From positions 19,367-83,366 of the forward strand of contig CAZOBB010000058.1 in the NCBI GenBank assembly GCA_964577975.1: a DNA stretch of 64,000 nt, given 5' to 3'. Both the position numbers and the translations under genes were made by a program. The stretch comes from an uncultured Thermodesulfobacteriota bacterium (GTDB taxonomy: Bacteria; Desulfobacterota; S145-22). The notes beneath the pieces are model-generated. The model was not told the origin of the DNA and did not search any database. It saw only the letters and a list, made by a program, of their open reading frames with translations. Of the stretch, positions 1 to 64,000 are shown in pieces. Positions within the stretch are counted from its first letter, which is position 1; the number at the start of each line of letters is the position of its first letter.

Positions 1-19
1 TATATAGAAAGGAATTTTT

Positions 20-1090
20 ATGGAATTCTTCAAACCTGGCACAAATATACAATTCGTTCGTGTCCGATTCATTGCTATTACCATTTCGCTTTTGTTAATC
101 CTGGCTGGGATTATTTCTCTTATCATTCATGGCGGTCCCAATTACGGTATAGATTTTCGAGGGGGAACACTCGTTCAAGTCAAGATTCACAAACCCACCG
201 ACATTTCCCACGTCCGATCTGCACTCAAAGACCTTAAACTGGGAGAGGTTGTCATTCAAAGTATCGGGCCAGAGAAAGAAAATGAATATTTGATACGAAT
301 AGAAAAAAGCTCTACCTCTCTGAAAGGGATTTCGGAAATCGTCAAAGAACGGCTCATCAAAAGGTTTGGGAAAGACAAAGTGGAAATACGCCGTGTCGAG
401 ATGGTAGGCCCCAAAGTTGGAAAAGACTTACGACGCAAAGGTATGTGGGCCATCATCTTTTCCATGATCGCCATCCTCATCTACATCACGTGGCGTTTTG
501 AATTCTGGTTTGCCATTGGTGCCATCGTCGCCCTCGCTCACGATGTGATGATCACCATTGGAGTTTTCTCCATCACGAACAAACAAATCAACTTGGCCAT
601 CGTAGCGGCCATCCTTACGATCATCGGTTATTCCCTAAACGACACGATTGTCGTATACGACCGAATCCGCGAAAATATGAAAAAACTCTCCAAGATCTCC
701 TTCCCGGAGTTGGTCAATCAGAGTATCAATGAGACGTTAAGCCGTACGATTCTTACCTCTCTCACAACCCTTATTACCGTCGTCATCCTCTTTTTCGTGG
801 GAGGAGGGGTTATCCACGATTTTGCCTTCGCCTTGATTATCGGAGTCGTGGTAGGTACCTATTCTTCTATCTATATCGCAAGCCCCGTCGTTCTCTTTTT
901 CGAACCGTACGGACGTAACAAAAAAGGGGGAAGGATCGTAAAACGCCCTCCCGCCGCCCCGGCCCCCAAGCCCTCAAAGGTTAAGGTCGCCCCCGTTTCC
1001 GGCACCGCACCCGAGAAGCAAACTCCCGCCGCCAAAACAGGCGCGAAAAAGAAAAAGGGCTCTGGCAAAAAGAAGAAGCGGAAAAAGTAA
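20..1090 (+). CDS. secF: Protein translocase subunit SecF, with an extra Pro/Ala/Lys-rich C-terminal tail
   Basis: Motifs GIDFRGG, VGPKVGKDL, GYSLNDTIVVYDRIREN, SINETLSRT and GTYSSIYIASP; 6-TM layout. Confidence 0.97.
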   Translation: MEFFKPGTNIQFVRVRFIAITISLLLILAGIISLIIHGGPNYGIDFRGGTLVQVKIHKPTDISHVRSALKDLKLGEVVIQSIGPEKENEYLIRIEKSSTSLKGISEIVKERLIKRFGKDKVEIRRVEMVGPKVGKDLRRKGMWAIIFSMIAILIYITWRFEFWFAIGAIVALAHDVMITIGVFSITNKQINLAIVAAILTIIGYSLNDTIVVYDRIRENMKKLSKISFPELVNQSINETLSRTILTSLTTLITVVILFFVGGGVIHDFAFALIIGVVVGTYSSIYIASPVVLFFEPYGRNKKGGRIVKRPPAAPAPKPSKVKVAPVSGTAPEKQTPAAKTGAKKKKGSGKKKKRKK

Positions 1091-1099
1091 GCCCTTAGG

Positions 1100-1618
1100 A
1101 TGGCAAGTATACTAGGGTGGATTGGCTTAGGTTTTTTTCTCCTTGTTTTACTCGGGGGCATGTTATCCATCGCCCTAGGGATTCCAGGAACATGGATCAT
1201 CCTTCTTGATGCCATCGTTTACGCGTGGCTGACCCATTTTAACGTTCTTACATGGTACGGGATTCTCTTTTTGTTTCTTCTTACCATCATTGGTGAAGCC
1301 CTTGAATTTTATCTCAGCATTAAAGGGATTAAGCGCTCCAACCCCTCTAAGGGAGTTGTGCTCGTATCTTTCTTTTGTGGTTTTTTCCTGGCAATCATCA
1401 TGGCCCCCCTCTTTTTCGGCCTGGGAGCCATCCTTGGCGCGTTGCTAGGCACATTCGGTGGCGCTTTCTTAATGGAATACCTTTCCCAGCGGCGAATGGG
1501 ACACGCCATAGATGTAGGACGAAAGGCCTTTGTCGGGCGTCTTCTTGGCTTCCTATCCAAATTCACGATTGCTACCATCATGATCCTTTTCATTGTCACA
1601 CGAATCTTCCTGCATTAG
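1100..1618 (+). CDS. DUF456 (YqgC-like) membrane protein
   Basis: Hydrophobic Gly-rich 172 aa with GIPGTW and GAILGALLGTFGGAFLMEY patterns; 9 nt after secF. Confidence 0.8.
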   Translation: MASILGWIGLGFFLLVLLGGMLSIALGIPGTWIILLDAIVYAWLTHFNVLTWYGILFLFLLTIIGEALEFYLSIKGIKRSNPSKGVVLVSFFCGFFLAIIMAPLFFGLGAILGALLGTFGGAFLMEYLSQRRMGHAIDVGRKAFVGRLLGFLSKFTIATIMILFIVTRIFLH

Positions 1619-1649
1619 CCATCTCCCTTTCACAACTCGAAAATTTTTC

Positions 1650-1678
1650 TTGACATCCCTCCTCTCCTGAATTATAAA
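1650..1678 (+). promoter_or_regulatory. Sigma70-type promoter for the IclR gene
   Basis: TTGACA (1650-1655), 17-nt spacer, TATAAA (1673-1678). Confidence 0.75.
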
Positions 1679-1721
1679 AAATATAAAGCTTTTTTATTTT
1701 TATGCAAGAAAGGGGACGTGA

Positions 1722-2519
1722 ATGCCGAGAATGGGTCGAGAAAAGTCAAGTTATGTGATTCAATCGGTGGTTAACGCGCTGAATCTTTTAGAACAGTTCA
1801 TACATTCCGAAGGAGAATTGGGTGTCACAGAGCTTAGCAAACGTTTAGGGCTTCATAAAAACAATGTTTTCCGTTTGCTGGCGACCTTGGAATCCAAAGG
1901 GTATATCGAACAAAACAAGGCCACGGAAAACTACCGCCTTGGAATAAAAAGCTTGGAATTGGGACAAACCTACATTCACCAGATGGGATTGGTACATCAT
2001 GCCCATCCCATCATGGAAGAACTCGTCAAAAAGTGCAAAGAGAATGTCTATTTGGGCATCGTTCAAGGAAAAGTGGTTGTCTACTTGGACATGGTGGAGG
2101 CAAACCAGGTCGTTCGTGTGGCATCCCGTATCGGACAACAATTGCCTATCCACTGTTCTTCCATCGGAAAGGTGCAAATCGCCTTTATGAGTGAAAGTGA
2201 GCTAGAAAAACTCAAACTAAAAGATACATTGAAAAGATACACACCGAATACAATCACGGATTATGAAAAATTAAAAAAACACCTCGAAGGCATCAGAAAG
2301 GTTGGCTACGCCATTGATAACGGGGAGTATGATGAAGGGGTTCGTTGCGTCGCGGTTCCCATCCGCGATTATACCCGCCAAATCGTTGCTGGTTTGTCCA
2401 TTTCTGGACCCGTTTTCCGGATGACGGATGAAAATCTGGAAAACGTTATTATTCCAGAAGCCGTGAAAGCAGGTAAGGAAATTTCAAGACGATTGGGTTT
2501 TGACATCACCACATACTAA
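1722..2519 (+). CDS. IclR family transcriptional regulator
   Basis: N-terminal HTH (ELGVTELSKRLGLHKNNVFRLLATL) and C-terminal effector domain (HCSSIGK, GYAIDNGEYDEGVRCVAVPI). Confidence 0.95.
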   Translation: MPRMGREKSSYVIQSVVNALNLLEQFIHSEGELGVTELSKRLGLHKNNVFRLLATLESKGYIEQNKATENYRLGIKSLELGQTYIHQMGLVHHAHPIMEELVKKCKENVYLGIVQGKVVVYLDMVEANQVVRVASRIGQQLPIHCSSIGKVQIAFMSESELEKLKLKDTLKRYTPNTITDYEKLKKHLEGIRKVGYAIDNGEYDEGVRCVAVPIRDYTRQIVAGLSISGPVFRMTDENLENVIIPEAVKAGKEISRRLGFDITTY

Positions 2520-2602
2520 CCCTTCTGTCATCTTGAGATTAAAGCGCGTGAAATGCCAGTAAAGATAGGTGACAGGAAAAACCTTTAAAGGAGGAAAGCC
2601 GA

Positions 2603-2812
2603 ATGTCATCACGAGTCGCGAGAGTCACAGAAATCATTGCCGCTTCCCCAAACAGCTTTGATGATGCCATCAAGATAGGGTTTGAGCGGGCCACGAAAAC
2701 CTTACGGGGGATCACGGGACTGAAGGTTGTAGAATTCAAGATTGCGGTAGAAGATGCCAAGATTGTGGAATACCGTGTTAGAATGGAGGTCATTTTCATT
2801 CTTGAAAACTGA
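2603..2812 (+). CDS. Dodecin family flavin-binding protein
   Basis: 69 aa, EIIAASPNSFDDAI..G.ERA.KTLRGI...EYRV pattern; SD GAGGA upstream. Confidence 0.88.
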   Translation: MSSRVARVTEIIAASPNSFDDAIKIGFERATKTLRGITGLKVVEFKIAVEDAKIVEYRVRMEVIFILEN

Positions 2813-2819
2813 ATCTTTT

Positions 2820-4481
2820 CTACGTTCGCCGATAAGAATAGACTAGGAGATCCTGATTCCCCAAGGTGTTCGTGTATCGATAGACTTCCTGATAACCAAA
2901 TTTTTTCAAAAGATTAAGAAAGGAAGGGGCCGTTGCGGCTTCCTTTCTTTTCAAGATGACGAAGGCGATTTTGTGACGCCGCAAGGCATCTACGTCTTCT
3001 TCCCTCACCCTGTAAAACGGAATGGAATGGCATCCCGCGTAGTATCCAATCCGAATCATAGAGGTCAAAATAACGCAGTCGGTTTGTGAAGGCTTTCTCT
3101 TTTTAATCCAAGCCCCAACTATCTTTCTCCCCACTTTCTCCACGCGATACGGCTTGGTTCCTTTCACTACCGTGACGACAAGAACAAGCGAAAGGAGGAT
3201 CGAACCAAAGATCTTCTGATCGAAAAATTGTGAAGCGATCCGGCGATCGAGCATATCACACACATAGGTAAAACCTATTGCTGCCCATCCAAACCAAAAA
3301 ACTATCGCGGCACAATAATGACGCCGGCTCACATATCCATATCCCGACAAAAGGGCGCTCAACATCCCCCAATAGAGCAATGAAAAGATTACGATAAAGG
3401 TATCGAATTTGTTCCATGGAAACCGATTCAAGTAAAAAAGGCGAAACACAACAAAAATACCAATAGGCAAGAACATGGCATGAAAAAAGCCAAAGGCGGT
3501 AATCGCCATTGATTTGAGAAAGATAACGAGGAATCCCACCACAGAACTCGGTGTCTCCACATGGGGCACATACCGGCGTCCCAGGGCTTGGCGGATTCTG
3601 TCGGCTTGCTCCCACTCCCACTTGCTTCGATTCCTTAAGAATTCCGCTCTCTTTTTATCAACCCCCTTCGGGAGTGTTTTGACCATTGGCCCCTCAATCT
3701 GCTGCCCTTTTTTGACCACCCCCGACTCTCCATACGCATGACGGACAAACGTTTCAATCTTCTTCTTTTTTGTTAGAATCCATTCTCCCGACTCTCGATG
3801 CAGATACACCATATACGGGGCGGCCACGCAGGAAACGCTCACCAAAAAGACGACTAATCCCCACCCCCACCTTTTCAACGAGGTCCACTCCGTGACAACA
3901 AGCCACACAACCCCCGCCACCCCAACAACAAGCCCCTCTGGACGTGTCAGATACGCCAAGCCCACGGATACTCCCGCCATGGCAAACCACCCCAGCGCCA
4001 TTCTGGAGGAAACGGCTAAAAGGAAAAGGGCCACCGCCCACGCCACGAAAAAAAGATACAGCGGTTCCGTCAGAATATCCGCCGCATACCTCACAAGATA
4101 AGGAGAAACACAAAAGAACAAAAGCCCCAAAAAAACGATGCGTTCATTTCTGTATCTATAGAAAAGAATCACCAAAGCAGGGACAGTCAAAGCACTCGCA
4201 ACCAGGGACACTCCCATGGCTGCATGTTCCAAAGAGCCTCCCCCTATTTTTGCCATACCGGCTATCATCATAGGATATAGAGGATGGTAAGGATGAGCCA
4301 GGGCTTTTTCTATCTGCCCTGTCAACCAATATCTTGCCAGCTCGATATAGGTCAGGCTATCCCTCGAAACCAAGGCCGTGTTGATCCACGACACAAGCCG
4401 CACGAGCACCAAGACAGCAATACTCCCACTCACCAGGCTACGCCTCGAAAGACTCGCGCGATCCCCGCTTTCAATACGCAT
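2820..4481 (-). CDS. GT-C fold (GT39/ArnT/PMT-like) membrane glycosyltransferase
   Basis: Multiple TM segments; RDSLTYIELA...YHPLYP, ILTEPLY and LAYLTRPEG motifs typical of PMT_2/ArnT-like enzymes. Confidence 0.8.
   Translation of the reverse strand: MRIESGDRASLSRRSLVSGSIAVLVLVRLVSWINTALVSRDSLTYIELARYWLTGQIEKALAHPYHPLYPMMIAGMAKIGGGSLEHAAMGVSLVASALTVPALVILFYRYRNERIVFLGLLFFCVSPYLVRYAADILTEPLYLFFVAWAVALFLLAVSSRMALGWFAMAGVSVGLAYLTRPEGLVVGVAGVVWLVVTEWTSLKRWGWGLVVFLVSVSCVAAPYMVYLHRESGEWILTKKKKIETFVRHAYGESGVVKKGQQIEGPMVKTLPKGVDKKRAEFLRNRSKWEWEQADRIRQALGRRYVPHVETPSSVVGFLVIFLKSMAITAFGFFHAMFLPIGIFVVFRLFYLNRFPWNKFDTFIVIFSLLYWGMLSALLSGYGYVSRRHYCAAIVFWFGWAAIGFTYVCDMLDRRIASQFFDQKIFGSILLSLVLVVTVVKGTKPYRVEKVGRKIVGAWIKKRKPSQTDCVILTSMIRIGYYAGCHSIPFYRVREEDVDALRRHKIAFVILKRKEAATAPSFLNLLKKFGYQEVYRYTNTLGNQDLLVYSYRRT
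2916..2951 (+). terminator. Probable intrinsic terminator of the IclR-dodecin transcript, embedded in the antisense GT-C gene
   Basis: AAGAAAGGAA-GGG-GCCG-TTG-CGGC-TTCCTTTCTT-TT: 14-bp bulged stem with a pyrimidine/U-rich 3' arm about 100 nt after the dodecin stop. Confidence 0.5.
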
Positions 4482-5862
4482 TCTTGAAACCTTTGATCAA
4501 AGTAAAAAAGAGAATCTTGATGTCGAACCAAAGGGACCAGTTCTCGATGTAATAAAGGTCATACTCCAGCCGTTTTTGTAGGGATGTCCGCCCACGATAA
4601 CCATTGACTTGGGCCCACCCCGTAATCCCCGTTTTGACCTTGTGCCGTAACATATAGCGGGGAATCTCGTTTTTGAATTTTTCTATAAAAACAGGTCGCT
4701 CCGGGCGAGGCCCCACCAAACTCATCTCTCCTTTCAGGACATTGAAAAACTGGGGAAGCTCGTCCAGGTTCCACCGTCGCATGAACGCACCGATTCGCGT
4801 CGTTCGCGGGTCGTTTTCCCTCGCCCAAACCGCACCCGTTTCTTTTTCCGCGTCCACGACCATGGACCGAAATTTCAAAATGATAAAACGCTGCCCATCA
4901 TATCCCATTCTTTCCTGCCGGTAGAAGACCGGTCCCTTCGATGTCAACTTCACCCCCAACGCCAACACAAGAAAAAGGGGGGACAAACAAATAATGGCAA
5001 CGGCAGAAACCACGACATCCATTATTCTTTTACCAATCCTCCCCCACCCGTAGAGAGGCGAGGCGCTGACGTTTATGATTGGAATCCCATCCAAATCTTC
5101 TATGCTCGCGTTCAAGATATAGAATCTTAAAAAATCCGGGACAATATGTATATCCACCAATTCCTCTCGGATTCCCTCCATCAATTCTTTGAGATACAGC
5201 TGATCCTCCAGGGGAAGGGCAAAAATCACATGCTTGATGTGATACGCCTGCACGATCTCAGGTAAGGCCTCATACGTGCCAAGAACCGGAACGTCTCCCC
5301 CTAGAGATTCTTCTTTTTCCCCCTTTCTCGTCAGAAAGCCAACGACCTTCAATCCTAGCTCCGGCTTTTCCTTCAAATACGACGCCACGCGCCCCCCCAT
5401 TTCCCCCCTTCCCACGATGAGAAGGGAGTCTTTCGCCTGTTTTCCAATGTGTCTCGCGATCTGTATCAAAACGAGACGATCAGCCGTAAGCAAAAGGAGG
5501 TTCAAAAAGACAAAATAGAACAGAACCACGCGGGAATATTTATACTCTCTAAAGAAATAGGCCACCGCCACGAACAACAAAAGGTGGAGAGAAACGGCCT
5601 TTAGAACGTTGAAAAAAACTTTTTTGTAGTTTCTTAAAAGAGAAGTCTCTCCAATCCTCGCATAATGAAAAACGGCAAGCCACGTGACCACAATGGCCAC
5701 GATCAATACCGCATAATCCCCAAAGGGGGGAATCCCTTTCGTTATGGGAACAATTGGAAAATAAAATCGTAGATAATAGGCGCCAATCCATGAAAGACTC
5801 AAGAGGAGAATATCGACGATGAGTAAAAGTCCTACCCAGATTTCTTTTCGTTTATCAATCAT
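4471..5862 (-). CDS. wcaJ: Undecaprenyl-phosphate glucose phosphotransferase (WcaJ-type priming glycosyltransferase)
   Basis: N-terminal TMs, Rossmann-like middle domain, C-terminal sugar transferase domain (KFRSM, LDELPQFFNVLKGEMSLVGPRPER, GITGWAQVNG, DLYYIENWS). Confidence 0.9.
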   Translation of the reverse strand: MIDKRKEIWVGLLLIVDILLLSLSWIGAYYLRFYFPIVPITKGIPPFGDYAVLIVAIVVTWLAVFHYARIGETSLLRNYKKVFFNVLKAVSLHLLLFVAVAYFFREYKYSRVVLFYFVFLNLLLLTADRLVLIQIARHIGKQAKDSLLIVGRGEMGGRVASYLKEKPELGLKVVGFLTRKGEKEESLGGDVPVLGTYEALPEIVQAYHIKHVIFALPLEDQLYLKELMEGIREELVDIHIVPDFLRFYILNASIEDLDGIPIINVSASPLYGWGRIGKRIMDVVVSAVAIICLSPLFLVLALGVKLTSKGPVFYRQERMGYDGQRFIILKFRSMVVDAEKETGAVWARENDPRTTRIGAFMRRWNLDELPQFFNVLKGEMSLVGPRPERPVFIEKFKNEIPRYMLRHKVKTGITGWAQVNGYRGRTSLQKRLEYDLYYIENWSLWFDIKILFFTLIKGFKNAY

Positions 5863-6982
5863 TTTTTATCTTTCTCTCTCCGTATATCCGCTGCACCACC
5901 TCCTTGAATTCCTTCATAAAGACGGTGGTATCAAAACGTAAAGCGTTGGCACGGATCGCTTCTTGCGAATAGTCTTGCTCAACATCCTCAAACCGACGTA
6001 CCGCCTCTATAATCGCCTCCGAAGTAGGTTCATTGAAGAAAAGCCCCGTCCCCGGATTCTCTCTGTCCCGATACGGGACGACCGATTCCAAGACCCCTCC
6101 GCGAGCCAAGGCGATAACGGGACGACCCGAAGCCTGAACCTCCACGGGAATCATCCCGAAATCCTCCACCCCAGGGAAGATGAGGGCTCGACAACGTGCA
6201 TACACCGAACGAAGCTCTCGGTCTGGCAGCCATCCCATAAATTCGATATTCTTTCCCCCCAACATTTTCAATCTCTTTTCTTCCGGGCCCTTCCCCACCA
6301 CGATCAGACGACGTCCCAGCCCGTTAAAGGCACGGATCGCATAATCGAGGCGTTTATACGGAGCGAAAGCCGACACCATAAGATAATAATCGTCCACGGA
6401 ATCAGATACATGGAAAAGACTACAATCCACGGGAGGGTAAACGACATCGGCGGGACGGTGATAATACATACCGATACGCCGCCTTACATACTTAGATATT
6501 GCAACAAAATGTGACACCCTTTGGGAGGAGGTAACATCCCACATGCGAAGATAGTGGAGAACGGGTCGTATGATGGCCGATTTCACGCGCCCAGCCCTCC
6601 CAAAATAATCAAAGCGCCGGTCCCAGATATACCGCATCGGGGTAAAGCAATAGGAGATATGAACCGTTTCAGGATCGGGAATAATCCCTTTCGCCACACA
6701 ATGGCTGGTACTAATGATCAGATCATACTCCCCTCTTAACCTCAAAGATTCGATGGCCAAGGGATAAAAAGGGAGATAGCTCCGATAATGCTTTCTGACA
6801 AAGGGAAATCTTTGTAAAAACGATGTGGTGATGTCATGCTTCTCAATGAGAGGGCTAATCGTCCCCTCAAAATGAAAGAGGGTATAGATATCCGCTTCAG
6901 GAAACAAACGACACAGATGTTCAAGACACCGCTCCCCCCCTCGCATTCCTGTTAACCAGTCGTGAACTAGCGCAACCTTCAC
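5855..6982 (-). CDS. Glycosyltransferase family 4
   Basis: VALVHDWLTGMRGGE N-terminus and EDFGMIPVEVQASG (E-x7-E) motif; GTG start. Confidence 0.92.
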   Translation of the reverse strand: MKVALVHDWLTGMRGGERCLEHLCRLFPEADIYTLFHFEGTISPLIEKHDITTSFLQRFPFVRKHYRSYLPFYPLAIESLRLRGEYDLIISTSHCVAKGIIPDPETVHISYCFTPMRYIWDRRFDYFGRAGRVKSAIIRPVLHYLRMWDVTSSQRVSHFVAISKYVRRRIGMYYHRPADVVYPPVDCSLFHVSDSVDDYYLMVSAFAPYKRLDYAIRAFNGLGRRLIVVGKGPEEKRLKMLGGKNIEFMGWLPDRELRSVYARCRALIFPGVEDFGMIPVEVQASGRPVIALARGGVLESVVPYRDRENPGTGLFFNEPTSEAIIEAVRRFEDVEQDYSQEAIRANALRFDTTVFMKEFKEVVQRIYGERKIKND

Positions 6983-7045
6983 CTCTTCGTCTTACCTCCC
7001 CTTACTTCTAGATATATACCAGATTTCCTGGGAATCTGAAACCGA

Positions 7046-8137
7046 TTAAGACAGAACTCTTTGAAATATCTCAATATGTTTTGCTATCGAAGCTTCCCAC
7101 CGGAATTCCGCCGCTTTCTGTTTACCCCTTTCCCCCCATTCCCTACGAAACTCCTCCCTTTCCACCATCATTCGAACGGCTTCATAAAATTCTTTGGAAT
7201 CTCCCCGACGCACAAGAAGCCCTCCCTCCCCGACTACCTCCGGCAAAGAAGCCACCCTAAATGCCACAACAGGTGTGCCACATGCCATCGCCTCCAATGG
7301 AGGAAAACCAAATCCCTCATAAAGCGAAGGAAAGACAAAACAGAGAGCATTACGATATCCCACCCGAAGCGCCTCATTATCAAGGGTTCCAAGAAATCGA
7401 ACGCGTTCTTGAATCCCTCGCCGCCGTATTTCGCGAAGAAGATTCCCCCCTTCTTCCGTCTCGTCACCCGTGAGACAGAGATAGAGATCGGAAAATCGTT
7501 CGAAAAGTTTTTGGCAAATCTCCAAGAGCTGAAAAAGATTCTTATGGGATTTATGATTCCCCACATAAAAAAGGTATCGTTCGGGCAATTTCAACCTTCG
7601 TACAATTCCTTCTTCCCCCTCTATTGGCCCACCGGAAAAGGATGCTTCCAACCCATGAGGAATGGCATAGATCTTTCCTGAGGCCTGAGGGAAAAAACGT
7701 AGTATCTCACGCCGCGAAAACTCGGAGGGAGTCAAAATGACCCTCGCCGTTCGAATCGCGTGTCCCATTTGAGTCAACGCATATCCCCTATGGAAAAGGC
7801 TTTTGGGAAAAACAAGGTGGATCACATCATGGATCATCACGGCTAGAGGCATCTTCAACCCAATGGGGACCACATAATGGGGTGAAAAGAAAAGGTCTAA
7901 ATCCGCCTCGTTTATCTTTCGACGCAAAGAAACCTGCTCAAAAAACCTATACGGTACCGCTTTCTCGACGTGACGCACTACCTTATTGTGCTCACCTTTC
8001 AAGAAAGGATCTCCCGGTCTATGCCAGAGATGTATCTTTTGGACAACACCAAGGGGCAGTAATCCTTCTACCAGATTCCGGATATATCTACCAATCCCTC
8101 CATCCCATGCCTTTCTGACATCAATACCGAGTCGCAC
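7046..8137 (-). CDS. Glycosyltransferase family 4
   Basis: [18 protein letters not shown] and [18 protein letters not shown] motifs; GTG start. Confidence 0.92.
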
Positions 8138-8143
8138 CTTGTC

Positions 8144-9271
8144 TTATCCTACCATTTCATAGACATCCAACGTCTTTCTCGCCGTCTTCTCCCAAGAGAA
8201 ATTTCTCGCCTGATGAAACCCTTTCTCCCTGAGGGCTTCTTTCAAAGTGTCATCATACGCCAATGTCATCATCTTTTCTGCAATATCATCCGGATTGTGT
8301 GGATTCACATATAACGCTGCTTCTCCAGCCACTTCCGGCAGAGAGGCCACGCGTGAGGTTATCACGGGCACCCCACACCGCATCGCTTCCAAAATAGGAA
8401 GACCGAACCCCTCATACACCGAGGGAAAAATAAAGAAATCCGCTCCACTATACAAAACGGGCATATCATCATCGGACACGTAGCCTGTAAAAACAACGTT
8501 ACTGGAGAACTCTGCCTTTTTTAGCGTGTCAAATATCTCACTATACAACCATCCTCGCTTTCCCACCACAACCAATTGAAAATCATTATGTAACTTGTCC
8601 CATATTCGATCACACGCCCGAAAGAGGTTAACAAGGTTTTTCCTCGGCTCGATGTTCCCTACGTGGAGAAAATACCTCTTTTTAATTCCATACTTCAATT
8701 TCAAGGCATTAATACGTTCATTGTCATCAACAGGTCGAAAATGGTCTGATACCGAATTTGGAACCGCAAAAATCCGTCCTTCATCGACCTTAAACTGCTG
8801 AATAATCTCATGACGGATGAACTCGGAGACCGTGATGATAGCATCTGCCCGCCGAATCATAAGATGAATCAAAAAACGCATATAATACGCATACTTCGTG
8901 GGAATCGTATGGGGATGATGAAAGGCGACTAGATCGTGAATGGTAGAAACAGATTTGAACCCTTTATGGAAAGGGGGAGCCATAAAAGCAGGGCCATGAA
9001 ACAGATTAACCCCCCTTTTCCTCAATTCCTTTGGAAGCAAAAAAAACTCCCAGGGGTCACCAAAAATATGATTCTCATTCGAGAAAGGGGCCTGGTACAC
9101 CTCGAACTGGTCAAAAAAGGTGGGGGCATTTTTAAGTTGCCCACGGGTAACCATCAACCCATACTGGTTTCTTCCATCAATCGTTTTCAGTCCACGGATA
9201 AGCTGGGTAACATGATTTCCCACACCCGACTGGCGGATGTCCACACTTCTCGCATCAATCACAATCTTCAT
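8144..9271 (-). CDS. Glycosyltransferase family 4
   Basis: MKIVIDAR start, VGNIEPRKN and PSVYEGFGLPILEAMRCG motifs. Confidence 0.93.
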   Translation of the reverse strand: MKIVIDARSVDIRQSGVGNHVTQLIRGLKTIDGRNQYGLMVTRGQLKNAPTFFDQFEVYQAPFSNENHIFGDPWEFFLLPKELRKRGVNLFHGPAFMAPPFHKGFKSVSTIHDLVAFHHPHTIPTKYAYYMRFLIHLMIRRADAIITVSEFIRHEIIQQFKVDEGRIFAVPNSVSDHFRPVDDNERINALKLKYGIKKRYFLHVGNIEPRKNLVNLFRACDRIWDKLHNDFQLVVVGKRGWLYSEIFDTLKKAEFSSNVVFTGYVSDDDMPVLYSGADFFIFPSVYEGFGLPILEAMRCGVPVITSRVASLPEVAGEAALYVNPHNPDDIAEKMMTLAYDDTLKEALREKGFHQARNFSWEKTARKTLDVYEMVG

Positions 9272-9281
9272 AATCTACCGG

Positions 9282-9311
9282 AAGATACAACTTAGCTTCG
9301 TGAAATGTCAA
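9282..9311 (-). promoter_or_regulatory. Sigma70-type promoter of the glycosylation operon
   Basis: Minus strand TTGACA (9311-9306), 18-nt spacer, TATCTT (9287-9282). Confidence 0.55.
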
Positions 9312-9407
9312 TGCACCTCTTTCGAGGGTAATTTTTCTACTCCCCCTGTTTCCCAAAAAAACCGCTAGAAACCTGATTCAAACAAGATATTTCTTCCATT
9401 TTTTTTC

Positions 9408-9436
9408 TTGACAAATCCCAAAAAAGATGATTTATT
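9408..9436 (+). promoter_or_regulatory. Probable dcw (mraZ) promoter
   Basis: TTGACA at 9408-9413, 17-nt spacer, TTTATT preceded by a TG extended -10 element. Confidence 0.5.
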
Positions 9437-9445
9437 ACCCTTGAA

Positions 9446-9470
9446 GTGGGGAAAAGTGGGGAAAAGTGGT
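9446..9470 (+). repeat. MraZ operator: three direct GTGG(G/T) repeats (DCW boxes)
   Basis: GTGGG-GAAAA-GTGGG-GAAAA-GTGGT with 10-bp period directly upstream of mraZ, matching the established MraZ-binding architecture. Confidence 0.88.
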
Positions 9471-9488
9471 AAAAAATGAGGGAATGGG

Positions 9489-9932
9489 ATGTTCAGGGGG
9501 AGATACGAAAACAACATAGATCCGAAGGGTCGTATTAGCATCCCCGTTCGTTTTCGCGAAATATTGCTACAAAAATACGACGACTCTCGCGTTTTTGTAA
9601 CCAACTTCGACAACTGTCTCTTGCTTTTTCCCTATTCGGAGTGGATTAAATTAGAGGAGAAGGCAAGCAAATTACCCACGTTCCACAAGGAAGGGCGCGC
9701 CCTCATTCGGTTCTTTTTCTCCGGTGCCGCTGAATGCTCCCTAGATAATCAGGGACGAATTCTGATTCCCCAATCCCTCCGAAAATACGCGGGATTAGAA
9801 AAAGAAGTCGTACTTCTAGGAGCCCTTAAAAAAATAGAGATATGGGACAAAAAACGATGGGATGAAGAGATGAAAAATCTCTCTAACAACATCGATGTCA
9901 TCAGCGAAACCATATCTCAGCTAGGATTGTAA
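9489..9932 (+). CDS. mraZ: Division/cell wall cluster transcriptional repressor MraZ
   Basis: MFRG.YE..IDPKGRISIP and LDNQGRILIP duplicated motifs; first gene of the dcw cluster. Confidence 0.97.
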   Translation: MFRGRYENNIDPKGRISIPVRFREILLQKYDDSRVFVTNFDNCLLLFPYSEWIKLEEKASKLPTFHKEGRALIRFFFSGAAECSLDNQGRILIPQSLRKYAGLEKEVVLLGALKKIEIWDKKRWDEEMKNLSNNIDVISETISQLGL

Positions 9933-9991
9933 CAGGCACAACGTTTCGGTCCTAGTCATACTACCAAATGCGGGAGGTGGAACTAATTTGA

Positions 9992-10921
9992 ATGACGGAA
10001 AAACCTTCTATCCACATACCTGTGATGGCAAAAATCGTGATAAGCGCTCTAGGCTGCAAACCGAATGGAATCTATATCGACGCCACACTTGGGGGAGGAG
10101 GTCACGCACAAATGATTTTGGAAGCCTCTTCGCCAAACGGTTTCTTGCTTGGCATTGATCGAGACAATGATACCCTAACGCTCGCTTCCGAAGCCCTGAA
10201 GGAATTCGGCAGTCGCGTAAAGATAGTCCAAGGAGATTTCAAAGATTTGAACGAAATCTGCGAAAAGGAAAATATTAGCAAGGCGGATGGAATCCTTATG
10301 GATCTAGGCATCTCTTCAATCCAACTGGAAAAGGGTTCGCGAGGTTTCAGTTTCCGGCGTCCGGAAGAACCTTTGGACATGAGAATGGACAAAAATAATG
10401 GAATCACCGCTGCAGAGGTACTCAATCACTTTCCAGAAAGAAAAATTCAGGCCATTCTCCGCCAATTCGGGGAAGAACGCTGGGCTTCAAGAATCGCCAA
10501 AGAGATCGTCATAACGAGAAAACATACACCTTTCAGAAAGGTAGAAGATCTAATCCAAGCCGTCAAACGAGCCATCCCAGCCAAGGCTCGCCACGGGAAG
10601 AGGCACATGGCCACGAAGACCTTTCAAGCATTACGCATCTATGTCAACAATGAACTGGAAGCCCTGGAAAAAGGGTTGCGTGCTGGCCTCCACCTTCTAG
10701 CCCCCGCCGGTAGAATGGCCGTCATCTCTTTCCATTCCCTTGAAGATAGAATCGTCAAACAAACCTTTCGCGAAGCTGCCAAATCACCCAAGACCTTCGG
10801 GGCCGCCTCTTTTCGTATCATCACGCGCCGTCCCGCCACGCCCGCAAAAAGGGAAACCGACCAAAACCCACGGGCAAGGAGCGCAAAACTTCGAGTTATC
10901 GAAAAAGAGGAAAGCGCATGA
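9992..10921 (+). CDS. rsmH: 16S rRNA (cytosine1402-N4) methyltransferase RsmH
   Basis: HIPV, DATLGGGGHA, DLGISS.QL, PLDMRMD, FQALRIYVNNEL, ISFHSLEDRIVK, NPRARSAKLR. Confidence 0.97.
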   Translation: MTEKPSIHIPVMAKIVISALGCKPNGIYIDATLGGGGHAQMILEASSPNGFLLGIDRDNDTLTLASEALKEFGSRVKIVQGDFKDLNEICEKENISKADGILMDLGISSIQLEKGSRGFSFRRPEEPLDMRMDKNNGITAAEVLNHFPERKIQAILRQFGEERWASRIAKEIVITRKHTPFRKVEDLIQAVKRAIPAKARHGKRHMATKTFQALRIYVNNELEALEKGLRAGLHLLAPAGRMAVISFHSLEDRIVKQTFREAAKSPKTFGAASFRIITRRPATPAKRETDQNPRARSAKLRVIEKEESA

Positions 10922-11286
10922 AAACATCCAGCTCTGTCTATACAGGCCGTTCTCTTTCCTGGACAAGGGTAAGCGGGATTGCCTCCCAGACGATGCGTAT
11001 CCCGAAGACCAATCCCCTGAAAGTCGTGTGCGTGTCATTGCTCGTTCTCCTGCTCTTCCTCACCCTTCTCATCAATGTATGGATTCACATCAACATCATT
11101 CACGTAGGGTACCAAATAGCCCAACTCAAACACCAAGTTAAGATGCTGAAAATCGACAACAGAAACCTCACCATCCAAAAGGCCACACTCCTAACTGGCA
11201 AAAAACTTCTGCCTATCGCTAGGAAAAAGTTTCACCTTGTTCCTTTAACACCAGAGCAAGTCATTACGATCGATGAAAAAGATTAA
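10918..11286 (+). CDS. ftsL: Cell division protein FtsL
   Basis: Single TM followed by a leucine-zipper-like coiled coil, between rsmH and ftsI with overlapping stop/start codons. Confidence 0.8.
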   Translation: MKTSSSVYTGRSLSWTRVSGIASQTMRIPKTNPLKVVCVSLLVLLLFLTLLINVWIHINIIHVGYQIAQLKHQVKMLKIDNRNLTIQKATLLTGKKLLPIARKKFHLVPLTPEQVITIDEKD

Positions 11287-13291
11287 CTCAAACAAAGCAT
11301 TTCAACTTAGACTCCTCACTGTTTTCCTCTTTATAGAGGCCTTGTTCGCCATTTGCATCGCCCGCGCGTTCCAGCTCCAGATCCTTTCTGGCCCTTATCT
11401 CAAACACATGGCATACCGCCAACATTACGGCACCATCCGAGTATCCCCCGACAGGGGCACCATCTTCGACAGAAAAGGGCATCAGCTGGCCGTAAGCACC
11501 ATGATGCTTTCTCTCTACGCCCACCCTTCAAAGGTCTCGTCCAAAAAGAAGACGGCACGGGTCATTGCGAAGATCCTCAAGTCTCCTCAACAATCCTACT
11601 ATCGATGGAGGAAAAAACTCTATAACCGGTTAAGAAAAAAGGCCTCCTTCGTCTGGCTAGCAAGACAGCAAAACCCGAAAAAGATCAAAAAGATAACCGC
11701 CCTAAAGATGAAAGGGATTGGATCCGTTCCAGAGCCCAAACGATTCTATCCGTGTCTCTCGCTCGCGGCGCAATGTATCGGTTTTTGTAACATCGATGGT
11801 GTAGGGCTCGATGGTATCGAACTAAAATACGACAAATACCTCAGAGGAAAACCCGTACGGCTCTTGGTCGCAAGAGACGCAAAGGGAAATCCCATCATCA
11901 CACGAAAACAAGAGGCCTTCGCATCTTCCCGAATCCACAACATCTACCTCACCCTCGACGAGACGATTCAACATATCGTGGAAGAAGAGCTTGCCCTCGC
12001 CGTGCGTTCTCACCGGGCAAAGAACGGTATGGCAATCGTGATGAATCCAATCACCGGAGAAATCCTAGCTATGGCGAACTATCCCTTTTTTAATCCCAAC
12101 CGACACCCGGACCGAGACACGAACCTAAACAGGAGACGGAACCGAACAGTTACCGATCTTTTCGAACCGGGTTCCATGATTAAGCCTTTTCTCATTGCCG
12201 CCGCAATCGAAAGCGGTAAATTCAAAGGTACCGAGAGAATCTTTTGTGAAAACGGTCATTATAAGATCGGCAGATACACCATTCACGATGTCCATCCGCA
12301 CAAGTACCTCAAGCTAGCAGAAATCGTGAAATATTCCAGCAACATCGGAGCGGCTAAGATTGGAACGAAGCTAGGAAAGGAAACCGTCTATGCCATGTTC
12401 AAAAAATTTGGCTTTGGCAAAAAGACGGGAATCGGATTGCCAGGAGAGGCGCAAGGGGTCATGCAACCAATGAAAAACCTTCCTCCTATCGCGCTCGCCA
12501 ACATTTCATTCGGACAAGGAATCGCCGTGAGTGCCCTCCAGCTTATCACCGCCGTATCGGCAATCGCAAATGGGGGCGTTCTCATGCGCCCCTTCATCAT
12601 AAGGAAGATCGTTGATTCAAACGGCATACCCATTCTTACCCGGCACCCCGAAGCGGTTCGGCGTGTACTCTCGCCTCGAACCGCCCATCTCATCACTACC
12701 TTCATGAAAGAGGTCACCAAAGAAGGGGGGACAGGAACCCGCGCCGCCATCGAGGGATTCGAGGTGGCCGGAAAGACGGGGACCTCCCAAAAACCGAGAA
12801 CGGACGGAAAAAAGGGATACGATCCGACAAAATTCATCGGATCGTTCGTGGGGTTTGTACCGGCCGATGACCCAAAAATCGCTATCCTCGTCGTCATTAA
12901 CGAGCCAAAAGGGATTCCTTACGGAGGGGTGGTCGCCGCCCCCGCTTTCAAGGCAATGGGAGAAAGGATCCTCCGGTATCTAAACATCGCTCCCAAGACT
13001 CAAACGCTTCCCCTGGTTGCCATTTCTCATCCTTTCTCCAGCCAATCCCCCGCAGAAGGGATAAAAAAAACGTCCGTTTCAGCGGCGAAAAAGTCTTCCT
13101 CAAAACCTGAAAAAATCATTCTTCCCGATTTTCATGGGATGAGTCTAAGACGCGTCATTCGATGGGGTGCCTACCATGGCATCAATCTAACCCTGAAAGG
13201 AAGCGGGCTGGCTATACGCCAATTCCCGAAACCGGGAACTCCCGTTTCGCCCGGAGGGAGGTGTTCTGTATGGTTCACCTTACCCTCATGA
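11273..13291 (+). CDS. ftsI: Penicillin-binding protein 3 / FtsI with C-terminal PASTA domain
   Basis: RGTIFDR, SxxK (FEPGSMIK), SxN (YSSNIG), KTG (GKTGTSQK); PASTA-like tail ILPDFHGMSLRRV. Confidence 0.95.
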   Translation: MKKINSNKAFQLRLLTVFLFIEALFAICIARAFQLQILSGPYLKHMAYRQHYGTIRVSPDRGTIFDRKGHQLAVSTMMLSLYAHPSKVSSKKKTARVIAKILKSPQQSYYRWRKKLYNRLRKKASFVWLARQQNPKKIKKITALKMKGIGSVPEPKRFYPCLSLAAQCIGFCNIDGVGLDGIELKYDKYLRGKPVRLLVARDAKGNPIITRKQEAFASSRIHNIYLTLDETIQHIVEEELALAVRSHRAKNGMAIVMNPITGEILAMANYPFFNPNRHPDRDTNLNRRRNRTVTDLFEPGSMIKPFLIAAAIESGKFKGTERIFCENGHYKIGRYTIHDVHPHKYLKLAEIVKYSSNIGAAKIGTKLGKETVYAMFKKFGFGKKTGIGLPGEAQGVMQPMKNLPPIALANISFGQGIAVSALQLITAVSAIANGGVLMRPFIIRKIVDSNGIPILTRHPEAVRRVLSPRTAHLITTFMKEVTKEGGTGTRAAIEGFEVAGKTGTSQKPRTDGKKGYDPTKFIGSFVGFVPADDPKIAILVVINEPKGIPYGGVVAAPAFKAMGERILRYLNIAPKTQTLPLVAISHPFSSQSPAEGIKKTSVSAAKKSSSKPEKIILPDFHGMSLRRVIRWGAYHGINLTLKGSGLAIRQFPKPGTPVSPGGRCSVWFTLPS

Positions 13292-13302
13292 AAGAGGTCC
13301 CC

Positions 13303-14844
13303 ATGTTTTACTCCCCTTCTATATCCATACAGACCCTTCTTCCGGGACTCCCCCTCATCCTGTCACAAAAGGGGCCAAAAGATATAGAGATAACCGGGAT
13401 TACCCACAACTCCCAGGAAGTAAAGCCCCACTCTCTTTTCGTTGCCATTCGAGGATTTACGGTGGATGGACATCGTTACATTCCCGATGCCCTTCGAAGG
13501 GGGGCAACGTGCATTGTGTTGGAAGATCCAGCGTGGATAACCTCCGACACAGACGTCCTTTTCATCCAAGTTCCAGATTCCCGTGAAGCCCTGGCTCGAC
13601 TTGCAGCAACCTTTTATGGAAACCCTTCAGAAAAGTTGACGCTCATCGGGATCACGGGAACCAACGGTAAAACGACGTTAACCTACCTTCTCGAATCCAT
13701 CCTCGAAAAAGAGGGACGCGCCACGGGCGTCATGGGAACCATCAATTACCGTTTCCGGAAAAACATCATTCCGGCGGAGACAACAACCCCCGACGCCCTT
13801 TCTCTCCAGCGCATCCTGGGAGAGATGCTCGACGAAAAAATAGAAACGGTGGTCATGGAAGTTTCCTCCCATGCCTTAGCCCTCCACCGAATCGACGGAT
13901 GTCACTTCGATGTGGCCGTGTGGACAAACCTTTCCCAAGATCATCTCGATTTCCACTCCACCATGGAAGAGTACTTCGATACCAAAAAAACCCTTTTTAC
14001 ACGCCATCTCGCATCCAGTAAAAAAGAGGGCAAACACGCCATCATCAACATCGACGACCCCTATGGAAGACGGCTTGCCAAAGAACAGACTCTTTCCCTC
14101 ACCACCTATGGGACCACCCCCAGGGCGGACGTCCATCCCACCAAAGCAGAAATGAGCGCGTCTGGAATCTCCATGGAGGTTCACACTCCAAAAGGGTCTG
14201 TCTCCATCACTTCCTCGCTGGTGGGACGGCACAATCAGTCAAACCTTCTGGCGGCCACCGCCACCGCCCTCGCCTTGGGCATCCCTCTTGAAACGATACG
14301 CGATGGGCTTCAAACCGTGACCGTCCCCGGGCGTCTCGAAACCGTTGAAAATCGCTTAGGCATCACGGTTCTGGTCGATTATGCCCACACTCCGGACGCC
14401 TTGAAGAACGTTCTCACAAGCCTGCGTCCCCTCACAAAAGGAAGACTCATCACCCTTTTCGGATGCGGAGGAGACCGCGACAAAAAGAAACGGCCTAAAA
14501 TGGGTAAGATAGCGGAGGAGCTTTCGGACAGCCTCATCCTCACAAACGACAACCCACGATCGGAACCTCCCCAACAGATCATTCAAGAAATCGAATCGGG
14601 GATCAAAACCCTTCCGCTTCTCCCCGAGGATGCCTTCCGATCTGGTCAAAGAGGCTATGCCGTCGTCCCGGACAGAAAGGAAGCCATCCGTTTGGCCATC
14701 GATTCGGCCAATCCTGGGGATATCGTCCTCATCGCTGGCAAGGGACACGAATCGTATCAAGTCATCGGATCGAAAAGGATCTCCTTCTCGGACGTGCTGG
14801 CAGCTCGGGAGGTGCTAGCCGAAAAACAGGGACAAGAGGGATGA
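13303..14844 (+). CDS. murE: UDP-N-acetylmuramoyl-L-alanyl-D-glutamate--2,6-diaminopimelate ligase
   Basis: GITGTNGKTT, MEVSSHAL, VDYAHTPD, FGCGGDRD, DNPRSE, AGKGHE; start moved to the ATG at 13303 behind a GAGG SD. Confidence 0.95.
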   Translation: MFYSPSISIQTLLPGLPLILSQKGPKDIEITGITHNSQEVKPHSLFVAIRGFTVDGHRYIPDALRRGATCIVLEDPAWITSDTDVLFIQVPDSREALARLAATFYGNPSEKLTLIGITGTNGKTTLTYLLESILEKEGRATGVMGTINYRFRKNIIPAETTTPDALSLQRILGEMLDEKIETVVMEVSSHALALHRIDGCHFDVAVWTNLSQDHLDFHSTMEEYFDTKKTLFTRHLASSKKEGKHAIINIDDPYGRRLAKEQTLSLTTYGTTPRADVHPTKAEMSASGISMEVHTPKGSVSITSSLVGRHNQSNLLAATATALALGIPLETIRDGLQTVTVPGRLETVENRLGITVLVDYAHTPDALKNVLTSLRPLTKGRLITLFGCGGDRDKKKRPKMGKIAEELSDSLILTNDNPRSEPPQQIIQEIESGIKTLPLLPEDAFRSGQRGYAVVPDRKEAIRLAIDSANPGDIVLIAGKGHESYQVIGSKRISFSDVLAAREVLAEKQGQEG

Positions 14845-16244
14845 ACTGGAAACTGATGGAAGTCATCCAAACAACAGGGGCGACACCGTACCGCCTCCCT
14901 CAAACCCTTCCGGTGCTAACGGGGATCAGTACCGATACCCGAACACTGAAACGTGGGGAGCTCTTTGTCGCCCTGAAAGGGGCAAACTTCGACGGTCACC
15001 ACTTCATCCCCGCCGCAATGGAGAAGGGGGCAGGTGCCATCCTCGCCCAGGAACCCGTCCCGTGCGATACCGATACCCCTTGTCTTTTCGTTCCGGACAC
15101 CCTCTCGGCCTATGGAAAGCTCGCCCACGCCTATAGGGAGAAATTGAAAACGAGATTCTTGGCCATCACGGGGTCCATGGGAAAGACATCCACGAAAGAG
15201 ATGGCGGCGGCTGTCCTCTCAAAAAGGTTCCGCGTGACCAAAACGGACAAAAACGAAAACAACCGGGTGGGCGTTCCCAAAACCCTCTTGCGCGTGAAAG
15301 AGGGAACGGAAATTGCCGTTATCGAGTTGGGCTCCAACATTCCTGGGGAGATTGCCCTCCTTACCGAAATCGTTCAGCCTCACAGCGCCCTGATCACCAA
15401 TATTGCCCCCGTTCACCTCGAACGCTTCAAGACCATCGAAGGCGTGCGCATTGAAAAAGGGGCCCTTTTTTGGGGGGCTCCCTTCGAAGCCCTTCGTTGC
15501 GTGAACAAGGATGACGATAACATCGGCAAGATCCCTATGATGAAGGAATGGCGTCTTCTTACTTATGGGACGGGAGACGATGCCCAGATCCGTTTGAAGC
15601 ATCTCACCCCGCAAGGGCTTAAAGGAATACGTTTCACCCTTTCGGCCAAAAACGAGAAGGTGGAGATATCGCTCCCTCTCCTTGGCGTCCATCAGGCCAA
15701 AAACGCCCTCGCGGCGGCGACCCTTGGAATCTCAGAAGGTGTTCCGCTCCATGAGATCAAAGAGGCCTTGGAAGCCCTTCCCGCCTCCAAAGGGCGGCTG
15801 GAACCCATTCAAACCATCTCCGGTTCCGTTATCCTCAATGATACCTATAACGCCAATCCGGAGGCAACCAAGCTGGCGTTACAGACCCTCGCCATGTTCC
15901 ATCCCGACTACGTGACTATTGCCATTTTAGGGGACATGCTGGAGCTTGGAGAAAAGGCCGCCGTCCTTCATGAAGACGTGGGAAAAGAATGCGCAAGACT
16001 AGGCATCGGAGTGCTTGGAGTCACGGGAGATTTTAGGGACGCGATCCAAAAAGGTGCCCTCGAAAACGGTTTTCCGGCAGAAAATGTCTTTTCTTTCGAC
16101 GACGAAGCAACGCTTCTCGCCTCTCTTTCTCCTTATCTCAGAGCGCGAGCAATGATCCTCGTCAAGGGATCACACGGCCTTCACATGGACCGGTGGGTGG
16201 AAACACTCTTTTCACACATGAACGAGAAGGGGGGGAAATCCTAA
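14841..16244 (+). CDS. murF: UDP-N-acetylmuramoyl-tripeptide--D-alanyl-D-alanine ligase
   Basis: [38 protein letters not shown] motifs. Confidence 0.95.
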
Positions 16245-17320
16245 TGCTGTACCATTTGCTTTACCCCCTCCACACCCATTTCGGCTTTTTCAATGTCTTT
16301 CGCTACATCACGTTCCGGTGCATCTACGCCACCATTACCGCCCTCCTCCTAAGCTTTCTCTTGGGCCCCTATCTGATCAAACGTCTCAAGGTCCATCAGA
16401 TCGGTCAAGCCATCCGTAAAGATGGGCCCGCCTCTCATTTGAAGAAGGAAGGGACACCCACGATGGGAGGACTCTTGATTCTCATCTCCATCATCGTTCC
16501 CACCCTTCTCTGGGCCAATCTCATGAATCGTTATATTTGGCTGACCCTCCTTGTAACCGTCTGTTTTGGCGTCTTGGGTTTCATTGATGACTATTTGAAG
16601 GTCAGCAGGAAAAACTCGCGGGGTGTGCCGGGAAAGACGAAACTCCTCGTTCAAATCCTTGTTGCCGCCATCTGCACCGTTGTCCTCATGCGCGCCCCCG
16701 GTTTTCCCACCACCGTCGTTTTCCCGTTTTTCAAAAACTTCTCTCCGGACATCGGGAACCTCTACCTCATTCTCGGCATATTCGTGATTGTCGGCACTTC
16801 CAACGCCGTCAACCTTACCGATGGATTAGACGGCCTGGCAATCGGTCCCACCATGATCTCCGCTGCCACCTACACACTTTTTGCCTACCTGGCGGGTCAC
16901 GCCATTATCTCCCGATACCTCAACATCCCTTACGTCAAAGGCGTGGGAGAACTCTCCATCTTCTGCGGTTCCATGGTGGGCGCCAGTATGGGTTTTCTCT
17001 GGTTCAACACCTATCCCGCTCAGGTTTTCATGGGAGACACCGGTTCTCTCTCCCTGGGAGGAGCCCTTGGAACAATCGCCCTCATGACGAAACAGGAACT
17101 CCTTCTCATCATCGTGGGCGGAATCTTCGTGATCGAAACCCTTTCCGTGATCATCCAGGTTGTTTCGTTCAAAACAACGGGGAAAAGGATCTTTCGGATG
17201 GCCCCTATTCATCACCATTATGAATTGAAAGGATGGGCGGAACCCAAGATTATCGTGCGCTTCTGGATCATCAGTATCTTTCTTGGGCTCCTTGCCATCA
17301 GTACGTTGAAGATAAGGTAA
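16244..17320 (+). CDS. mraY: Phospho-N-acetylmuramoyl-pentapeptide transferase
   Basis: [43 protein letters not shown]; TAATG coupling to murF. Confidence 0.97.
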
Positions 17321-17329
17321 CCGGCACAG

Positions 17330-18691
17330 ATGGAACTAAAGGGGAAAAATGTCTTGGTCGTGGGAGCAGGAAAAACAGGGTTCGCCCTCGCCGAATTCCT
17401 TTCGGAAAAGGGGGCTCATGTGATCCTGAATGACAAAAGGACCCTCCCTGAGGATACTCCCATGCCCCATCCCTCAATCCAGACGGTCTGGGGAAACCAC
17501 CCGGAGGAACTTTTCCTTGCCTCCGATGCCATCTTTCCTTCCCCCGGTGTCCCCTTAACCCTTCCCGCCATCAAAAGGGCTCAAGCCGCCGGCATCCCCG
17601 TCGTCGGGGAGCTGGAATTGGCTTTCCGCTTCCTCGACATCCCACTTATCGCCATTACGGGAACCAATGGCAAAACCACAACCACGACGCTGGTGGGCAA
17701 GGTCTTGGAAGCGGCCGGCATTCCTGCCTTCGTGGGAGGCAATATTGGCCGTCCTCTTCTCGAGGCTTGTCGGTCGAAAGGCAGATACCAATGGGGCGTG
17801 GTGGAAGCCAGTAGTTTTCAGCTCGCATCCATCTCAAGTTTCCGTCCGCGCATCGCGGCCATCCTTAATATGGAACCGGATCATCTCGACTGGCATCCCA
17901 CCGTTGAGGACTACTACCAAGCGAAATGGAACATCACCAAAAACATGGAACGAGAAGATTCTCTTATCCTCTACGCCCCTCTCCTGGGGCACCAACCCCA
18001 GGGGATGAAGGCAAAAATCCTTACCTTCACGCACGCACACGACGCCTCTCACGCGGCGTGGATAGGAGACACGGCTCTTTGCTGGTCTTGGGAAGACAAG
18101 ACTTACACCCTTCCCCAGAATCAATTGGTCATTCATCATACGCATATTCACCTCGACATGCTGGCCGCTGGTCTCATCTCCCTTTCCGTTGGTATCCCCT
18201 TTGAGGTGATAAAAGACACATTCCAACGTTTCCACGGCCTTCCCCACCGAACGGAATTCGTGGGAGAAATTGACGGGGTGCGATTCATCAACGATTCGAA
18301 AGCCACCAACGTGGATGCGGTAGTGTGGGCGCTGAAAAGCCTTTCTCCTTCCATCATCTGGCTGGCGGGAGGTCTCTGGAAGGGGGGAGATCTGTCATGC
18401 CTTTATCAACCCGTCAAAGAAAAAGTAACGACTCTCATCGCCTTCGGAGAGAGTGCCGAAAGGTTTTCCAAGGCATTCGGCTCCGTCGTGGCCACCCACA
18501 CCGTTAAGACACTAGAGGAAGCCGTTCGTCTGGCCTGTCGTATCGCCCGTCGGGGCGATACGGTTCTCCTCTCACCCGGCTGCGCCAGCTTTGATCAATT
18601 CAAAAGCTACAAAGAGCGGGGGACGCGGTTTTCCTCCCTTGTTTCCTCGCTACGCAACCAAAAGGATGGAATGCTCCATGTTTCGCTATAA
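17330..18691 (+). CDS. murD: UDP-N-acetylmuramoyl-L-alanine--D-glutamate ligase
   Basis: GAGKTG, AITGTNGKTTTT, EASSFQL, HLDWH, NDSKATN, LLSPGCASFDQF. Confidence 0.96.
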   Translation: MELKGKNVLVVGAGKTGFALAEFLSEKGAHVILNDKRTLPEDTPMPHPSIQTVWGNHPEELFLASDAIFPSPGVPLTLPAIKRAQAAGIPVVGELELAFRFLDIPLIAITGTNGKTTTTTLVGKVLEAAGIPAFVGGNIGRPLLEACRSKGRYQWGVVEASSFQLASISSFRPRIAAILNMEPDHLDWHPTVEDYYQAKWNITKNMEREDSLILYAPLLGHQPQGMKAKILTFTHAHDASHAAWIGDTALCWSWEDKTYTLPQNQLVIHHTHIHLDMLAAGLISLSVGIPFEVIKDTFQRFHGLPHRTEFVGEIDGVRFINDSKATNVDAVVWALKSLSPSIIWLAGGLWKGGDLSCLYQPVKEKVTTLIAFGESAERFSKAFGSVVATHTVKTLEEAVRLACRIARRGDTVLLSPGCASFDQFKSYKERGTRFSSLVSSLRNQKDGMLHVSL

Positions 18692-19808
18692 CAAAGGGTA
18701 TCAACATATCGACTTCATTCTCCTGGGCACCGTTCTCCTCCTTACGACGGTAGGGTTTATCATGGTCTTCAGCGCCAGTGCGGTCCTCGCGCAACAGAAG
18801 TTCGGAGACAACCTATACTTTCTCAAACGTCAACTTATCTATGGATTGATCGGGCTTTTCCTCATGTTTCTACTCAGCAAATTCGATTACCGGAAACTCA
18901 GGCCTATGGCTTATCCCCTCTTGTTCGTCTCCATCTTTCTCCTCATCCTGGTTTACACTCCCGGCATAGGTCTGAAAGTGGGAGGAGCCCGTCGGTGGAT
19001 TCACGTAGGCCCTGCCACCTTCCAGCCGAGCGAATTCGCGAAAATCAGCCTCATCATTTACCTGGCCTATTATTTCAGTAAAAAGAAAGACACCATCATC
19101 CAATTCAAAAAGGGTATCCTACCCGTCCTTATCATCACAGGTCTCCTTATTGCCCTCATCTATCCCCAACCCGATTTCGGAAACGCCATGTTTCTCAGCA
19201 TCCTTCTCGTTATTTTCCTCTTTATCGCGGGCGCGAGGCTCCTTCACCTGGCTTTTTTAGGCGCCTCCATCCTCCCTTTTGCCATCTATGCCGTTTTTCA
19301 CGCGGGTTATCGCTACCGGCGGCTCATCGCCTTCCTGAACCCCTGGAAAGACCCTCGAAACACGGGATTTCAAATCATCCAATCCTTTCTTTCTTTCGGA
19401 TCCGGCCAATACTTCGGCCTCGGCCTGGGAAACGGGCAACAAAAACTCTTCTTTCTCCCCGCTCCTCACACCGACTTTATCTTTTCGGTTATTGGGGAAG
19501 AACTGGGATTCGTGGGAGTCACCATCATCATCCTGCTGTATATGATCCTCCTCGTTCGAGGGTTCCGGATTGCCTATCTCGCACAATCCCACTTCGCGTC
19601 CTACTTAGCTTTGGGAATCACCCTCATGATCGGCCTTCAGGCCGCCATCAACTTTGGCGTTGTCATGGGACTTCTACCTACCAAAGGAATCCCGCTCCCG
19701 CTGATCAGCTATGGAGGTTCCTGCCTGCTTATCATGCTCATTGGAGTAGGAATTTTGCTCAATATTTCAAAACGACTTCAAGCCAAGGAGGAACCAAAAC
19801 GATGGTAG
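18678..19808 (+). CDS. ftsW: SEDS family peptidoglycan polymerase FtsW
   Basis: GARRWI, QPSEFAK, QPDFG, LPAPHTDFIF..IGEELG, PTKGIPLPLISYGGS; start uncertain by a few codons. Confidence 0.95.
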   Translation: MFRYNKGYQHIDFILLGTVLLLTTVGFIMVFSASAVLAQQKFGDNLYFLKRQLIYGLIGLFLMFLLSKFDYRKLRPMAYPLLFVSIFLLILVYTPGIGLKVGGARRWIHVGPATFQPSEFAKISLIIYLAYYFSKKKDTIIQFKKGILPVLIITGLLIALIYPQPDFGNAMFLSILLVIFLFIAGARLLHLAFLGASILPFAIYAVFHAGYRYRRLIAFLNPWKDPRNTGFQIIQSFLSFGSGQYFGLGLGNGQQKLFFLPAPHTDFIFSVIGEELGFVGVTIIILLYMILLVRGFRIAYLAQSHFASYLALGITLMIGLQAAINFGVVMGLLPTKGIPLPLISYGGSCLLIMLIGVGILLNISKRLQAKEEPKRW

Positions 19809-20902
19809 CCCGTTTCATCTTTTGTGGAGGAGGAACGGGAGGACACCTCTTTCCGGGAATCGCCATCGCCCAAGCCATCCGAAAAAAGGCGCCCGACAGC
19901 GCTATTCTCTTCGTGGGAACCCGCCGTGGCTTGGAAGAACGCATCCTTCCTACCTATGGCTTCGATTTTACACCTATCCAAAGCGCTGGCTTCAAAAACC
20001 TCGGTCTGATCAAAAAACTCAAGGCGCTCTTCATCCTGCCAGGGGGCGTGATCGAAGGGTTGCGCCTGTTACGATCCTTCAACCCCCATGTCGTCATTGG
20101 GCTAGGGAGTTACTCCGCCCTCCCCGTCATGATCGCAGGCATCCTAAAACGGACCAAACGGGTCCTCCAAGAGCAGAACAGCCTTCCCGGCCTCACCAAT
20201 CGCATCTTGGCTCCCTTCGCCCACAAGATCTTCATCTCCTTCGAGAACACACAGAGATGGTTTCCCAAGGCAAAAACCCTCCTCACCGGCAATCCCATCC
20301 GAGAAGAAATCTGTAGGAAAAGACAAACACCGTCTTCCCGCGAATCCTTTCACCTCCTCGTCTTGGGTGGAAGCCTCGGGGCCCATGCCATCAACGAACT
20401 GTGCGTGGCAACCCTTCCTTCTCTCCTCGCGTCGCATCCTTCTCTCCATATCCATATCCAAACCGGAAAAAACGATTACGCCATGGTCAAGCAAGCCTTT
20501 GAAAAATTTTCGGAGAGGGTTGTCGTATCCGACTTCATCGAAGACATGGCCTCCGTTTACAAATGGGCTCATCTTGTCATCTCGCGTGCGGGAGCCATCA
20601 CGCTTTCGGAGATCGCCGCTTGCGGCCTCCCCGCCATTCTCATTCCTTATCCTCACGCCGCGAACGATCATCAGACGGAGAACGCCAGGGCCTTCGTTTC
20701 CAAGGGAGGGGCTGTCATGTTCCTCCAAACTCAACTCCAAAAAGGGGTTTTCATCAATGTCCTCGAAGAATTTCTCCGCAACCCCCGAAAGCTTCAAGAA
20801 ATGGCGGACCGGATGAAATCGTTGGGGCGCCCCAAGGCGGCCGAAACCATTGCGGAATCCCTTTTGGCCCTCGCAAATCCCCGCGGAGGAGAAACATGGT
20901 GA
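19802..20902 (+). CDS. murG: Undecaprenyldiphospho-muramoylpentapeptide beta-N-acetylglucosaminyltransferase
   Basis: GGGTGGHLFPG, EQNSLPG, GNPIR, GGSLGA, RAGA, HQTENA. Confidence 0.97.
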   Translation: MVARFIFCGGGTGGHLFPGIAIAQAIRKKAPDSAILFVGTRRGLEERILPTYGFDFTPIQSAGFKNLGLIKKLKALFILPGGVIEGLRLLRSFNPHVVIGLGSYSALPVMIAGILKRTKRVLQEQNSLPGLTNRILAPFAHKIFISFENTQRWFPKAKTLLTGNPIREEICRKRQTPSSRESFHLLVLGGSLGAHAINELCVATLPSLLASHPSLHIHIQTGKNDYAMVKQAFEKFSERVVVSDFIEDMASVYKWAHLVISRAGAITLSEIAACGLPAILIPYPHAANDHQTENARAFVSKGGAVMFLQTQLQKGVFINVLEEFLRNPRKLQEMADRMKSLGRPKAAETIAESLLALANPRGGETW

Positions 20903-22278
20903 TTCAAAAACGCTTTTATAAGGTACACTTCGTCGGTATCGGGGGAATTGGCATGAGTGGTATCGCCGAACTTTTGCACAATCTTGGATACGAGGTTTCC
21001 GGCTCCGATTTAAAAGAATCCGAAAACACGCGGCGACTCGCCACCATGGGATGCACCATTCATTATGGTCACCACGCCGACCACGTCAAAGGGGCGCATG
21101 TCGCCGTTATGTCATCCGCCGTTCATCCCGACAATCCAGAGATCGTGGCCGCCCGCAATCTCCAAATCCCCGTGATCCCCCGCGCGGAGATGTTGGCCGA
21201 ACTCATGCGGATGAAACAGGGGATTGCCATCGCGGGAAGCCACGGCAAGACCACGACAACTTCTCTCATCGCCACCATCCTGAATCACGCCGAGCTGGAT
21301 CCTACCATCGTCATTGGGGGAAAGTTAAACAGCATCGGGGGAAACGCCCGCTTGGGAGAGGGAGACTACCTCGTGGCGGAGGCGGATGAAAGCGACGGCT
21401 CCTTTCTCAAGCTCAATCCTATCCTTGCCATCATCACCAATATCGACCCTGAACACATGGAGCATTTCAAGACCATGGACAATCTCCGCGAAGCCTTTAT
21501 CTCCTTCGCGAATAAAGTTCCTTTTTACGGAGCCGCAATCGTATGTCTCGATCACCCGGAGATCCAACGGATCCTCCCGAAAATACAGAAACGAATCGTC
21601 ACTTACGGCGTCTCCACGCAGGCCGACTTCCAAGCCACCAATATCCGCCAGGAAGAATTTGAAACCATCTTCGATTTGACCATTCGCCAGGTGCCATCGG
21701 GTGAAATACGCGTCCGAATGCCGGGGAGACACAATGCCCTGAATGCCTTAGCGGCAATCGCCACCGCCCAAGAGCTTGGTATCGACCTCGACACAACCAA
21801 GGCGGCACTTCACGCCTTCGAAGGCATCCAACGACGTTTCCAACTTCGTCACAACATCAACGATATCCTTATCATCGACGATTATGGTCATCATCCCAGA
21901 GAAATCGAAGCCACCCTTAAAGCGGCGAAAGCGGGGTGGAATCGAAGAGTTATCGCGGTGTTCCAGCCCCATCGCTATACTCGCGTTCGAGATCTATCGG
22001 ATGAGTTTCACCGCTGTTTCTACGAGGCGGACAAACTAATCGTTACAGACATCTACCCGGCTGGCGAGCTCCCCATTGAAGGGGTCCACGCCAAAAACAT
22101 CTATGAAGGAATCCTCCATCATGGCCATCGGGATGTCACCTACATCCCGAACAAGGAGGAAATTGCCTCCGCCCTCGCCTCCATCGTACAACCAAACGAC
22201 ATGGTCATCACTTTGGGCGCGGGAGACATTTGGAGGGTCGGTGAGGAACTGGCACGCTACCTAGAAAAAACCAAATGA
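20896..22278 (+). CDS. murC: UDP-N-acetylmuramate--L-alanine ligase
   Basis: HFVGIGGIGMSG, GSHGKTTTT, EADESDGSF, DDYGHHP, FQPHRY; start at ATG 20896 behind GGAGGAG. Confidence 0.97.
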   Translation: MVIQKRFYKVHFVGIGGIGMSGIAELLHNLGYEVSGSDLKESENTRRLATMGCTIHYGHHADHVKGAHVAVMSSAVHPDNPEIVAARNLQIPVIPRAEMLAELMRMKQGIAIAGSHGKTTTTSLIATILNHAELDPTIVIGGKLNSIGGNARLGEGDYLVAEADESDGSFLKLNPILAIITNIDPEHMEHFKTMDNLREAFISFANKVPFYGAAIVCLDHPEIQRILPKIQKRIVTYGVSTQADFQATNIRQEEFETIFDLTIRQVPSGEIRVRMPGRHNALNALAAIATAQELGIDLDTTKAALHAFEGIQRRFQLRHNINDILIIDDYGHHPREIEATLKAAKAGWNRRVIAVFQPHRYTRVRDLSDEFHRCFYEADKLIVTDIYPAGELPIEGVHAKNIYEGILHHGHRDVTYIPNKEEIASALASIVQPNDMVITLGAGDIWRVGEELARYLEKTK

Positions 22279-23195
22279 AGGTAAGGTGGATGACAACGCT
22301 GGAAAACCAATTCGGAGACGCTTTTGCCATGAATTATCCCCTGGCCCCGCACACCACTTTCAAAATCGGGGGCGCAGCCCAAGGGTTCCTCGTCGTCACG
22401 AGCGAAACACAGCTCGTTTCGGCTCTGACAACCCTGTTGGAGGAAAACGTTCCTTTCCTTGTTCTGGGAAAGGGAGCCAATCTAATCTTTTCTGACAGCG
22501 GATTCAAGGGATTGGTCATCCAACTGAAAGGGGAATTCGAGGAGATCAAAATTACCCATCACGATGAAGAAAACGTCTTCTTGGAGGCAGGAGCCGGCGT
22601 TGAAATGTCCCGGCTTCTCAATTATACCGCTAGGGCCGGTTTCAAAGGGCTGGAGCCCTTGACAGGAATTCCCGCCACTGTAGGGGGAGCCATCCGAATG
22701 AATGCGGGAATTCCCTCCTTCACCATTTCAGAAGCCCTTACATCCGTCGTATGTTTGACTCACACCCTTTCCACTGTGAGGATCGGAATACAGGATCTCT
22801 CCCCGTCGTACCGGTCCTTAAATCTACCGGACAGATGGATAATTCTCCGCGCCACGTTCAAGCTACGAAAAGGCTCTCCCGAAACCGTCCGAAAGGAGAT
22901 GGAAGCGTATCGAAATAAAAGGACAAGCCAGCGGTGGCGGAAATTCCCCTCCGCGGGGTCTATCTTCAAAAATCCCAAAGGGAAGTACGCGGGACAGCTT
23001 ATTGAATCGTGTGGTTTCAAAGGATACAAGATCGGGGATGCGCAAGTCTCCCCGGACCACGCGAATGTAATCGTAAACCTTGGAAACGCCCGAGCGAAGG
23101 ATGTTCTCCGTCTCATCGACCTTATCCAAAAAAGGGTGTTCGAAAAAACGGGAATTCATCTCGAGCCGGAGGTTGTCATTGCTGAAGAAGGATAA
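22275..23195 (+). CDS. murB: UDP-N-acetylenolpyruvoylglucosamine reductase
   Basis: TTFKIGG, GIPATVGGAIRMNAG, SAGSIFKNP, HANVIVN, LEPEV. Confidence 0.95.
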   Translation: MKVRWMTTLENQFGDAFAMNYPLAPHTTFKIGGAAQGFLVVTSETQLVSALTTLLEENVPFLVLGKGANLIFSDSGFKGLVIQLKGEFEEIKITHHDEENVFLEAGAGVEMSRLLNYTARAGFKGLEPLTGIPATVGGAIRMNAGIPSFTISEALTSVVCLTHTLSTVRIGIQDLSPSYRSLNLPDRWIILRATFKLRKGSPETVRKEMEAYRNKRTSQRWRKFPSAGSIFKNPKGKYAGQLIESCGFKGYKIGDAQVSPDHANVIVNLGNARAKDVLRLIDLIQKRVFEKTGIHLEPEVVIAEEG

Positions 23196-24117
23196 TCTCA
23201 AATCGCAGACGATCGGCGTTCTGATGGGGGGAATGTCCAAAGAGCGGGAAATCTCTCTCAAGACGGGAACGGCCATCGCGAACGCCCTGAAAAAGAAGGG
23301 TTACCACGTGGAACCGATCGACGTCCGAGAAGATGTCTGCCTTCAACTTAAAGAAAAGGGCATCGAAGTCGCTTTTATCGCCCTCCATGGCCGCTGGGGA
23401 GAAGACGGAACGATTCAAGGTCTTCTGGAAATTCTTAAAATCCCCTACACGGGATCGGGAGTTAAATCAAGCGCCAACGCCATGGATAAAATTACATCGA
23501 AGAAACTCTTTCTACAGGCGGGGCTTCCCACACCTCCCTACGACGTCTTGGACAAACCCACCCCAACTCCCATTCGTCCTCTTCCTCTTGTGGTCAAACC
23601 TACCATGGAGGGTTCCACCATCGGCGTTTCAGTAGTCAGATCAAAAAAAGAGTGGATCCAGGCCTTAAAAATCGCTTTCGAGAGCGACACGAAAATCCTT
23701 ATCGAACCGTTCATCGCGGGAAGGGAAATCACCGCCGCGATTCTTGATGGGATGCCCCTCCCCCTCATCCATATTGAACCCCACGAGGGATTTTATGACT
23801 ACACCTCCAAATACACACCCGGAAAGACGACCTACCACGTGCCCGCGGATGTGGACAAGGAAACGGAGAAACGGCTTACGACGGTCGCACTTCAGGCATA
23901 CGAAATTCTCGAATGCGAGGGATGTGCCCGCGTGGATATGATCCTATCCGAAGAAAGTGGGCCCATGATCCTGGAAGTCAACACCATCCCTGGCATGACT
24001 CCAACGAGCCTCGTTCCGAAAGCTGCTCAGGCGAAGGGTATGTCCTTCGAAGATCTCGCCGAGGCCATTCTTCTCTCAGCTTCACTAAAAACCATTCCAG
24101 GGGGAAAAAATAGGTGA
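23179..24117 (+). CDS. ddl: D-alanine--D-alanine ligase
   Basis: GG.SKEREISL, LHGRWGEDG.IQG, YTGSG, FYDYTSKY, EVNTIPGMT; TTG start behind GGAGG. Confidence 0.96.
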   Translation: MLKKDNLKSQTIGVLMGGMSKEREISLKTGTAIANALKKKGYHVEPIDVREDVCLQLKEKGIEVAFIALHGRWGEDGTIQGLLEILKIPYTGSGVKSSANAMDKITSKKLFLQAGLPTPPYDVLDKPTPTPIRPLPLVVKPTMEGSTIGVSVVRSKKEWIQALKIAFESDTKILIEPFIAGREITAAILDGMPLPLIHIEPHEGFYDYTSKYTPGKTTYHVPADVDKETEKRLTTVALQAYEILECEGCARVDMILSEESGPMILEVNTIPGMTPTSLVPKAAQAKGMSFEDLAEAILLSASLKTIPGGKNR

Positions 24118-24908
24118 AAAAGGGAACAGACAAGACATCTCGCTTGAAATCGACTTTCAAGGTGCTCCATCGCCTGACATGGGTCTTTCTCTTTGCCCTT
24201 TTTTGCGCCCTTTTCGTTTACTCCGGCAACCGAATCTACCGTCAGCTGTTGACCTCGTCTTTCTTCCAAACCACTCATGTAGAAATTCACGGGAACCATA
24301 CCCTTTCCAAAACAGACATTCTCTACTATCTCGGCCTCAACACCAGGCCCAATCTTTTAAGACTGAACCTGAAATCCCTATACGCAAAGCTTACTTCCCA
24401 TCCATGGATCAGGCACGCAAGTATCCAACGCCGCCTGCCAAATACCCTTCTGATCACGATTGAAGAGCGCATTCCCGTGGCCATTCTGAAAGCTGGCAGA
24501 TTCTTCTACGTGGATGGAGACGGATGCGTGTTTGACACGATCAACAAAGAAGTGGGGTGCGATTTTCCCATCCTAACCGGCCCTCGAAAGCCTTCGGAAA
24601 TACGGGCTTATCTGCCTCTCATCAAGGAAGCCCTTACGCTCATCAGCCCTCGAACCAACTCGCTCATCTCGGAAATTCATCTCGATCTTTATCACGGTCT
24701 TACCCTCATTACCCTCACCGATTCACTACCCGTCAAGCTGGGATTGCAAAACCTTCCTTCTCGACTACGGAGGTTTCAAATCATCTACCATTACCTCAGG
24801 AGAAAGGAAATCATCGTCAAAGCCATCGATTGTCGATATCCCGATCGTATCGTCGTTACCTATAAAAACCCCCCTTCTGCGGAGGATAAACGTGAAAAAA
24901 CTGGATAA
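24114..24908 (+). CDS. ftsQ: Cell division protein FtsQ/DivIB
   Basis: Single TM, POTRA-like domain (HPWIRHASIQRRLPNTL.I.IEER.P), position between ddl and ftsA. Confidence 0.88.
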   Translation: MKKGTDKTSRLKSTFKVLHRLTWVFLFALFCALFVYSGNRIYRQLLTSSFFQTTHVEIHGNHTLSKTDILYYLGLNTRPNLLRLNLKSLYAKLTSHPWIRHASIQRRLPNTLLITIEERIPVAILKAGRFFYVDGDGCVFDTINKEVGCDFPILTGPRKPSEIRAYLPLIKEALTLISPRTNSLISEIHLDLYHGLTLITLTDSLPVKLGLQNLPSRLRRFQIIYHYLRRKEIIVKAIDCRYPDRIVVTYKNPPSAEDKREKTG

Positions 24909-26118
24909 TCTCGTCGTCGGACTCGATATAGGCACCACAAAAATCTGTGCAGTCGTCGGCAATGTGATCGAGGGACAGCTCAACATCATTGCCAAAGGGA
25001 TTCATCCCTCCAAAGGGCTCCGAAAAGGGGTTGTCATCAATATCGATGCCACGGTCGAGTCCATAAAACGCGCCGTGGAAGAGGCCGAGCTCATGGCCGA
25101 CTGTGAAATCACATCCGTCTATGCGGGTGTGGCGGGAGGCCACATACGCGGGATGAACAGCCACGGAATCATCGCCGTAAAATCGAGAGAAATCACGCAG
25201 CGTGACGTCCAGCGGGTCATCGAGACAGCCAGTGCCGTCGCCCTGCCCATGGATCGGGAAGTAATCCATGTCATTCCTCAAGAATTCATCGTGGACGACC
25301 AAACGGGGATACGAGATCCCGTTGGGATGGCGGGTGTCCGCCTCGAAGGCAAGGTCCACATCATCACGGGCGCCGTCACCTCCGCCCAAAACATCATCAA
25401 ATGCGCCAATAAAGCGGGATTGGACGTCAACGATATTATCCTCGAACAGTTGGGGGCTAGTGAAGCCGTGCTGGATCGGGACGAAAGAGAGATCGGGGTC
25501 GCCCTTTTAGACATCGGAGGAGGCACGACCGATCTTGCCATCTTCGTGGGAGGCACGATTCAACACACGTCGGTCATCGCCCTAGCAGGCAATCATGTAA
25601 CCCACGATATCTCCATTGGATTGAGAACTCCCAAACTGGAGGCGGAACGCCTCAAATTGAAGTATGGGTGCGCCATGGCTTCCATGATTCGCAAGGACGA
25701 AACGATCGAAGTACCGAGCGTGGGTGGAAGAAAACCCCGGATCCTTTCGCGAAAAACCCTCGCGGAAATCATCGAACCGAGAATGGAGGAAATCTTTGAG
25801 CTCATCAATCAAAAACTCAATGAATCCGGTTTGGCGGACCTCCTTGGTGCAGGAATCGTTCTCACCGGAGGGGGCAGCATCATGGAAGGAACCGTAGAGT
25901 TGGCCGAAAAAGTCTTTGGAATGCCTATCCGGCTGGGTATTCCGAGAGGGATTGGGGGACTTACCGATGTGGTCTCTTCCCCCTTGTACGCCACAGCGGT
26001 GGGCCTGGCCCTCTACGGCAGCAAAAACCTGCACCAAACGCGTTTCAAGGCGCAGGACAACAATATCTTCAAAAAGGTTTTGATTCGGATGAAGGAATGG
26101 CTAGGAGAATACTTTTAA
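24892..26118 (+). CDS. ftsA: Cell division protein FtsA
   Basis: [27 protein letters not shown] and C-terminal amphipathic helix (MKEWLGEYF). Confidence 0.97.
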
Positions 26119-26146
26119 CCATAACATCCAAAAGGAGGGGAATAGC

Positions 26147-27325
26147 ATGATAAACTTCGAAGAGGAAAAAAACTTCACGGCAAGGGTAAAGATCATTGGT
26201 ATTGGAGGTGGCGGGTGCAACGCCATCGACAACATGATCGAGGCGGGACTTAAAGGGGTCGATTTTATTGCGGCAAACACCGACGCCCAGGCGCTGAGCG
26301 CCTCCAAGGCACCCGTAAAGATCCAACTTGGCGCGAAGCTTACCAAGGGGCTAGGGGCAGGTGCCAACCCCAAAGTGGGAGAGGAAGCCGCTTTGGAAGA
26401 CGTGGATACCATCAAGAGCGCCTTGATGGGGGCCGATATGGTCTTCGTAACAGCGGGAATGGGGGGCGGAACCGGCACGGGAGGTGCCCCCATCATCGCA
26501 AAAATTGCCAAGGAAATCGGGGCATTGACCGTGGCAATCGTCACCAAACCGTTCGAATTCGAAGGAAAACGGCGAATGGAACAGGCAGAGGCTGGCATCA
26601 GCCATCTCAAACGGATCGCCGATACGTTGATCGCCATCCCCAATCAACGCCTCCTTTCCGTAACCGGAAAGAATATCTCGTTCATGGATGCCTTCAAGGT
26701 CGCCGACGACATCCTTCTCCAGGCGGCCAAGGGAATCTCCGACCTTATCTTGGTGCGGGGGCTTATCAATCTCGATTTCGCCGACGTGCGTACCATCATG
26801 TCCGAAATGGGTATGGCACTCATGGGGACGGGTATCGCCTCCGGCGAAAACCGAGCGGGAAACGCGGCTCAAATGGCCATTTCAAATCCTTTACTCGAAG
26901 ATCTCACCATCGACGGCGCACGGGGAATCTTGATTAACATCTCAGGCAATCGCTCCATGACCCTCAATGAGATCCACGAAGCATCTTCCCTCATTCGAAA
27001 CGCCGCCCATGAAGATGCCAACATAATCTTCGGTGCCGTGGTAGATGAATCGTTGGGAGAAAGTGTCCGAGTCACAGTGATCGCAACGGGTTTTGGAAAG
27101 GAAGAGGAAATGCCCAAACCCCAAATCACCGAAAATGTCATGCCGTTCACGCAGAGACTCACAGGAGAGGCGCAGGAAGAAAGGGGAAAAAGATTTTCTT
27201 TTAACTTCCGCTCGAAGAAGCTCCCGGAGTTTGAAGACATCACCTACACGAAGGTCGGGGTGATCGACGATCTGAATCACGACGAGTACGATGTTCCCGC
27301 CTTCTTGAGGAAACAGGCCGACTGA
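26147..27325 (+). CDS. ftsZ: Cell division protein FtsZ
   Basis: GGGGCNA, tubulin signature [17 protein letters not shown]-terminal DVPAFLRKQ. Confidence 0.98.
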
Positions 27326-27330
27326 GGTGT

Positions 27331-28980
27331 ATGCGCGCGAAGGGAACAGCATGGGGAAAAAGGATCGCTATCGCATTGGCCTACCCCAACCTCCCCTCCG
27401 TTGGGATGGCCAATCTAGGATTTCAAACCTTGCACCAACGCCTCAATCAACGAGAGGATGTGATCTGCGAAAGATTCTTTTTTCACCCACCCCGTAGCGA
27501 CGGAAGGGGGAATTCCCCTCCTCCCCCTTCCGTTCCGCGCAGTTGGGATTCAGGAAATCCCATTACCGCTTTTGACATCCTTGCCTTTTCCATTCCTTTC
27601 GAAAACGATTTCATCAATATCTTAACCTTTCTTTCTCTCTCCAACATCCCCCTTGAAAGCCTTCAACGAAATCCAGATAGTCCCCTCGTCATCGCGGGGG
27701 GTATGACTTCCTTCATCAATCCCGAACCCATCGCCCCTTTCATCGATATCTTTCTCATCGGGGAAGGAGAAACCCTTCTCGATACCTTTTTAGACACCTT
27801 CTCACGCTACCGACCCGATATTGTGAACCGAGACTTTCGTCCCCTGCTCGATATTCCAGGCATCTATATCCCGTCCTTTTACGACATCGACTATTCTCCC
27901 GAAGGCTCCATCGCTTCTCGCACCGCCCACCCGCCCGCTCCTACTTCGATTCCCAAACAGGTAGAAAGGGACATCAACCGATTTATCACCTTTTACACCT
28001 TTCCCAAAGAAGCTTCTGAATTCTCCGACATGGCCATCCTTGAAGTAAATCGCGGATGCCCCCGGGGGTGTCGCTTTTGCGCGGCCGGCTATCTATGCCT
28101 TCCCTTCCGGAATCGTTCCCTCGAGTCCCTTGTGGCGTTCCTCAGGGAGACTCGTCCCTCCCAATCGACCATCGGCCTTTTGGGAACGGGTGTCTCCGAT
28201 CACCCGGACCTTCTTCCCCTCAGCCGAGAGATCCTTTCCCTCGGCTATCACGTCTCCTTCTCATCTCTTCGGATCGACCGCATCTCCGACACCCTTGCCA
28301 GTCTCCTCAAAAAGGGCGGGCAAAAAACCGTCACGCTCGCTCCCGAAGCGGGATCCCAGCGACTCCGAAATCTCCTCAAAAAGGATATCTCCGAAGAACA
28401 AATCCTCGAAGCCGTCGACATCCTCGCTACCTATGACATTTTGAACCTCAAACTCTACTTCATGATTGGCCTCCCCGGTGAGACGATGGACGACATCCAC
28501 GCCATTCTCTCTCTCATCAGGAAGATCCGGCATACCGTTCTCAAACACCGATACCAAAACAAACGTCTTGGGAGGATAACCGTCACCATCAGCCCCTACG
28601 TCCCCAAACCCGGCACCCCCTTTCAATGGTTTCCTTTCCTGGATCTGTCTGACATAAAAACGCGGCTCGGCTGGCTGAAAAAAAACCTTTCGAAAGAAGC
28701 CAATACCCACGTCATCGCCGACCTTCCCAAATGGGCCTATATTCAAGCCATCCTTTCAAAGGGAGATCGACGGATCTCCATGCTTCTCAAACGCGTGCAT
28801 CAAAATGGGGGAAACTGGCCCCAAAGTTTCAAAGAGTCTCCCATCAATCCAGACTTTTTCGCGACCCGGCTCTTGGATGAAAAAGAAATTCTACCATGGG
28901 ATTTCATCGATACGGGTATCTCCAAATCACGACTTCTCAAGGAGTACCGCCAAGCCCTCCAAGAAATGGCAGCCTTCTAA
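27331..28980 (+). CDS. Radical SAM protein with N-terminal B12-binding-like region
   Basis: CxxxCxxC (GCPRGCRFC), YPNL..VGMANLGFQ, APEAGSQRLR, YFMIGLPGE, YVPKPGTPFQW. Confidence 0.88.
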   Translation: MRAKGTAWGKRIAIALAYPNLPSVGMANLGFQTLHQRLNQREDVICERFFFHPPRSDGRGNSPPPPSVPRSWDSGNPITAFDILAFSIPFENDFINILTFLSLSNIPLESLQRNPDSPLVIAGGMTSFINPEPIAPFIDIFLIGEGETLLDTFLDTFSRYRPDIVNRDFRPLLDIPGIYIPSFYDIDYSPEGSIASRTAHPPAPTSIPKQVERDINRFITFYTFPKEASEFSDMAILEVNRGCPRGCRFCAAGYLCLPFRNRSLESLVAFLRETRPSQSTIGLLGTGVSDHPDLLPLSREILSLGYHVSFSSLRIDRISDTLASLLKKGGQKTVTLAPEAGSQRLRNLLKKDISEEQILEAVDILATYDILNLKLYFMIGLPGETMDDIHAILSLIRKIRHTVLKHRYQNKRLGRITVTISPYVPKPGTPFQWFPFLDLSDIKTRLGWLKKNLSKEANTHVIADLPKWAYIQAILSKGDRRISMLLKRVHQNGGNWPQSFKESPINPDFFATRLLDEKEILPWDFIDTGISKSRLLKEYRQALQEMAAF

Positions 28981-29516
28981 GAGGCCCCCGTTTTATACCG
29001 TCGGAGACGCAATAGGTTAAAATAGTTCACGGTAAAATGCGCCAACATAGGCGTGAGGAGGGAACCGCTCAGGCAAAACGCCCCTCCAAGGATGTAGCCG
29101 ACGATCCACGCAACCACCCCCCATAGCAGAAAAGATCGTCGCCCCCCATAATGCAAAAAACCAAACAGGAATGAACTGAGGTGGATACCCGTCCATTGCA
29201 TCAAAACCCCGCGAAAAAGAAGTTCCTCCGCCCACGCCGACAAAAAGGAAAGAAACACGATATCGGAAAAACTCAAAGGAAGAAGGTAGCGCGCCAAAAG
29301 GGTATTGAGCCGTTGGAAAGGGGAAAACTTATCAAGCATCCGGCTTGTCACAACAAGTCCCAATCCTATTCCTAAACCCGCGAAAACCACTTTTCCCCAA
29401 AAAGGCCCCTCCTTGGGAATCCCCATTCTCCAGGGAAAGATATGCAGAAACGAGGCAAGAAGCCATGCAACGATTCCCATCGCAAGATAGAAAAGTCCCG
29501 CTCCTATCTTCATCAC
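28977..29516 (-). CDS. CPBP family (Abi/CAAX) intramembrane glutamic endopeptidase
   Basis: EE-x3-R (AEELLFRG), FGFLH and H-x3-N (AHFTVN) motifs. Confidence 0.88.
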   Translation of the reverse strand: MMKIGAGLFYLAMGIVAWLLASFLHIFPWRMGIPKEGPFWGKVVFAGLGIGLGLVVTSRMLDKFSPFQRLNTLLARYLLPLSFSDIVFLSFLSAWAEELLFRGVLMQWTGIHLSSFLFGFLHYGGRRSFLLWGVVAWIVGYILGGAFCLSGSLLTPMLAHFTVNYFNLLRLRRYKTGAS

Positions 29517-30529
29517 CGCTTGGGCCTTTCCTTCGTTGCGATCAGAAGGGTATTTCCCCCCCGTAACTCAATGGACTTTCGAAGAGCGAGTCCAGCCTCT
29601 TCTAGCCACTGTCCCGCCTGAGAAAGGCGGAAACAATCCCCCTTTGGCGTTCCCATCATCATCAAAAGGCGAAAAAGAACCGCCTCTCGAGGAAGGGTTT
29701 CCGTTTCATCCAAGAAATAGTCGAGAAGGAAAAGGTCTCCACCAGTTCTAAGTAACGCCGCCGCTTTTTGTAAAAGGAATCGATTGTCCTTTTCGGGATA
29801 GAGATGAATGAGATGAGAAATCAAGATTCGATCAAACGGCCCTTCGGGCAGTGAATCCGTATAAGCGTTACACGTAAAGAATCGTATTCGCGCCCCTTCA
29901 GAATCCGAGGCGAGCATTTTCTTCGTTATCTCCACGGCATCAGGAAGATCCGCCACCGTGACAGTCACATGGGGAACATGGCGTGCTATCGCAAGGGCAT
30001 ACCCTCCACCCCCTCCTCCAACGTCCAAAAAACGAGTAACGCCTTCCCACGAAACAGCACCCATCCATTCCTGCGCCACATAGCTGGCATGGGCCCGCAT
30101 GGCTCGCAGAAATAATTCAAGGGATTGTGGATAGGCATCCTTTTCCTTCTGGGTCGGCGGGATGCTTTCCCCCCTCCGCACACCTCCTTCGAGCCTCTCT
30201 CCCCATACCTCATAGAGATGATCGTGATGAATCAAATCGTTTACCATTTCCGGAAATTCTTCCAAACACCTCTTTATCTCACCCCGTAATTGATACCGTT
30301 CCCCTTGAAACTCAAAGATTCCAAGACTAACAAGGGCATTGAGAAACAGTCGCGCCCCCCTCGGAGACACCCGACAAGCCCTCGCAAATCCTTCTGCCGT
30401 AAGAGGGGGAAAAGTGGTCGATAAGAAACCCAGTTTGGCCGCAACGGTAAGAACTTTCGAGGAGGCATAACCCTCCTTCATCTGGAGAATCTCTGTCAGT
30501 CCTGTCCGTTCCTTTCCCATCTCGAGCAC
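29513..30529 (-). CDS. SAM-dependent O-methyltransferase with winged-helix dimerisation domain (Methyltransf_2-like)
   Basis: N-terminal wHTH (LFLNALVSLG) and SAM motif FLDVGGGGGGY; overlaps the next gene by 4 nt. Confidence 0.85.
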   Translation of the reverse strand: MLEMGKERTGLTEILQMKEGYASSKVLTVAAKLGFLSTTFPPLTAEGFARACRVSPRGARLFLNALVSLGIFEFQGERYQLRGEIKRCLEEFPEMVNDLIHHDHLYEVWGERLEGGVRRGESIPPTQKEKDAYPQSLELFLRAMRAHASYVAQEWMGAVSWEGVTRFLDVGGGGGGYALAIARHVPHVTVTVADLPDAVEITKKMLASDSEGARIRFFTCNAYTDSLPEGPFDRILISHLIHLYPEKDNRFLLQKAAALLRTGGDLFLLDYFLDETETLPREAVLFRLLMMMGTPKGDCFRLSQAGQWLEEAGLALRKSIELRGGNTLLIATKERPKR

Positions 30530-30532
30530 TAT

Positions 30533-31648
30533 CTACCTTTTTAAGGCCATTCCCGCATCCAAATCTTCCAACGTTTCGCGAAGCGCAGAGACGAGGAGAC
30601 GATTCTCTTCGCGTCTTTTTACTCCTATCCGAAGATACCGATTCCCCATCCCTCGAAACGAGCCGCAATGCCGGACAACGATTCCCCGTTTAGCAAGCGC
30701 ATGGTAGACTTCGTCGGCCGTAAACGTGGGCGCATTAACGGAAAGGAGAAAAAAATTCGCCTCTGAGAAAAAGGGAGACAACCAGGGAAGTTTCTGAATT
30801 TCTTTCATGAGCCAATCCCGTTCGTGTACGAGATATTGTCTGCTTCGTTCCATATAATCCTTTCCATATTCCAGGCAAAAAACCCCCGCTAATTGGGCCA
30901 GCGTGTTCACGTTCCAAGGAGGAAGAAAGGTCTTCCACCTCTCGATGAGAGTGGGATTGGCCACGGCATAGCCCAAACGAAGCCCTGGGATGGCAAAAGA
31001 TTTCGTCATGGATCGAAGCACCACAAGCCGGTCCCATCGTCGCACCCATTCGATGACGGAAGGAATTCGGGAAAAGGGAAGAAATGCCTCATCCACGACA
31101 ACGGTTCCCCCCACCTTCTCCGCCGAGCTCAACAACTCTTCCAATTCCGCTCTGTCGATTCCCCGACCGGTAGGATTGTTTGGCTGGCATAAAAACGCCA
31201 CCGCACCGTCGGTCATCACCTTGGCGATTCCTTCCAGATCGAACGAGAAGCTCTCCCCTTCAAGGGGAGGGACGTGCTCGATCTCCCAGTGGTGGACGGT
31301 ACATACCCGCTCATATTCAACGAACGTGGGAAAGGGAATAACCGCTTTCTTCCTCTCGTATAAAGACGCGAACGCAAAAAGGAGATCGGCGGTTCCATTC
31401 CCGACAATCACCCAGTCTTTTGAATAACCATGACAGTCCGCGATTCTATCCGTAAGGGTGGCTGCCGTAATCTCTGGATAGACGGAAATGGCTCGGAGAC
31501 GACGTACGAGAAACTCCTTCAATCCATCGGGAGGCCCAAGGGGATTGATACTGACGCTGAAATCTATAAAACGGTTTTCCCCTTCACCGGGATGGAGAAG
31601 AGATTCCAATGTCTCGGCTCCCCCGTGGAGGGGCGGGGAAGGCTTCAC
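30533..31648 (-). CDS. cobD: L-threonine-O-3-phosphate decarboxylase
   Basis: LHGG, DFSVSINPLG, CQPNNPTG, VDEAF, PLP lysine RSMTKSFAIPGLRLGY; adjacent to cobQ. Confidence 0.88.
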   Translation of the reverse strand: MKPSPPLHGGAETLESLLHPGEGENRFIDFSVSINPLGPPDGLKEFLVRRLRAISVYPEITAATLTDRIADCHGYSKDWVIVGNGTADLLFAFASLYERKKAVIPFPTFVEYERVCTVHHWEIEHVPPLEGESFSFDLEGIAKVMTDGAVAFLCQPNNPTGRGIDRAELEELLSSAEKVGGTVVVDEAFLPFSRIPSVIEWVRRWDRLVVLRSMTKSFAIPGLRLGYAVANPTLIERWKTFLPPWNVNTLAQLAGVFCLEYGKDYMERSRQYLVHERDWLMKEIQKLPWLSPFFSEANFFLLSVNAPTFTADEVYHALAKRGIVVRHCGSFRGMGNRYLRIGVKRREENRLLVSALRETLEDLDAGMALKR

Positions 31649-33177
31649 TTTTTTATCCCCTCTTCAATGATCCCCACGACCCGATCCATGTCCAACGCCT
31701 CACGGACCACCTTAGCCAATCTTGCCACACTCTCCATTAACCGCTGTTTGTAAAAGATCCCGGATCCCATAAGAGGCGGGATCCCTTTCCTCCGACGGAG
31801 GGAGTTCAAAAAATCGTGACGGAATCCATCGTTATCGAAGATACCATGAAGGTAGGTTCCCCACACCGTCCCCTTTTCATTAACAGCGCCATCCTCCACG
31901 TCACAAGGAACCCCATTGCGCCGCACGATCCTAAAGAGGGGAGACGCGCCTTGTCCCCGTCGCGTAACCCCCATGTGAATCTCGTATCCTTCCAACCGAT
32001 TCCCGCTTTCTCCTTCTATCTTCTCCGCCTCGACCAAGGTCGTCGTTTTCTCCGGTGCCATTACCGTTTCCACATCCAAAAGCCCCAGCCCCTCCATAAC
32101 CTCCCATCTCGACTCGACATGATGAGGGTCCCGAATCACACGGCCCAACATCTGATACCCGCCGCACAGTCCGACAACTGTTCCTCCTTTCGCCGCAAAG
32201 TCAACGATTTCATCCACCAGTCCACTATCCTGGAGGAATTGAAGATCGGCAAGGGTATTTTTGCTGCCAGGGATGATGACGGCATCATAATCGTCAAGTT
32301 CGTCTCCGGCAACGAGATATTCCACCAAAACGCCCGGTTCCATGGAAAGCACATCAAAGTCGGTGAAGTTCGAAATGTGAGAAAGCCGGATGACGCCTAT
32401 CCGAATATCTCCTTTTTGAGTTCCCATGCGCTTACGTAACCCCACGCTATCCTCTTCGGGAAGATAGAGATCATGGAAATACGGGATCACGCCAACCACC
32501 GGAACCGATGTTTTCTCTTCAATCATTGCAAGACCCGGCTCGAGCAAAGAAACATCCCCCCGGAATTTATTGACAATCATGCCTCTAATATAGTCCCGTT
32601 CCCCTTTCTCAAGGAGGGCGATCGTTCCATACAATGCGGCGAAAACTCCTCCGCGATCGATGTCTCCTACCAAAAGCACAGGCGCCTTCGCCATCTGGGC
32701 GGCCCCCATATTAACGAGGTCGTGCTCCTTCAAATTGATCTCTGCAGGGCTTCCCGCTCCCTCCATCAGGATCAAATCGTACCGATCCTTCAGAAACTCC
32801 AAACTCTCTAGCACCTTTTTCCTCAAACCCTCCTTTTTCCTATGATAGGTCCGCGCATCCATGTTGCCGTATACCTTGCCATGCACAATCACTTGAGATC
32901 CCGTATCAGAGGAGGGTTTAAGTAAGATGGGATTCATGTGAACACTAGGGGGAATCCCCGCGGCAAGGGCCTGAAACGCTTGGGCCCTTCCGATCTCTCC
33001 CCCTTCTTGGGTGATGAAGGAATTCAACGCCATGTTCTGAGCCTTGAACGGCGCCACACGAATCCCCTCCTCCGCGAAGATCCGGCACAAAGCGGCAACC
33101 AAGACGCTCTTTCCCACATGGGAACCCGTCCCCTGTATCATAAGGGTTCCCCTCAATGCTCCACCCTTATCCGTCAA
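31645..33177 (-). CDS. cobQ: Cobyric acid synthase
   Basis: QGTGSHVGKS, PFKAQNM, EGAGSPAEINL, DIDRGG, ISNFTDF, GLCGGYQMLG, GYEIH, GTYLHG. Confidence 0.96.
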   Translation of the reverse strand: MTDKGGALRGTLMIQGTGSHVGKSVLVAALCRIFAEEGIRVAPFKAQNMALNSFITQEGGEIGRAQAFQALAAGIPPSVHMNPILLKPSSDTGSQVIVHGKVYGNMDARTYHRKKEGLRKKVLESLEFLKDRYDLILMEGAGSPAEINLKEHDLVNMGAAQMAKAPVLLVGDIDRGGVFAALYGTIALLEKGERDYIRGMIVNKFRGDVSLLEPGLAMIEEKTSVPVVGVIPYFHDLYLPEEDSVGLRKRMGTQKGDIRIGVIRLSHISNFTDFDVLSMEPGVLVEYLVAGDELDDYDAVIIPGSKNTLADLQFLQDSGLVDEIVDFAAKGGTVVGLCGGYQMLGRVIRDPHHVESRWEVMEGLGLLDVETVMAPEKTTTLVEAEKIEGESGNRLEGYEIHMGVTRRGQGASPLFRIVRRNGVPCDVEDGAVNEKGTVWGTYLHGIFDNDGFRHDFLNSLRRRKGIPPLMGSGIFYKQRLMESVARLAKVVREALDMDRVVGIIEEGIKK

Positions 33178-34409
33178 AGCGTCCGTTTACCTTCCACTTG
33201 AATGGGTTTCAGAATGGGAGAAAACGGCTGATCCAACACATTGAAAAGACTGTGTTTTTCCTCCGTCTTGAAGCGCGAAAGGATCTCACCCTCATACGAG
33301 AGGAAAATCACCTCGAGCGGAAAGTCATTCCCGACAATACGGGAGAGATTGCGATGCGCACGTTGACAAATCCTAAAGAAGATATTTCCAGCCCCTTCCC
33401 TAATGAGAAGCTCCAGCCCTTCGGAAGGGATTTCACACTCCTTCAGGGCACTCAGCAGTTCCTCAGACGCCTTTTCCACCAGCGCAATATGATAAACCGG
33501 CACCAAGGAGGTAATAAAGTTCTTCGGGCTCATCTTCATCTTTCCCGTCATGGACTTCAGAAGCTTCGAAAAATGACTTACGTAAAATACCTTTCCAAAG
33601 CCAAGTGCCTTCGCCTGTGTCAATGCGTATTCGATGTGATCGGCAACGAGAACAAACGATTCAGGTGGCACGTCAGGAAAAATCTTTTTGGCAAACCGCT
33701 CACTCCTCGCTCCAGGAGTCAAAATGACTTCATTCACGCCGATCTCTTTGGCAATGGTCAGCGCTTGCGTTATCAAACGATGCCACGCCTCTTGGGTGGC
33801 TAAACGGCTTAAAGCGGGCGTTTCCTGGACAGCCACGCCGCCCTCTATCCCTGCACGCTCCATGAGCGACTGACGCGCGAGCCTTTCTCCCTCGGGGACC
33901 TCTATGGTCACCGAAAGCTGACAGATACTCCCAAAATGCATGTACTTGGAAAGTTCAAGAAGATTTTCCCGGATCAAGTTCTGGGATTCCGGGAAAATGG
34001 CATCCCCCCCCACCGGGATAGGCAAACCAGGTTTCGCCACCTTTCCCACCCCAAAACCACCCCGGATCTCAAAAGAAAGGCTCCCGCTTTGGTAGCTGAC
34101 GTTTTCTTCATAAGCGAGATGCACATGCACCTCGGGTGAATTGGGATCTGCCGCCACGGTCAACGCCTTCGCCGTCACCGTTCCCTCACCCTTTTCAAAC
34201 CCCTTAATAGGAAACCAAAAACGCTTTCCACTCGGTAAGAGAAGAGAGACCGACTCCGGCGCGTCACCGGTTAAGAGACAGATAGCCGCCGCCTTCGCCG
34301 CCCCTGCCGCGCATGTTCCCGTCGTGTATCCAAGCCGATTCTTTCTTTCAATCCTCTGCCGCTCTGTTCGATAGCCATTCCCGCGGCCATTCTGGGCATT
34401 TCCCGTCAT
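33174..34409 (-). CDS. cbiD: CbiD-like (cobalt-precorrin-5B C1-methyltransferase) protein, strongly divergent; start uncertain (34409 or 34478)
   Basis: GYTTGTCAAGAAKAA and GG.GVGKV.KPGL..PVG motifs are kept, but several other conserved CbiD motifs are altered (see findings). Confidence 0.7.
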   Translation of the reverse strand: MTGNAQNGRGNGYRTERQRIERKNRLGYTTGTCAAGAAKAAAICLLTGDAPESVSLLLPSGKRFWFPIKGFEKGEGTVTAKALTVAADPNSPEVHVHLAYEENVSYQSGSLSFEIRGGFGVGKVAKPGLPIPVGGDAIFPESQNLIRENLLELSKYMHFGSICQLSVTIEVPEGERLARQSLMERAGIEGGVAVQETPALSRLATQEAWHRLITQALTIAKEIGVNEVILTPGARSERFAKKIFPDVPPESFVLVADHIEYALTQAKALGFGKVFYVSHFSKLLKSMTGKMKMSPKNFITSLVPVYHIALVEKASEELLSALKECEIPSEGLELLIREGAGNIFFRICQRAHRNLSRIVGNDFPLEVIFLSYEGEILSRFKTEEKHSLFNVLDQPFSPILKPIQVEGKRTL

Positions 34410-34684
34410 GCCCGCATTGCCACTCCGATTGAAATTATAGTTTCTTCTACGTTTATTCTGTGACTTCAACGATGGCACTCCCAGACGGCTATCTTTTACT
34501 TTTCAACACTTTTTCTGTCATGTAGGCAAAAATAACGATTATAACTAAAAAAAGACGATGAATCCTCTGCTTACATTTTCCCCTTTTTTCTTTCCTCCCA
34601 CTTTCCCAAAAACGAAAAAGCACCTGATCGTGATTGCAAGGGTAGTTCCCTCTTACTAAAACTTCTCTTCAAAGTCAACCGTTT

Positions 34685-35107
34685 TCACCTTTCCCATAGA
34701 TAATCAGCAACAAGCCTTTTGAATTGGGACGGAATATTACGTGATTTGTTTTTCCTGTAATCATAAAAGACCTGCACAGATTTTCCCCGGCTAAAGACGA
34801 TCTCCGGTTCCCCAACGCGCCGTATCTCGTAGGAAAACTCAAAGCTTTTGTTCCCCATCTTAGAAATCCACACAACCCCCTCTACCCGTTGTTCCTCCAG
34901 TTCAATGGGACGTAGATAGTCACAGGATACCCGCGCGAGAACAAAGGGGAAATCAGAGGGCGAGGAACTTCCCAAAACCCGCACGAAAAATTCCTTCCGG
35001 CCCTCTTCGTAATAGGTCAGATAGACCGCATTATTCACATGGCCCATCGCGTCAAGGTCCTTAAACCTAAGAGGGATCTCGAACACAAACTTTTTCGTCC
35101 CGCTCAT
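34685..35107 (-). CDS. Acyl-CoA thioesterase (4HBT/YbgC-like hotdog fold)
   Basis: RFKDLDAMGHVNNAVYLTYYEEGR; start set at ATG 35107 behind GGAGGA. Confidence 0.9.
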   Translation of the reverse strand: MSGTKKFVFEIPLRFKDLDAMGHVNNAVYLTYYEEGRKEFFVRVLGSSSPSDFPFVLARVSCDYLRPIELEEQRVEGVVWISKMGNKSFEFSYEIRRVGEPEIVFSRGKSVQVFYDYRKNKSRNIPSQFKRLVADYLWER

Positions 35108-35796
35108 GATTCCTCCCGCTCGATATATTTCACTCTGTACTCCCGGCTTGTCGCTCGCCATCGTTCCATCATCTCATCACCGTAAAGTTCATAAAATCCC
35201 TTCAAGACCTCCTCAAATGGAAAGTCGGCATAATACCCTCGTTGCCTTACATACTCCACATGAAGCCTCCCGTCTCTTGTGCGGGCATGGAACAATGCCG
35301 GGTTTTTCCCATCAAACTCCACGGGAATGAGTCCCAAACGTTCGCACATCCGCAGATCAAATGTTGGTGTCACCTTTACCCACTTTTCATGAAGGTAAAG
35401 CTCGTTGTAGCCATGAAAATAGAATACATCCGTCTCCATCATGGTGGCAAGTCCCGGAGGAACCAGACGGTTTCGAATGTCAGCAAGTCTCAAGCGGGCA
35501 GGGATTCCCGCCGCCCGAGCCAAGGCTGCCAAGACTATCGCCTTTTGGACACAATATCCCTCCCCCCTCCGGAGAATCACTCCTGCCCGGTAATCTCCCC
35601 TCTCTTCGAAAGGCACATACGGATTATAATAAATTTCATCCCGTACAAAATAGAAAAGGGCCTTTGCTCTTTCTTCCACGGGTGAAATTCCCCGTAAAAG
35701 CCTCTTTACCTGCGCCTGAATTACTGAACTGTCTGTTTCCAGGTAATAGGTAGGCATCAAATACCTTTTCATCCACTCTTCAGATGTCTCTTTCAT
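35104..35796 (-). CDS. Transglutaminase-like family protein
   Basis: FYFVRDEI.Y, catalytic Cys (GYCVQKA), His (FHGYNE) and Asp (PTFD). Confidence 0.88.
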   Translation of the reverse strand: MKETSEEWMKRYLMPTYYLETDSSVIQAQVKRLLRGISPVEERAKALFYFVRDEIYYNPYVPFEERGDYRAGVILRRGEGYCVQKAIVLAALARAAGIPARLRLADIRNRLVPPGLATMMETDVFYFHGYNELYLHEKWVKVTPTFDLRMCERLGLIPVEFDGKNPALFHARTRDGRLHVEYVRQRGYYADFPFEEVLKGFYELYGDEMMERWRATSREYRVKYIEREES

Positions 35797-35943
35797 TTCT
35801 TTGTACCTATCTCCCCGTCTGGCAAAAGTCTCTCATAAGCGTTTTAGAGATTCAAGCATTACTTTCCTTTCCCCCCTCTTGACCCTTCTAAAATGATGAT
35901 TATTTATTAAAGTGAAAAAAATAAGAAAAAGGGGGTGTGAAGA

Positions 35944-36387
35944 ATGAGTTGGCTTGTACCACTGAGAACATCGCGCGAAACGGAACGATCTCTATTCCCA
36001 ACCCGTTTACTGGACACGTTATGGGAACCCTTAAGCTGGGGACTGGAACCACTCGTGGGAGAGATGGCTCCCGTGGATCTCAAAGAAACGGACGATGAAT
36101 ATATCTTGAAGGTAGAACTTCCTGGTCTCGAAAAAGATGATGTGCAGATCGCGTTGGAGCAGAATGTCTTGACCATCCGTGGGGAGAAAAAAGAAGAGGA
36201 AGCGAAGGAGAATGAGTCCTTCCATAAAAAAGAGATCCGATATGGATGGTTCGAGCGGAGCTTCACCCTCCCTGGTGATATTAACGAAAAGAAGATCAAT
36301 GCAAAGATGAAAAACGGTGTGCTGACTATCCATGTCCCCAAAAAGGAAACGGCCAAACCGAAAAGGATTCCCATCACGGTTCAGTAA
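35944..36387 (+). CDS. Hsp20/alpha-crystallin small heat shock protein
   Basis: VDLKETDDEY, ELPG, RYGWFERSFTLP, A.MKNGVLTI.VPK. Confidence 0.95.
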   Translation: MSWLVPLRTSRETERSLFPTRLLDTLWEPLSWGLEPLVGEMAPVDLKETDDEYILKVELPGLEKDDVQIALEQNVLTIRGEKKEEEAKENESFHKKEIRYGWFERSFTLPGDINEKKINAKMKNGVLTIHVPKKETAKPKRIPITVQ

Positions 36388-36405
36388 ACGCCACCTTGAT
36401 CCAAC

Positions 36406-36434
36406 AAAAACCGCCCTGCCAGGGCGGTTTTTTT
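36406..36434. terminator. Intrinsic terminator after hsp20
   Basis: AAAAA-CCGCCCT-GCC-AGGGCGG-TTTTTTT. Confidence 0.85.
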
Positions 36435-36514
36435 ATGATCCTTTCTCGCATTCCCCACCGTTGAATATTCCCCCCCATCTATGATACATATCTTCGAAAA
36501 GGAGAAACAATGCG

Positions 36515-37333
36515 ATGAAGTTTTCAGGCATAGAGAAGATCGGTTTTATCGGGGCGGGAAAAATGGCGGAAGGCATCATCAAAGGCCTCATCGAAAGCGA
36601 TCTCATCAAGGCGGAGGAGATCATCGCAGCAGACATCGACGCGGAGCGTCTTCAAACTCTTCACAAAAAGCTTGGAATTCTCACCATGCCCAATAGGGAA
36701 CTTGCCCAAACGTGTCATCTCCTTTTCCTTTCCATCAAACCTCAGCAAGCCGATGCCGTTTTCCAAGAACTCGAAGACATCTCCTTCGAGGATAAACTTG
36801 TCCTTTCCATCATGGCTGGCGTTCCCACCCACCGAATTGAAAACGGTTTGGGGAAAGCCGTCCATGTCATTCGCATCATGCCAAACATTGCCGCTACGGT
36901 TCAAGCGGCGGCTTCCGCATTCTGTCTAGGGAAATGGGCGACCCAAAAGGATGCAACACTCGCCCGGACGATACTTGAAACCTTTGGCACGGCAGAACAG
37001 ATCGACGAGTCCCTCCTGGATGCCGTCACCGGACTCAGCGGTAGCGGTCCCGCCTATGTCTTTTCCTTTATCGAAGCCCTCGCGGATGGGGGAGTTCTCA
37101 TGGGTCTTTCGAGGAAAACCGCCCTCAACCTAGCCATCCAAACGGTTTACGGTGCCGCTAAACTCATTTTGGAAACGGGAGATCACCCCGCCCTTCTCAA
37201 GGAAAAGGTCACCTCCCCCGGTGGCACCACCATTCACGGTCTTGCCAAGATGGAAGAAGCCGGCTTCCGAAATGCGCTGATTCAAGGAGTCAAACGAGCG
37301 ACCGAACGTTCCCAAGAGTTGGGAAAAGAGTAA
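36515..37333 (+). CDS. proC: Pyrroline-5-carboxylate reductase
   Basis: GFIGAGKM, KPQ, RIMPN, GLSGSGPAYV, VTSPGGTT. Confidence 0.96.
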   Translation: MKFSGIEKIGFIGAGKMAEGIIKGLIESDLIKAEEIIAADIDAERLQTLHKKLGILTMPNRELAQTCHLLFLSIKPQQADAVFQELEDISFEDKLVLSIMAGVPTHRIENGLGKAVHVIRIMPNIAATVQAAASAFCLGKWATQKDATLARTILETFGTAEQIDESLLDAVTGLSGSGPAYVFSFIEALADGGVLMGLSRKTALNLAIQTVYGAAKLILETGDHPALLKEKVTSPGGTTIHGLAKMEEAGFRNALIQGVKRATERSQELGKE

Positions 37334-37353
37334 AGGCAACACGCCTTCCCGAT

Positions 37354-37387
37354 AAAAAAAGGGCCCGCACTTACATGCGGGCCCTTT
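37354..37387. terminator. Bidirectional intrinsic terminator between proC and the porin-cytochrome operon
   Basis: AAAAAAA-GGGCCCGCA-CTTACA-TGCGGGCCC-TTT; the 7-U tail lies on the minus strand. Confidence 0.85.
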
Positions 37388-37406
37388 CCCCATACAGGCG
37401 TTTCCA

Positions 37407-39590
37407 CTAAAAGGTGTAATTCAACCCCACGTTGAAGATCCAGAGTTCTCCATCGGCGTCATAAAGATAGGGTTCGTCATCGGTGTATTTCCGATACGTT
37501 ACCACACCCGCCAACTCAAGGGCCTTGTAGAGTTTCACGTTACACCCCAAGGAACACTCAAACCGGCTTTGATCCAGATCCGAATAATCCTCGAAACCGG
37601 TATAATCCGTCGTATAGGCGACACTCCAAACGGGAGACGGATCATTCCACGTCGTGAATCCCGCCGGCGGTCCCGAGAAATGGAGGGAATCAAAATCCGC
37701 TTTTGACTTCGTGTAAGAGGCATCAAGATTCACACTTATCCGCTTGGTAGGCGTAAAGACCGCCGAGGCGTACAGGACATGATTGCGGATATCATAATCG
37801 GTATCGTCGCTCATGGAGCCAACCTGGCTCACCATACCCTGCCCGCCTCACCCGGCGAAGAGATCGGTACAGACGTAACTCCCATACCGATCATACTCGT
37901 AGTTGTACCCAACGGAAAAGCTCAACTTTTTCATCGGCATGAACCAGAAATTGATCCCCGCCATATACCGATCGGCATCCCAGTTCGTGTGGTCGTTATT
38001 CTGATGCTGATACTGGAACAACCCATTGATCGAGATCGTCGTCTTCGGCATGTAGGTTGCCGACAATTTGATCTCATGGGAATCTTCCGGCTGGTTCGAA
38101 CGATCGTTCATCCGATAGTCCGCGTCGAAAACTTTGTAATACGGCGTGGTCCCCACACCCAGATCCTGAACCTCTTGACAACTTCCATTTGCATTGCCAA
38201 ACGGATCGCTCAAATGTTTGTAGGTATACGCCACCCGATATTTCCAGTGGGCGTTCGGCCGACCATTGACCGCCGCCTTGAAGGTATGGGTCTTTGTTTC
38301 CGTTTCACCACTGTTGGTCACGGCCAAATTGTCCCGATCAATGTCGTCGAACTCGTAGCCTAGCCGGATGGTGGTGCACCGATTCAACCGGTAGGCGGCA
38401 TCCAAGTTGACAGTATACTCGTCGCGATCGATCGCGGATTCTCTCACGAAATCGAAGTCATCCGTCGCGTGATACGCGGGATCCATTGGAGCAAAGTGCT
38501 CATTCACCGTAATCTTCGCATCGTCACTGTTGATATCGATATAGCGGAAGCGACCCGACAACGTCAGCTTGCGCCTCATGAAATCTTTCGTAACGCGGAG
38601 ATTGTACACATGTTGATCCACATCCAGATTGTTGTAGTCGTCTTCCATCGTCGTACACACAAACGAGCCATAGACGGTCGTATCTCCAGGCAGATCCGCT
38701 CGTGCCTTGACGACATGCGTGTCCTTTTTGGAATCGGGAATCAGGTTTCGAATATCGTCCGCATTTACGATATTCAAACGCCCTTCAAAAACCGTCGTGT
38801 GCGACCCTGCGACGACAGGATCGTAATGGATCATCTGTGTCGAGGCGTTGTTGTCGAATTTCCGGTGGGTATAGTTGTAATCCACCGTCACCATCCCAAC
38901 CTTCAAGGTCGCACCACCGGAAAGGTCGTTGGTGGCTTGATCAATCCGGTTTCCGTAACCCACCACGTGACAGGGGGTACACTTTCCCGTCATCACGGTC
39001 CCCTGTTTCCAACCGTGGCGAATCTCGTTTCGCCACCCCGCGTGGAAGGTCAGAGCCGGGAAGGACGGCACCGTTACTTTGGCATTCATTCGGGTCAACT
39101 GCCGGTAGATCTGATAGTTCTTTCCCGGCTGTTGATCCGTATATTGCCATTTCTGGGCCCCTTCCAATTCCCCCTCGCTGGAAAAGATGGGATTCACAAC
39201 CATCTGCCCATGTAGCTCGTCCCAGAAAAGGGGATCGTGACGGGTCCTGTGAACGAACTTGTTGTAGTCCATCTTGAATCGGAAGACCCGGTTGATATCC
39301 AGGTTCACGTTACCCGCATTATCATCTTGCGTGGTATAACGGGCATTCAAGTCAACAAAACTCTTGCCAAACGATCCCGTATACCCGAATAATCCCGTCG
39401 GGCTTCCTCCGGTATCGTCATACTCGGCCACATTTGTCTTATTATCATCCGTGCTGGTCGTGTAATATCCAGCGCCCACTTTCAGCCGGTAGGCCTTCTC
39501 CGCCTTCTTTTCCTCGGCGAAGGCCGCTCCCAGGGAAGTGACGCAGATAAATACAGCGGCAACCAGCAGGATCAGGGTTGAACGTCTCAT
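37407..39590 (-). CDS. MtrB/PioB-like outer-membrane beta-barrel with a CxxCH motif and predicted selenocysteine (in-frame UGA at 37850-37848), 727 aa
   Basis: ORFs 37848-39644 and 37407-37835 are in frame (GGG TGA GGC GGG CAG GGT ATG). Signal peptide after SD GAGGAG at ATG 39590; alternating beta-strand pattern; C-terminal beta-signal VGLNYTF only in the downstream part; SECIS-like hairpin after the UGA; directly follows a decaheme cytochrome. Confidence 0.82.
37813..37850 (-). promoter_or_regulatory. Bacterial SECIS-like element (UGA recoding signal)
   Basis: UGA-GGCGGGCAGGGU-AUG-G-U(bulge)-GAGCCA-GGU-UGGCUC-C-AU: 6-bp upper stem, G-starting GGU apical loop 23 nt after the UGA, bulged U. 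Confidence 0.75.
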
Positions 39591-39665
39591 GAGTCTCCTC
39601 CTTCTCGCTGATGATTGTTTTCTCATTTCAAATGATTTGGACACGATTTTCCTCCGCTTGCGTAT

Positions 39666-40652
39666 TTACCGCGTTAAAGCCTTTCCCTGTCCCGGCACCG
39701 ACAACGATGGCAGGTCGGATCCGTGGATCTGACTATGACACTGTGTGCACCGTGTTCCCATCGCCATCTGCGAGCTGTGGGGATTTGGCGAAATCCTGTT
39801 TCCTCCATTGGGAGAATAGAATGTCGCATGAAAATGGAGATGGTGGCACTGTAGGCACAGGAACGGTTCGTTCTGTTTCAGCAGGTTGTCCGCCACCGTT
39901 CCATGCGGATCATGGCAGATCGTACAGTCTTCCATCACTGGTGCGTGTTCATAGGTAAACGGTCCCTGCTTGTCCGCATGGCACTTCCAGCAGAGATCGT
40001 TGATTCGCTCATCCGTTTTGAGATTGTGTAAACTGCTGCCATGATTCTCATGACAATCCGAGCACTTCATCTTCCCTTCCCGTACCGGATGGTGAGAAGG
40101 ATAGCTCTCCTTCGCCCTGATGTCGGCATGACACTGGTAACACAGTTCCGGCTCCGCCATCTTTAATGTCCCTTTGGCGGGATCCTGGTGGATCTTGTGA
40201 CAATCGACACAGGTCACATCGTTGAGGGCATGCTCGTTACCGCGCCAATCCATCGTGGCACCGTCCGTATGGCACTGCAAACAAATCGCTGACGCTTCGC
40301 CCGGAGTGATACCTCCTTCCTCCCCAACGTTGGTAAAACGGATAATCTTTGAGGTATCCCCGTCGTTTTCGATATGGACGCTACCCGGGCCATGGCAAGA
40401 CTCGCATCCCGCCTTCCCCTTCACTTCATAGTCGGCAACTCTACCATGAATGGTTCCCTTGAAAGCTTTCACCAGGTCTTCATGGCAGTCTGCGCACGCG
40501 TCCGTTCCCTCGTACGTTGCTCCCTTGATTGCCACAGGCATCTTAATCATCGCCTTGCTTTTCCCCTTGGTTGAGGCGCAAGTCCCCATGACCATCGCCA
40601 CCGAAATCATCAGGGCGAGCATCATCAGGGTATGAATTACGCTTCGCTTCAT
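39666..40652 (-). CDS. MtrA/DmsE-like decaheme c-type cytochrome
   Basis: Ten CxxCH motifs: CADCH, CESCH, CLQCH, CVDCH, CYQCH, CSDCH, CWKCH, CTICH, CLQCH, CTQCH; export signal; SD AAGGAGG. Confidence 0.93.
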   Translation of the reverse strand: MKRSVIHTLMMLALMISVAMVMGTCASTKGKSKAMIKMPVAIKGATYEGTDACADCHEDLVKAFKGTIHGRVADYEVKGKAGCESCHGPGSVHIENDGDTSKIIRFTNVGEEGGITPGEASAICLQCHTDGATMDWRGNEHALNDVTCVDCHKIHQDPAKGTLKMAEPELCYQCHADIRAKESYPSHHPVREGKMKCSDCHENHGSSLHNLKTDERINDLCWKCHADKQGPFTYEHAPVMEDCTICHDPHGTVADNLLKQNEPFLCLQCHHLHFHATFYSPNGGNRISPNPHSSQMAMGTRCTQCHSQIHGSDLPSLSVPGQGKALTR

Positions 40653-41054
40653 TTAGTTCCTCCTTCGTTTCGCAATGACTAATACCTACTTCCAATCCTG
40701 CAGCAACAATTCAAACTTATTCTCCAACCACGAATCAATAATCCCCTCTCTTCACCTCCTTTCTTCTTGTTCGATGTTCCCGCCATTTATGTTTTATTGA
40801 CTTTCCCATAAAGGGCAGGATGTAAAAAATGTCAAAAATCGCCCATCGTCGATTTGCTATTTATTATAGTAAAACTTTTCACAAATGCAAGTGTTTCCAT
40901 TAATTTTTCCGATAAAAATATTGGAATGCGATTATTTATCTCTATATCATAATCATTATTATTAAAATTCTTTTTGGCCAAAGGGCTTGACAAAATTCCC
41001 TTTCTATAATAAAGGGGAAACCCTATAATATAAATATACAAGGGAGGGAAAATT

Positions 41055-41324
41055 TTGGCCAATCATCCATCAGCATGGAAGAGAATCCGACAAAATAAAA
41101 AAAGAAATCTCAGAAATAAATATTATCGAACACGGATGAAAACATTCATCAAACGCGTCCGGGAAGCCATAAAAAAGAAAGATGCCGACGCGGCGGAAAA
41201 ACAGTTGCAAATCGCCAAGCGCATCATTGCCAAGACCGCTTCCAAGGGGGTCATCCATAAACGTACGGCGGCCCGTAAGATTTCACGTCTAACGCGTCAG
41301 GTGAATGCCCTACGGACATCATAG
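41055..41324 (+). CDS. rpsT: 30S ribosomal protein S20
   Basis: MANHPSAWKRIRQ...KGVIHKRTAARKISRL; TTG start behind AGGGAGG. Confidence 0.96.
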   Translation: MANHPSAWKRIRQNKKRNLRNKYYRTRMKTFIKRVREAIKKKDADAAEKQLQIAKRIIAKTASKGVIHKRTAARKISRLTRQVNALRTS

Positions 41325-41346
41325 ATCTAACCCTTTCATCCTTTCC

Positions 41347-41383
41347 AGGGTAGCGCAGAGGGTTTTCTCTGGCGCTACCCTTT
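41347..41383. terminator. Hairpin between convergent rpsT and aroK, probable terminator
   Basis: AGGGTAGCGC-AGAG-GGTTTT-CTCT-G-GCGCTACCCT-TT, about 14 bp stem. Confidence 0.65.
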
Positions 41384-41405
41384 CTCCATGAACATGCTAC
41401 CCCTT

Positions 41406-41930
41406 TTAAAAGTAATCGAGTGAGTCCAGTATCTCCTGTACCGCCTCCGAAGGAGTTTTTTGACTGTTTTCAATTTTAAGATCCGCATATTTTTCATAAA
41501 GGGGATACCGTTCGCAAAAGAGATCCTCGAATCGTTGCCGTGGGCGCATCGAAATCCCTCGAGTAGCAAAATCACGGATTCTCTGCTCGAGCGTTGCGAG
41601 ATTCACGTCTAAAAAGACGATGACTCCCTTCGTTCTTACGTGTTTCATCGCTTTCTCGCTATACACGGCGCTGCCTCCCGTCGCAACAATGACACGCCTA
41701 GGATCAAATTCGAGAAGGATCTTCTCTTCCATCCTCCGCAGAGCCTCATAACCCTCCCGATCCACAATGTCTTGTAGAGAGCAATTCGCAACCGTTTCGA
41801 TCAGCCTGTCCGTGTCCACAAATCCATATCCCATCCTTTCGGCGAGGAGCCTGCCTACCGTGCTCTTTCCTGCCCCTGGCATCCCGACTAGAATAACACT
41901 TTCTCCTTCGCGCCACACCCTTTTTTTCAT
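41406..41930 (-). CDS. aroK: Shikimate kinase
   Basis: Walker A GMPGAGKST, DTD, IVATGGS, R.PLYEKYAD; start set at ATG 41930. Confidence 0.9.
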   Translation of the reverse strand: MKKRVWREGESVILVGMPGAGKSTVGRLLAERMGYGFVDTDRLIETVANCSLQDIVDREGYEALRRMEEKILLEFDPRRVIVATGGSAVYSEKAMKHVRTKGVIVFLDVNLATLEQRIRDFATRGISMRPRQRFEDLFCERYPLYEKYADLKIENSQKTPSEAVQEILDSLDYF

Positions 41931-41937
41931 TTTGTCT

Positions 41938-42990
41938 TCATCCCACCCGGCCTTTGACCGATACATTTGACAACATATAGACAAGTCGCTCCATCACCAC
42001 CAAAGGGGGAATCCGACTCCCTTTCAACTGTAGGTCTGTTTCCTTTAAAAGGTCAAAAGTTCTCAAGAGCGTCTCTTCCGTGAACCTTCTCGCGTGTCGC
42101 GCCACTTTTCGTGCCACAAAACTTGAAGGATGAACAACACCATTTCCCGTGTCCATTCCTTGCCGTACCAATTTCATCCTCTTTGCGACCAAACGGTAAT
42201 GCCATAACAAAACGGCCAGGACTCGCAGTGGCGGTTCACCCCCACCTAAAATCTCGCGAATGATCTCCACCGCGTTTCTCACGTTTCCCCCGATGATGGC
42301 GTCCAACAAACTAAAAACATCTCTCGAAAAGGCCTCCGGAGACACGATATCGAAATCCTCTTCACGAAGAACCTGCCGTCCCTTCGTAAGAAGCACCACC
42401 TTTTCCAATTCGCTATCCAGCTTTCCGGCGTTCACACCGCACATCTCGACAAACTGCTCTATCCACTCCCTGGACGCCTTTTTCCCCTCCTCCCTGATTC
42501 GCCCTTTCACAAACGCCGTCGCCTCCCTCTCACGAAACTCGAGACAAGGGACAACAATCGCCTCTTTTGGAAGGGATTTAATAAAAGAGTCTCTTTTCTT
42601 TATTTCCACCGGACAAGAAATCAAAAGAAGTGTTCGGACGGATGGGTTTCGGAAATATCGAATCAAGACATCTTTCAGTGAAACATCCGCCTCCGTTTGT
42701 TTTGCGGAATCCTCCGATGGATCGAATCTCCAAAGAAGCAGCAACTTTTTCCCAAGACCGAAAGGCACGGTTCTAAGCTCGCTCAAAAGACGGGCGGGAG
42801 CAATCTCCTCGGACTCATATTGTTCCACTCCAAATACACGATCCTTCTCGTTTGGGAAAACCGCTTCGATGATCCGAGAAACCAAACTGTGCTGGAGAAA
42901 GAGATTGGGACCATGTAACACGATCACGGAAGGGATATGACCATCCCTGACGTCCGCCACCACCTCTGCCGGCCGTCTCTCATTGCCCAT
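41938..42990 (-). CDS. holA: DNA polymerase III delta subunit
   Basis: LRTVPFG...KLL, ELEKVVL, VFSLLDAI, D.QLKGS patterns; leuS-lptE-holA synteny. Confidence 0.85.
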   Translation of the reverse strand: MGNERRPAEVVADVRDGHIPSVIVLHGPNLFLQHSLVSRIIEAVFPNEKDRVFGVEQYESEEIAPARLLSELRTVPFGLGKKLLLLWRFDPSEDSAKQTEADVSLKDVLIRYFRNPSVRTLLLISCPVEIKKRDSFIKSLPKEAIVVPCLEFREREATAFVKGRIREEGKKASREWIEQFVEMCGVNAGKLDSELEKVVLLTKGRQVLREEDFDIVSPEAFSRDVFSLLDAIIGGNVRNAVEIIREILGGGEPPLRVLAVLLWHYRLVAKRMKLVRQGMDTGNGVVHPSSFVARKVARHARRFTEETLLRTFDLLKETDLQLKGSRIPPLVVMERLVYMLSNVSVKGRVG

Positions 42991-43001
42991 TGCTTCTTCC
43001 T

Positions 43002-43039
43002 AATAGAAAGGGAGGATTCCCCAGCCGAGGATCCTCCCT
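43002..43039 (-). terminator. Terminator-like hairpin between lptE and holA
   Basis: Minus strand AGGGAGGAT-CCTCGGCTGGGGA-ATCCTCCCT followed by TTCTATT. Confidence 0.5.
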
Positions 43040-43060
43040 CTCCTGTTTCCGTATTTCTTG

Positions 43061-43585
43061 TCAGAAATTCTCAAGCATACGATCATGGATTGTTTCTGCC
43101 ATAAACTTCGCCAAACGTTGTATCGCTTTCTCTTTCAAGGCCTCATTCTCAATGGTGTTGGTCGACGCCTCGTAATCCTCAAACTCTTGGAGCCGTTTGG
43201 CCCTCCAAATAACCTCCCCCGTCTTCGCTCGGACAAGGGAAACATCGACAACGATTCTCACACGATACTGATTCACCCGCCCCGATGCCGAATAGGTCAG
43301 AGTTTCATCATGGAATTCCTTTATTGTCCCGTGGACAATGGCATCCGCCTTATTCACGTCCGTGAGCTTCAATTCCTTCCCTCGAACAAACTCAGAGATC
43401 AGCGCATTGGTGAAGATGTTCTCAATATTGGTTTCCGCCGTTTCATTCTTAAATATTGGAATACTGATACTTTGAATGTCTTTTGGAAGGTTATTTTCCT
43501 TCCCTTTGAAATGATACCCGCACCCCCCAAGGAACACCGCTATCAAAAAGATGCCCAATCCCTTCACCACAAAACGATTACGCAT
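43061..43585 (-). CDS. lptE: LPS assembly lipoprotein LptE-like
   Basis: Lipobox LGGC followed by GYHF; position after leuS. Confidence 0.85.
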   Translation of the reverse strand: MRNRFVVKGLGIFLIAVFLGGCGYHFKGKENNLPKDIQSISIPIFKNETAETNIENIFTNALISEFVRGKELKLTDVNKADAIVHGTIKEFHDETLTYSASGRVNQYRVRIVVDVSLVRAKTGEVIWRAKRLQEFEDYEASTNTIENEALKEKAIQRLAKFMAETIHDRMLENF

Positions 43586-43661
43586 AGAAATCTCCTTTTT
43601 TGACGATTCGATTCCTTCCTACCATACGGTTTCCCTCATGACAAGGCACACAACGCCATCC

Positions 43662-46127
43662 TTACCCGACAACGATATTAACGAGCTTTTTTGGAACATA
43701 AATCACTTTCCTGACTGTCTTGCCACTTATATATTTTTTTACCTTTTCCTGAGCCATCGCCTTTTCCTTGACCTCTTCCTCCTCCACATCCGCCGGCAGG
43801 GTCAAGCGATCCCGCAACTTCCCGTTGACCTGCACTACAATGGTAATCTCTTCCTCTCTGGCCGCCTCCGAATCGAAAGCAGGCCACGGCTGCTGGAGAA
43901 GATAGCCTTCGTTCCCCATCTGTCTCCACAATTCCTCTGTAATGTGAGGGACAAAAGGGGAAAGGAGGACAACGACCGCCTCCACTGCTTCTCGAAAGGC
44001 CCCCCGTGTTTCTTCTTTTGGAGGCAGAATGCCATAAATGGCGTTCGTAAGCTCCATCACGGCGCTGATGGCCGTGTTGAAGTGATACCGATCAACATCC
44101 CCCGTCACCCTTTTTATGGTCTGATGGGTTTTTCGATGGAGATCCTGCGAAACCTTATCCTTCCCTACATCCGCCGGATCCTTTTTCAAAATATCCAGGT
44201 TTTCCATAATCAGCCGCCACACCCGATTCAGAAAACGATAGCTCCCCTCCACCCCCTGGTCACTCCAATCCAAGTCACGTTCCGGAGGAGCCGCAAAAAG
44301 GCTAAAGAGGCGTGCCGTGTCGGCTCCATACTTCTCGATGAGATAGTTGGGATCCACCACATTCCCCTTGGACTTGGACATCTTCGCCCCGTCTTTGATC
44401 ACCATCCCTTGCGTCAGGAGATTCGTAAAGGGTTCATCAAATTCCACCAATCCAAAATCCCTTAAGACCTTCGTATAGAACCTGGAATAGAGGAGATGCA
44501 GGATCGCATGCTCAATCCCCCCGATGTACTGATCCACCGGAAGCCAATATTTAACCGCTTCGGGATCAAACATCCCCTTGTCATAATGGGGTGAGGCATA
44601 CCTTTCGTAATACCAGGACGACTCCACAAAGGTGTCCATCGTATCCGTCTCTCGACGGGCTTTCTTCCCACATTTCGGGCACGAAACCTCATAAAATTCC
44701 GGAGATTTTGGCAATGGTGACTGTCCATCTTTCCCCACCTCGAGGTTGAGAGGTAAAACGACGGGAAGATCCTCTTCCGGAACGGGAACGATGCCACACT
44801 CGTCGCAGTAAATGATTGGAATAGGTGCCCCCCAGTAGCGTTGCCGGGAAATCCCCCAGTCCCGAAGGCGGTACTGTACCGACCGTTTCCCAATTCCCTT
44901 CTCCTCCAGATAATCGGCAATCTTTTCCATCGCTTCCCGATTGGGAAGACCATCGAAAGGTCCCGAATTCACCAAAATCCCATCATCCGTATAAGCCTCT
45001 GTCATAGTATCCGGATCAAGGGTCCCCCCTTCTGGCTGAATCACCACCACCAGAGGCAGTCCGTATTTTTTCGCAAATTCAAAATCGCGCTGGTCATGGG
45101 TAGGCACCGCCATGACAGCCCCCGTTCCATACTCCATCAAAACGAAATTCGCCACATAGATGGGCATTTCCCATCCTGTGAGGGGATTGACACAATAGGC
45201 GCCGGTAAACACCCCCTCCTTTTCCAAGTCTTCAGAAGAACGGACAATCTTGTCCTGTTTCTTTGTTCGCTCCACAAACTCCTTAACGGCCTTAAACTGG
45301 GAAGTCCCCTCCGCCAATTCCAGGGCCAAGGGATGCTCCGGTGCCAGGCTCATGAACGTAGCCCCGAACAAGGTATCCTGGCGTGTCGTGAAAACTCGGA
45401 TGGCATCTTCACGACCTTTGATGGGGAAATCGACCTCGACCCCAATACTTTTGCCGATCCAGTTTTTTTGCATGGTTAGAACACGCTCCGGCCAGCCATG
45501 AAGTTTGTCGCAATACTCCAGAAGCTCATCGGCATAAGCGGTAATCTTGAAAAACCACTGATCCAGCTCCTTGGGCGTAACCTCCTGATGACACCGCCAG
45601 CATTTCCCTCCCTCCACCTGCTCGTTGGCCAGAACCGTTTGACACGTTTCGCACCAATTCACCGCCGACTTTTTCTTATACGCCAACCCTTTCTCATACA
45701 TCTTGAGGAAGATAAGTTGCTCCCACCGATAATACTCAGGTTCGCACGTCGCTATCTCTCGGTCCCAGTCATAACTGAATCCCATCCGTTTGAGTTGGCT
45801 CCGCATGGCCTCGATATTCTGGTGCGTCCAGATATTCGGGTGAATGCCATGCTGGATCGCGGCGTTTTCCGCCGGCATTCCAAAGGCGTCCCACCCCATC
45901 GGATGGAGAACGTTAAACCCCCTCATCCTGAGAAAGCGCGCCATGACATCGCCGATGGAATAATTCCGCACGTGCCCCATGTGAATCTTGCCAGAGGGAT
46001 AGGGAAACATCTCCAAAAGATAAAACTTTTTCCTGGAAGAATCCTCTTCCGCTCGAAACAGACCTGCTTCCTCCCAGCGTTTCTGCCAGGTCGGCTCAAT
46101 TACTCCAGGTTCATACTTTGGAATCAT
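43662..46127 (-). CDS. leuS: Leucine--tRNA ligase
   Basis: FPYPSG, HMGH, editing domain [23 protein letters not shown]. Confidence 0.98.
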
Positions 46128-46131
46128 CGTT

Positions 46132-47352
46132 TCAATCCCCCGACCGGTCTTTTTCCCTAAGTTTCCGGATTCGCAACCTCAAAGAATTCAATCGAATAAA
46201 TCCTTCTGCATCACTCTGCCGATAGACCTCGTCCCTTTCAAAAGTGGCAAAATCCTCGTGATAGAGGGAGAAAGGTGAACGTCGGCCCACAACCATACAA
46301 TTGCCTTTATAGAGTTTCAGACGAACATCCCCCGTAACCTCTTTTTGGGTCGCCCGGATCATCTCCCATAGCACCTCCATCTCCGGCGAATACCAGTAGC
46401 CGTAATAGATCAACTCGGCAATCTTCGGCATGAGTTTGTCTTTCAGATGCATAACTTCCCTGTCCAAAGTAATCGACTCCATGGCGCGGTGAGCAATATG
46501 AAGCACCGTTCCTCCTGGCGTTTCATAAACTCCGCGGGATTTCATTCCCACATAGCGATTCTCCACCATATCCACTCGGCCAATCCCGTTTTCGCCCGCA
46601 ATCTTATTTAAGGTCTCCAGCAAAGCAGCAGGCGATAGGTGCACTCCATCCACAGCTACAGGGATTCCCCTTTCGAAGGAAATCTCAAGATACCTCGGCG
46701 TATCGGGCGCTCTCTCCGGAGGAACCGTCATCACAAACATATCATCAGGGGGTTCCATCCACGGATCCTCCAATATACCCCCTTCAAAACTGATGTGAAG
46801 GAGGTTCCGGTCGCTGCTATAAGGTTTTTCCTTCGTCACGGGAACCGGAATTCCCTTCTCTTTCGCATAGGCAATGAGATCGCTCCTGGAGCGGAACGAC
46901 CATTCCCGCCACGGCGCGATCACACGAATGCCAGGGTCCAGGCTCAAATACGTCAATTCGAACCGGACCTGATCGTTGCCTTTCCCCGTAGCCCCATGTG
47001 CCACGGCGTCCGCCCCCTCACGGTGAGCGATTTCAATTTGCCTTTTCGCGATCAAAGGTCGGGCGATTGAGGTTCCCAGCAAATATGTGCCCTCATAAAT
47101 AGCTCCGGCTTGAAGAGCAGGAAAAACGAAATCTCGGACAAATTCCTCTTTGAGGTCGTCTATATAGACCTTACTGGCTCCCGTCTTTCTTGCCTTCTCT
47201 TCCACCGGTGCCAGTTCTTCTCCCTGACCCAAATCAGCAGCGAAGGCAATAACCTCGCATCCATACGTTTCCGCCAACCATTTCAGGATGATGGAGGTAT
47301 CCAATCCTCCCGAATAAGCAAGAACAACTTTTTTTACTCCCTCTGCCATCAT
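46132..47352 (-). CDS. argG: Argininosuccinate synthase
   Basis: [32 protein letters not shown]. Confidence 0.98.
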
Positions 47353-47425
47353 ACTTCCCCTTTATACTTTGCTATGTGAAAGGCAACATGATCGCCCGTC
47401 TTCTTTTTGATATTCCCTCTCTCTT

Positions 47426-48331
47426 TTACGTCGAAAGGAGAAAAGTCAGGATCGCCTTTTGAGCATGCAACCGATTCTCCGCCTGATCGAATACAATCGA
47501 TTGAGGCCCATCCATCACCTCTGATGCCACTTCCTGACCTCGATGGGCTGGAAGACAATGCATAAACCAAGCCCCCTCTTTCGCTCTCCGTAATAGGGTC
47601 TCCGTTACCTGAAACCCTTCAAAGTCTCTCATCCTCTGGTGTGCTTCATTCTCCTGCCCCATGCTCGTCCACACATCCGTGTAGACCACGTCGGCCCCCT
47701 CCACCGCTTCCTCAGGACGATGAAAGATCCGCACACGCCCTGCGGGGGCCTGCGAAACGAATTTATCATCGGGATCATACCCAACGGGGCATCCCACTTT
47801 CAACGTAAAATCGAGCCGGGTCGCCGCCAATATCCAGGAGTGCGCCACATTGTTCCCATCCCCCACATAGGCGATCGTGATCCCCTCCATCTTCCCTTCC
47901 CGCTCGTAGATCGTCAACAGGTCAGAAAGGATCTGACAAGGATGGGTCGCGTCCGTTAACCCATTTATAACGGGGACCGTCGCCGCCTTCGCAAGAGATT
48001 CCACGGTTTCATGATGATAGGCGCGAATCATGATACCATCGACATACCTGGAAAGGACCCGGGCCGTGTCTTCAATCGTTTCCCCACGCCCCAATTGCAT
48101 CTCGCTGCTAGATAGAACGATAGGTGTGGCCCCCAACTGGGCGATGCCCACTTCGAACGAAACCCTCGTCCTCGTGGAAGGTTTCTCAAATATCATGGCC
48201 ACAGTCTTCCCCTCCAGAAATCGATGTGGAATCCCCTGTTTTTGGAAGTGCTTAAGACGCCTACCCTCTTTGACGAGGCGTATGATCTCATCCCGCGTGA
48301 GGTCAAGAAGGGTTATTAAATCGCGCTTCAT
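47426..48331 (-). CDS. argF: Ornithine carbamoyltransferase
   Basis: FEKPSTRTR, HPCQ, YTDVWTSMG, HCLP, DQAENR. Confidence 0.97.
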   Translation of the reverse strand: MKRDLITLLDLTRDEIIRLVKEGRRLKHFQKQGIPHRFLEGKTVAMIFEKPSTRTRVSFEVGIAQLGATPIVLSSSEMQLGRGETIEDTARVLSRYVDGIMIRAYHHETVESLAKAATVPVINGLTDATHPCQILSDLLTIYEREGKMEGITIAYVGDGNNVAHSWILAATRLDFTLKVGCPVGYDPDDKFVSQAPAGRVRIFHRPEEAVEGADVVYTDVWTSMGQENEAHQRMRDFEGFQVTETLLRRAKEGAWFMHCLPAHRGQEVASEVMDGPQSIVFDQAENRLHAQKAILTFLLST

Positions 48332-49524
48332 TTTATCTCCTCGAAAATATCGGTCATAATCTCAACCATTTCTTCTACTTCTTTTTCAGAAATTATCAAG
48401 GGGGGAAGCAAACGTAACACCGTTTCTTGGGTACAGTTAACCAGCAATCCCTTCTGAAAGGCCTTTTTAACGACATCCGCGCAAGGAATTGAAAGTTTCA
48501 CGCCCACGATGAGCCCCCTCCCCCGAACCTCTTCGATGAATCCGAATCGAGCCGCCATTTCATTGAAACAACCTTGAATCCTTTCCCCCATGGCTATTAC
48601 ATTTTCAAGGAATTCCCCCTTTTCAAGATAATCCAAGACAACAAGGCCCGCTCGACACGCGACTGGATTCCCCCCAAAGGTACTCCCATGGCTACCCGCC
48701 GAAAGGATCTGGGCGTATTTCTCTTTCGCCAGCATCGCTCCCAAAGGTAATCCCCCTCCCAATGCCTTCGCCAACGTCATCACATCGGGCTCGATTCCGG
48801 CCCACTGGTAAGCAAAGGGTTTACCCGTCCGCCCAAGTCCCACCTGAATCTCATCCACGATAAAAACAAGATCCCGTTCCGTGCATAAGGCGCGAACCTC
48901 CTGAAGATACGATTGAGAAAGGACAACCACCCCTCCCTCTCCCAGGATAGGCTCCAGCATAATGGCGCAGGTTCGGTCAGAAATCGCCTCTTTCAACGCC
49001 TCCACGTCGCCAGCAGGAACATGCCGAAAACCCTCCAGCAAGGGAGAAAACCCTTTTTTTACCTTCTCCTGTCCCGTTGCTGAAACCGTGGCGAGTGTTC
49101 TTCCATGAAACGAATCCTCTAATGTGATGATTTCAAACCTATCTCCTCCGTACCTTTCCAGGGCATATTTGCGAGCCAACTTGATGGCCGCTTCGTTTGC
49201 CTCCGCCCCGGAATTGCAGAAAAAGACCCGATTCATCGAAGTAAGTCGCACCAACCGCACCGCCAATTCCGTTTGGGACGGCATATAATAGAGATTGGAC
49301 ACATGAGAGAAAGACTTGACTTGATCGCACACGGCGGCAATCAATTCGGGATGGGCATGACCCAGATTCGTCACCCCGATCCCACTCACGAAATCGAGAT
49401 ACCGACGGCCTTCCGTATCAAAAAGATAAACTCCCTCCCCCCGTACCATGGCGGCCGCAAACCGATTGTACGTGGGGAAAAAACTCTCATCCGACCTGCC
49501 TTTGATTTCATCAAACTTTCTCAT
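48328..49524 (-). CDS. argD: Acetylornithine aminotransferase
   Basis: FFCNSGAEANEAA, FHGRT, DEIQVGLGRTG, LAKALGGG, HGSTFGGNP. Confidence 0.95.
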   Translation of the reverse strand: MRKFDEIKGRSDESFFPTYNRFAAAMVRGEGVYLFDTEGRRYLDFVSGIGVTNLGHAHPELIAAVCDQVKSFSHVSNLYYMPSQTELAVRLVRLTSMNRVFFCNSGAEANEAAIKLARKYALERYGGDRFEIITLEDSFHGRTLATVSATGQEKVKKGFSPLLEGFRHVPAGDVEALKEAISDRTCAIMLEPILGEGGVVVLSQSYLQEVRALCTERDLVFIVDEIQVGLGRTGKPFAYQWAGIEPDVMTLAKALGGGLPLGAMLAKEKYAQILSAGSHGSTFGGNPVACRAGLVVLDYLEKGEFLENVIAMGERIQGCFNEMAARFGFIEEVRGRGLIVGVKLSIPCADVVKKAFQKGLLVNCTQETVLRLLPPLIISEKEVEEMVEIMTDIFEEIK

Positions 49525-50405
49525 CTCGTTTCCTTCACAACCTCCGTCCCCACCCCTCCCTTGGTGAATATCTCCAATAATACCGCATGAGGAAGGGTCC
49601 CATTAATGATGTGGGTTTTCTCCACACCATTCGTGACGGCATCGATTACACAGCGAATCTTTGGGATCATTCCCCCTTGAATAACCCCTTCCGCAATCAG
49701 CCGCTCTGCCTCTCTCGCCGACAATGAGGATAAAAGCCGTCCCCGAGCATCCATCACCCCATCCACGTCGGTCAATAGGATCAGCTTTTCCGCACGAAGG
49801 GCCTCGGCGATCCGCCCAGCCACATGATCTGCGTTGAGATTCAATGCCTTGCCATTCTTCCCTTGCCCAACCGGCGCCACTACCGGAATAAAACCTCGCT
49901 CAATCAAGGTTGCCAAAATCTCGGGGCGAATTTCGTCGATTTCTCCTACCTGCCCCAAATCCACCTTGTCCGTCTCTTCTTCATAAGTTCGAAGTCGCAT
50001 TTTCCTCGCCCGAATCAGATTCCCGTCCTTGCCTGCCAATCCTACGGCATTTCCACCGAACTTATTGATACGTCGGACGATATTTCCGTTCACAAGTCCC
50101 ATGAGAACCATCTCCACCACATCCATCGTTTTTTCATCCGTCACACGCAATCCCTCATGAAAACGGGTTTCTATCCCCAACTGTTCCAAGACCCGTCCGA
50201 TCTGAGGTCCTCCCCCATGCACGACAATGGGATGAATGCCAACGGTCGCGAGAAGAACGATATCCCTGGCAAAATCGTCCTCCAAGAGGGGATCTTGCAT
50301 GGCGTGCCCCCCGTATTTAATCACGACTGTTTTGCCAGAAAAGGCTTGGATGTAGGGAAGAGCCTCTATAAGCGTTTCTGCCCGACGTATAAAGCTTTCC
50401 ATCAT
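49521..50405 (-). CDS. argB: Acetylglutamate kinase
   Basis: VIKYGG, VHGGGPQI, GLRVTD, NLNAD, GGMIPKI. Confidence 0.97.
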   Translation of the reverse strand: MMESFIRRAETLIEALPYIQAFSGKTVVIKYGGHAMQDPLLEDDFARDIVLLATVGIHPIVVHGGGPQIGRVLEQLGIETRFHEGLRVTDEKTMDVVEMVLMGLVNGNIVRRINKFGGNAVGLAGKDGNLIRARKMRLRTYEEETDKVDLGQVGEIDEIRPEILATLIERGFIPVVAPVGQGKNGKALNLNADHVAGRIAEALRAEKLILLTDVDGVMDARGRLLSSLSAREAERLIAEGVIQGGMIPKIRCVIDAVTNGVEKTHIINGTLPHAVLLEIFTKGGVGTEVVKETR

Positions 50406-50410
50406 AACCC

Positions 50411-51799
50411 TTACAAGATATAACGGCTCAAGTCTTCGTCCTCGACGAATTCCTTAAGCTGTTCCTCCACGTACTCTGCCGTTATGGTGACAGTTGGATC
50501 CTCTAACTCCGGCGCCTTGAAAGAAATATCATCTAGAAGTTTCTCCATAATCGTGTAGAGACGTCGCGCTCCTATGTTCTCCGTTTTCTCGTTAATCTGG
50601 GTGGCAATTTCCGCTATCTTTTCCACCGCTTCGTCTGTGAAATCCAACTTGATTCCCTCCGTCTGAAGGAGGGCCTTGTACTGCTTGATAAGGGCGTTTT
50701 TCGGTTCGGTCAATATTCGGACGAACTCCTCTTTCCCCAGGGAATCCAATTCTACACGAATAGGAAACCGACCCTGCAGTTCCGGTATCAAATCGGAGGG
50801 TTTAGAAACATAAAACGCTCCGGCGGCAATAAAAAGGATATGATCCGTCTTGACCATTCCGTGTTTGGTGTTGACCTTGGTTCCCTCCACGATGGGTAAA
50901 ATATCCCTTTGAACCCCTTCTCGAGAGACATCCGGCCCATGGCCCTGCTCTTTCCCTGCTATCTTGTCGATTTCGTCGAGAAAGATGATCCCCCCTTGTT
51001 CCACTCGCGTTAGGGCCTCTTTCACCACGCGATCCATATCGATAAGTTTCTGGGCCTCTTCCTGCGTCAACATCTCCAAGGCCTCAGGGATTTTGACCTT
51101 TTTATGTTTTGTCTTTTTGGGAAGGATATTGCTGAACATATCCTTCACGTTGATGCCCATCTCTTCAATACCGGAACCCGAAAAGATCTCAAAAACCGGC
51201 ATGGAGGTCTGCGTGATCTCCACATCGACGTAGCGTTCATCCAAACTTCCATTCCTCAAGAGTTGGCGCAACCGCTCCCTCGTTGACGGCGCCGACTTCT
51301 TCTCTCCCACGATCTCGAGGGGTTTTTCGCCAGAACGCATTCCATCATGGGCATGAGGCGCCGCTGGGCGGGGCGGCAAGAGGAGGTCCAAAAGACGCTC
51401 TTCCGCTATTTCCCGGGCCTTGTATTCAACCCGCTTATTCTCTTCGGCCTTGACCATATTGATGGCAATCTCTACAAGGTCCCGAATCATGGACTCCACG
51501 TCCCGCCCCACATAACCCACTTCCGTGAATTTGGAGGCCTCAATCTTCAAGAAAGGGGCATTGGAAAGTTTGGCCAAACGCCGGGCAATCTCCGTTTTTC
51601 CCACCCCCGTGGGGCCGATCATGATGATATTTTTCGGTGCTATCTCGTCCCGCAGGTCTTCAGGAACTTGTTGGCGTCGCCACCGGTTCCTCAGGGCGAG
51701 GGCGACAGCTCGTTTGGCCTCATGTTGTCCCACGATATATTTATCGAGCTCCGATACTATCTCACGAGGCGTAAAAGTATGGATATGTGTCTCATTCAT
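50411..51799 (-). CDS. hslU: ATP-dependent protease ATPase subunit HslU
   Basis: [38 protein letters not shown]; start ATG 51799 overlapping the hslV stop (ATGA). Confidence 0.97.
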
Positions 51800-52329
51800 G
51801 GCAATGTCTCTACTATAATTTCCTGGTTCGTGTAAATACAAATCTCCGACGCAATCTTCATTGCTGCTTTCACGATTTCATCAGCCGGCATTTCAGTATG
51901 TTCCAACAATGCCTTTGCCGCCGCCTGGGCATAAGCACCGCCCGATCCTATGGCCGCAATGGGCTCATCCGGCTCTATCACATCTCCACTCCCCGACAAG
52001 ATGAGGATATGTTTCTGATCCGCCACAACGATCATCGCCTCCAGTCGCCGCAAGAACCTATCTGTCCTCCAATCCTTGGCCAATTCAACCGCCGATCGTA
52101 CCAGATTCCCGTTCGTCCTTTCCAATTTCTCCTCAAAACGCTCGAAAAGGGTAAAGGCATCCGCCGTGGCTCCCGCGAATCCAGCTATCACCTTATCCTC
52201 GTAAAGGCGTCGGATCTTTCGCGCCTTCCTTTTGAAAACGGTTACATCAAATGTTACTTGACCGTCACCCGCCATCACGGTACGGCCCTCTTTCCGGACA
52301 CATAAGATCGTGGTTCCATGAAATTCCAT
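51796..52329 (-). CDS. hslV: ATP-dependent protease subunit HslV
   Basis: HGTTILCVR (N-terminal Thr nucleophile), [20 protein letters not shown]; start ATG 52329. Confidence 0.97.
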
Positions 52330-52330
52330 T

Positions 52331-53236
52331 CTATTTCCTCGGATGTGATTTATCATAAATCTCCATGAGTTTTTCCAGACTGATATGGGTATATTTTTGT
52401 GTCGTAGACAGGCTTGCATGTCCCAACATTTCCTGAATGGATCGCAAATCCGCACCGGCACCCAACAAATGCGTGGCAAACGAATGCCGCAAGGCGTGAG
52501 GATTAATGCGGCGAACCATTCCCCTTCGTCTCGCATAAGCCTTGATCATTCGTTCCACACTCCGCGCAGTCAGCCGCCCACCAAACCGGTTAAGAAACAG
52601 GGCGTTGTCCTCCTCTCCGCTTTTCGCAACTAACTCCCGCCGTTTTGTAAGGTAGGCTCGAATCGCCTCCAAAGCCTTCGCCCCCACGGGAACGATCCGC
52701 TCTTTGCCTCCTTTTCCTTTGACACGAATCAAGCGGATGGAGACATCCACATCCCCCACATTCAACGACACAACCTCCGAGACCCGGAGGCCGCTTGAAT
52801 AGATAAGTTCCAGGATCGCCTTGTTGCGGAGTGCCAAGGGGGTCTCTTCCATCTTCCCTTCCAATAGATGAAACACCTCATCCACACTCAGAAAATTCGG
52901 GATCTTTTTGGGTATCTTTGGAGACGACACCTCTCCCATGGGTGAAAACTCCACCACTCTTCTCCGCTTCAAAAAGGCAAAAAAACCTCTCAAGGCGGAA
53001 ACCTTTCTTGCAATCGAGGAAGGGGCATGGGTGCGATAGAGGGAAATGACAAATCGCCGCACATGGATCCCTTCGATTGCTTCGACAGAGGGATTCTCTC
53101 CCATCTCCGTCGCAAGGAACTTTCCGAATTGAAGCAGATCCTTTCGATAGCTTCGTAACGTATTCGGTGAGGAATTACTCTCTGCTTCCATGTTGGAGAT
53201 AAACTCCTCCACGGCATCTTCATATCTCATTTCCAT
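52331..53236 (-). CDS. xerC: Tyrosine recombinase XerC
   Basis: [37 protein letters not shown]; xerC-hslV-hslU synteny. Confidence 0.92.
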
Positions 53237-53398
53237 CTCCCGTTTCGCATCCTATCCCAATCGATTTCAATAATCAACAGTATGTTTTTACAACTTTCTT
53301 CCTCCCCCTTATCTCAGTTCCAAAAATTTTCCTTGCCAGAAAACGTCGTTAGTGCTATTGAGAATACATCGTAACAAATACTGAAAGGAGGGTAAGCT

Positions 53399-54622
53399 AT
53401 GAAAAAAGTTCTCACCATTGGGTTCAAAGGGTTTTTGATCGTAGCATTCATGGCAACATTGATTGTCTCCGGCGCCTCTTCCCTTCATGCCAAAGACGTC
53501 ATCAAATTCGGTTGTGCCATCTGTTTCACGGGAAAAAACAGCCGGACGGGGAAGCTGTACGTCGATTCGTACAACCTCGCCAAAGAGGCCATCAACAAAG
53601 CTGGAGGTATAAAAGTAGGAGGGAAAAGCTATCTTGTCGAAATCAAATACTACGACGATAAAAGCAACGATGCAGAAAGCGCCAAACTCGTCGAGAAACT
53701 CATCGTGGAAGATAAGGTAAACTTCCTTCTGGGCCCCTACACAAGCTGGATCACCATTCCCGACAGCTTGGTCGCCCAACGCTACAAGATCCCCATGGTC
53801 GAAGGAGGCGGAGCTTCCAGCAAGATCTTTAGCCGAAAAAATCCGTACATCTTTGGTACCCTTCCGGCGGCCAGCCAATATTTCTATTCAACCCTCGAGA
53901 TGCTGGCAGGTTTCAAACCCAAACCCAAAAAGATCGCCATCATCTTCGGAGACGACAAATTCGATATCATGGTAGCGAAAGGGGTGAAGAAAGCGGTCAA
54001 GAAATTCGGGTTTGAGCTTGTCCTCTACGAGAAAATTTCCGAAAGCTCTGCCGATTTCAATACAATCCTCACAAAGGTCAAGTCTCTCGCTCCCGATGTC
54101 CTCCTGATGGCGGGCCACACCATTGGAGGCATCAATCTGGTACAGCAGGCGAAAGAATTGGACGTCAACGTGAAGATGATCTCCATGACGGTTGGCCCCT
54201 CGGAAGCGGATTTCCGCAAGTCGTTGGGGAAAGACGCCGAATATATTTTTGGAGTGGCAAGTTGGTCGCCTCAAATGAATTACAAGGGAATCATCTTCAA
54301 GGACACACAGGACTTCGTGAAAAAGTTCAAGGCGAAATACAACTATGATCCCGACTACCACAACGCCTCTGCCGTTGCCGTCTTGGCCGTTTTCAAAAAC
54401 GCCATCGAAAAGGCAGGCACCCTTGATCCTCAAAAGGTTCGTGACGAAATCGCCAAGACCGACATCGAAACCATTTACGGTCCGGTGAAGTTCAATCCCA
54501 ACGGACAGATCAAAGGGAGCAGCGTTGTCTTGCAGATTCAGGGCGGAAAGGTATATCAAGTCTACCCCAAAGGCAGCAGAAAACCAATTTACCCCATGCC
54601 GAAATGGAAAGAGAGGAAATAA
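53399..54622 (+). CDS. Branched-chain amino acid (LivJ/LivK-like) ABC transporter substrate-binding protein
   Basis: Signal peptide; YYDDKSN, FLLGPYTS, DDKFD; class I periplasmic-binding fold pattern. Confidence 0.88.
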   Translation: MKKVLTIGFKGFLIVAFMATLIVSGASSLHAKDVIKFGCAICFTGKNSRTGKLYVDSYNLAKEAINKAGGIKVGGKSYLVEIKYYDDKSNDAESAKLVEKLIVEDKVNFLLGPYTSWITIPDSLVAQRYKIPMVEGGGASSKIFSRKNPYIFGTLPAASQYFYSTLEMLAGFKPKPKKIAIIFGDDKFDIMVAKGVKKAVKKFGFELVLYEKISESSADFNTILTKVKSLAPDVLLMAGHTIGGINLVQQAKELDVNVKMISMTVGPSEADFRKSLGKDAEYIFGVASWSPQMNYKGIIFKDTQDFVKKFKAKYNYDPDYHNASAVAVLAVFKNAIEKAGTLDPQKVRDEIAKTDIETIYGPVKFNPNGQIKGSSVVLQIQGGKVYQVYPKGSRKPIYPMPKWKERK

Positions 54623-54643
54623 AGTTACAACCGCCAATCCAGT

Positions 54644-54673
54644 AAGGGAGCACGTTTATGTGCTCCCTTTTTT
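54644..54673. terminator. Intrinsic terminator after the substrate-binding protein gene
   Basis: AAGGGAGCAC-GTTTAT-GTGCTCCCTT-TTTT. Confidence 0.85.
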
Positions 54674-56337
54674 CATCGGCTCGGTCTGAGGATGAGAAAA
54701 CGGCGATGTCCCACGCGTCCCTCCCACATAACCTCGAGGGGCACGGGGACCATGCTGGCTGCCTCCTTCACCTGACGCTTCCTCAACAACAAAGCCGCCT
54801 TGGGTGATCTTTGAAGAAACGCCATCTCGTTCGGATCGGCAGGCACGACAGGAATATGGGTTCGTCGGGTGTAAAATAGAATCCCCGCGTGCTGGAGCCA
54901 TCCGTATGTCCGCAGGTCATACCCTTCATCCATCAAGGCTTGCACCTTTTCTCCCAGCGCCCTTGGAGACTTTACCGTATCAAACATGGGCAAGATCCAT
55001 CTCGTTCCAAGAAAAAACACCGCATAAAAGGCAAGAAAGATTAGGACAACCCCGTACTTGAATCTTTTTTTGTAGGTCAAAACACCCAGTATCACCCCTG
55101 TCCCGATTCCCATACCTCCCAAGAGTAGAAAAGGAAAAAGCGGTATTTTCAAATCCGGAAAACGGGAGTGAATCAGATATGGCACGAATGGAGCCAGGAG
55201 GCCTCCCAACACGGACACGATTCCCAAGGCATAAACGGGAACCTGATACCACCGATTCCACTCCACTTCACCCCTCCACAGGCCACTCAGATAAACTCCA
55301 ACCACGAGGCCTCCCGCCGGCACGAGGGAGAGGGCATACAACTGTCGTTTACTCCCGGAGAACGAAAGGAACAGGATGTTGGCAACGATCCAGACCACCA
55401 CGAACATAAAAGGCTTCCAAAAGTGTTTTTCGGATCTCCGTCTCAACGCAAACCACACCGCCCCCGGGACAAAAAAAGTCCAGGGAAGAAGCGTTTCGGG
55501 AAATCCATAAAAATAAAACCAGAACCCTTTCTTGTGATTGATCCCATGCACATACCGGGTAACAGTCTGCCGAAAAATGAGTTCATGGGTATACGCCTTC
55601 CCTCCCGCAAGACACGTCGGCGCCAAACCCGCAACGAGCACGAGGACGAAGATACCCACCCCACTCAACCAGGGAACTTTCTTCAACACCTGAAACTCCC
55701 CTTCCACCAAAAGGTAAACGATCAATGTCAAAAAAGGGACAATGATTCCCAAGGGGCCTTTGGTGATAGTCGCCACACCGGAAAAGAAAAATGCCAGTCG
55801 AAAATAGAGGGTCCTGTGACGCTCCTCTTCCATGGCCCTGACCACCATGTAAACGGAGGCAAGGATAAAAAGGGTCATTACCGTATCCAAATTGACCCGA
55901 TTGGCCAACCAGAAATACTCACTCGTGGTGGCCAAAACAAGCGCCGAAAAGAAACCCGTCAAAGGATCGAAGAGGCGACGTCCAATCAGAAAAATCAGAA
56001 GGATTCCCAATACGGCACTCAGCGCTATGGGAAATCTCGCCGTAAACTCATCGATCCGATGGAATATTTTATAAGATCCCGCCACCAACCAAAAAAAGAA
56101 GGGAGGCTTCTGGGTATATACCTGCCCGTTGAGATGGGGAACAAGCAGGGTACGATCCAACACCATTTCCCTTGCGATCTCTGAATATCGCGGCTCATCC
56201 GGATTCCAGAGGTCACGTTTCCCAAGATTGGCGAAAAGGAGGGTCGCCGAAAAGAGAAGGCTCCCCACCACTGCCAACACCACCCATTTCCTCATTCCAC
56301 CGGATTCTTCCATGCCCCTCTTCGCTTTTTCTTCCAT
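54673..56337 (-). CDS. ArnT-like 4-amino-4-deoxy-L-arabinose transferase family (GT-C) protein
   Basis: LWNPDEPRYSEIAREM, KPPFFFWL, TKGPLGI, LLPWT, KRQLY motifs; 3 nt after carB. Confidence 0.88.
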   Translation of the reverse strand: MEEKAKRGMEESGGMRKWVVLAVVGSLLFSATLLFANLGKRDLWNPDEPRYSEIAREMVLDRTLLVPHLNGQVYTQKPPFFFWLVAGSYKIFHRIDEFTARFPIALSAVLGILLIFLIGRRLFDPLTGFFSALVLATTSEYFWLANRVNLDTVMTLFILASVYMVVRAMEEERHRTLYFRLAFFFSGVATITKGPLGIIVPFLTLIVYLLVEGEFQVLKKVPWLSGVGIFVLVLVAGLAPTCLAGGKAYTHELIFRQTVTRYVHGINHKKGFWFYFYGFPETLLPWTFFVPGAVWFALRRRSEKHFWKPFMFVVVWIVANILFLSFSGSKRQLYALSLVPAGGLVVGVYLSGLWRGEVEWNRWYQVPVYALGIVSVLGGLLAPFVPYLIHSRFPDLKIPLFPFLLLGGMGIGTGVILGVLTYKKRFKYGVVLIFLAFYAVFFLGTRWILPMFDTVKSPRALGEKVQALMDEGYDLRTYGWLQHAGILFYTRRTHIPVVPADPNEMAFLQRSPKAALLLRKRQVKEAASMVPVPLEVMWEGRVGHRRFLILRPSR

Positions 56338-56340
56338 GTC

Positions 56341-59300
56341 TTACATACCTGCATGATATTCTTGAATGGAACGAATCGTAAATCCATGTTTTTTCATGGA
56401 CTCGATCCCATTCACGGCCGCGTATGCCCCATAGATGGTAGTGATACAGGGAATGCCGTGGCTTACGGCTTCGGTCCGGATGGCGATTTCATCCGCCTTG
56501 GGTTTTTTCCCGCTGGGGGTATTGATGATCAACTGGATCTGTCCATTCTTTATGAAATCGACCACATCGGGACGTCCCTCACTTACCTTATAAACGGGTT
56601 GGACCTCGATGCCGTTCTTCGCCAAGACCTTTCGCGTACCCGCCGTCGCAATCAGTTTGAATCCCAAATCCACCAACTTCTTGGCCAAAAAGATGATTTG
56701 CCGTTTATCTTTGTTCTTCACGCTGATAAAGACATTCCCCTCCGTCGGTAACGCATTGCCCGCCGCTATCTGGGATTTGGCGAAGGCCGCACCGAAATCG
56801 CTATCCACCCCCATAACCTCACCCGTTGATTTCATTTCCGGACCTAAAACCGTATCGACTCCTGGAAAGCGGTTGAAAGGAAAAACCGATTCCTTCACGG
56901 TGACGTAGGAGATCTCTTTCTCCGATACCCCAAGCTCCGCAATTTTCTTTCCCGCCATGATCTTGGCGGCGATCTTTGCCCAGGGAATCCCCTTCGATTT
57001 ACTTACAAATGGGATCGTCCGTGAAGCTCGCGGATTCACCTCCAGCACGTAAATCACATCGTTCTTTACCGCGTACTGGACATTCATGAGGCCAACGACG
57101 TTAAGCTCCTTGGCCAAGGCGTAGGTGTTCTGACGAATTCTTTCTATCTGTTCATCGGTGAGAGAGAAAGGAGGAATGGCGCACGCGCTATCCCCCGAAT
57201 GGACCCCCGCTTCCTCAATATGTTCCATGATGCCGCAAATGAGGCATTGATCCCCATCCGCCACCGCATCCACATCAATCTCTATGGCATCTTCCAAAAA
57301 CTTATCGATAAGAATGGGATGCTCCGGGGACGCTTTCACGGCGGAAGAGATATACCCTTCCAATGTCTCTTCGTCATAGACAATTTCCATCGCCCGCCCT
57401 CCCAAGACATAGGAAGGACGTACGACAACAGGGTAACTTATCGATTTTGCGACCTCTTTCGCTTCCTCAAACGACACGGCGATACCGTTGGCCGGCTGAA
57501 CCAAACCCAATTTGTTCAGCAAGGCCTGAAATTTCTCGCGATCTTCCGCCCGATCGATATCTTCCGGATCGGTCCCCAGAATGGGAACCCCCGCTTCCTT
57601 CAGAGGAAGCGCCAAATTCAAGGGGGTCTGTCCTCCCAATTGGACGATCACCCCCACCGGATGCTCGCGATCCACGATACCGAGAACGTCTTCCAACGTG
57701 AGAGGTTCAAAAAAGAGCTTATCCGATGTGTCGTAATCGGTGCTGACCGTTTCCGGATTGCTATTGACCATGATCGTTTCGTATCCAATCTCTTTCAGGG
57801 CAAACGAGGCATGCACACAGCAGTAGTCAAACTCGATCCCCTGCCCGATTCGATTGGGCCCTCCCCCGAGGATCATGATCTTCTCCTTGTCCGAAAAGCG
57901 GGTCTCGTCCTCCGATTCGTAGGTGGAATAATAATAGGGAGTATATGCCTCAAACTCGGCCGCGCAGGTGTCCACGAGTTTATAGGTTGAAACGACTCCC
58001 TCCCCCAGGCGGGCTTCACGGACGTTGGCTTCTTCCGTCCTCAAGAGATAGGCAAGCTGCCGGTCGGAAAATCCCATCTGCTTGGCCTGTCGCCAGATAG
58101 CCGGTGGCAGATACCTTTCCCTTTCGAATTGCTCGGCATACCCCCGTATTTCTTCCTCAAAATCCGTAATCTGCTGGATCTGATCCAAAAACCATGGATC
58201 GATCTTCGTCAATTCGTGAATCTCTGAAAGCGACATCCCCGCCTTGAAGGCGTAACGAAGGTAGAAAATCCGCTCCGGGCAAGGATGGATCAGCTTCTGC
58301 CGCAACAAAAGCTGACAGGTCTCCACTTGATGGGAGGCGATCCCTTCCCCTGGTCGACATCCCACATCGAGGAGGGGATCATCCTTGCCATCCGCCCCCA
58401 ACCCATAGCGATCAATCTCCAACGACCGAAGCCCTTTCTGCAACGCTTCCTTGAAGGTTCTCCCGATGGCCATCGTCTCGCCGACCGATTTCATGGAAAT
58501 ACCCAGGATCTCCTCCGCCCCTGGAAACTTTTCAAAGGTAAAGCGGGGAATCTTAACCACGCAGTAATCGATGGTTGGCTCAAACGAAGCGGGAGTTTCT
58601 TTCGTGATATCGTTGGGAATTTCATCCAAAGTATATCCCACCGCCAGTTTAGCGGCAAACTTGGCGATAGGGAAACCCGTTGCCTTGGAAGCCAAAGCAG
58701 AACTCCGCGACACACGGGGATTCATCTCGATGATAACCATCCGTCCCGTCTCCGGGTTGACGGCGAATTGGATGTTGGAACCGCCCGTCTCCACGCCGAT
58801 GGCCCGGATCACCCGGATCGCCGCGTCCCGCATCCTCTGGTATTCCCGGTCGCTCAGCGTCTGGGCGGGAGCTACTGTGATGCTATCCCCGGTGTGCACT
58901 CCCATCGGATCAAGATTTTCAATAGAACACACGATCACGACGTTGTCTTTTGCATCCCGCATCACTTCCAGCTCGAACTCCTTCCATCCAATAACCGATT
59001 CTTCGACCAATACTTCATTAATCATGCTCTGTTCGAGACCGCTGTTCACAATACGACGCAACTCGTCCACGTTGTATGCGATTCCTCCTCCTGTCCCCCC
59101 CAACGTAAAACTAGGCCGAATAATAATAGGAAACCCCATTTCCTCCGCCAGAGAAAGGGCCTCTTCCAATGTATGGGCAACACCGCTCTTCGGTAGATCC
59201 AGACCCGCCTTCTCCATGGTTTCCTTAAAGATATCTCGATCCTCAGCCCGCTTGATGGTTTCATAGGTTGCCCCAATCATCTCGACACCCAAGGACTGAG

Positions 59301-59622
59301 GCACTCCCATCTCCCACAAGGCCACGGCGATATTTAGTCCCGTCTGCCCACCTAACGTGGGAAGAAGGGCATCAGGGCGCTCTCGCTCTAGGATCCTCGC
59401 CACAATCTCCGGAGACAATGGTTCGATGTAAGTTCGATCCGCCATCTCGGGATCGGTCATGATCGTGGCCGGATTGCTGTTGACCAGGACCACTTCGTAT
59501 CCCTCTTCTTTCAGAGCCTTACAGGCCTGGGTTCCTGAGTAATCGAACTCGCACGCCTGGCTGATGACGATGGGGCCGGAGCCAATAATCATGATCTTAT
59601 GAATATCCGTGCGTTTTGGCAT
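56341..59622 (-). CDS. carB: Carbamoyl-phosphate synthase large subunit
   Basis: [26 protein letters not shown], duplicated ATP-grasp halves, C-terminal MGS domain. Confidence 0.99.
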
Positions 59623-59629
59623 GACGAAC

Positions 59630-60772
59630 CTAAGAAGTTCCTTGTCCCATCATTCTAAAAAAATCGACGAAATGAAAAATCGCGTCGTGGGGACCCGGAG
59701 AATTCTCTGGATGATATTGAACAGAAAATATGGGAAGGAACCTATGTCGCATCCCCTCCGGTGTTTGATCGTTAAGGTTGATGTGGGTCAGGACCACTTC
59801 GTCTTTAGAAAGGCTCCCTTCTTCCACGCAGAAGCCGTGATTCTGCGCCGTAATGGCAACGGTCCTCTTTTCCAAGTCCATCACCGGCTGATTACCTCCG
59901 TGGTGTCCAAATTTCAACTTGAAGGTTGTGCCCCCCAACGCGAGCCCCAAAATTTGATGTCCCAAACAGATCCCAAACATCGGCTTTTTTCCAATCAATT
60001 CCTTCACCGTTTCCACGACATACGGCACTCCCTGGGGATCTCCCGGACCGTTGGAGAGAAAGATCCCATCGGGATTCAAGGAAAGGATCTCGTCCGTTTT
60101 CGTACGAGCAGGAACCACGGTCACTCGCGCTCCCATCGTTTTCATGATGCGCAAGATATTCCTCTTCACGCCGCAATCAATGGCAACAATGTGAAAATTT
60201 GGTTGGGAATCAATCTTGAGATGATAAAGCGTCTCCTCCACCCAAGGGCTCGTTTCCTCCCACTCATACGGCTTTTCACACGTCACTTCCTTCACGAGGT
60301 CTTTTCCGATGAGGCTAGGGCATTCCCTTGCCATCTCCACAAGTTTCTCGCGGCCCAGCTCTTCCGTCGAGATAACCCCATTCAAAGCCCCTTTTACGCG
60401 AAGAAGCTTGGTGATCGCACGCGTGTCCACCCCTTCGATTCCCACGACACCGTAACGTTTGAGAAAGGAATCGAGACCTTCCTGACTCCGGTAATTACTC
60501 GCTACCCGGCTGACCTCCCTCACTACGAACCCCTCCACATGGGGTTTGTCCGATTCCATATCTTCCGGGTTAATGCCATAATTTCCAATGAGAGGATAGG
60601 TCATCGTTACAATCTGACCGTTGTAGGAGGGATCCGTGAGGATCTCCTGATACCCCATCATGCTGGTATTGAAAACGAATTCACCAAAAACGGTCCCCTG
60701 CGCCCCAAAATTCAGGCCATAAAAAACGCTACCGTCCTCCAATGCGACAGCAGCGCCAACCTTTTTACCCAT
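59630..60772 (-). CDS. carA: Carbamoyl-phosphate synthase small subunit
   Basis: [34 protein letters not shown]; start ATG 60772 behind GAGGAGG. Confidence 0.98.
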
Positions 60773-60792
60773 ACCTCCTCCTTTGCCCGGAA

Positions 60793-60821
60793 AACCTACC
60801 AAAAAGGTTTCGTACTGTCAA
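60793..60821 (-). promoter_or_regulatory. Sigma70-type promoter for carAB
   Basis: TTGACA (60821-60816), 17-nt spacer, TAGGTT (60798-60793). Confidence 0.6.
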
Positions 60822-61219
60822 TCACATCCCCTCCCGGACAAAACCTCTCCTCCACCGGTCACGTCAGTTTTCAATCTTGCCATACAATCCTTGCTTCTGT
60901 GCAACCTCCCCATCCCTACCTACAAAACATCTCCCCAAGCCTTCTACCTCCTGAGGGAATCTACCGTTATTCATATCGACGGAAAAGCGCACAAAATCAG
61001 GCAGGTACAGTTGTTTGAACCGCACGACGACTCCCTCGTTGAACAAAAATTTTGGCCAGGGAGAGTTTACCCCTCTGGACGTCGTCCGTTTTCCAAAAAA
61101 AGAATCCTAGGAGATCAATACAACAAAATAGCTTTCCTTCCATTCACCCCTAATTTGAAAAGGATATGTAAATGTGCTAGACAATGTAAATTAAGGGGAA
61201 AGGAAGTTACGGTTTTACC

Positions 61220-63175
61220 GTGGGGGAGAAAACTTACCAAGAGGACGAAAAGGGACCAATTGAAAGGATACACCTGCATCCCATAACACTAGCCTTCACT
61301 GGCCCCCTCAAAAAACTTGAAGCGCCTTTCCAGCTGCAATATTTTGACAATGCCCTTTCCATCATCAGAGTGACGTTACTCTTTGCCGCTTTCCTCTATG
61401 GGGTTTTCGGCCTTTTAGACGCTTACCTCGTGCCGGAGAAAAAAAGTCTCTTCTGGGCTATACGTTATTTTTTCATCTGCCCTTTAATATTAACCTTATT
61501 CCTTCTTACCTTCTTTCCTATTTTTAGAAAAATCATGCAACCCGCCATCGCCTTCGTGGAGGTTCTCGGCGGCATGGGAATCATTTGGATGACTGTCGTG
61601 GCCCCTCCTCCAGCCAACTACTCCTACTATGCAGGCATCATCCTAATCATCATTGTAGGTTACACCGCCGTGAAATTACGCTTCGTATGGGCTTCCCCCG
61701 CGGGATGGATTCTCGTGATCACCTACAATCTCTCCGCCACCTTTCTCACACATACGCCAGCCCCTGTCCTCCTCAACAACAACTTTTTTCTAATCAGTGC
61801 CAACCTCATAGGCATGTTGGCCTGTTACCTGATTGAATTCCATCAGCGGCGAGACTATTACACCAAACATCTTCTGGAGCTCGAACAAGACAAGGTTCGA
61901 CAAGCAAAAGACCTTTTGGAAGAGCGGGTCAGGCAACGGACCAAACAGCTAATGGAAACCAACCAAAAGCTCGAAAGAGAAATCGAAGAACGCCACCGTC
62001 TAGAAGAAGAAAGAGAGCGCATCAGGGCCCGCCTCTCCAAGCAACAAAGGATGGAATCCATCGGTCTGATGGCAGGAGGTGTCGCACACGATCTCAACAA
62101 CATTCTCTCCGGAATTGTTACCTATCCGGACCTCATTTTGAGAAGGCTTCCCAAAGACAGTGAGCTTTGGAAATACGTGGAAGCAATCAAGGACACGGGA
62201 GAGCGCGCCGCGGCTGTCGTCGCCGATCTCTTAACGGTAGCCAGAGGCATCGCCTCGGAAAAGGAAGTAATAAACATCAATGAATTGGTGAAAAATTACC
62301 TCTCCTCACCAGAATATAAAAACCTCCTCTCCTGCTATCCCCGTATTCACCTAACCTTCAACCCCGCCCCTGATCTTCCCCCCTGCAAACTTTCCAAAGT
62401 CCACATTCAAAAGGTTCTCATGAACCTGGTAAACAACGCCTATGAAGCTATCGGAGAAGAGGGAACCGTCACGATCCGCACAGGAACCCATACCATCACC
62501 CCCGATTCGTCCTCCTGTCTTCGAGAATCACTGAAAGAAGGCAACTACGTCGTTCTGGAAATTCAAGACGATGGACCAGGGATATCCAAAGAAGACCTTC
62601 ATCGAATCTTCGAACCTTTTTACAGTAAAAAGATTATGGGGCGCAGCGGAACCGGCCTAGGTTTGACGGTTGTATGGAATACGATACAAGATCATGAGGG
62701 AACCATTCTCGTGGAAAGTGGGAAAGGACAAGGTACCACCTTCACCATTTATCTCCCCGCCTCCAAGGAATCCGAAGTTCCGAAACCGTTATTGGAAGAA
62801 AGTGAACTAACGGGGAAAGGGAAAATACTCATCGTTGATGACGAACCTCTTCAGCGGGAAATAACCCATGAAATCCTCGCACACCTTGGATATGAAGTGG
62901 TGACCGCTGAAAGCGGGAGGCACGCCCTCGACTATCTCGAAAACAACACGGTGGACTTGGTTCTCCTCGATATGTTAATGCCGGGCATGGATGGCCTTGA
63001 AACCTTTCAGGAAATCATCAAACTCTACCCTCACCAGAAAACGATTATTGTCAGCGGCTACTCAGAGAGCGAAAAGGTTAACAAGGCTATGGAACTAGGC
63101 GTCGCTCACTACATCAAAAAGCCTTTCAGTCTCACATCCCTTGGAATCGTCGTAAAAAAAGTCCTTGCGGCCTGA
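61220..63175 (+). CDS. Hybrid sensor histidine kinase / response regulator with about 6 N-terminal TM helices
   Basis: H-box AGGVAHDLNNIL, N-box NLVNNA, G-boxes DDGPGI and GTGLGL, receiver domain (VDDE, LLDMLMPGMDG, KPF). Confidence 0.93.
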   Translation: MGEKTYQEDEKGPIERIHLHPITLAFTGPLKKLEAPFQLQYFDNALSIIRVTLLFAAFLYGVFGLLDAYLVPEKKSLFWAIRYFFICPLILTLFLLTFFPIFRKIMQPAIAFVEVLGGMGIIWMTVVAPPPANYSYYAGIILIIIVGYTAVKLRFVWASPAGWILVITYNLSATFLTHTPAPVLLNNNFFLISANLIGMLACYLIEFHQRRDYYTKHLLELEQDKVRQAKDLLEERVRQRTKQLMETNQKLEREIEERHRLEEERERIRARLSKQQRMESIGLMAGGVAHDLNNILSGIVTYPDLILRRLPKDSELWKYVEAIKDTGERAAAVVADLLTVARGIASEKEVININELVKNYLSSPEYKNLLSCYPRIHLTFNPAPDLPPCKLSKVHIQKVLMNLVNNAYEAIGEEGTVTIRTGTHTITPDSSSCLRESLKEGNYVVLEIQDDGPGISKEDLHRIFEPFYSKKIMGRSGTGLGLTVVWNTIQDHEGTILVESGKGQGTTFTIYLPASKESEVPKPLLEESELTGKGKILIVDDEPLQREITHEILAHLGYEVVTAESGRHALDYLENNTVDLVLLDMLMPGMDGLETFQEIIKLYPHQKTIIVSGYSESEKVNKAMELGVAHYIKKPFSLTSLGIVVKKVLAA

Positions 63176-63221
63176 AAAGGAGAGCCTGGGAGAAAAATAC
63201 CCCCCAAGCTCCCTTGTCTCG

Positions 63222-63998
63222 TTAAAGTAAGTCTTTCAAATAGGGGGAAGGGGGTACATCCGAAACGAGGGTCTCCGCTCGAGAAATAGCCCACGTACCA
63301 CGCTGCAAATACCCCGCCAGGGAGTGGAAAAGTTGCCCCAACGTCTCCCTGATACGTTCTGGCTCTTCCTCTCCCGGCTTGACCACATGCTTCACCGCCT
63401 CTTCCACGAAGGTATCCAGATCTCTATCCGAATCCCGTAATCCCTTCAAACGCTCTTTCGAGATTCCCGTGACCTCAGAAACGGCCGTTACAATGGTATC
63501 CATCAGCTCCGGCGAGATCTTGAGGTATTCATCACGGAATTTCTTTCCCACGGCCAGGAGTTTGGGGATATCCACGCCTGTTCTGACCCCCATCGCCTCC
63601 ATCATCACCACGACATCCTCCGTGGCAACCAGACCCGACAGGAGATGTTCCTTGTGATAGTATTTACCCGTTCCTCGAATCAAACGGCCATCAATCATGT
63701 TAGCGGGCTGCCCACCGATACCGCTCAAGGTGGATTCAAATCGATAGATCCCAGCCTGCAAGGCCGCAAACACGTTAGCCAATCCCATCCCCCGTGAGGT
63801 GTGAAAATGAGCCAAGTGATACTTGGGATCCGCCCATTTTCCCATTACATCGGGATCGAGAATCATCGAAAAATATTCATACACCCGCGCAGGATCCGCA
63901 GACCCATCGTGATCCGCCTGTTCAATGTAGCTGGCTCCCAAATCTAGATAGATCTTGGAAAATTCCACAGCCCGTTTCAGGTCCGTGACCCTCGCCCC
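63222..63998 (-). CDS. DRE-TIM metallolyase (HMG-CoA lyase-like) protein, 5' end beyond the window
   Basis: ADHDGSA.P, metal-binding HFH (AHFHTSRGMGLAN), FESTLSGIGG, LVATEDVV.M; the frame stays open to the window edge. Confidence 0.8.
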   Translation of the reverse strand, partial: GARVTDLKRAVEFSKIYLDLGASYIEQADHDGSADPARVYEYFSMILDPDVMGKWADPKYHLAHFHTSRGMGLANVFAALQAGIYRFESTLSGIGGQPANMIDGRLIRGTGKYYHKEHLLSGLVATEDVVVMMEAMGVRTGVDIPKLLAVGKKFRDEYLKISPELMDTIVTAVSEVTGISKERLKGLRDSDRDLDTFVEEAVKHVVKPGEEEPERIRETLGQLFHSLAGYLQRGTWAISRAETLVSDVPPSPYLKDLL

Positions 63999-64000
63999 TT

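Follow-up and report, generated by a model that had tools for sequence, protein, structure and literature searches.

The proteins named after Geobacter sulfurreducens GSU2204 are already known as a selenoprotein family, both at NCBI, where the model NF041027 is entitled "GSU2204 family CXXCH-containing (seleno)protein" and has a curated cutoff of 350 bits, and in a 2026 review that catalogues the family among selenoprotein families (PMC13188914). The review gives no redox motif for the family and credits its reference 61, the GOS paper, which mentions neither cytochromes nor outer-membrane proteins. A literature search found no functional study of the GSU2204 family and no experiment on selenium incorporation for any of its members.

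The PioAB and MtoAB systems consist of a decaheme cytochrome and a barrel, with no gene for a surface cytochrome, and their barrels are not known to carry a heme motif or selenocysteine (Sec). In Cyc2, the heme motif belongs to an N-terminal cytochrome domain that lies ahead of a smaller barrel. MtrB, the barrel of the Shewanella MtrCAB complex (6R2Q chain B), whose topology we took from PMC7198977 for comparison, contains neither heme nor Sec. A c-type heme and a catalytic Sec do occur together in MccSep (ExtKL, GSU2937/2936), a pentaheme selenoenzyme of G. sulfurreducens that acts as a polysulfide reductase and in whose active site a His/Cys-ligated heme lies next to Sec (PMC13510729).

The window, by which we mean the whole 64-kb stretch of DNA analyzed here, carries a complete gene for an outer-membrane beta-barrel of the GSU2204 family on its minus strand (37407..39590). 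Translation from 39590 to 37407 gives one frame of 727 codons that ends in TAG and whose sole internal stop is a TGA at codon 581 (37848..37850). The ORF caller breaks this frame into 37848..39644, which encodes 598 aa if a GTG is taken as the start or 580 aa if the ATG at 39590 is, and 37407..37835, which encodes 142 aa. A Shine-Dalgarno sequence, AAGGAGG (39597..39603, minus strand), stands 7 nt before the ATG (39590..39588), and the N terminus of the protein is a signal peptide, MRRSTLILLVAAVFICVTSLGAAFA/EE. The part of the gene that follows the UGA (37407..37847, minus strand) comprises 146 codons and the TAG, and it contains the last five predicted strands of the barrel together with the C-terminal beta-signal (...FNVGLNYTF). 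About 22 nt past the TAG, we read an intrinsic terminator, GGGCCCGCA-TGTAAG-TGCGGGCCC followed by T7 (37354..37384, minus strand), which is absent from the consensus-scanner output for the window; a structure of this type is found only after the full-length frame and not behind the internal TGA. A preliminary description of the locus had given the same coordinates, split ORFs, and 727-aa joined product, had quoted the junction exactly, and had assigned the signal peptide to the upstream part and the ending VGLNYTF, without a signal peptide, to the downstream part. The two ORFs are almost certainly a single gene. The tryptic peptide across residue 581 is predicted to read YGSYVCTDLFAG-U-GGQGMVSQVGSMSDDTDYDIR.

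The barrel protein matched NF041027 with 553.1 bits (E 8.4e-166), its residues 14-580 aligning with positions 3-580 of the 580 in the model. The model stops at Gly580, the residue just before the TGA. With this score, and with the entry in PMC13188914, the family that the preliminary description had named as a candidate proved to be the right one. A family search matched 866 representative clusters (one representative per 50%-identity cluster), and the majority of the top 150 on the list, which were the ones analyzed, were of the Sec type. We found no structural difference between the window protein and the NF041027 family; the CXXCH motif and an adjacent decaheme gene are common to both, and this adjacency mirrors the neighboring locus tags GSU2203 (omcK) and GSU2204. 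To judge from related MAGs, the window copy belongs to an uncultured Thermodesulfobacteriota-like lineage. The window gene thus adds a member to a catalogued, uncharacterized selenoprotein family and is not a new kind of system.

Directly upstream of the barrel gene lies a gene for a periplasmic MtrA/DmsE-like decaheme c-type cytochrome of the GSU2203 family (39666..40652, minus strand; 328 aa, ten CXXCH motifs). The cytochrome matched NF041028 with 451.8 bits (cutoff, 325) and TIGR03508 with 267 bits (cutoff, 192), and its residues 40-316 aligned with the MtrA chain 6r2q_A (E 3.6e-54). A decaheme homologue directly preceded the barrel gene in 17/17 related loci. The decaheme gene and the divergently oriented rpsT are separated by an intergenic stretch (40653..41054) that presumably contains the promoter of the two-gene operon. 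Within it, TTGCAT-16 nt-TATAAT on the minus strand is a promoter candidate that we read from the sequence only and that does not appear in the scan output.

The barrel had been called MtrB-like, a term that holds for its fold and for its MtrA-like genomic partner but not for formal family membership. The AlphaFold2 model, which is of moderate confidence (pLDDT 65.5), comprises 26 strands, and each even-to-odd junction in it is a tight turn. By a wide margin, the best Foldseek match of the model was MtrB (6r2q_B; E 1.6e-16, TM 0.53/0.58), the next one having an E value of 3.7e-8 and a TM of about 0.3. MtrB emerged only by this fold comparison, as a profile search of PDB sequences with the barrel gave no match. 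TIGR03509 aligned only with residues 324-458 and scored 23.5 bits (cutoff, 240.05); apart from this weak match, an NCBIfam scan of the barrel returned NF041027 and no match to ExtKL (NF040886). A live Pfam scan of the barrel found nothing at E ≤ 0.01, and precomputed PF11854 (MtrB_PioB) matches are on record for several homologues.

The predicted 26 strands, the tight periplasmic turns, the long surface loops, and the position of the gene directly after an MtrA-type decaheme gene all resemble MtrB. Unlike MtrB, the window barrel carries a CXXCH motif and a putative Sec in predicted surface-side loops, and unlike MtrCAB, the window operon has no MtrC-type gene. In the latter respect it has the same layout as the PioAB/MtoAB-type modules without MtrC, with the decaheme gene first and the barrel gene second. 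Cyc2 is likewise an outer-membrane barrel polypeptide with one CXXCH of its own (bioRxiv 10.1101/228056, PMC8406198). However, whereas the motif of Cyc2 is N-terminal, that of the window protein is found at residues 204-208, in the predicted loop that links strands 7 and 8. Cyc2 moreover is not known to have a partner decaheme cytochrome or Sec, and it has no detected homology to the window barrel. On the strength of the modeled fold and the gene neighborhood, the barrel and the decaheme cytochrome would probably form an MtrAB-like complex.

The preliminary description had proposed that the split ORFs are one gene in which the UGA is recoded, and comparison with homologues supports this proposal. 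A TGA occupies the codon-581 column in 15/15 DNA sequences, that is, in the window and in 14 homologous loci of ∼30 to 90% identity. In 14 of the 15, the TGA is followed by 140 to 159 in-frame codons and a Y-x-F end, and in the remaining one (L017) by at least 103 codons up to the end of the contig. The C-terminal part is thus kept in frame in all 14 related loci, and the Y-x-F end is present in 13/13 complete ones. In their evolution, the 146 codons past the TGA behave as a coding sequence does: the amino acids are kept and the synonymous sites vary. Among the top 150 family representatives, 118 end at the codon-581 column. The recurrence of the interruption at this point greatly exceeds chance. 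The alignment of homologues at the UGA, which had been suggested as a check on the proposal, bore it out: five full-length homologues have Cys in this column (P0015, P0027, P0028, P0031, and P0037); two others have Gly.

Just past the UGA, we found a putative bacterial SECIS core (37816..37830, minus strand) with a 6-bp stem, GAGCCA/UGGCUC, and the apical loop GGU. The hairpin begins 17 nt and its loop 23 nt from the UGA. Over 15 sequences, 95.6% of the cells at the stem positions were paired, with compensatory changes in three of the six pairs, and none of 500 shuffles scored as high as the actual alignment. In addition, every synonymous site was frozen in all four codons that span the hairpin (S-Q-V-G), whereas only 14% of comparable codons were invariant. 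The GAGCCA-GGU-UGGCUC hairpin with its G-first loop, as it had been described beforehand, is therefore present, conserved, and covarying.

In thermodynamic terms, the hairpin is weak. The core has an energy of -7.4 kcal/mol alone and -8.2 kcal/mol in context, the 30-nt local fold reaches -9.5 kcal/mol, and the cores of the homologous loci L009 and L011 have about -4 kcal/mol. A 63-nt fold was not stabler than shuffles (z = 0.31). The bSECIS rules specify a loop of 3 to 9 nt with a G in its first two positions, a stem of 4 to 16 bp, a distance of 16 to 37 nt from the UGA, and an MFE of ≤ -7.5 kcal/mol. The geometry and the loop of the window hairpin fit these rules, and a bulge-free scan fell short of the energy by 0.1 kcal/mol, while 38/701 control in-frame positions of the barrel gene (5.4%) passed the generic criteria. 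In view of the z score, the pass rate of the controls, and the narrow miss in energy, the case for the hairpin is comparative rather than energetic. No Rfam family reached its gathering threshold anywhere in the window, and a permissive scan of 37300-41500 gave sub-threshold matches only, which fell on the terminator. Rfam does not capture bacterial SECIS elements of this type.

The hairpin resembles the fdhF element and the bSECIS consensus in its position just past the UGA and in its small loop, in which G is followed by G or U. The loops of GSU2204-type hairpins start 20 to 23 nt from the UGA, within the consensus distance of 16 to 37 nt. The window hairpin differs from these models in having a stem of just 6 bp, a loop of 3 nt, and a marginal energy of -7.4 kcal/mol. 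It had also been credited with the bulged U that is typical of the fdhF SECIS, but this feature is not kept in the hairpins of GSU2204-family homologues. We rejected the bulged U as a conserved feature, since adding the G28-C45 pair with the bulged U lowers the stability and since the flanking pairing varies between homologues.

As for the Sec machinery, none of the size-matched ORFs of the 64-kb window was identified as selA, selB, or selD, and we detected no tRNA-Sec gene in the window. In the homologous locus L012, a tRNA-Sec gene and the start of selA adjoin the operon. Because a conserved hairpin with a G-first loop lies at a SECIS distance from the UGA, because Cys is found in the same column of full-length homologues, and because selA and tRNA-Sec accompany the operon of a relative, codon 581 is very probably read as Sec.

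The codons for C204-T-P-C-H208 (38967..38981, minus strand) form a single c-type heme motif, of which the interpretation in the preliminary description made no use. The two Cys and the His were each present in 136/137 family representatives, and a CXXCH motif occurred somewhere in 143/150. In the AlphaFold2 model, Sec581 belongs to the loop that joins predicted strands 21 and 22. This loop and that of the motif are both placed on the side predicted to face the cell surface, where the longest strand pairs have their tips; both loops have a pLDDT below 50, and strands 7/8 and 21/22 are placed in roughly opposite walls of the barrel. More distant relatives that bear CXXCH have neither Sec nor Cys in the codon-581 column. 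These relatives and the Gly forms indicate that the heme site does not strictly depend on the selenol.

Sec might have a role unlinked to the heme of the barrel, either in a selenenyl-sulfide bond with Cys574 or at the surface, as an antioxidant of the thiol type or as a redox sensor by which the porin is gated. Cys574 (37869..37871, minus strand) had been proposed as the selenenyl-sulfide partner; it stands seven residues before Sec, in the same strand-loop region, and does not vary among the 13 closest homologues. Moreover, many bacterial selenoproteins are thiol-oxidoreductase-like (PMC13188914). However, Cys occupies the corresponding position in only 54/118 of the Sec-type representatives and is absent from it in all five Cys forms, which rules out the pair C574-x6-U581 as a feature of the family. 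The same review lists no redox motif for the GSU2204 family, and the CXXCH motif, 99% conserved, accompanies the Sec column. We consider a heme-unlinked role of Sec unlikely.

Far less probable is a readthrough of the UGA as Trp, Cys, or Gly, whether by near-cognate suppression or under an alternative genetic code. One database entry (P0017) does have Trp in the codon-581 column, and Gly is found there in two full-length relatives. However, P0017 is the twin of P0016, whose DNA has TGA, so the Trp of P0017 is a product of annotation with an alternative translation table, and the Gly forms carry genuine GGT codons. Furthermore, TGA serves as an ordinary stop in the window, where it ends 17/39 other ORFs. 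The conserved hairpin, the Cys in the column, and the selA and tRNA-Sec genes of L012 all favor Sec over another amino acid.

The possibility that the TGA is a true stop, such that a 580-residue protein and a separate 142-residue protein starting at the codon-586 ATG form a split barrel or are unrelated products, also appears very remote. It is the reading of gene callers and of GenBank, where a close relative is annotated as two hypothetical proteins, RTZ89372.1 and RTZ89373.1, the latter corresponding to the C-terminal piece. There is indeed an ATG five codons past the TGA, with a GAGG 11 to 14 nt upstream of it. This ATG is nevertheless not conserved, other codons being present in L003, L007, L009-L012, and L015-L017. 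TAA ends more ORFs of the window than any other stop codon, yet all 15 sequences have TGA in this column, and neither TAA nor TAG occurs there; nor does a spacer or a change of frame ever separate the two parts. In the Cys-form homologues they are continuous proteins. In addition, the C-terminal piece would have no signal peptide and yet holds strands and the beta-signal needed for insertion into the outer membrane, and the RNA hairpin is conserved. Finally, a nonsense mutation or a sequencing error in a pseudogene, for which the interrupted frame is the one argument, is untenable given the same TGA in 14 independent assemblies down to ∼30% protein identity, the 118 representative clusters that end at the column, and the coding-like evolution of the downstream 146 codons.

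With the UGA read as Sec, the gene would encode a 727-residue outer-membrane selenoprotein of the GSU2204 family, with Sec at codon 581 signaled by the small GGU-loop hairpin. The barrel would be cotranscribed with the MtrA-like decaheme cytochrome and would presumably sheathe it, and the two-gene module may thus constitute a self-contained outer-membrane electron conduit. We regard this explanation as a whole as likely. The heme of the barrel and a nearby or opposing selenol may form an outward-facing redox terminus that replaces the MtrC-type surface cytochrome. Such a surface-exposed heme/Sec redox site is possible, but less likely than not.

A more speculative version, which we think improbable as it stands, is that the heme and Sec581 meet at the surface mouth of the barrel and build a heme-selenol catalytic center that is supplied through the partner's ten hemes. 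Sec would then ligate the heme or lie beside it as in MccSep, and the module might be a complete reductase or oxidase of the outer membrane, acting directly on extracellular chalcogens (elemental sulfur, polysulfide, or selenite) or on minerals without an MtrC-type surface cytochrome. MccSep, which belongs to a Geobacter-type extracellular-electron-transfer gene cluster, resembles the window protein in that it unites a c-type heme and a catalytic Sec, the window protein having a predicted heme site and an inferred Sec. MccSep contains D323-G324-U325, and D-G also precedes Sec in 80/118 GSU2204 representatives, whereas the window protein has A-G. The two proteins differ in kind, MccSep being a soluble periplasmic multiheme cytochrome with five CXXCH motifs and the window protein a predicted barrel with one.

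Standard gene callers and GenBank split this gene in close relatives into two "hypothetical proteins," and a probable outer-membrane selenoprotein of a large family has been missed as a consequence. A porin that combines a covalent heme site, Sec, and an MtrA-like decaheme wire has no characterized counterpart. The sole experimental hint on the family is the upregulation of GSU2204 with hematite and magnetite. Since MccSep reduces polysulfide with Sec beside a heme, similar Sec-heme chemistry at the cell surface is a concrete and testable idea.

A mechanical ORF listing breaks the barrel gene in two on the minus strand (37848..39644 and 37407..37835). As the preliminary description had proposed, the two ORFs belong to one gene: positions 39590..37407 (minus strand) translate as a single frame of 727 codons, whose sole internal stop is the TGA at codon 581 (37850..37848), and the junction sequence quoted around this TGA matched the window exactly on rereading. 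AAGGAGG precedes the start of the gene; the protein begins with a typical signal peptide (MRRSTLILLVAAVFICVTSLGAAFA/EE) and ends in ...FNVGLNYTF, which resembles an outer-membrane beta-signal. The TAG of the full-length frame has a strong intrinsic terminator 3' of it, GGGCCCGCA-TGTAAG-TGCGGGCCC-T7; no terminator-like structure was seen after the internal TGA when the sequence was read directly. An alternative genetic code does not account for this internal TGA, since 17 of the 39 other ORFs in the window end in an ordinary TGA. Members of the close subfamily have, in their C-terminal part, the motif C679-S-L-G-C683 (residues 679-683; 37542-37556, minus), which is missing from the distant loci L009-L012 and could form a subfamily-specific disulfide.

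A word-indexed search yielded 17 homologues beyond the window's own 580-aa product (P0001), and 15 of them (29-88% identity) terminate at the same Gly. The full-length P0015 (722 aa) has Cys at the UGA column, and P0017, the twin of a TGA-containing sequence, has a Trp that is evidently the product of another translation table. At the DNA level, TGA occupies the column in all 15 sequences: the window, 7 loci from related MAGs of Thermodesulfobacteriota or unclassified bacteria, and 7 more distant metagenomic loci. The frame continues after TGA for 146 codons in the window and 140-159 in 13 loci, always ending in Y-x-F, and for at least 103 codons in locus L017, up to the contig end. An exhaustive profile search gave 866 representative clusters, 202 of them at E < 1e-30. 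Among the best 150 representatives, 118 show a stop at the UGA column and 143 contain CXXCH; Cys occupies the column in the longer representatives P0027, P0028, P0031 and P0037. Two full-length members, P0021 (L013) and P0080 (L014), have a true GGT Gly codon there and keep both CXXCH and the upstream decaheme gene, so a selenol or thiol is dispensable in some lineages. More distant full-length relatives have neither Sec nor Cys at the column. As judged from these alignments, the Sec/Cys pattern is the classic signature of a selenoprotein family in which the Sec form predominates.

The putative SECIS hairpin (37830..37816, minus; stem GAGCCA/UGGCUC, loop GGU) starts 17 nt past the UGA. Its UGA-to-loop spacing (23 nt), 6-bp stem and 3-nt loop opening G-G all agree with the consensus rules for bacterial SECIS elements, as set out by a 2026 review on prokaryotic selenoproteomes (PMC13188914); such generic rules are satisfied by ∼5% of arbitrary in-frame positions within the barrel gene. 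The energetics are unimpressive: the core reaches -7.4 kcal/mol alone (-8.2 in context), shuffles are as stable as the 63-nt fold, and the equivalent hairpins of L009 and L011 reach only about -4 kcal/mol. The hairpin had no Rfam match. The comparative evidence is much stronger. Across the 15 sequences, 95.6% of stem cells are paired, compensatory double changes (G-C to A-U or C-G, A-U to G-C) occur at three of the six pairs, no shuffle out of 500 equalled the real alignment in pairing or covariation, and sliding the register gave far worse results in every case. Of 118 degenerate codons whose amino acid is constant in the eight closest sequences, only 17 are constant at the nucleotide level too; these include the four consecutive S-Q-V-G codons of the hairpin and the GGG that precedes the UGA. 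Every sequence has a GGU or GUU loop except L017, whose hairpin at the homologous site lacks G in its loop. In L017 (3124-3186), a five-codon insertion after the UGA carries a different hairpin, GGCAC-AGUUG-GUGCC, at the right distance (20 nt); possibly the SECIS has moved there or been replaced. The fdhF-like bulged U of the preliminary description is not conserved among homologues.

The window's standard code and the SECIS-like element make it unlikely that the UGA is read through with a residue other than Sec. The idea of a genuine stop separating two proteins is contradicted on several counts: only TGA is used at the column and the frame is fixed, the Cys forms are continuous, the downstream ATG is not conserved, the C-terminal piece has no signal peptide, and the hairpin is conserved. 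Conservation over more than 100 clusters excludes a pseudogene. Together, the comparisons argue for the UGA at codon 581 as a conserved Sec recoding site. We found no tRNA-Sec in the 64-kb window and no selA, selB or selD among its ORFs of matching size. Beside the operon of a distant family member, L012, a tRNA-SeC gene (591-686, minus) and the 5' part of selA (first 182 codons; 2-547, minus) lie a few hundred bases upstream of the decaheme-barrel genes and divergent from them, so at least the L012 carrier decodes Sec. It is possible that the Sec machinery and the selenoprotein operon are genomically linked.

The barrel sequence missed the MtrB/PioB family thresholds and had no detectable relative among PDB sequences; its earlier assignment as MtrB-like holds by predicted fold and by its MtrA-type partner. 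An AlphaFold2 model (18-sequence alignment; mean pLDDT 65.5, pTM 0.58; strands mostly >80, loops <50) has 26 strands, and Foldseek ranks MtrB from the solved Mtr complex (6r2q_B; E 1.6e-16, TM 0.53/0.58) first, eight orders of magnitude ahead of any other match. All even-to-odd strand junctions of the model are tight turns of 2-5 residues and all long, low-confidence loops are odd-to-even, in agreement with MtrB, which has tight periplasmic turns, long surface loops and its strand 1-2 loop at the surface (PMC7198977). In this predicted topology, CXXCH (204-208) caps the long strand pair 7/8 and Sec581 the long pair 21/22; both are predicted to lie on the extracellular side, on roughly opposite barrel walls. 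A count from the C-terminus, back through five confident strands, likewise puts Sec581 on the extracellular side.

Immediately upstream, the decaheme cytochrome gene (40652..39666, minus) encodes 328 aa with ten CXXCH motifs. The protein belongs to the GSU2203 family (451.8 bits; cutoff 325) and to the DmsE decaheme family, and matches MtrA of the Mtr complex (6r2q_A) at E 3.6e-54. In 17/17 related loci, Cys and Gly forms included, the barrel gene directly follows a homologue of this cytochrome gene. In the window the two genes stand alone as an operon, flanked by rpsT (divergent) and proC (convergent), a synteny common to close MAGs; no MtrC-type gene is present at the operon. In the distant Sec-type locus L009 (346-5216), a 1155-aa multiheme protein with a weak MtrC/MtrF-domain Pfam match and a 107-aa ORF precede the decaheme and barrel genes; this is a three-component MtrCAB-like variant of the module, which the window does not have.

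The rpsT candidate (ribosomal protein S20; 41055-41324, plus; 89 codons, TTG start), recognised by eye and tblastn only, is divergent from the operon and holds the same place in related MAGs (77-81% identity). A 156-aa ORF (35907-36377, minus) is conserved beside proC in related MAGs (77-83% identity); like the ORFs at 2820-4481 (minus, 553 aa), 59609-61018 (plus, 469 aa) and 35104-35796 (minus, 230 aa), it had no NCBIfam match at the thresholds used. Cobalamin biosynthesis genes cobD, cobQ and cbiD occupy 29513-34478 (minus), adjoined by a methyltransferase weakly similar to FlxJ/BchU-type enzymes. The dcw cell-wall/division genes at 11273-24117 (plus; PBP/FtsI-like transpeptidase, murF, murD, ddl) confirm an ordinary chromosomal housekeeping context.

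Across 137 representatives, C204, C207 and H208 are each 99% conserved, followed by G580 (91%) and H114 (86%); no other His, Met or Cys comes near. Cys574, proposed to pair with U581 in a selenenyl-sulfide bond, is Cys in 54/118 of the Sec-type representatives, and no Cys form has it, so a mechanism general to the family cannot rest on such a bond. D-G precedes Sec in 80/118 representatives, and A-G in the window protein. MccSep (ExtKL), a G. sulfurreducens selenoenzyme characterised recently, reduces polysulfide and selenite by means of a Sec that sits in a D-G-U-P loop by a His/Cys-ligated heme (PMC13510729); it is not homologous to the barrel but shows that heme-plus-selenol chemistry exists in this physiological setting. 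We infer that the barrel's own heme would be the outward-facing redox terminus of the two-gene conduit, with Sec at or near the heme site. The existence of relatives with the heme motif and neither Sec nor Cys speaks against a requirement for the selenol in heme binding as such.

The GSU2204 (seleno)protein family named in the preliminary description proved correct: NCBIfam NF041027, "GSU2204 family CXXCH-containing (seleno)protein" (GSU2204_Se_pt_1), matches residues 14-580 at 553 bits (curated cutoff 350), and the model ends at the Gly just before the TGA. The 2026 review includes NF041027 (example WP_272940843.1) and describes it as an outer-membrane barrel of the MtrB/PioB type that has a single Sec and lacks a recognised redox motif (PMC13188914); the reference it cites has no visible description of the family. 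The only other mention of GSU2204 in the searchable literature is a transcriptome table, where it is upregulated with hematite and magnetite together with the neighbouring GSU2203 (omcK). What is known of the family is thus computational, and no experimental study of it turned up in that literature. The preliminary observation is confirmed and its interpretation largely right: the window gene adds a new member to a selenoprotein family that is already catalogued though uncharacterised, and does not amount to a new kind of system. Since GenBank treats close relatives as two adjacent hypothetical proteins (RTZ89372.1 and RTZ89373.1), the practical gain is correct annotation; the scientific gain is a sharper hypothesis on a porin that would bear both heme and Sec.
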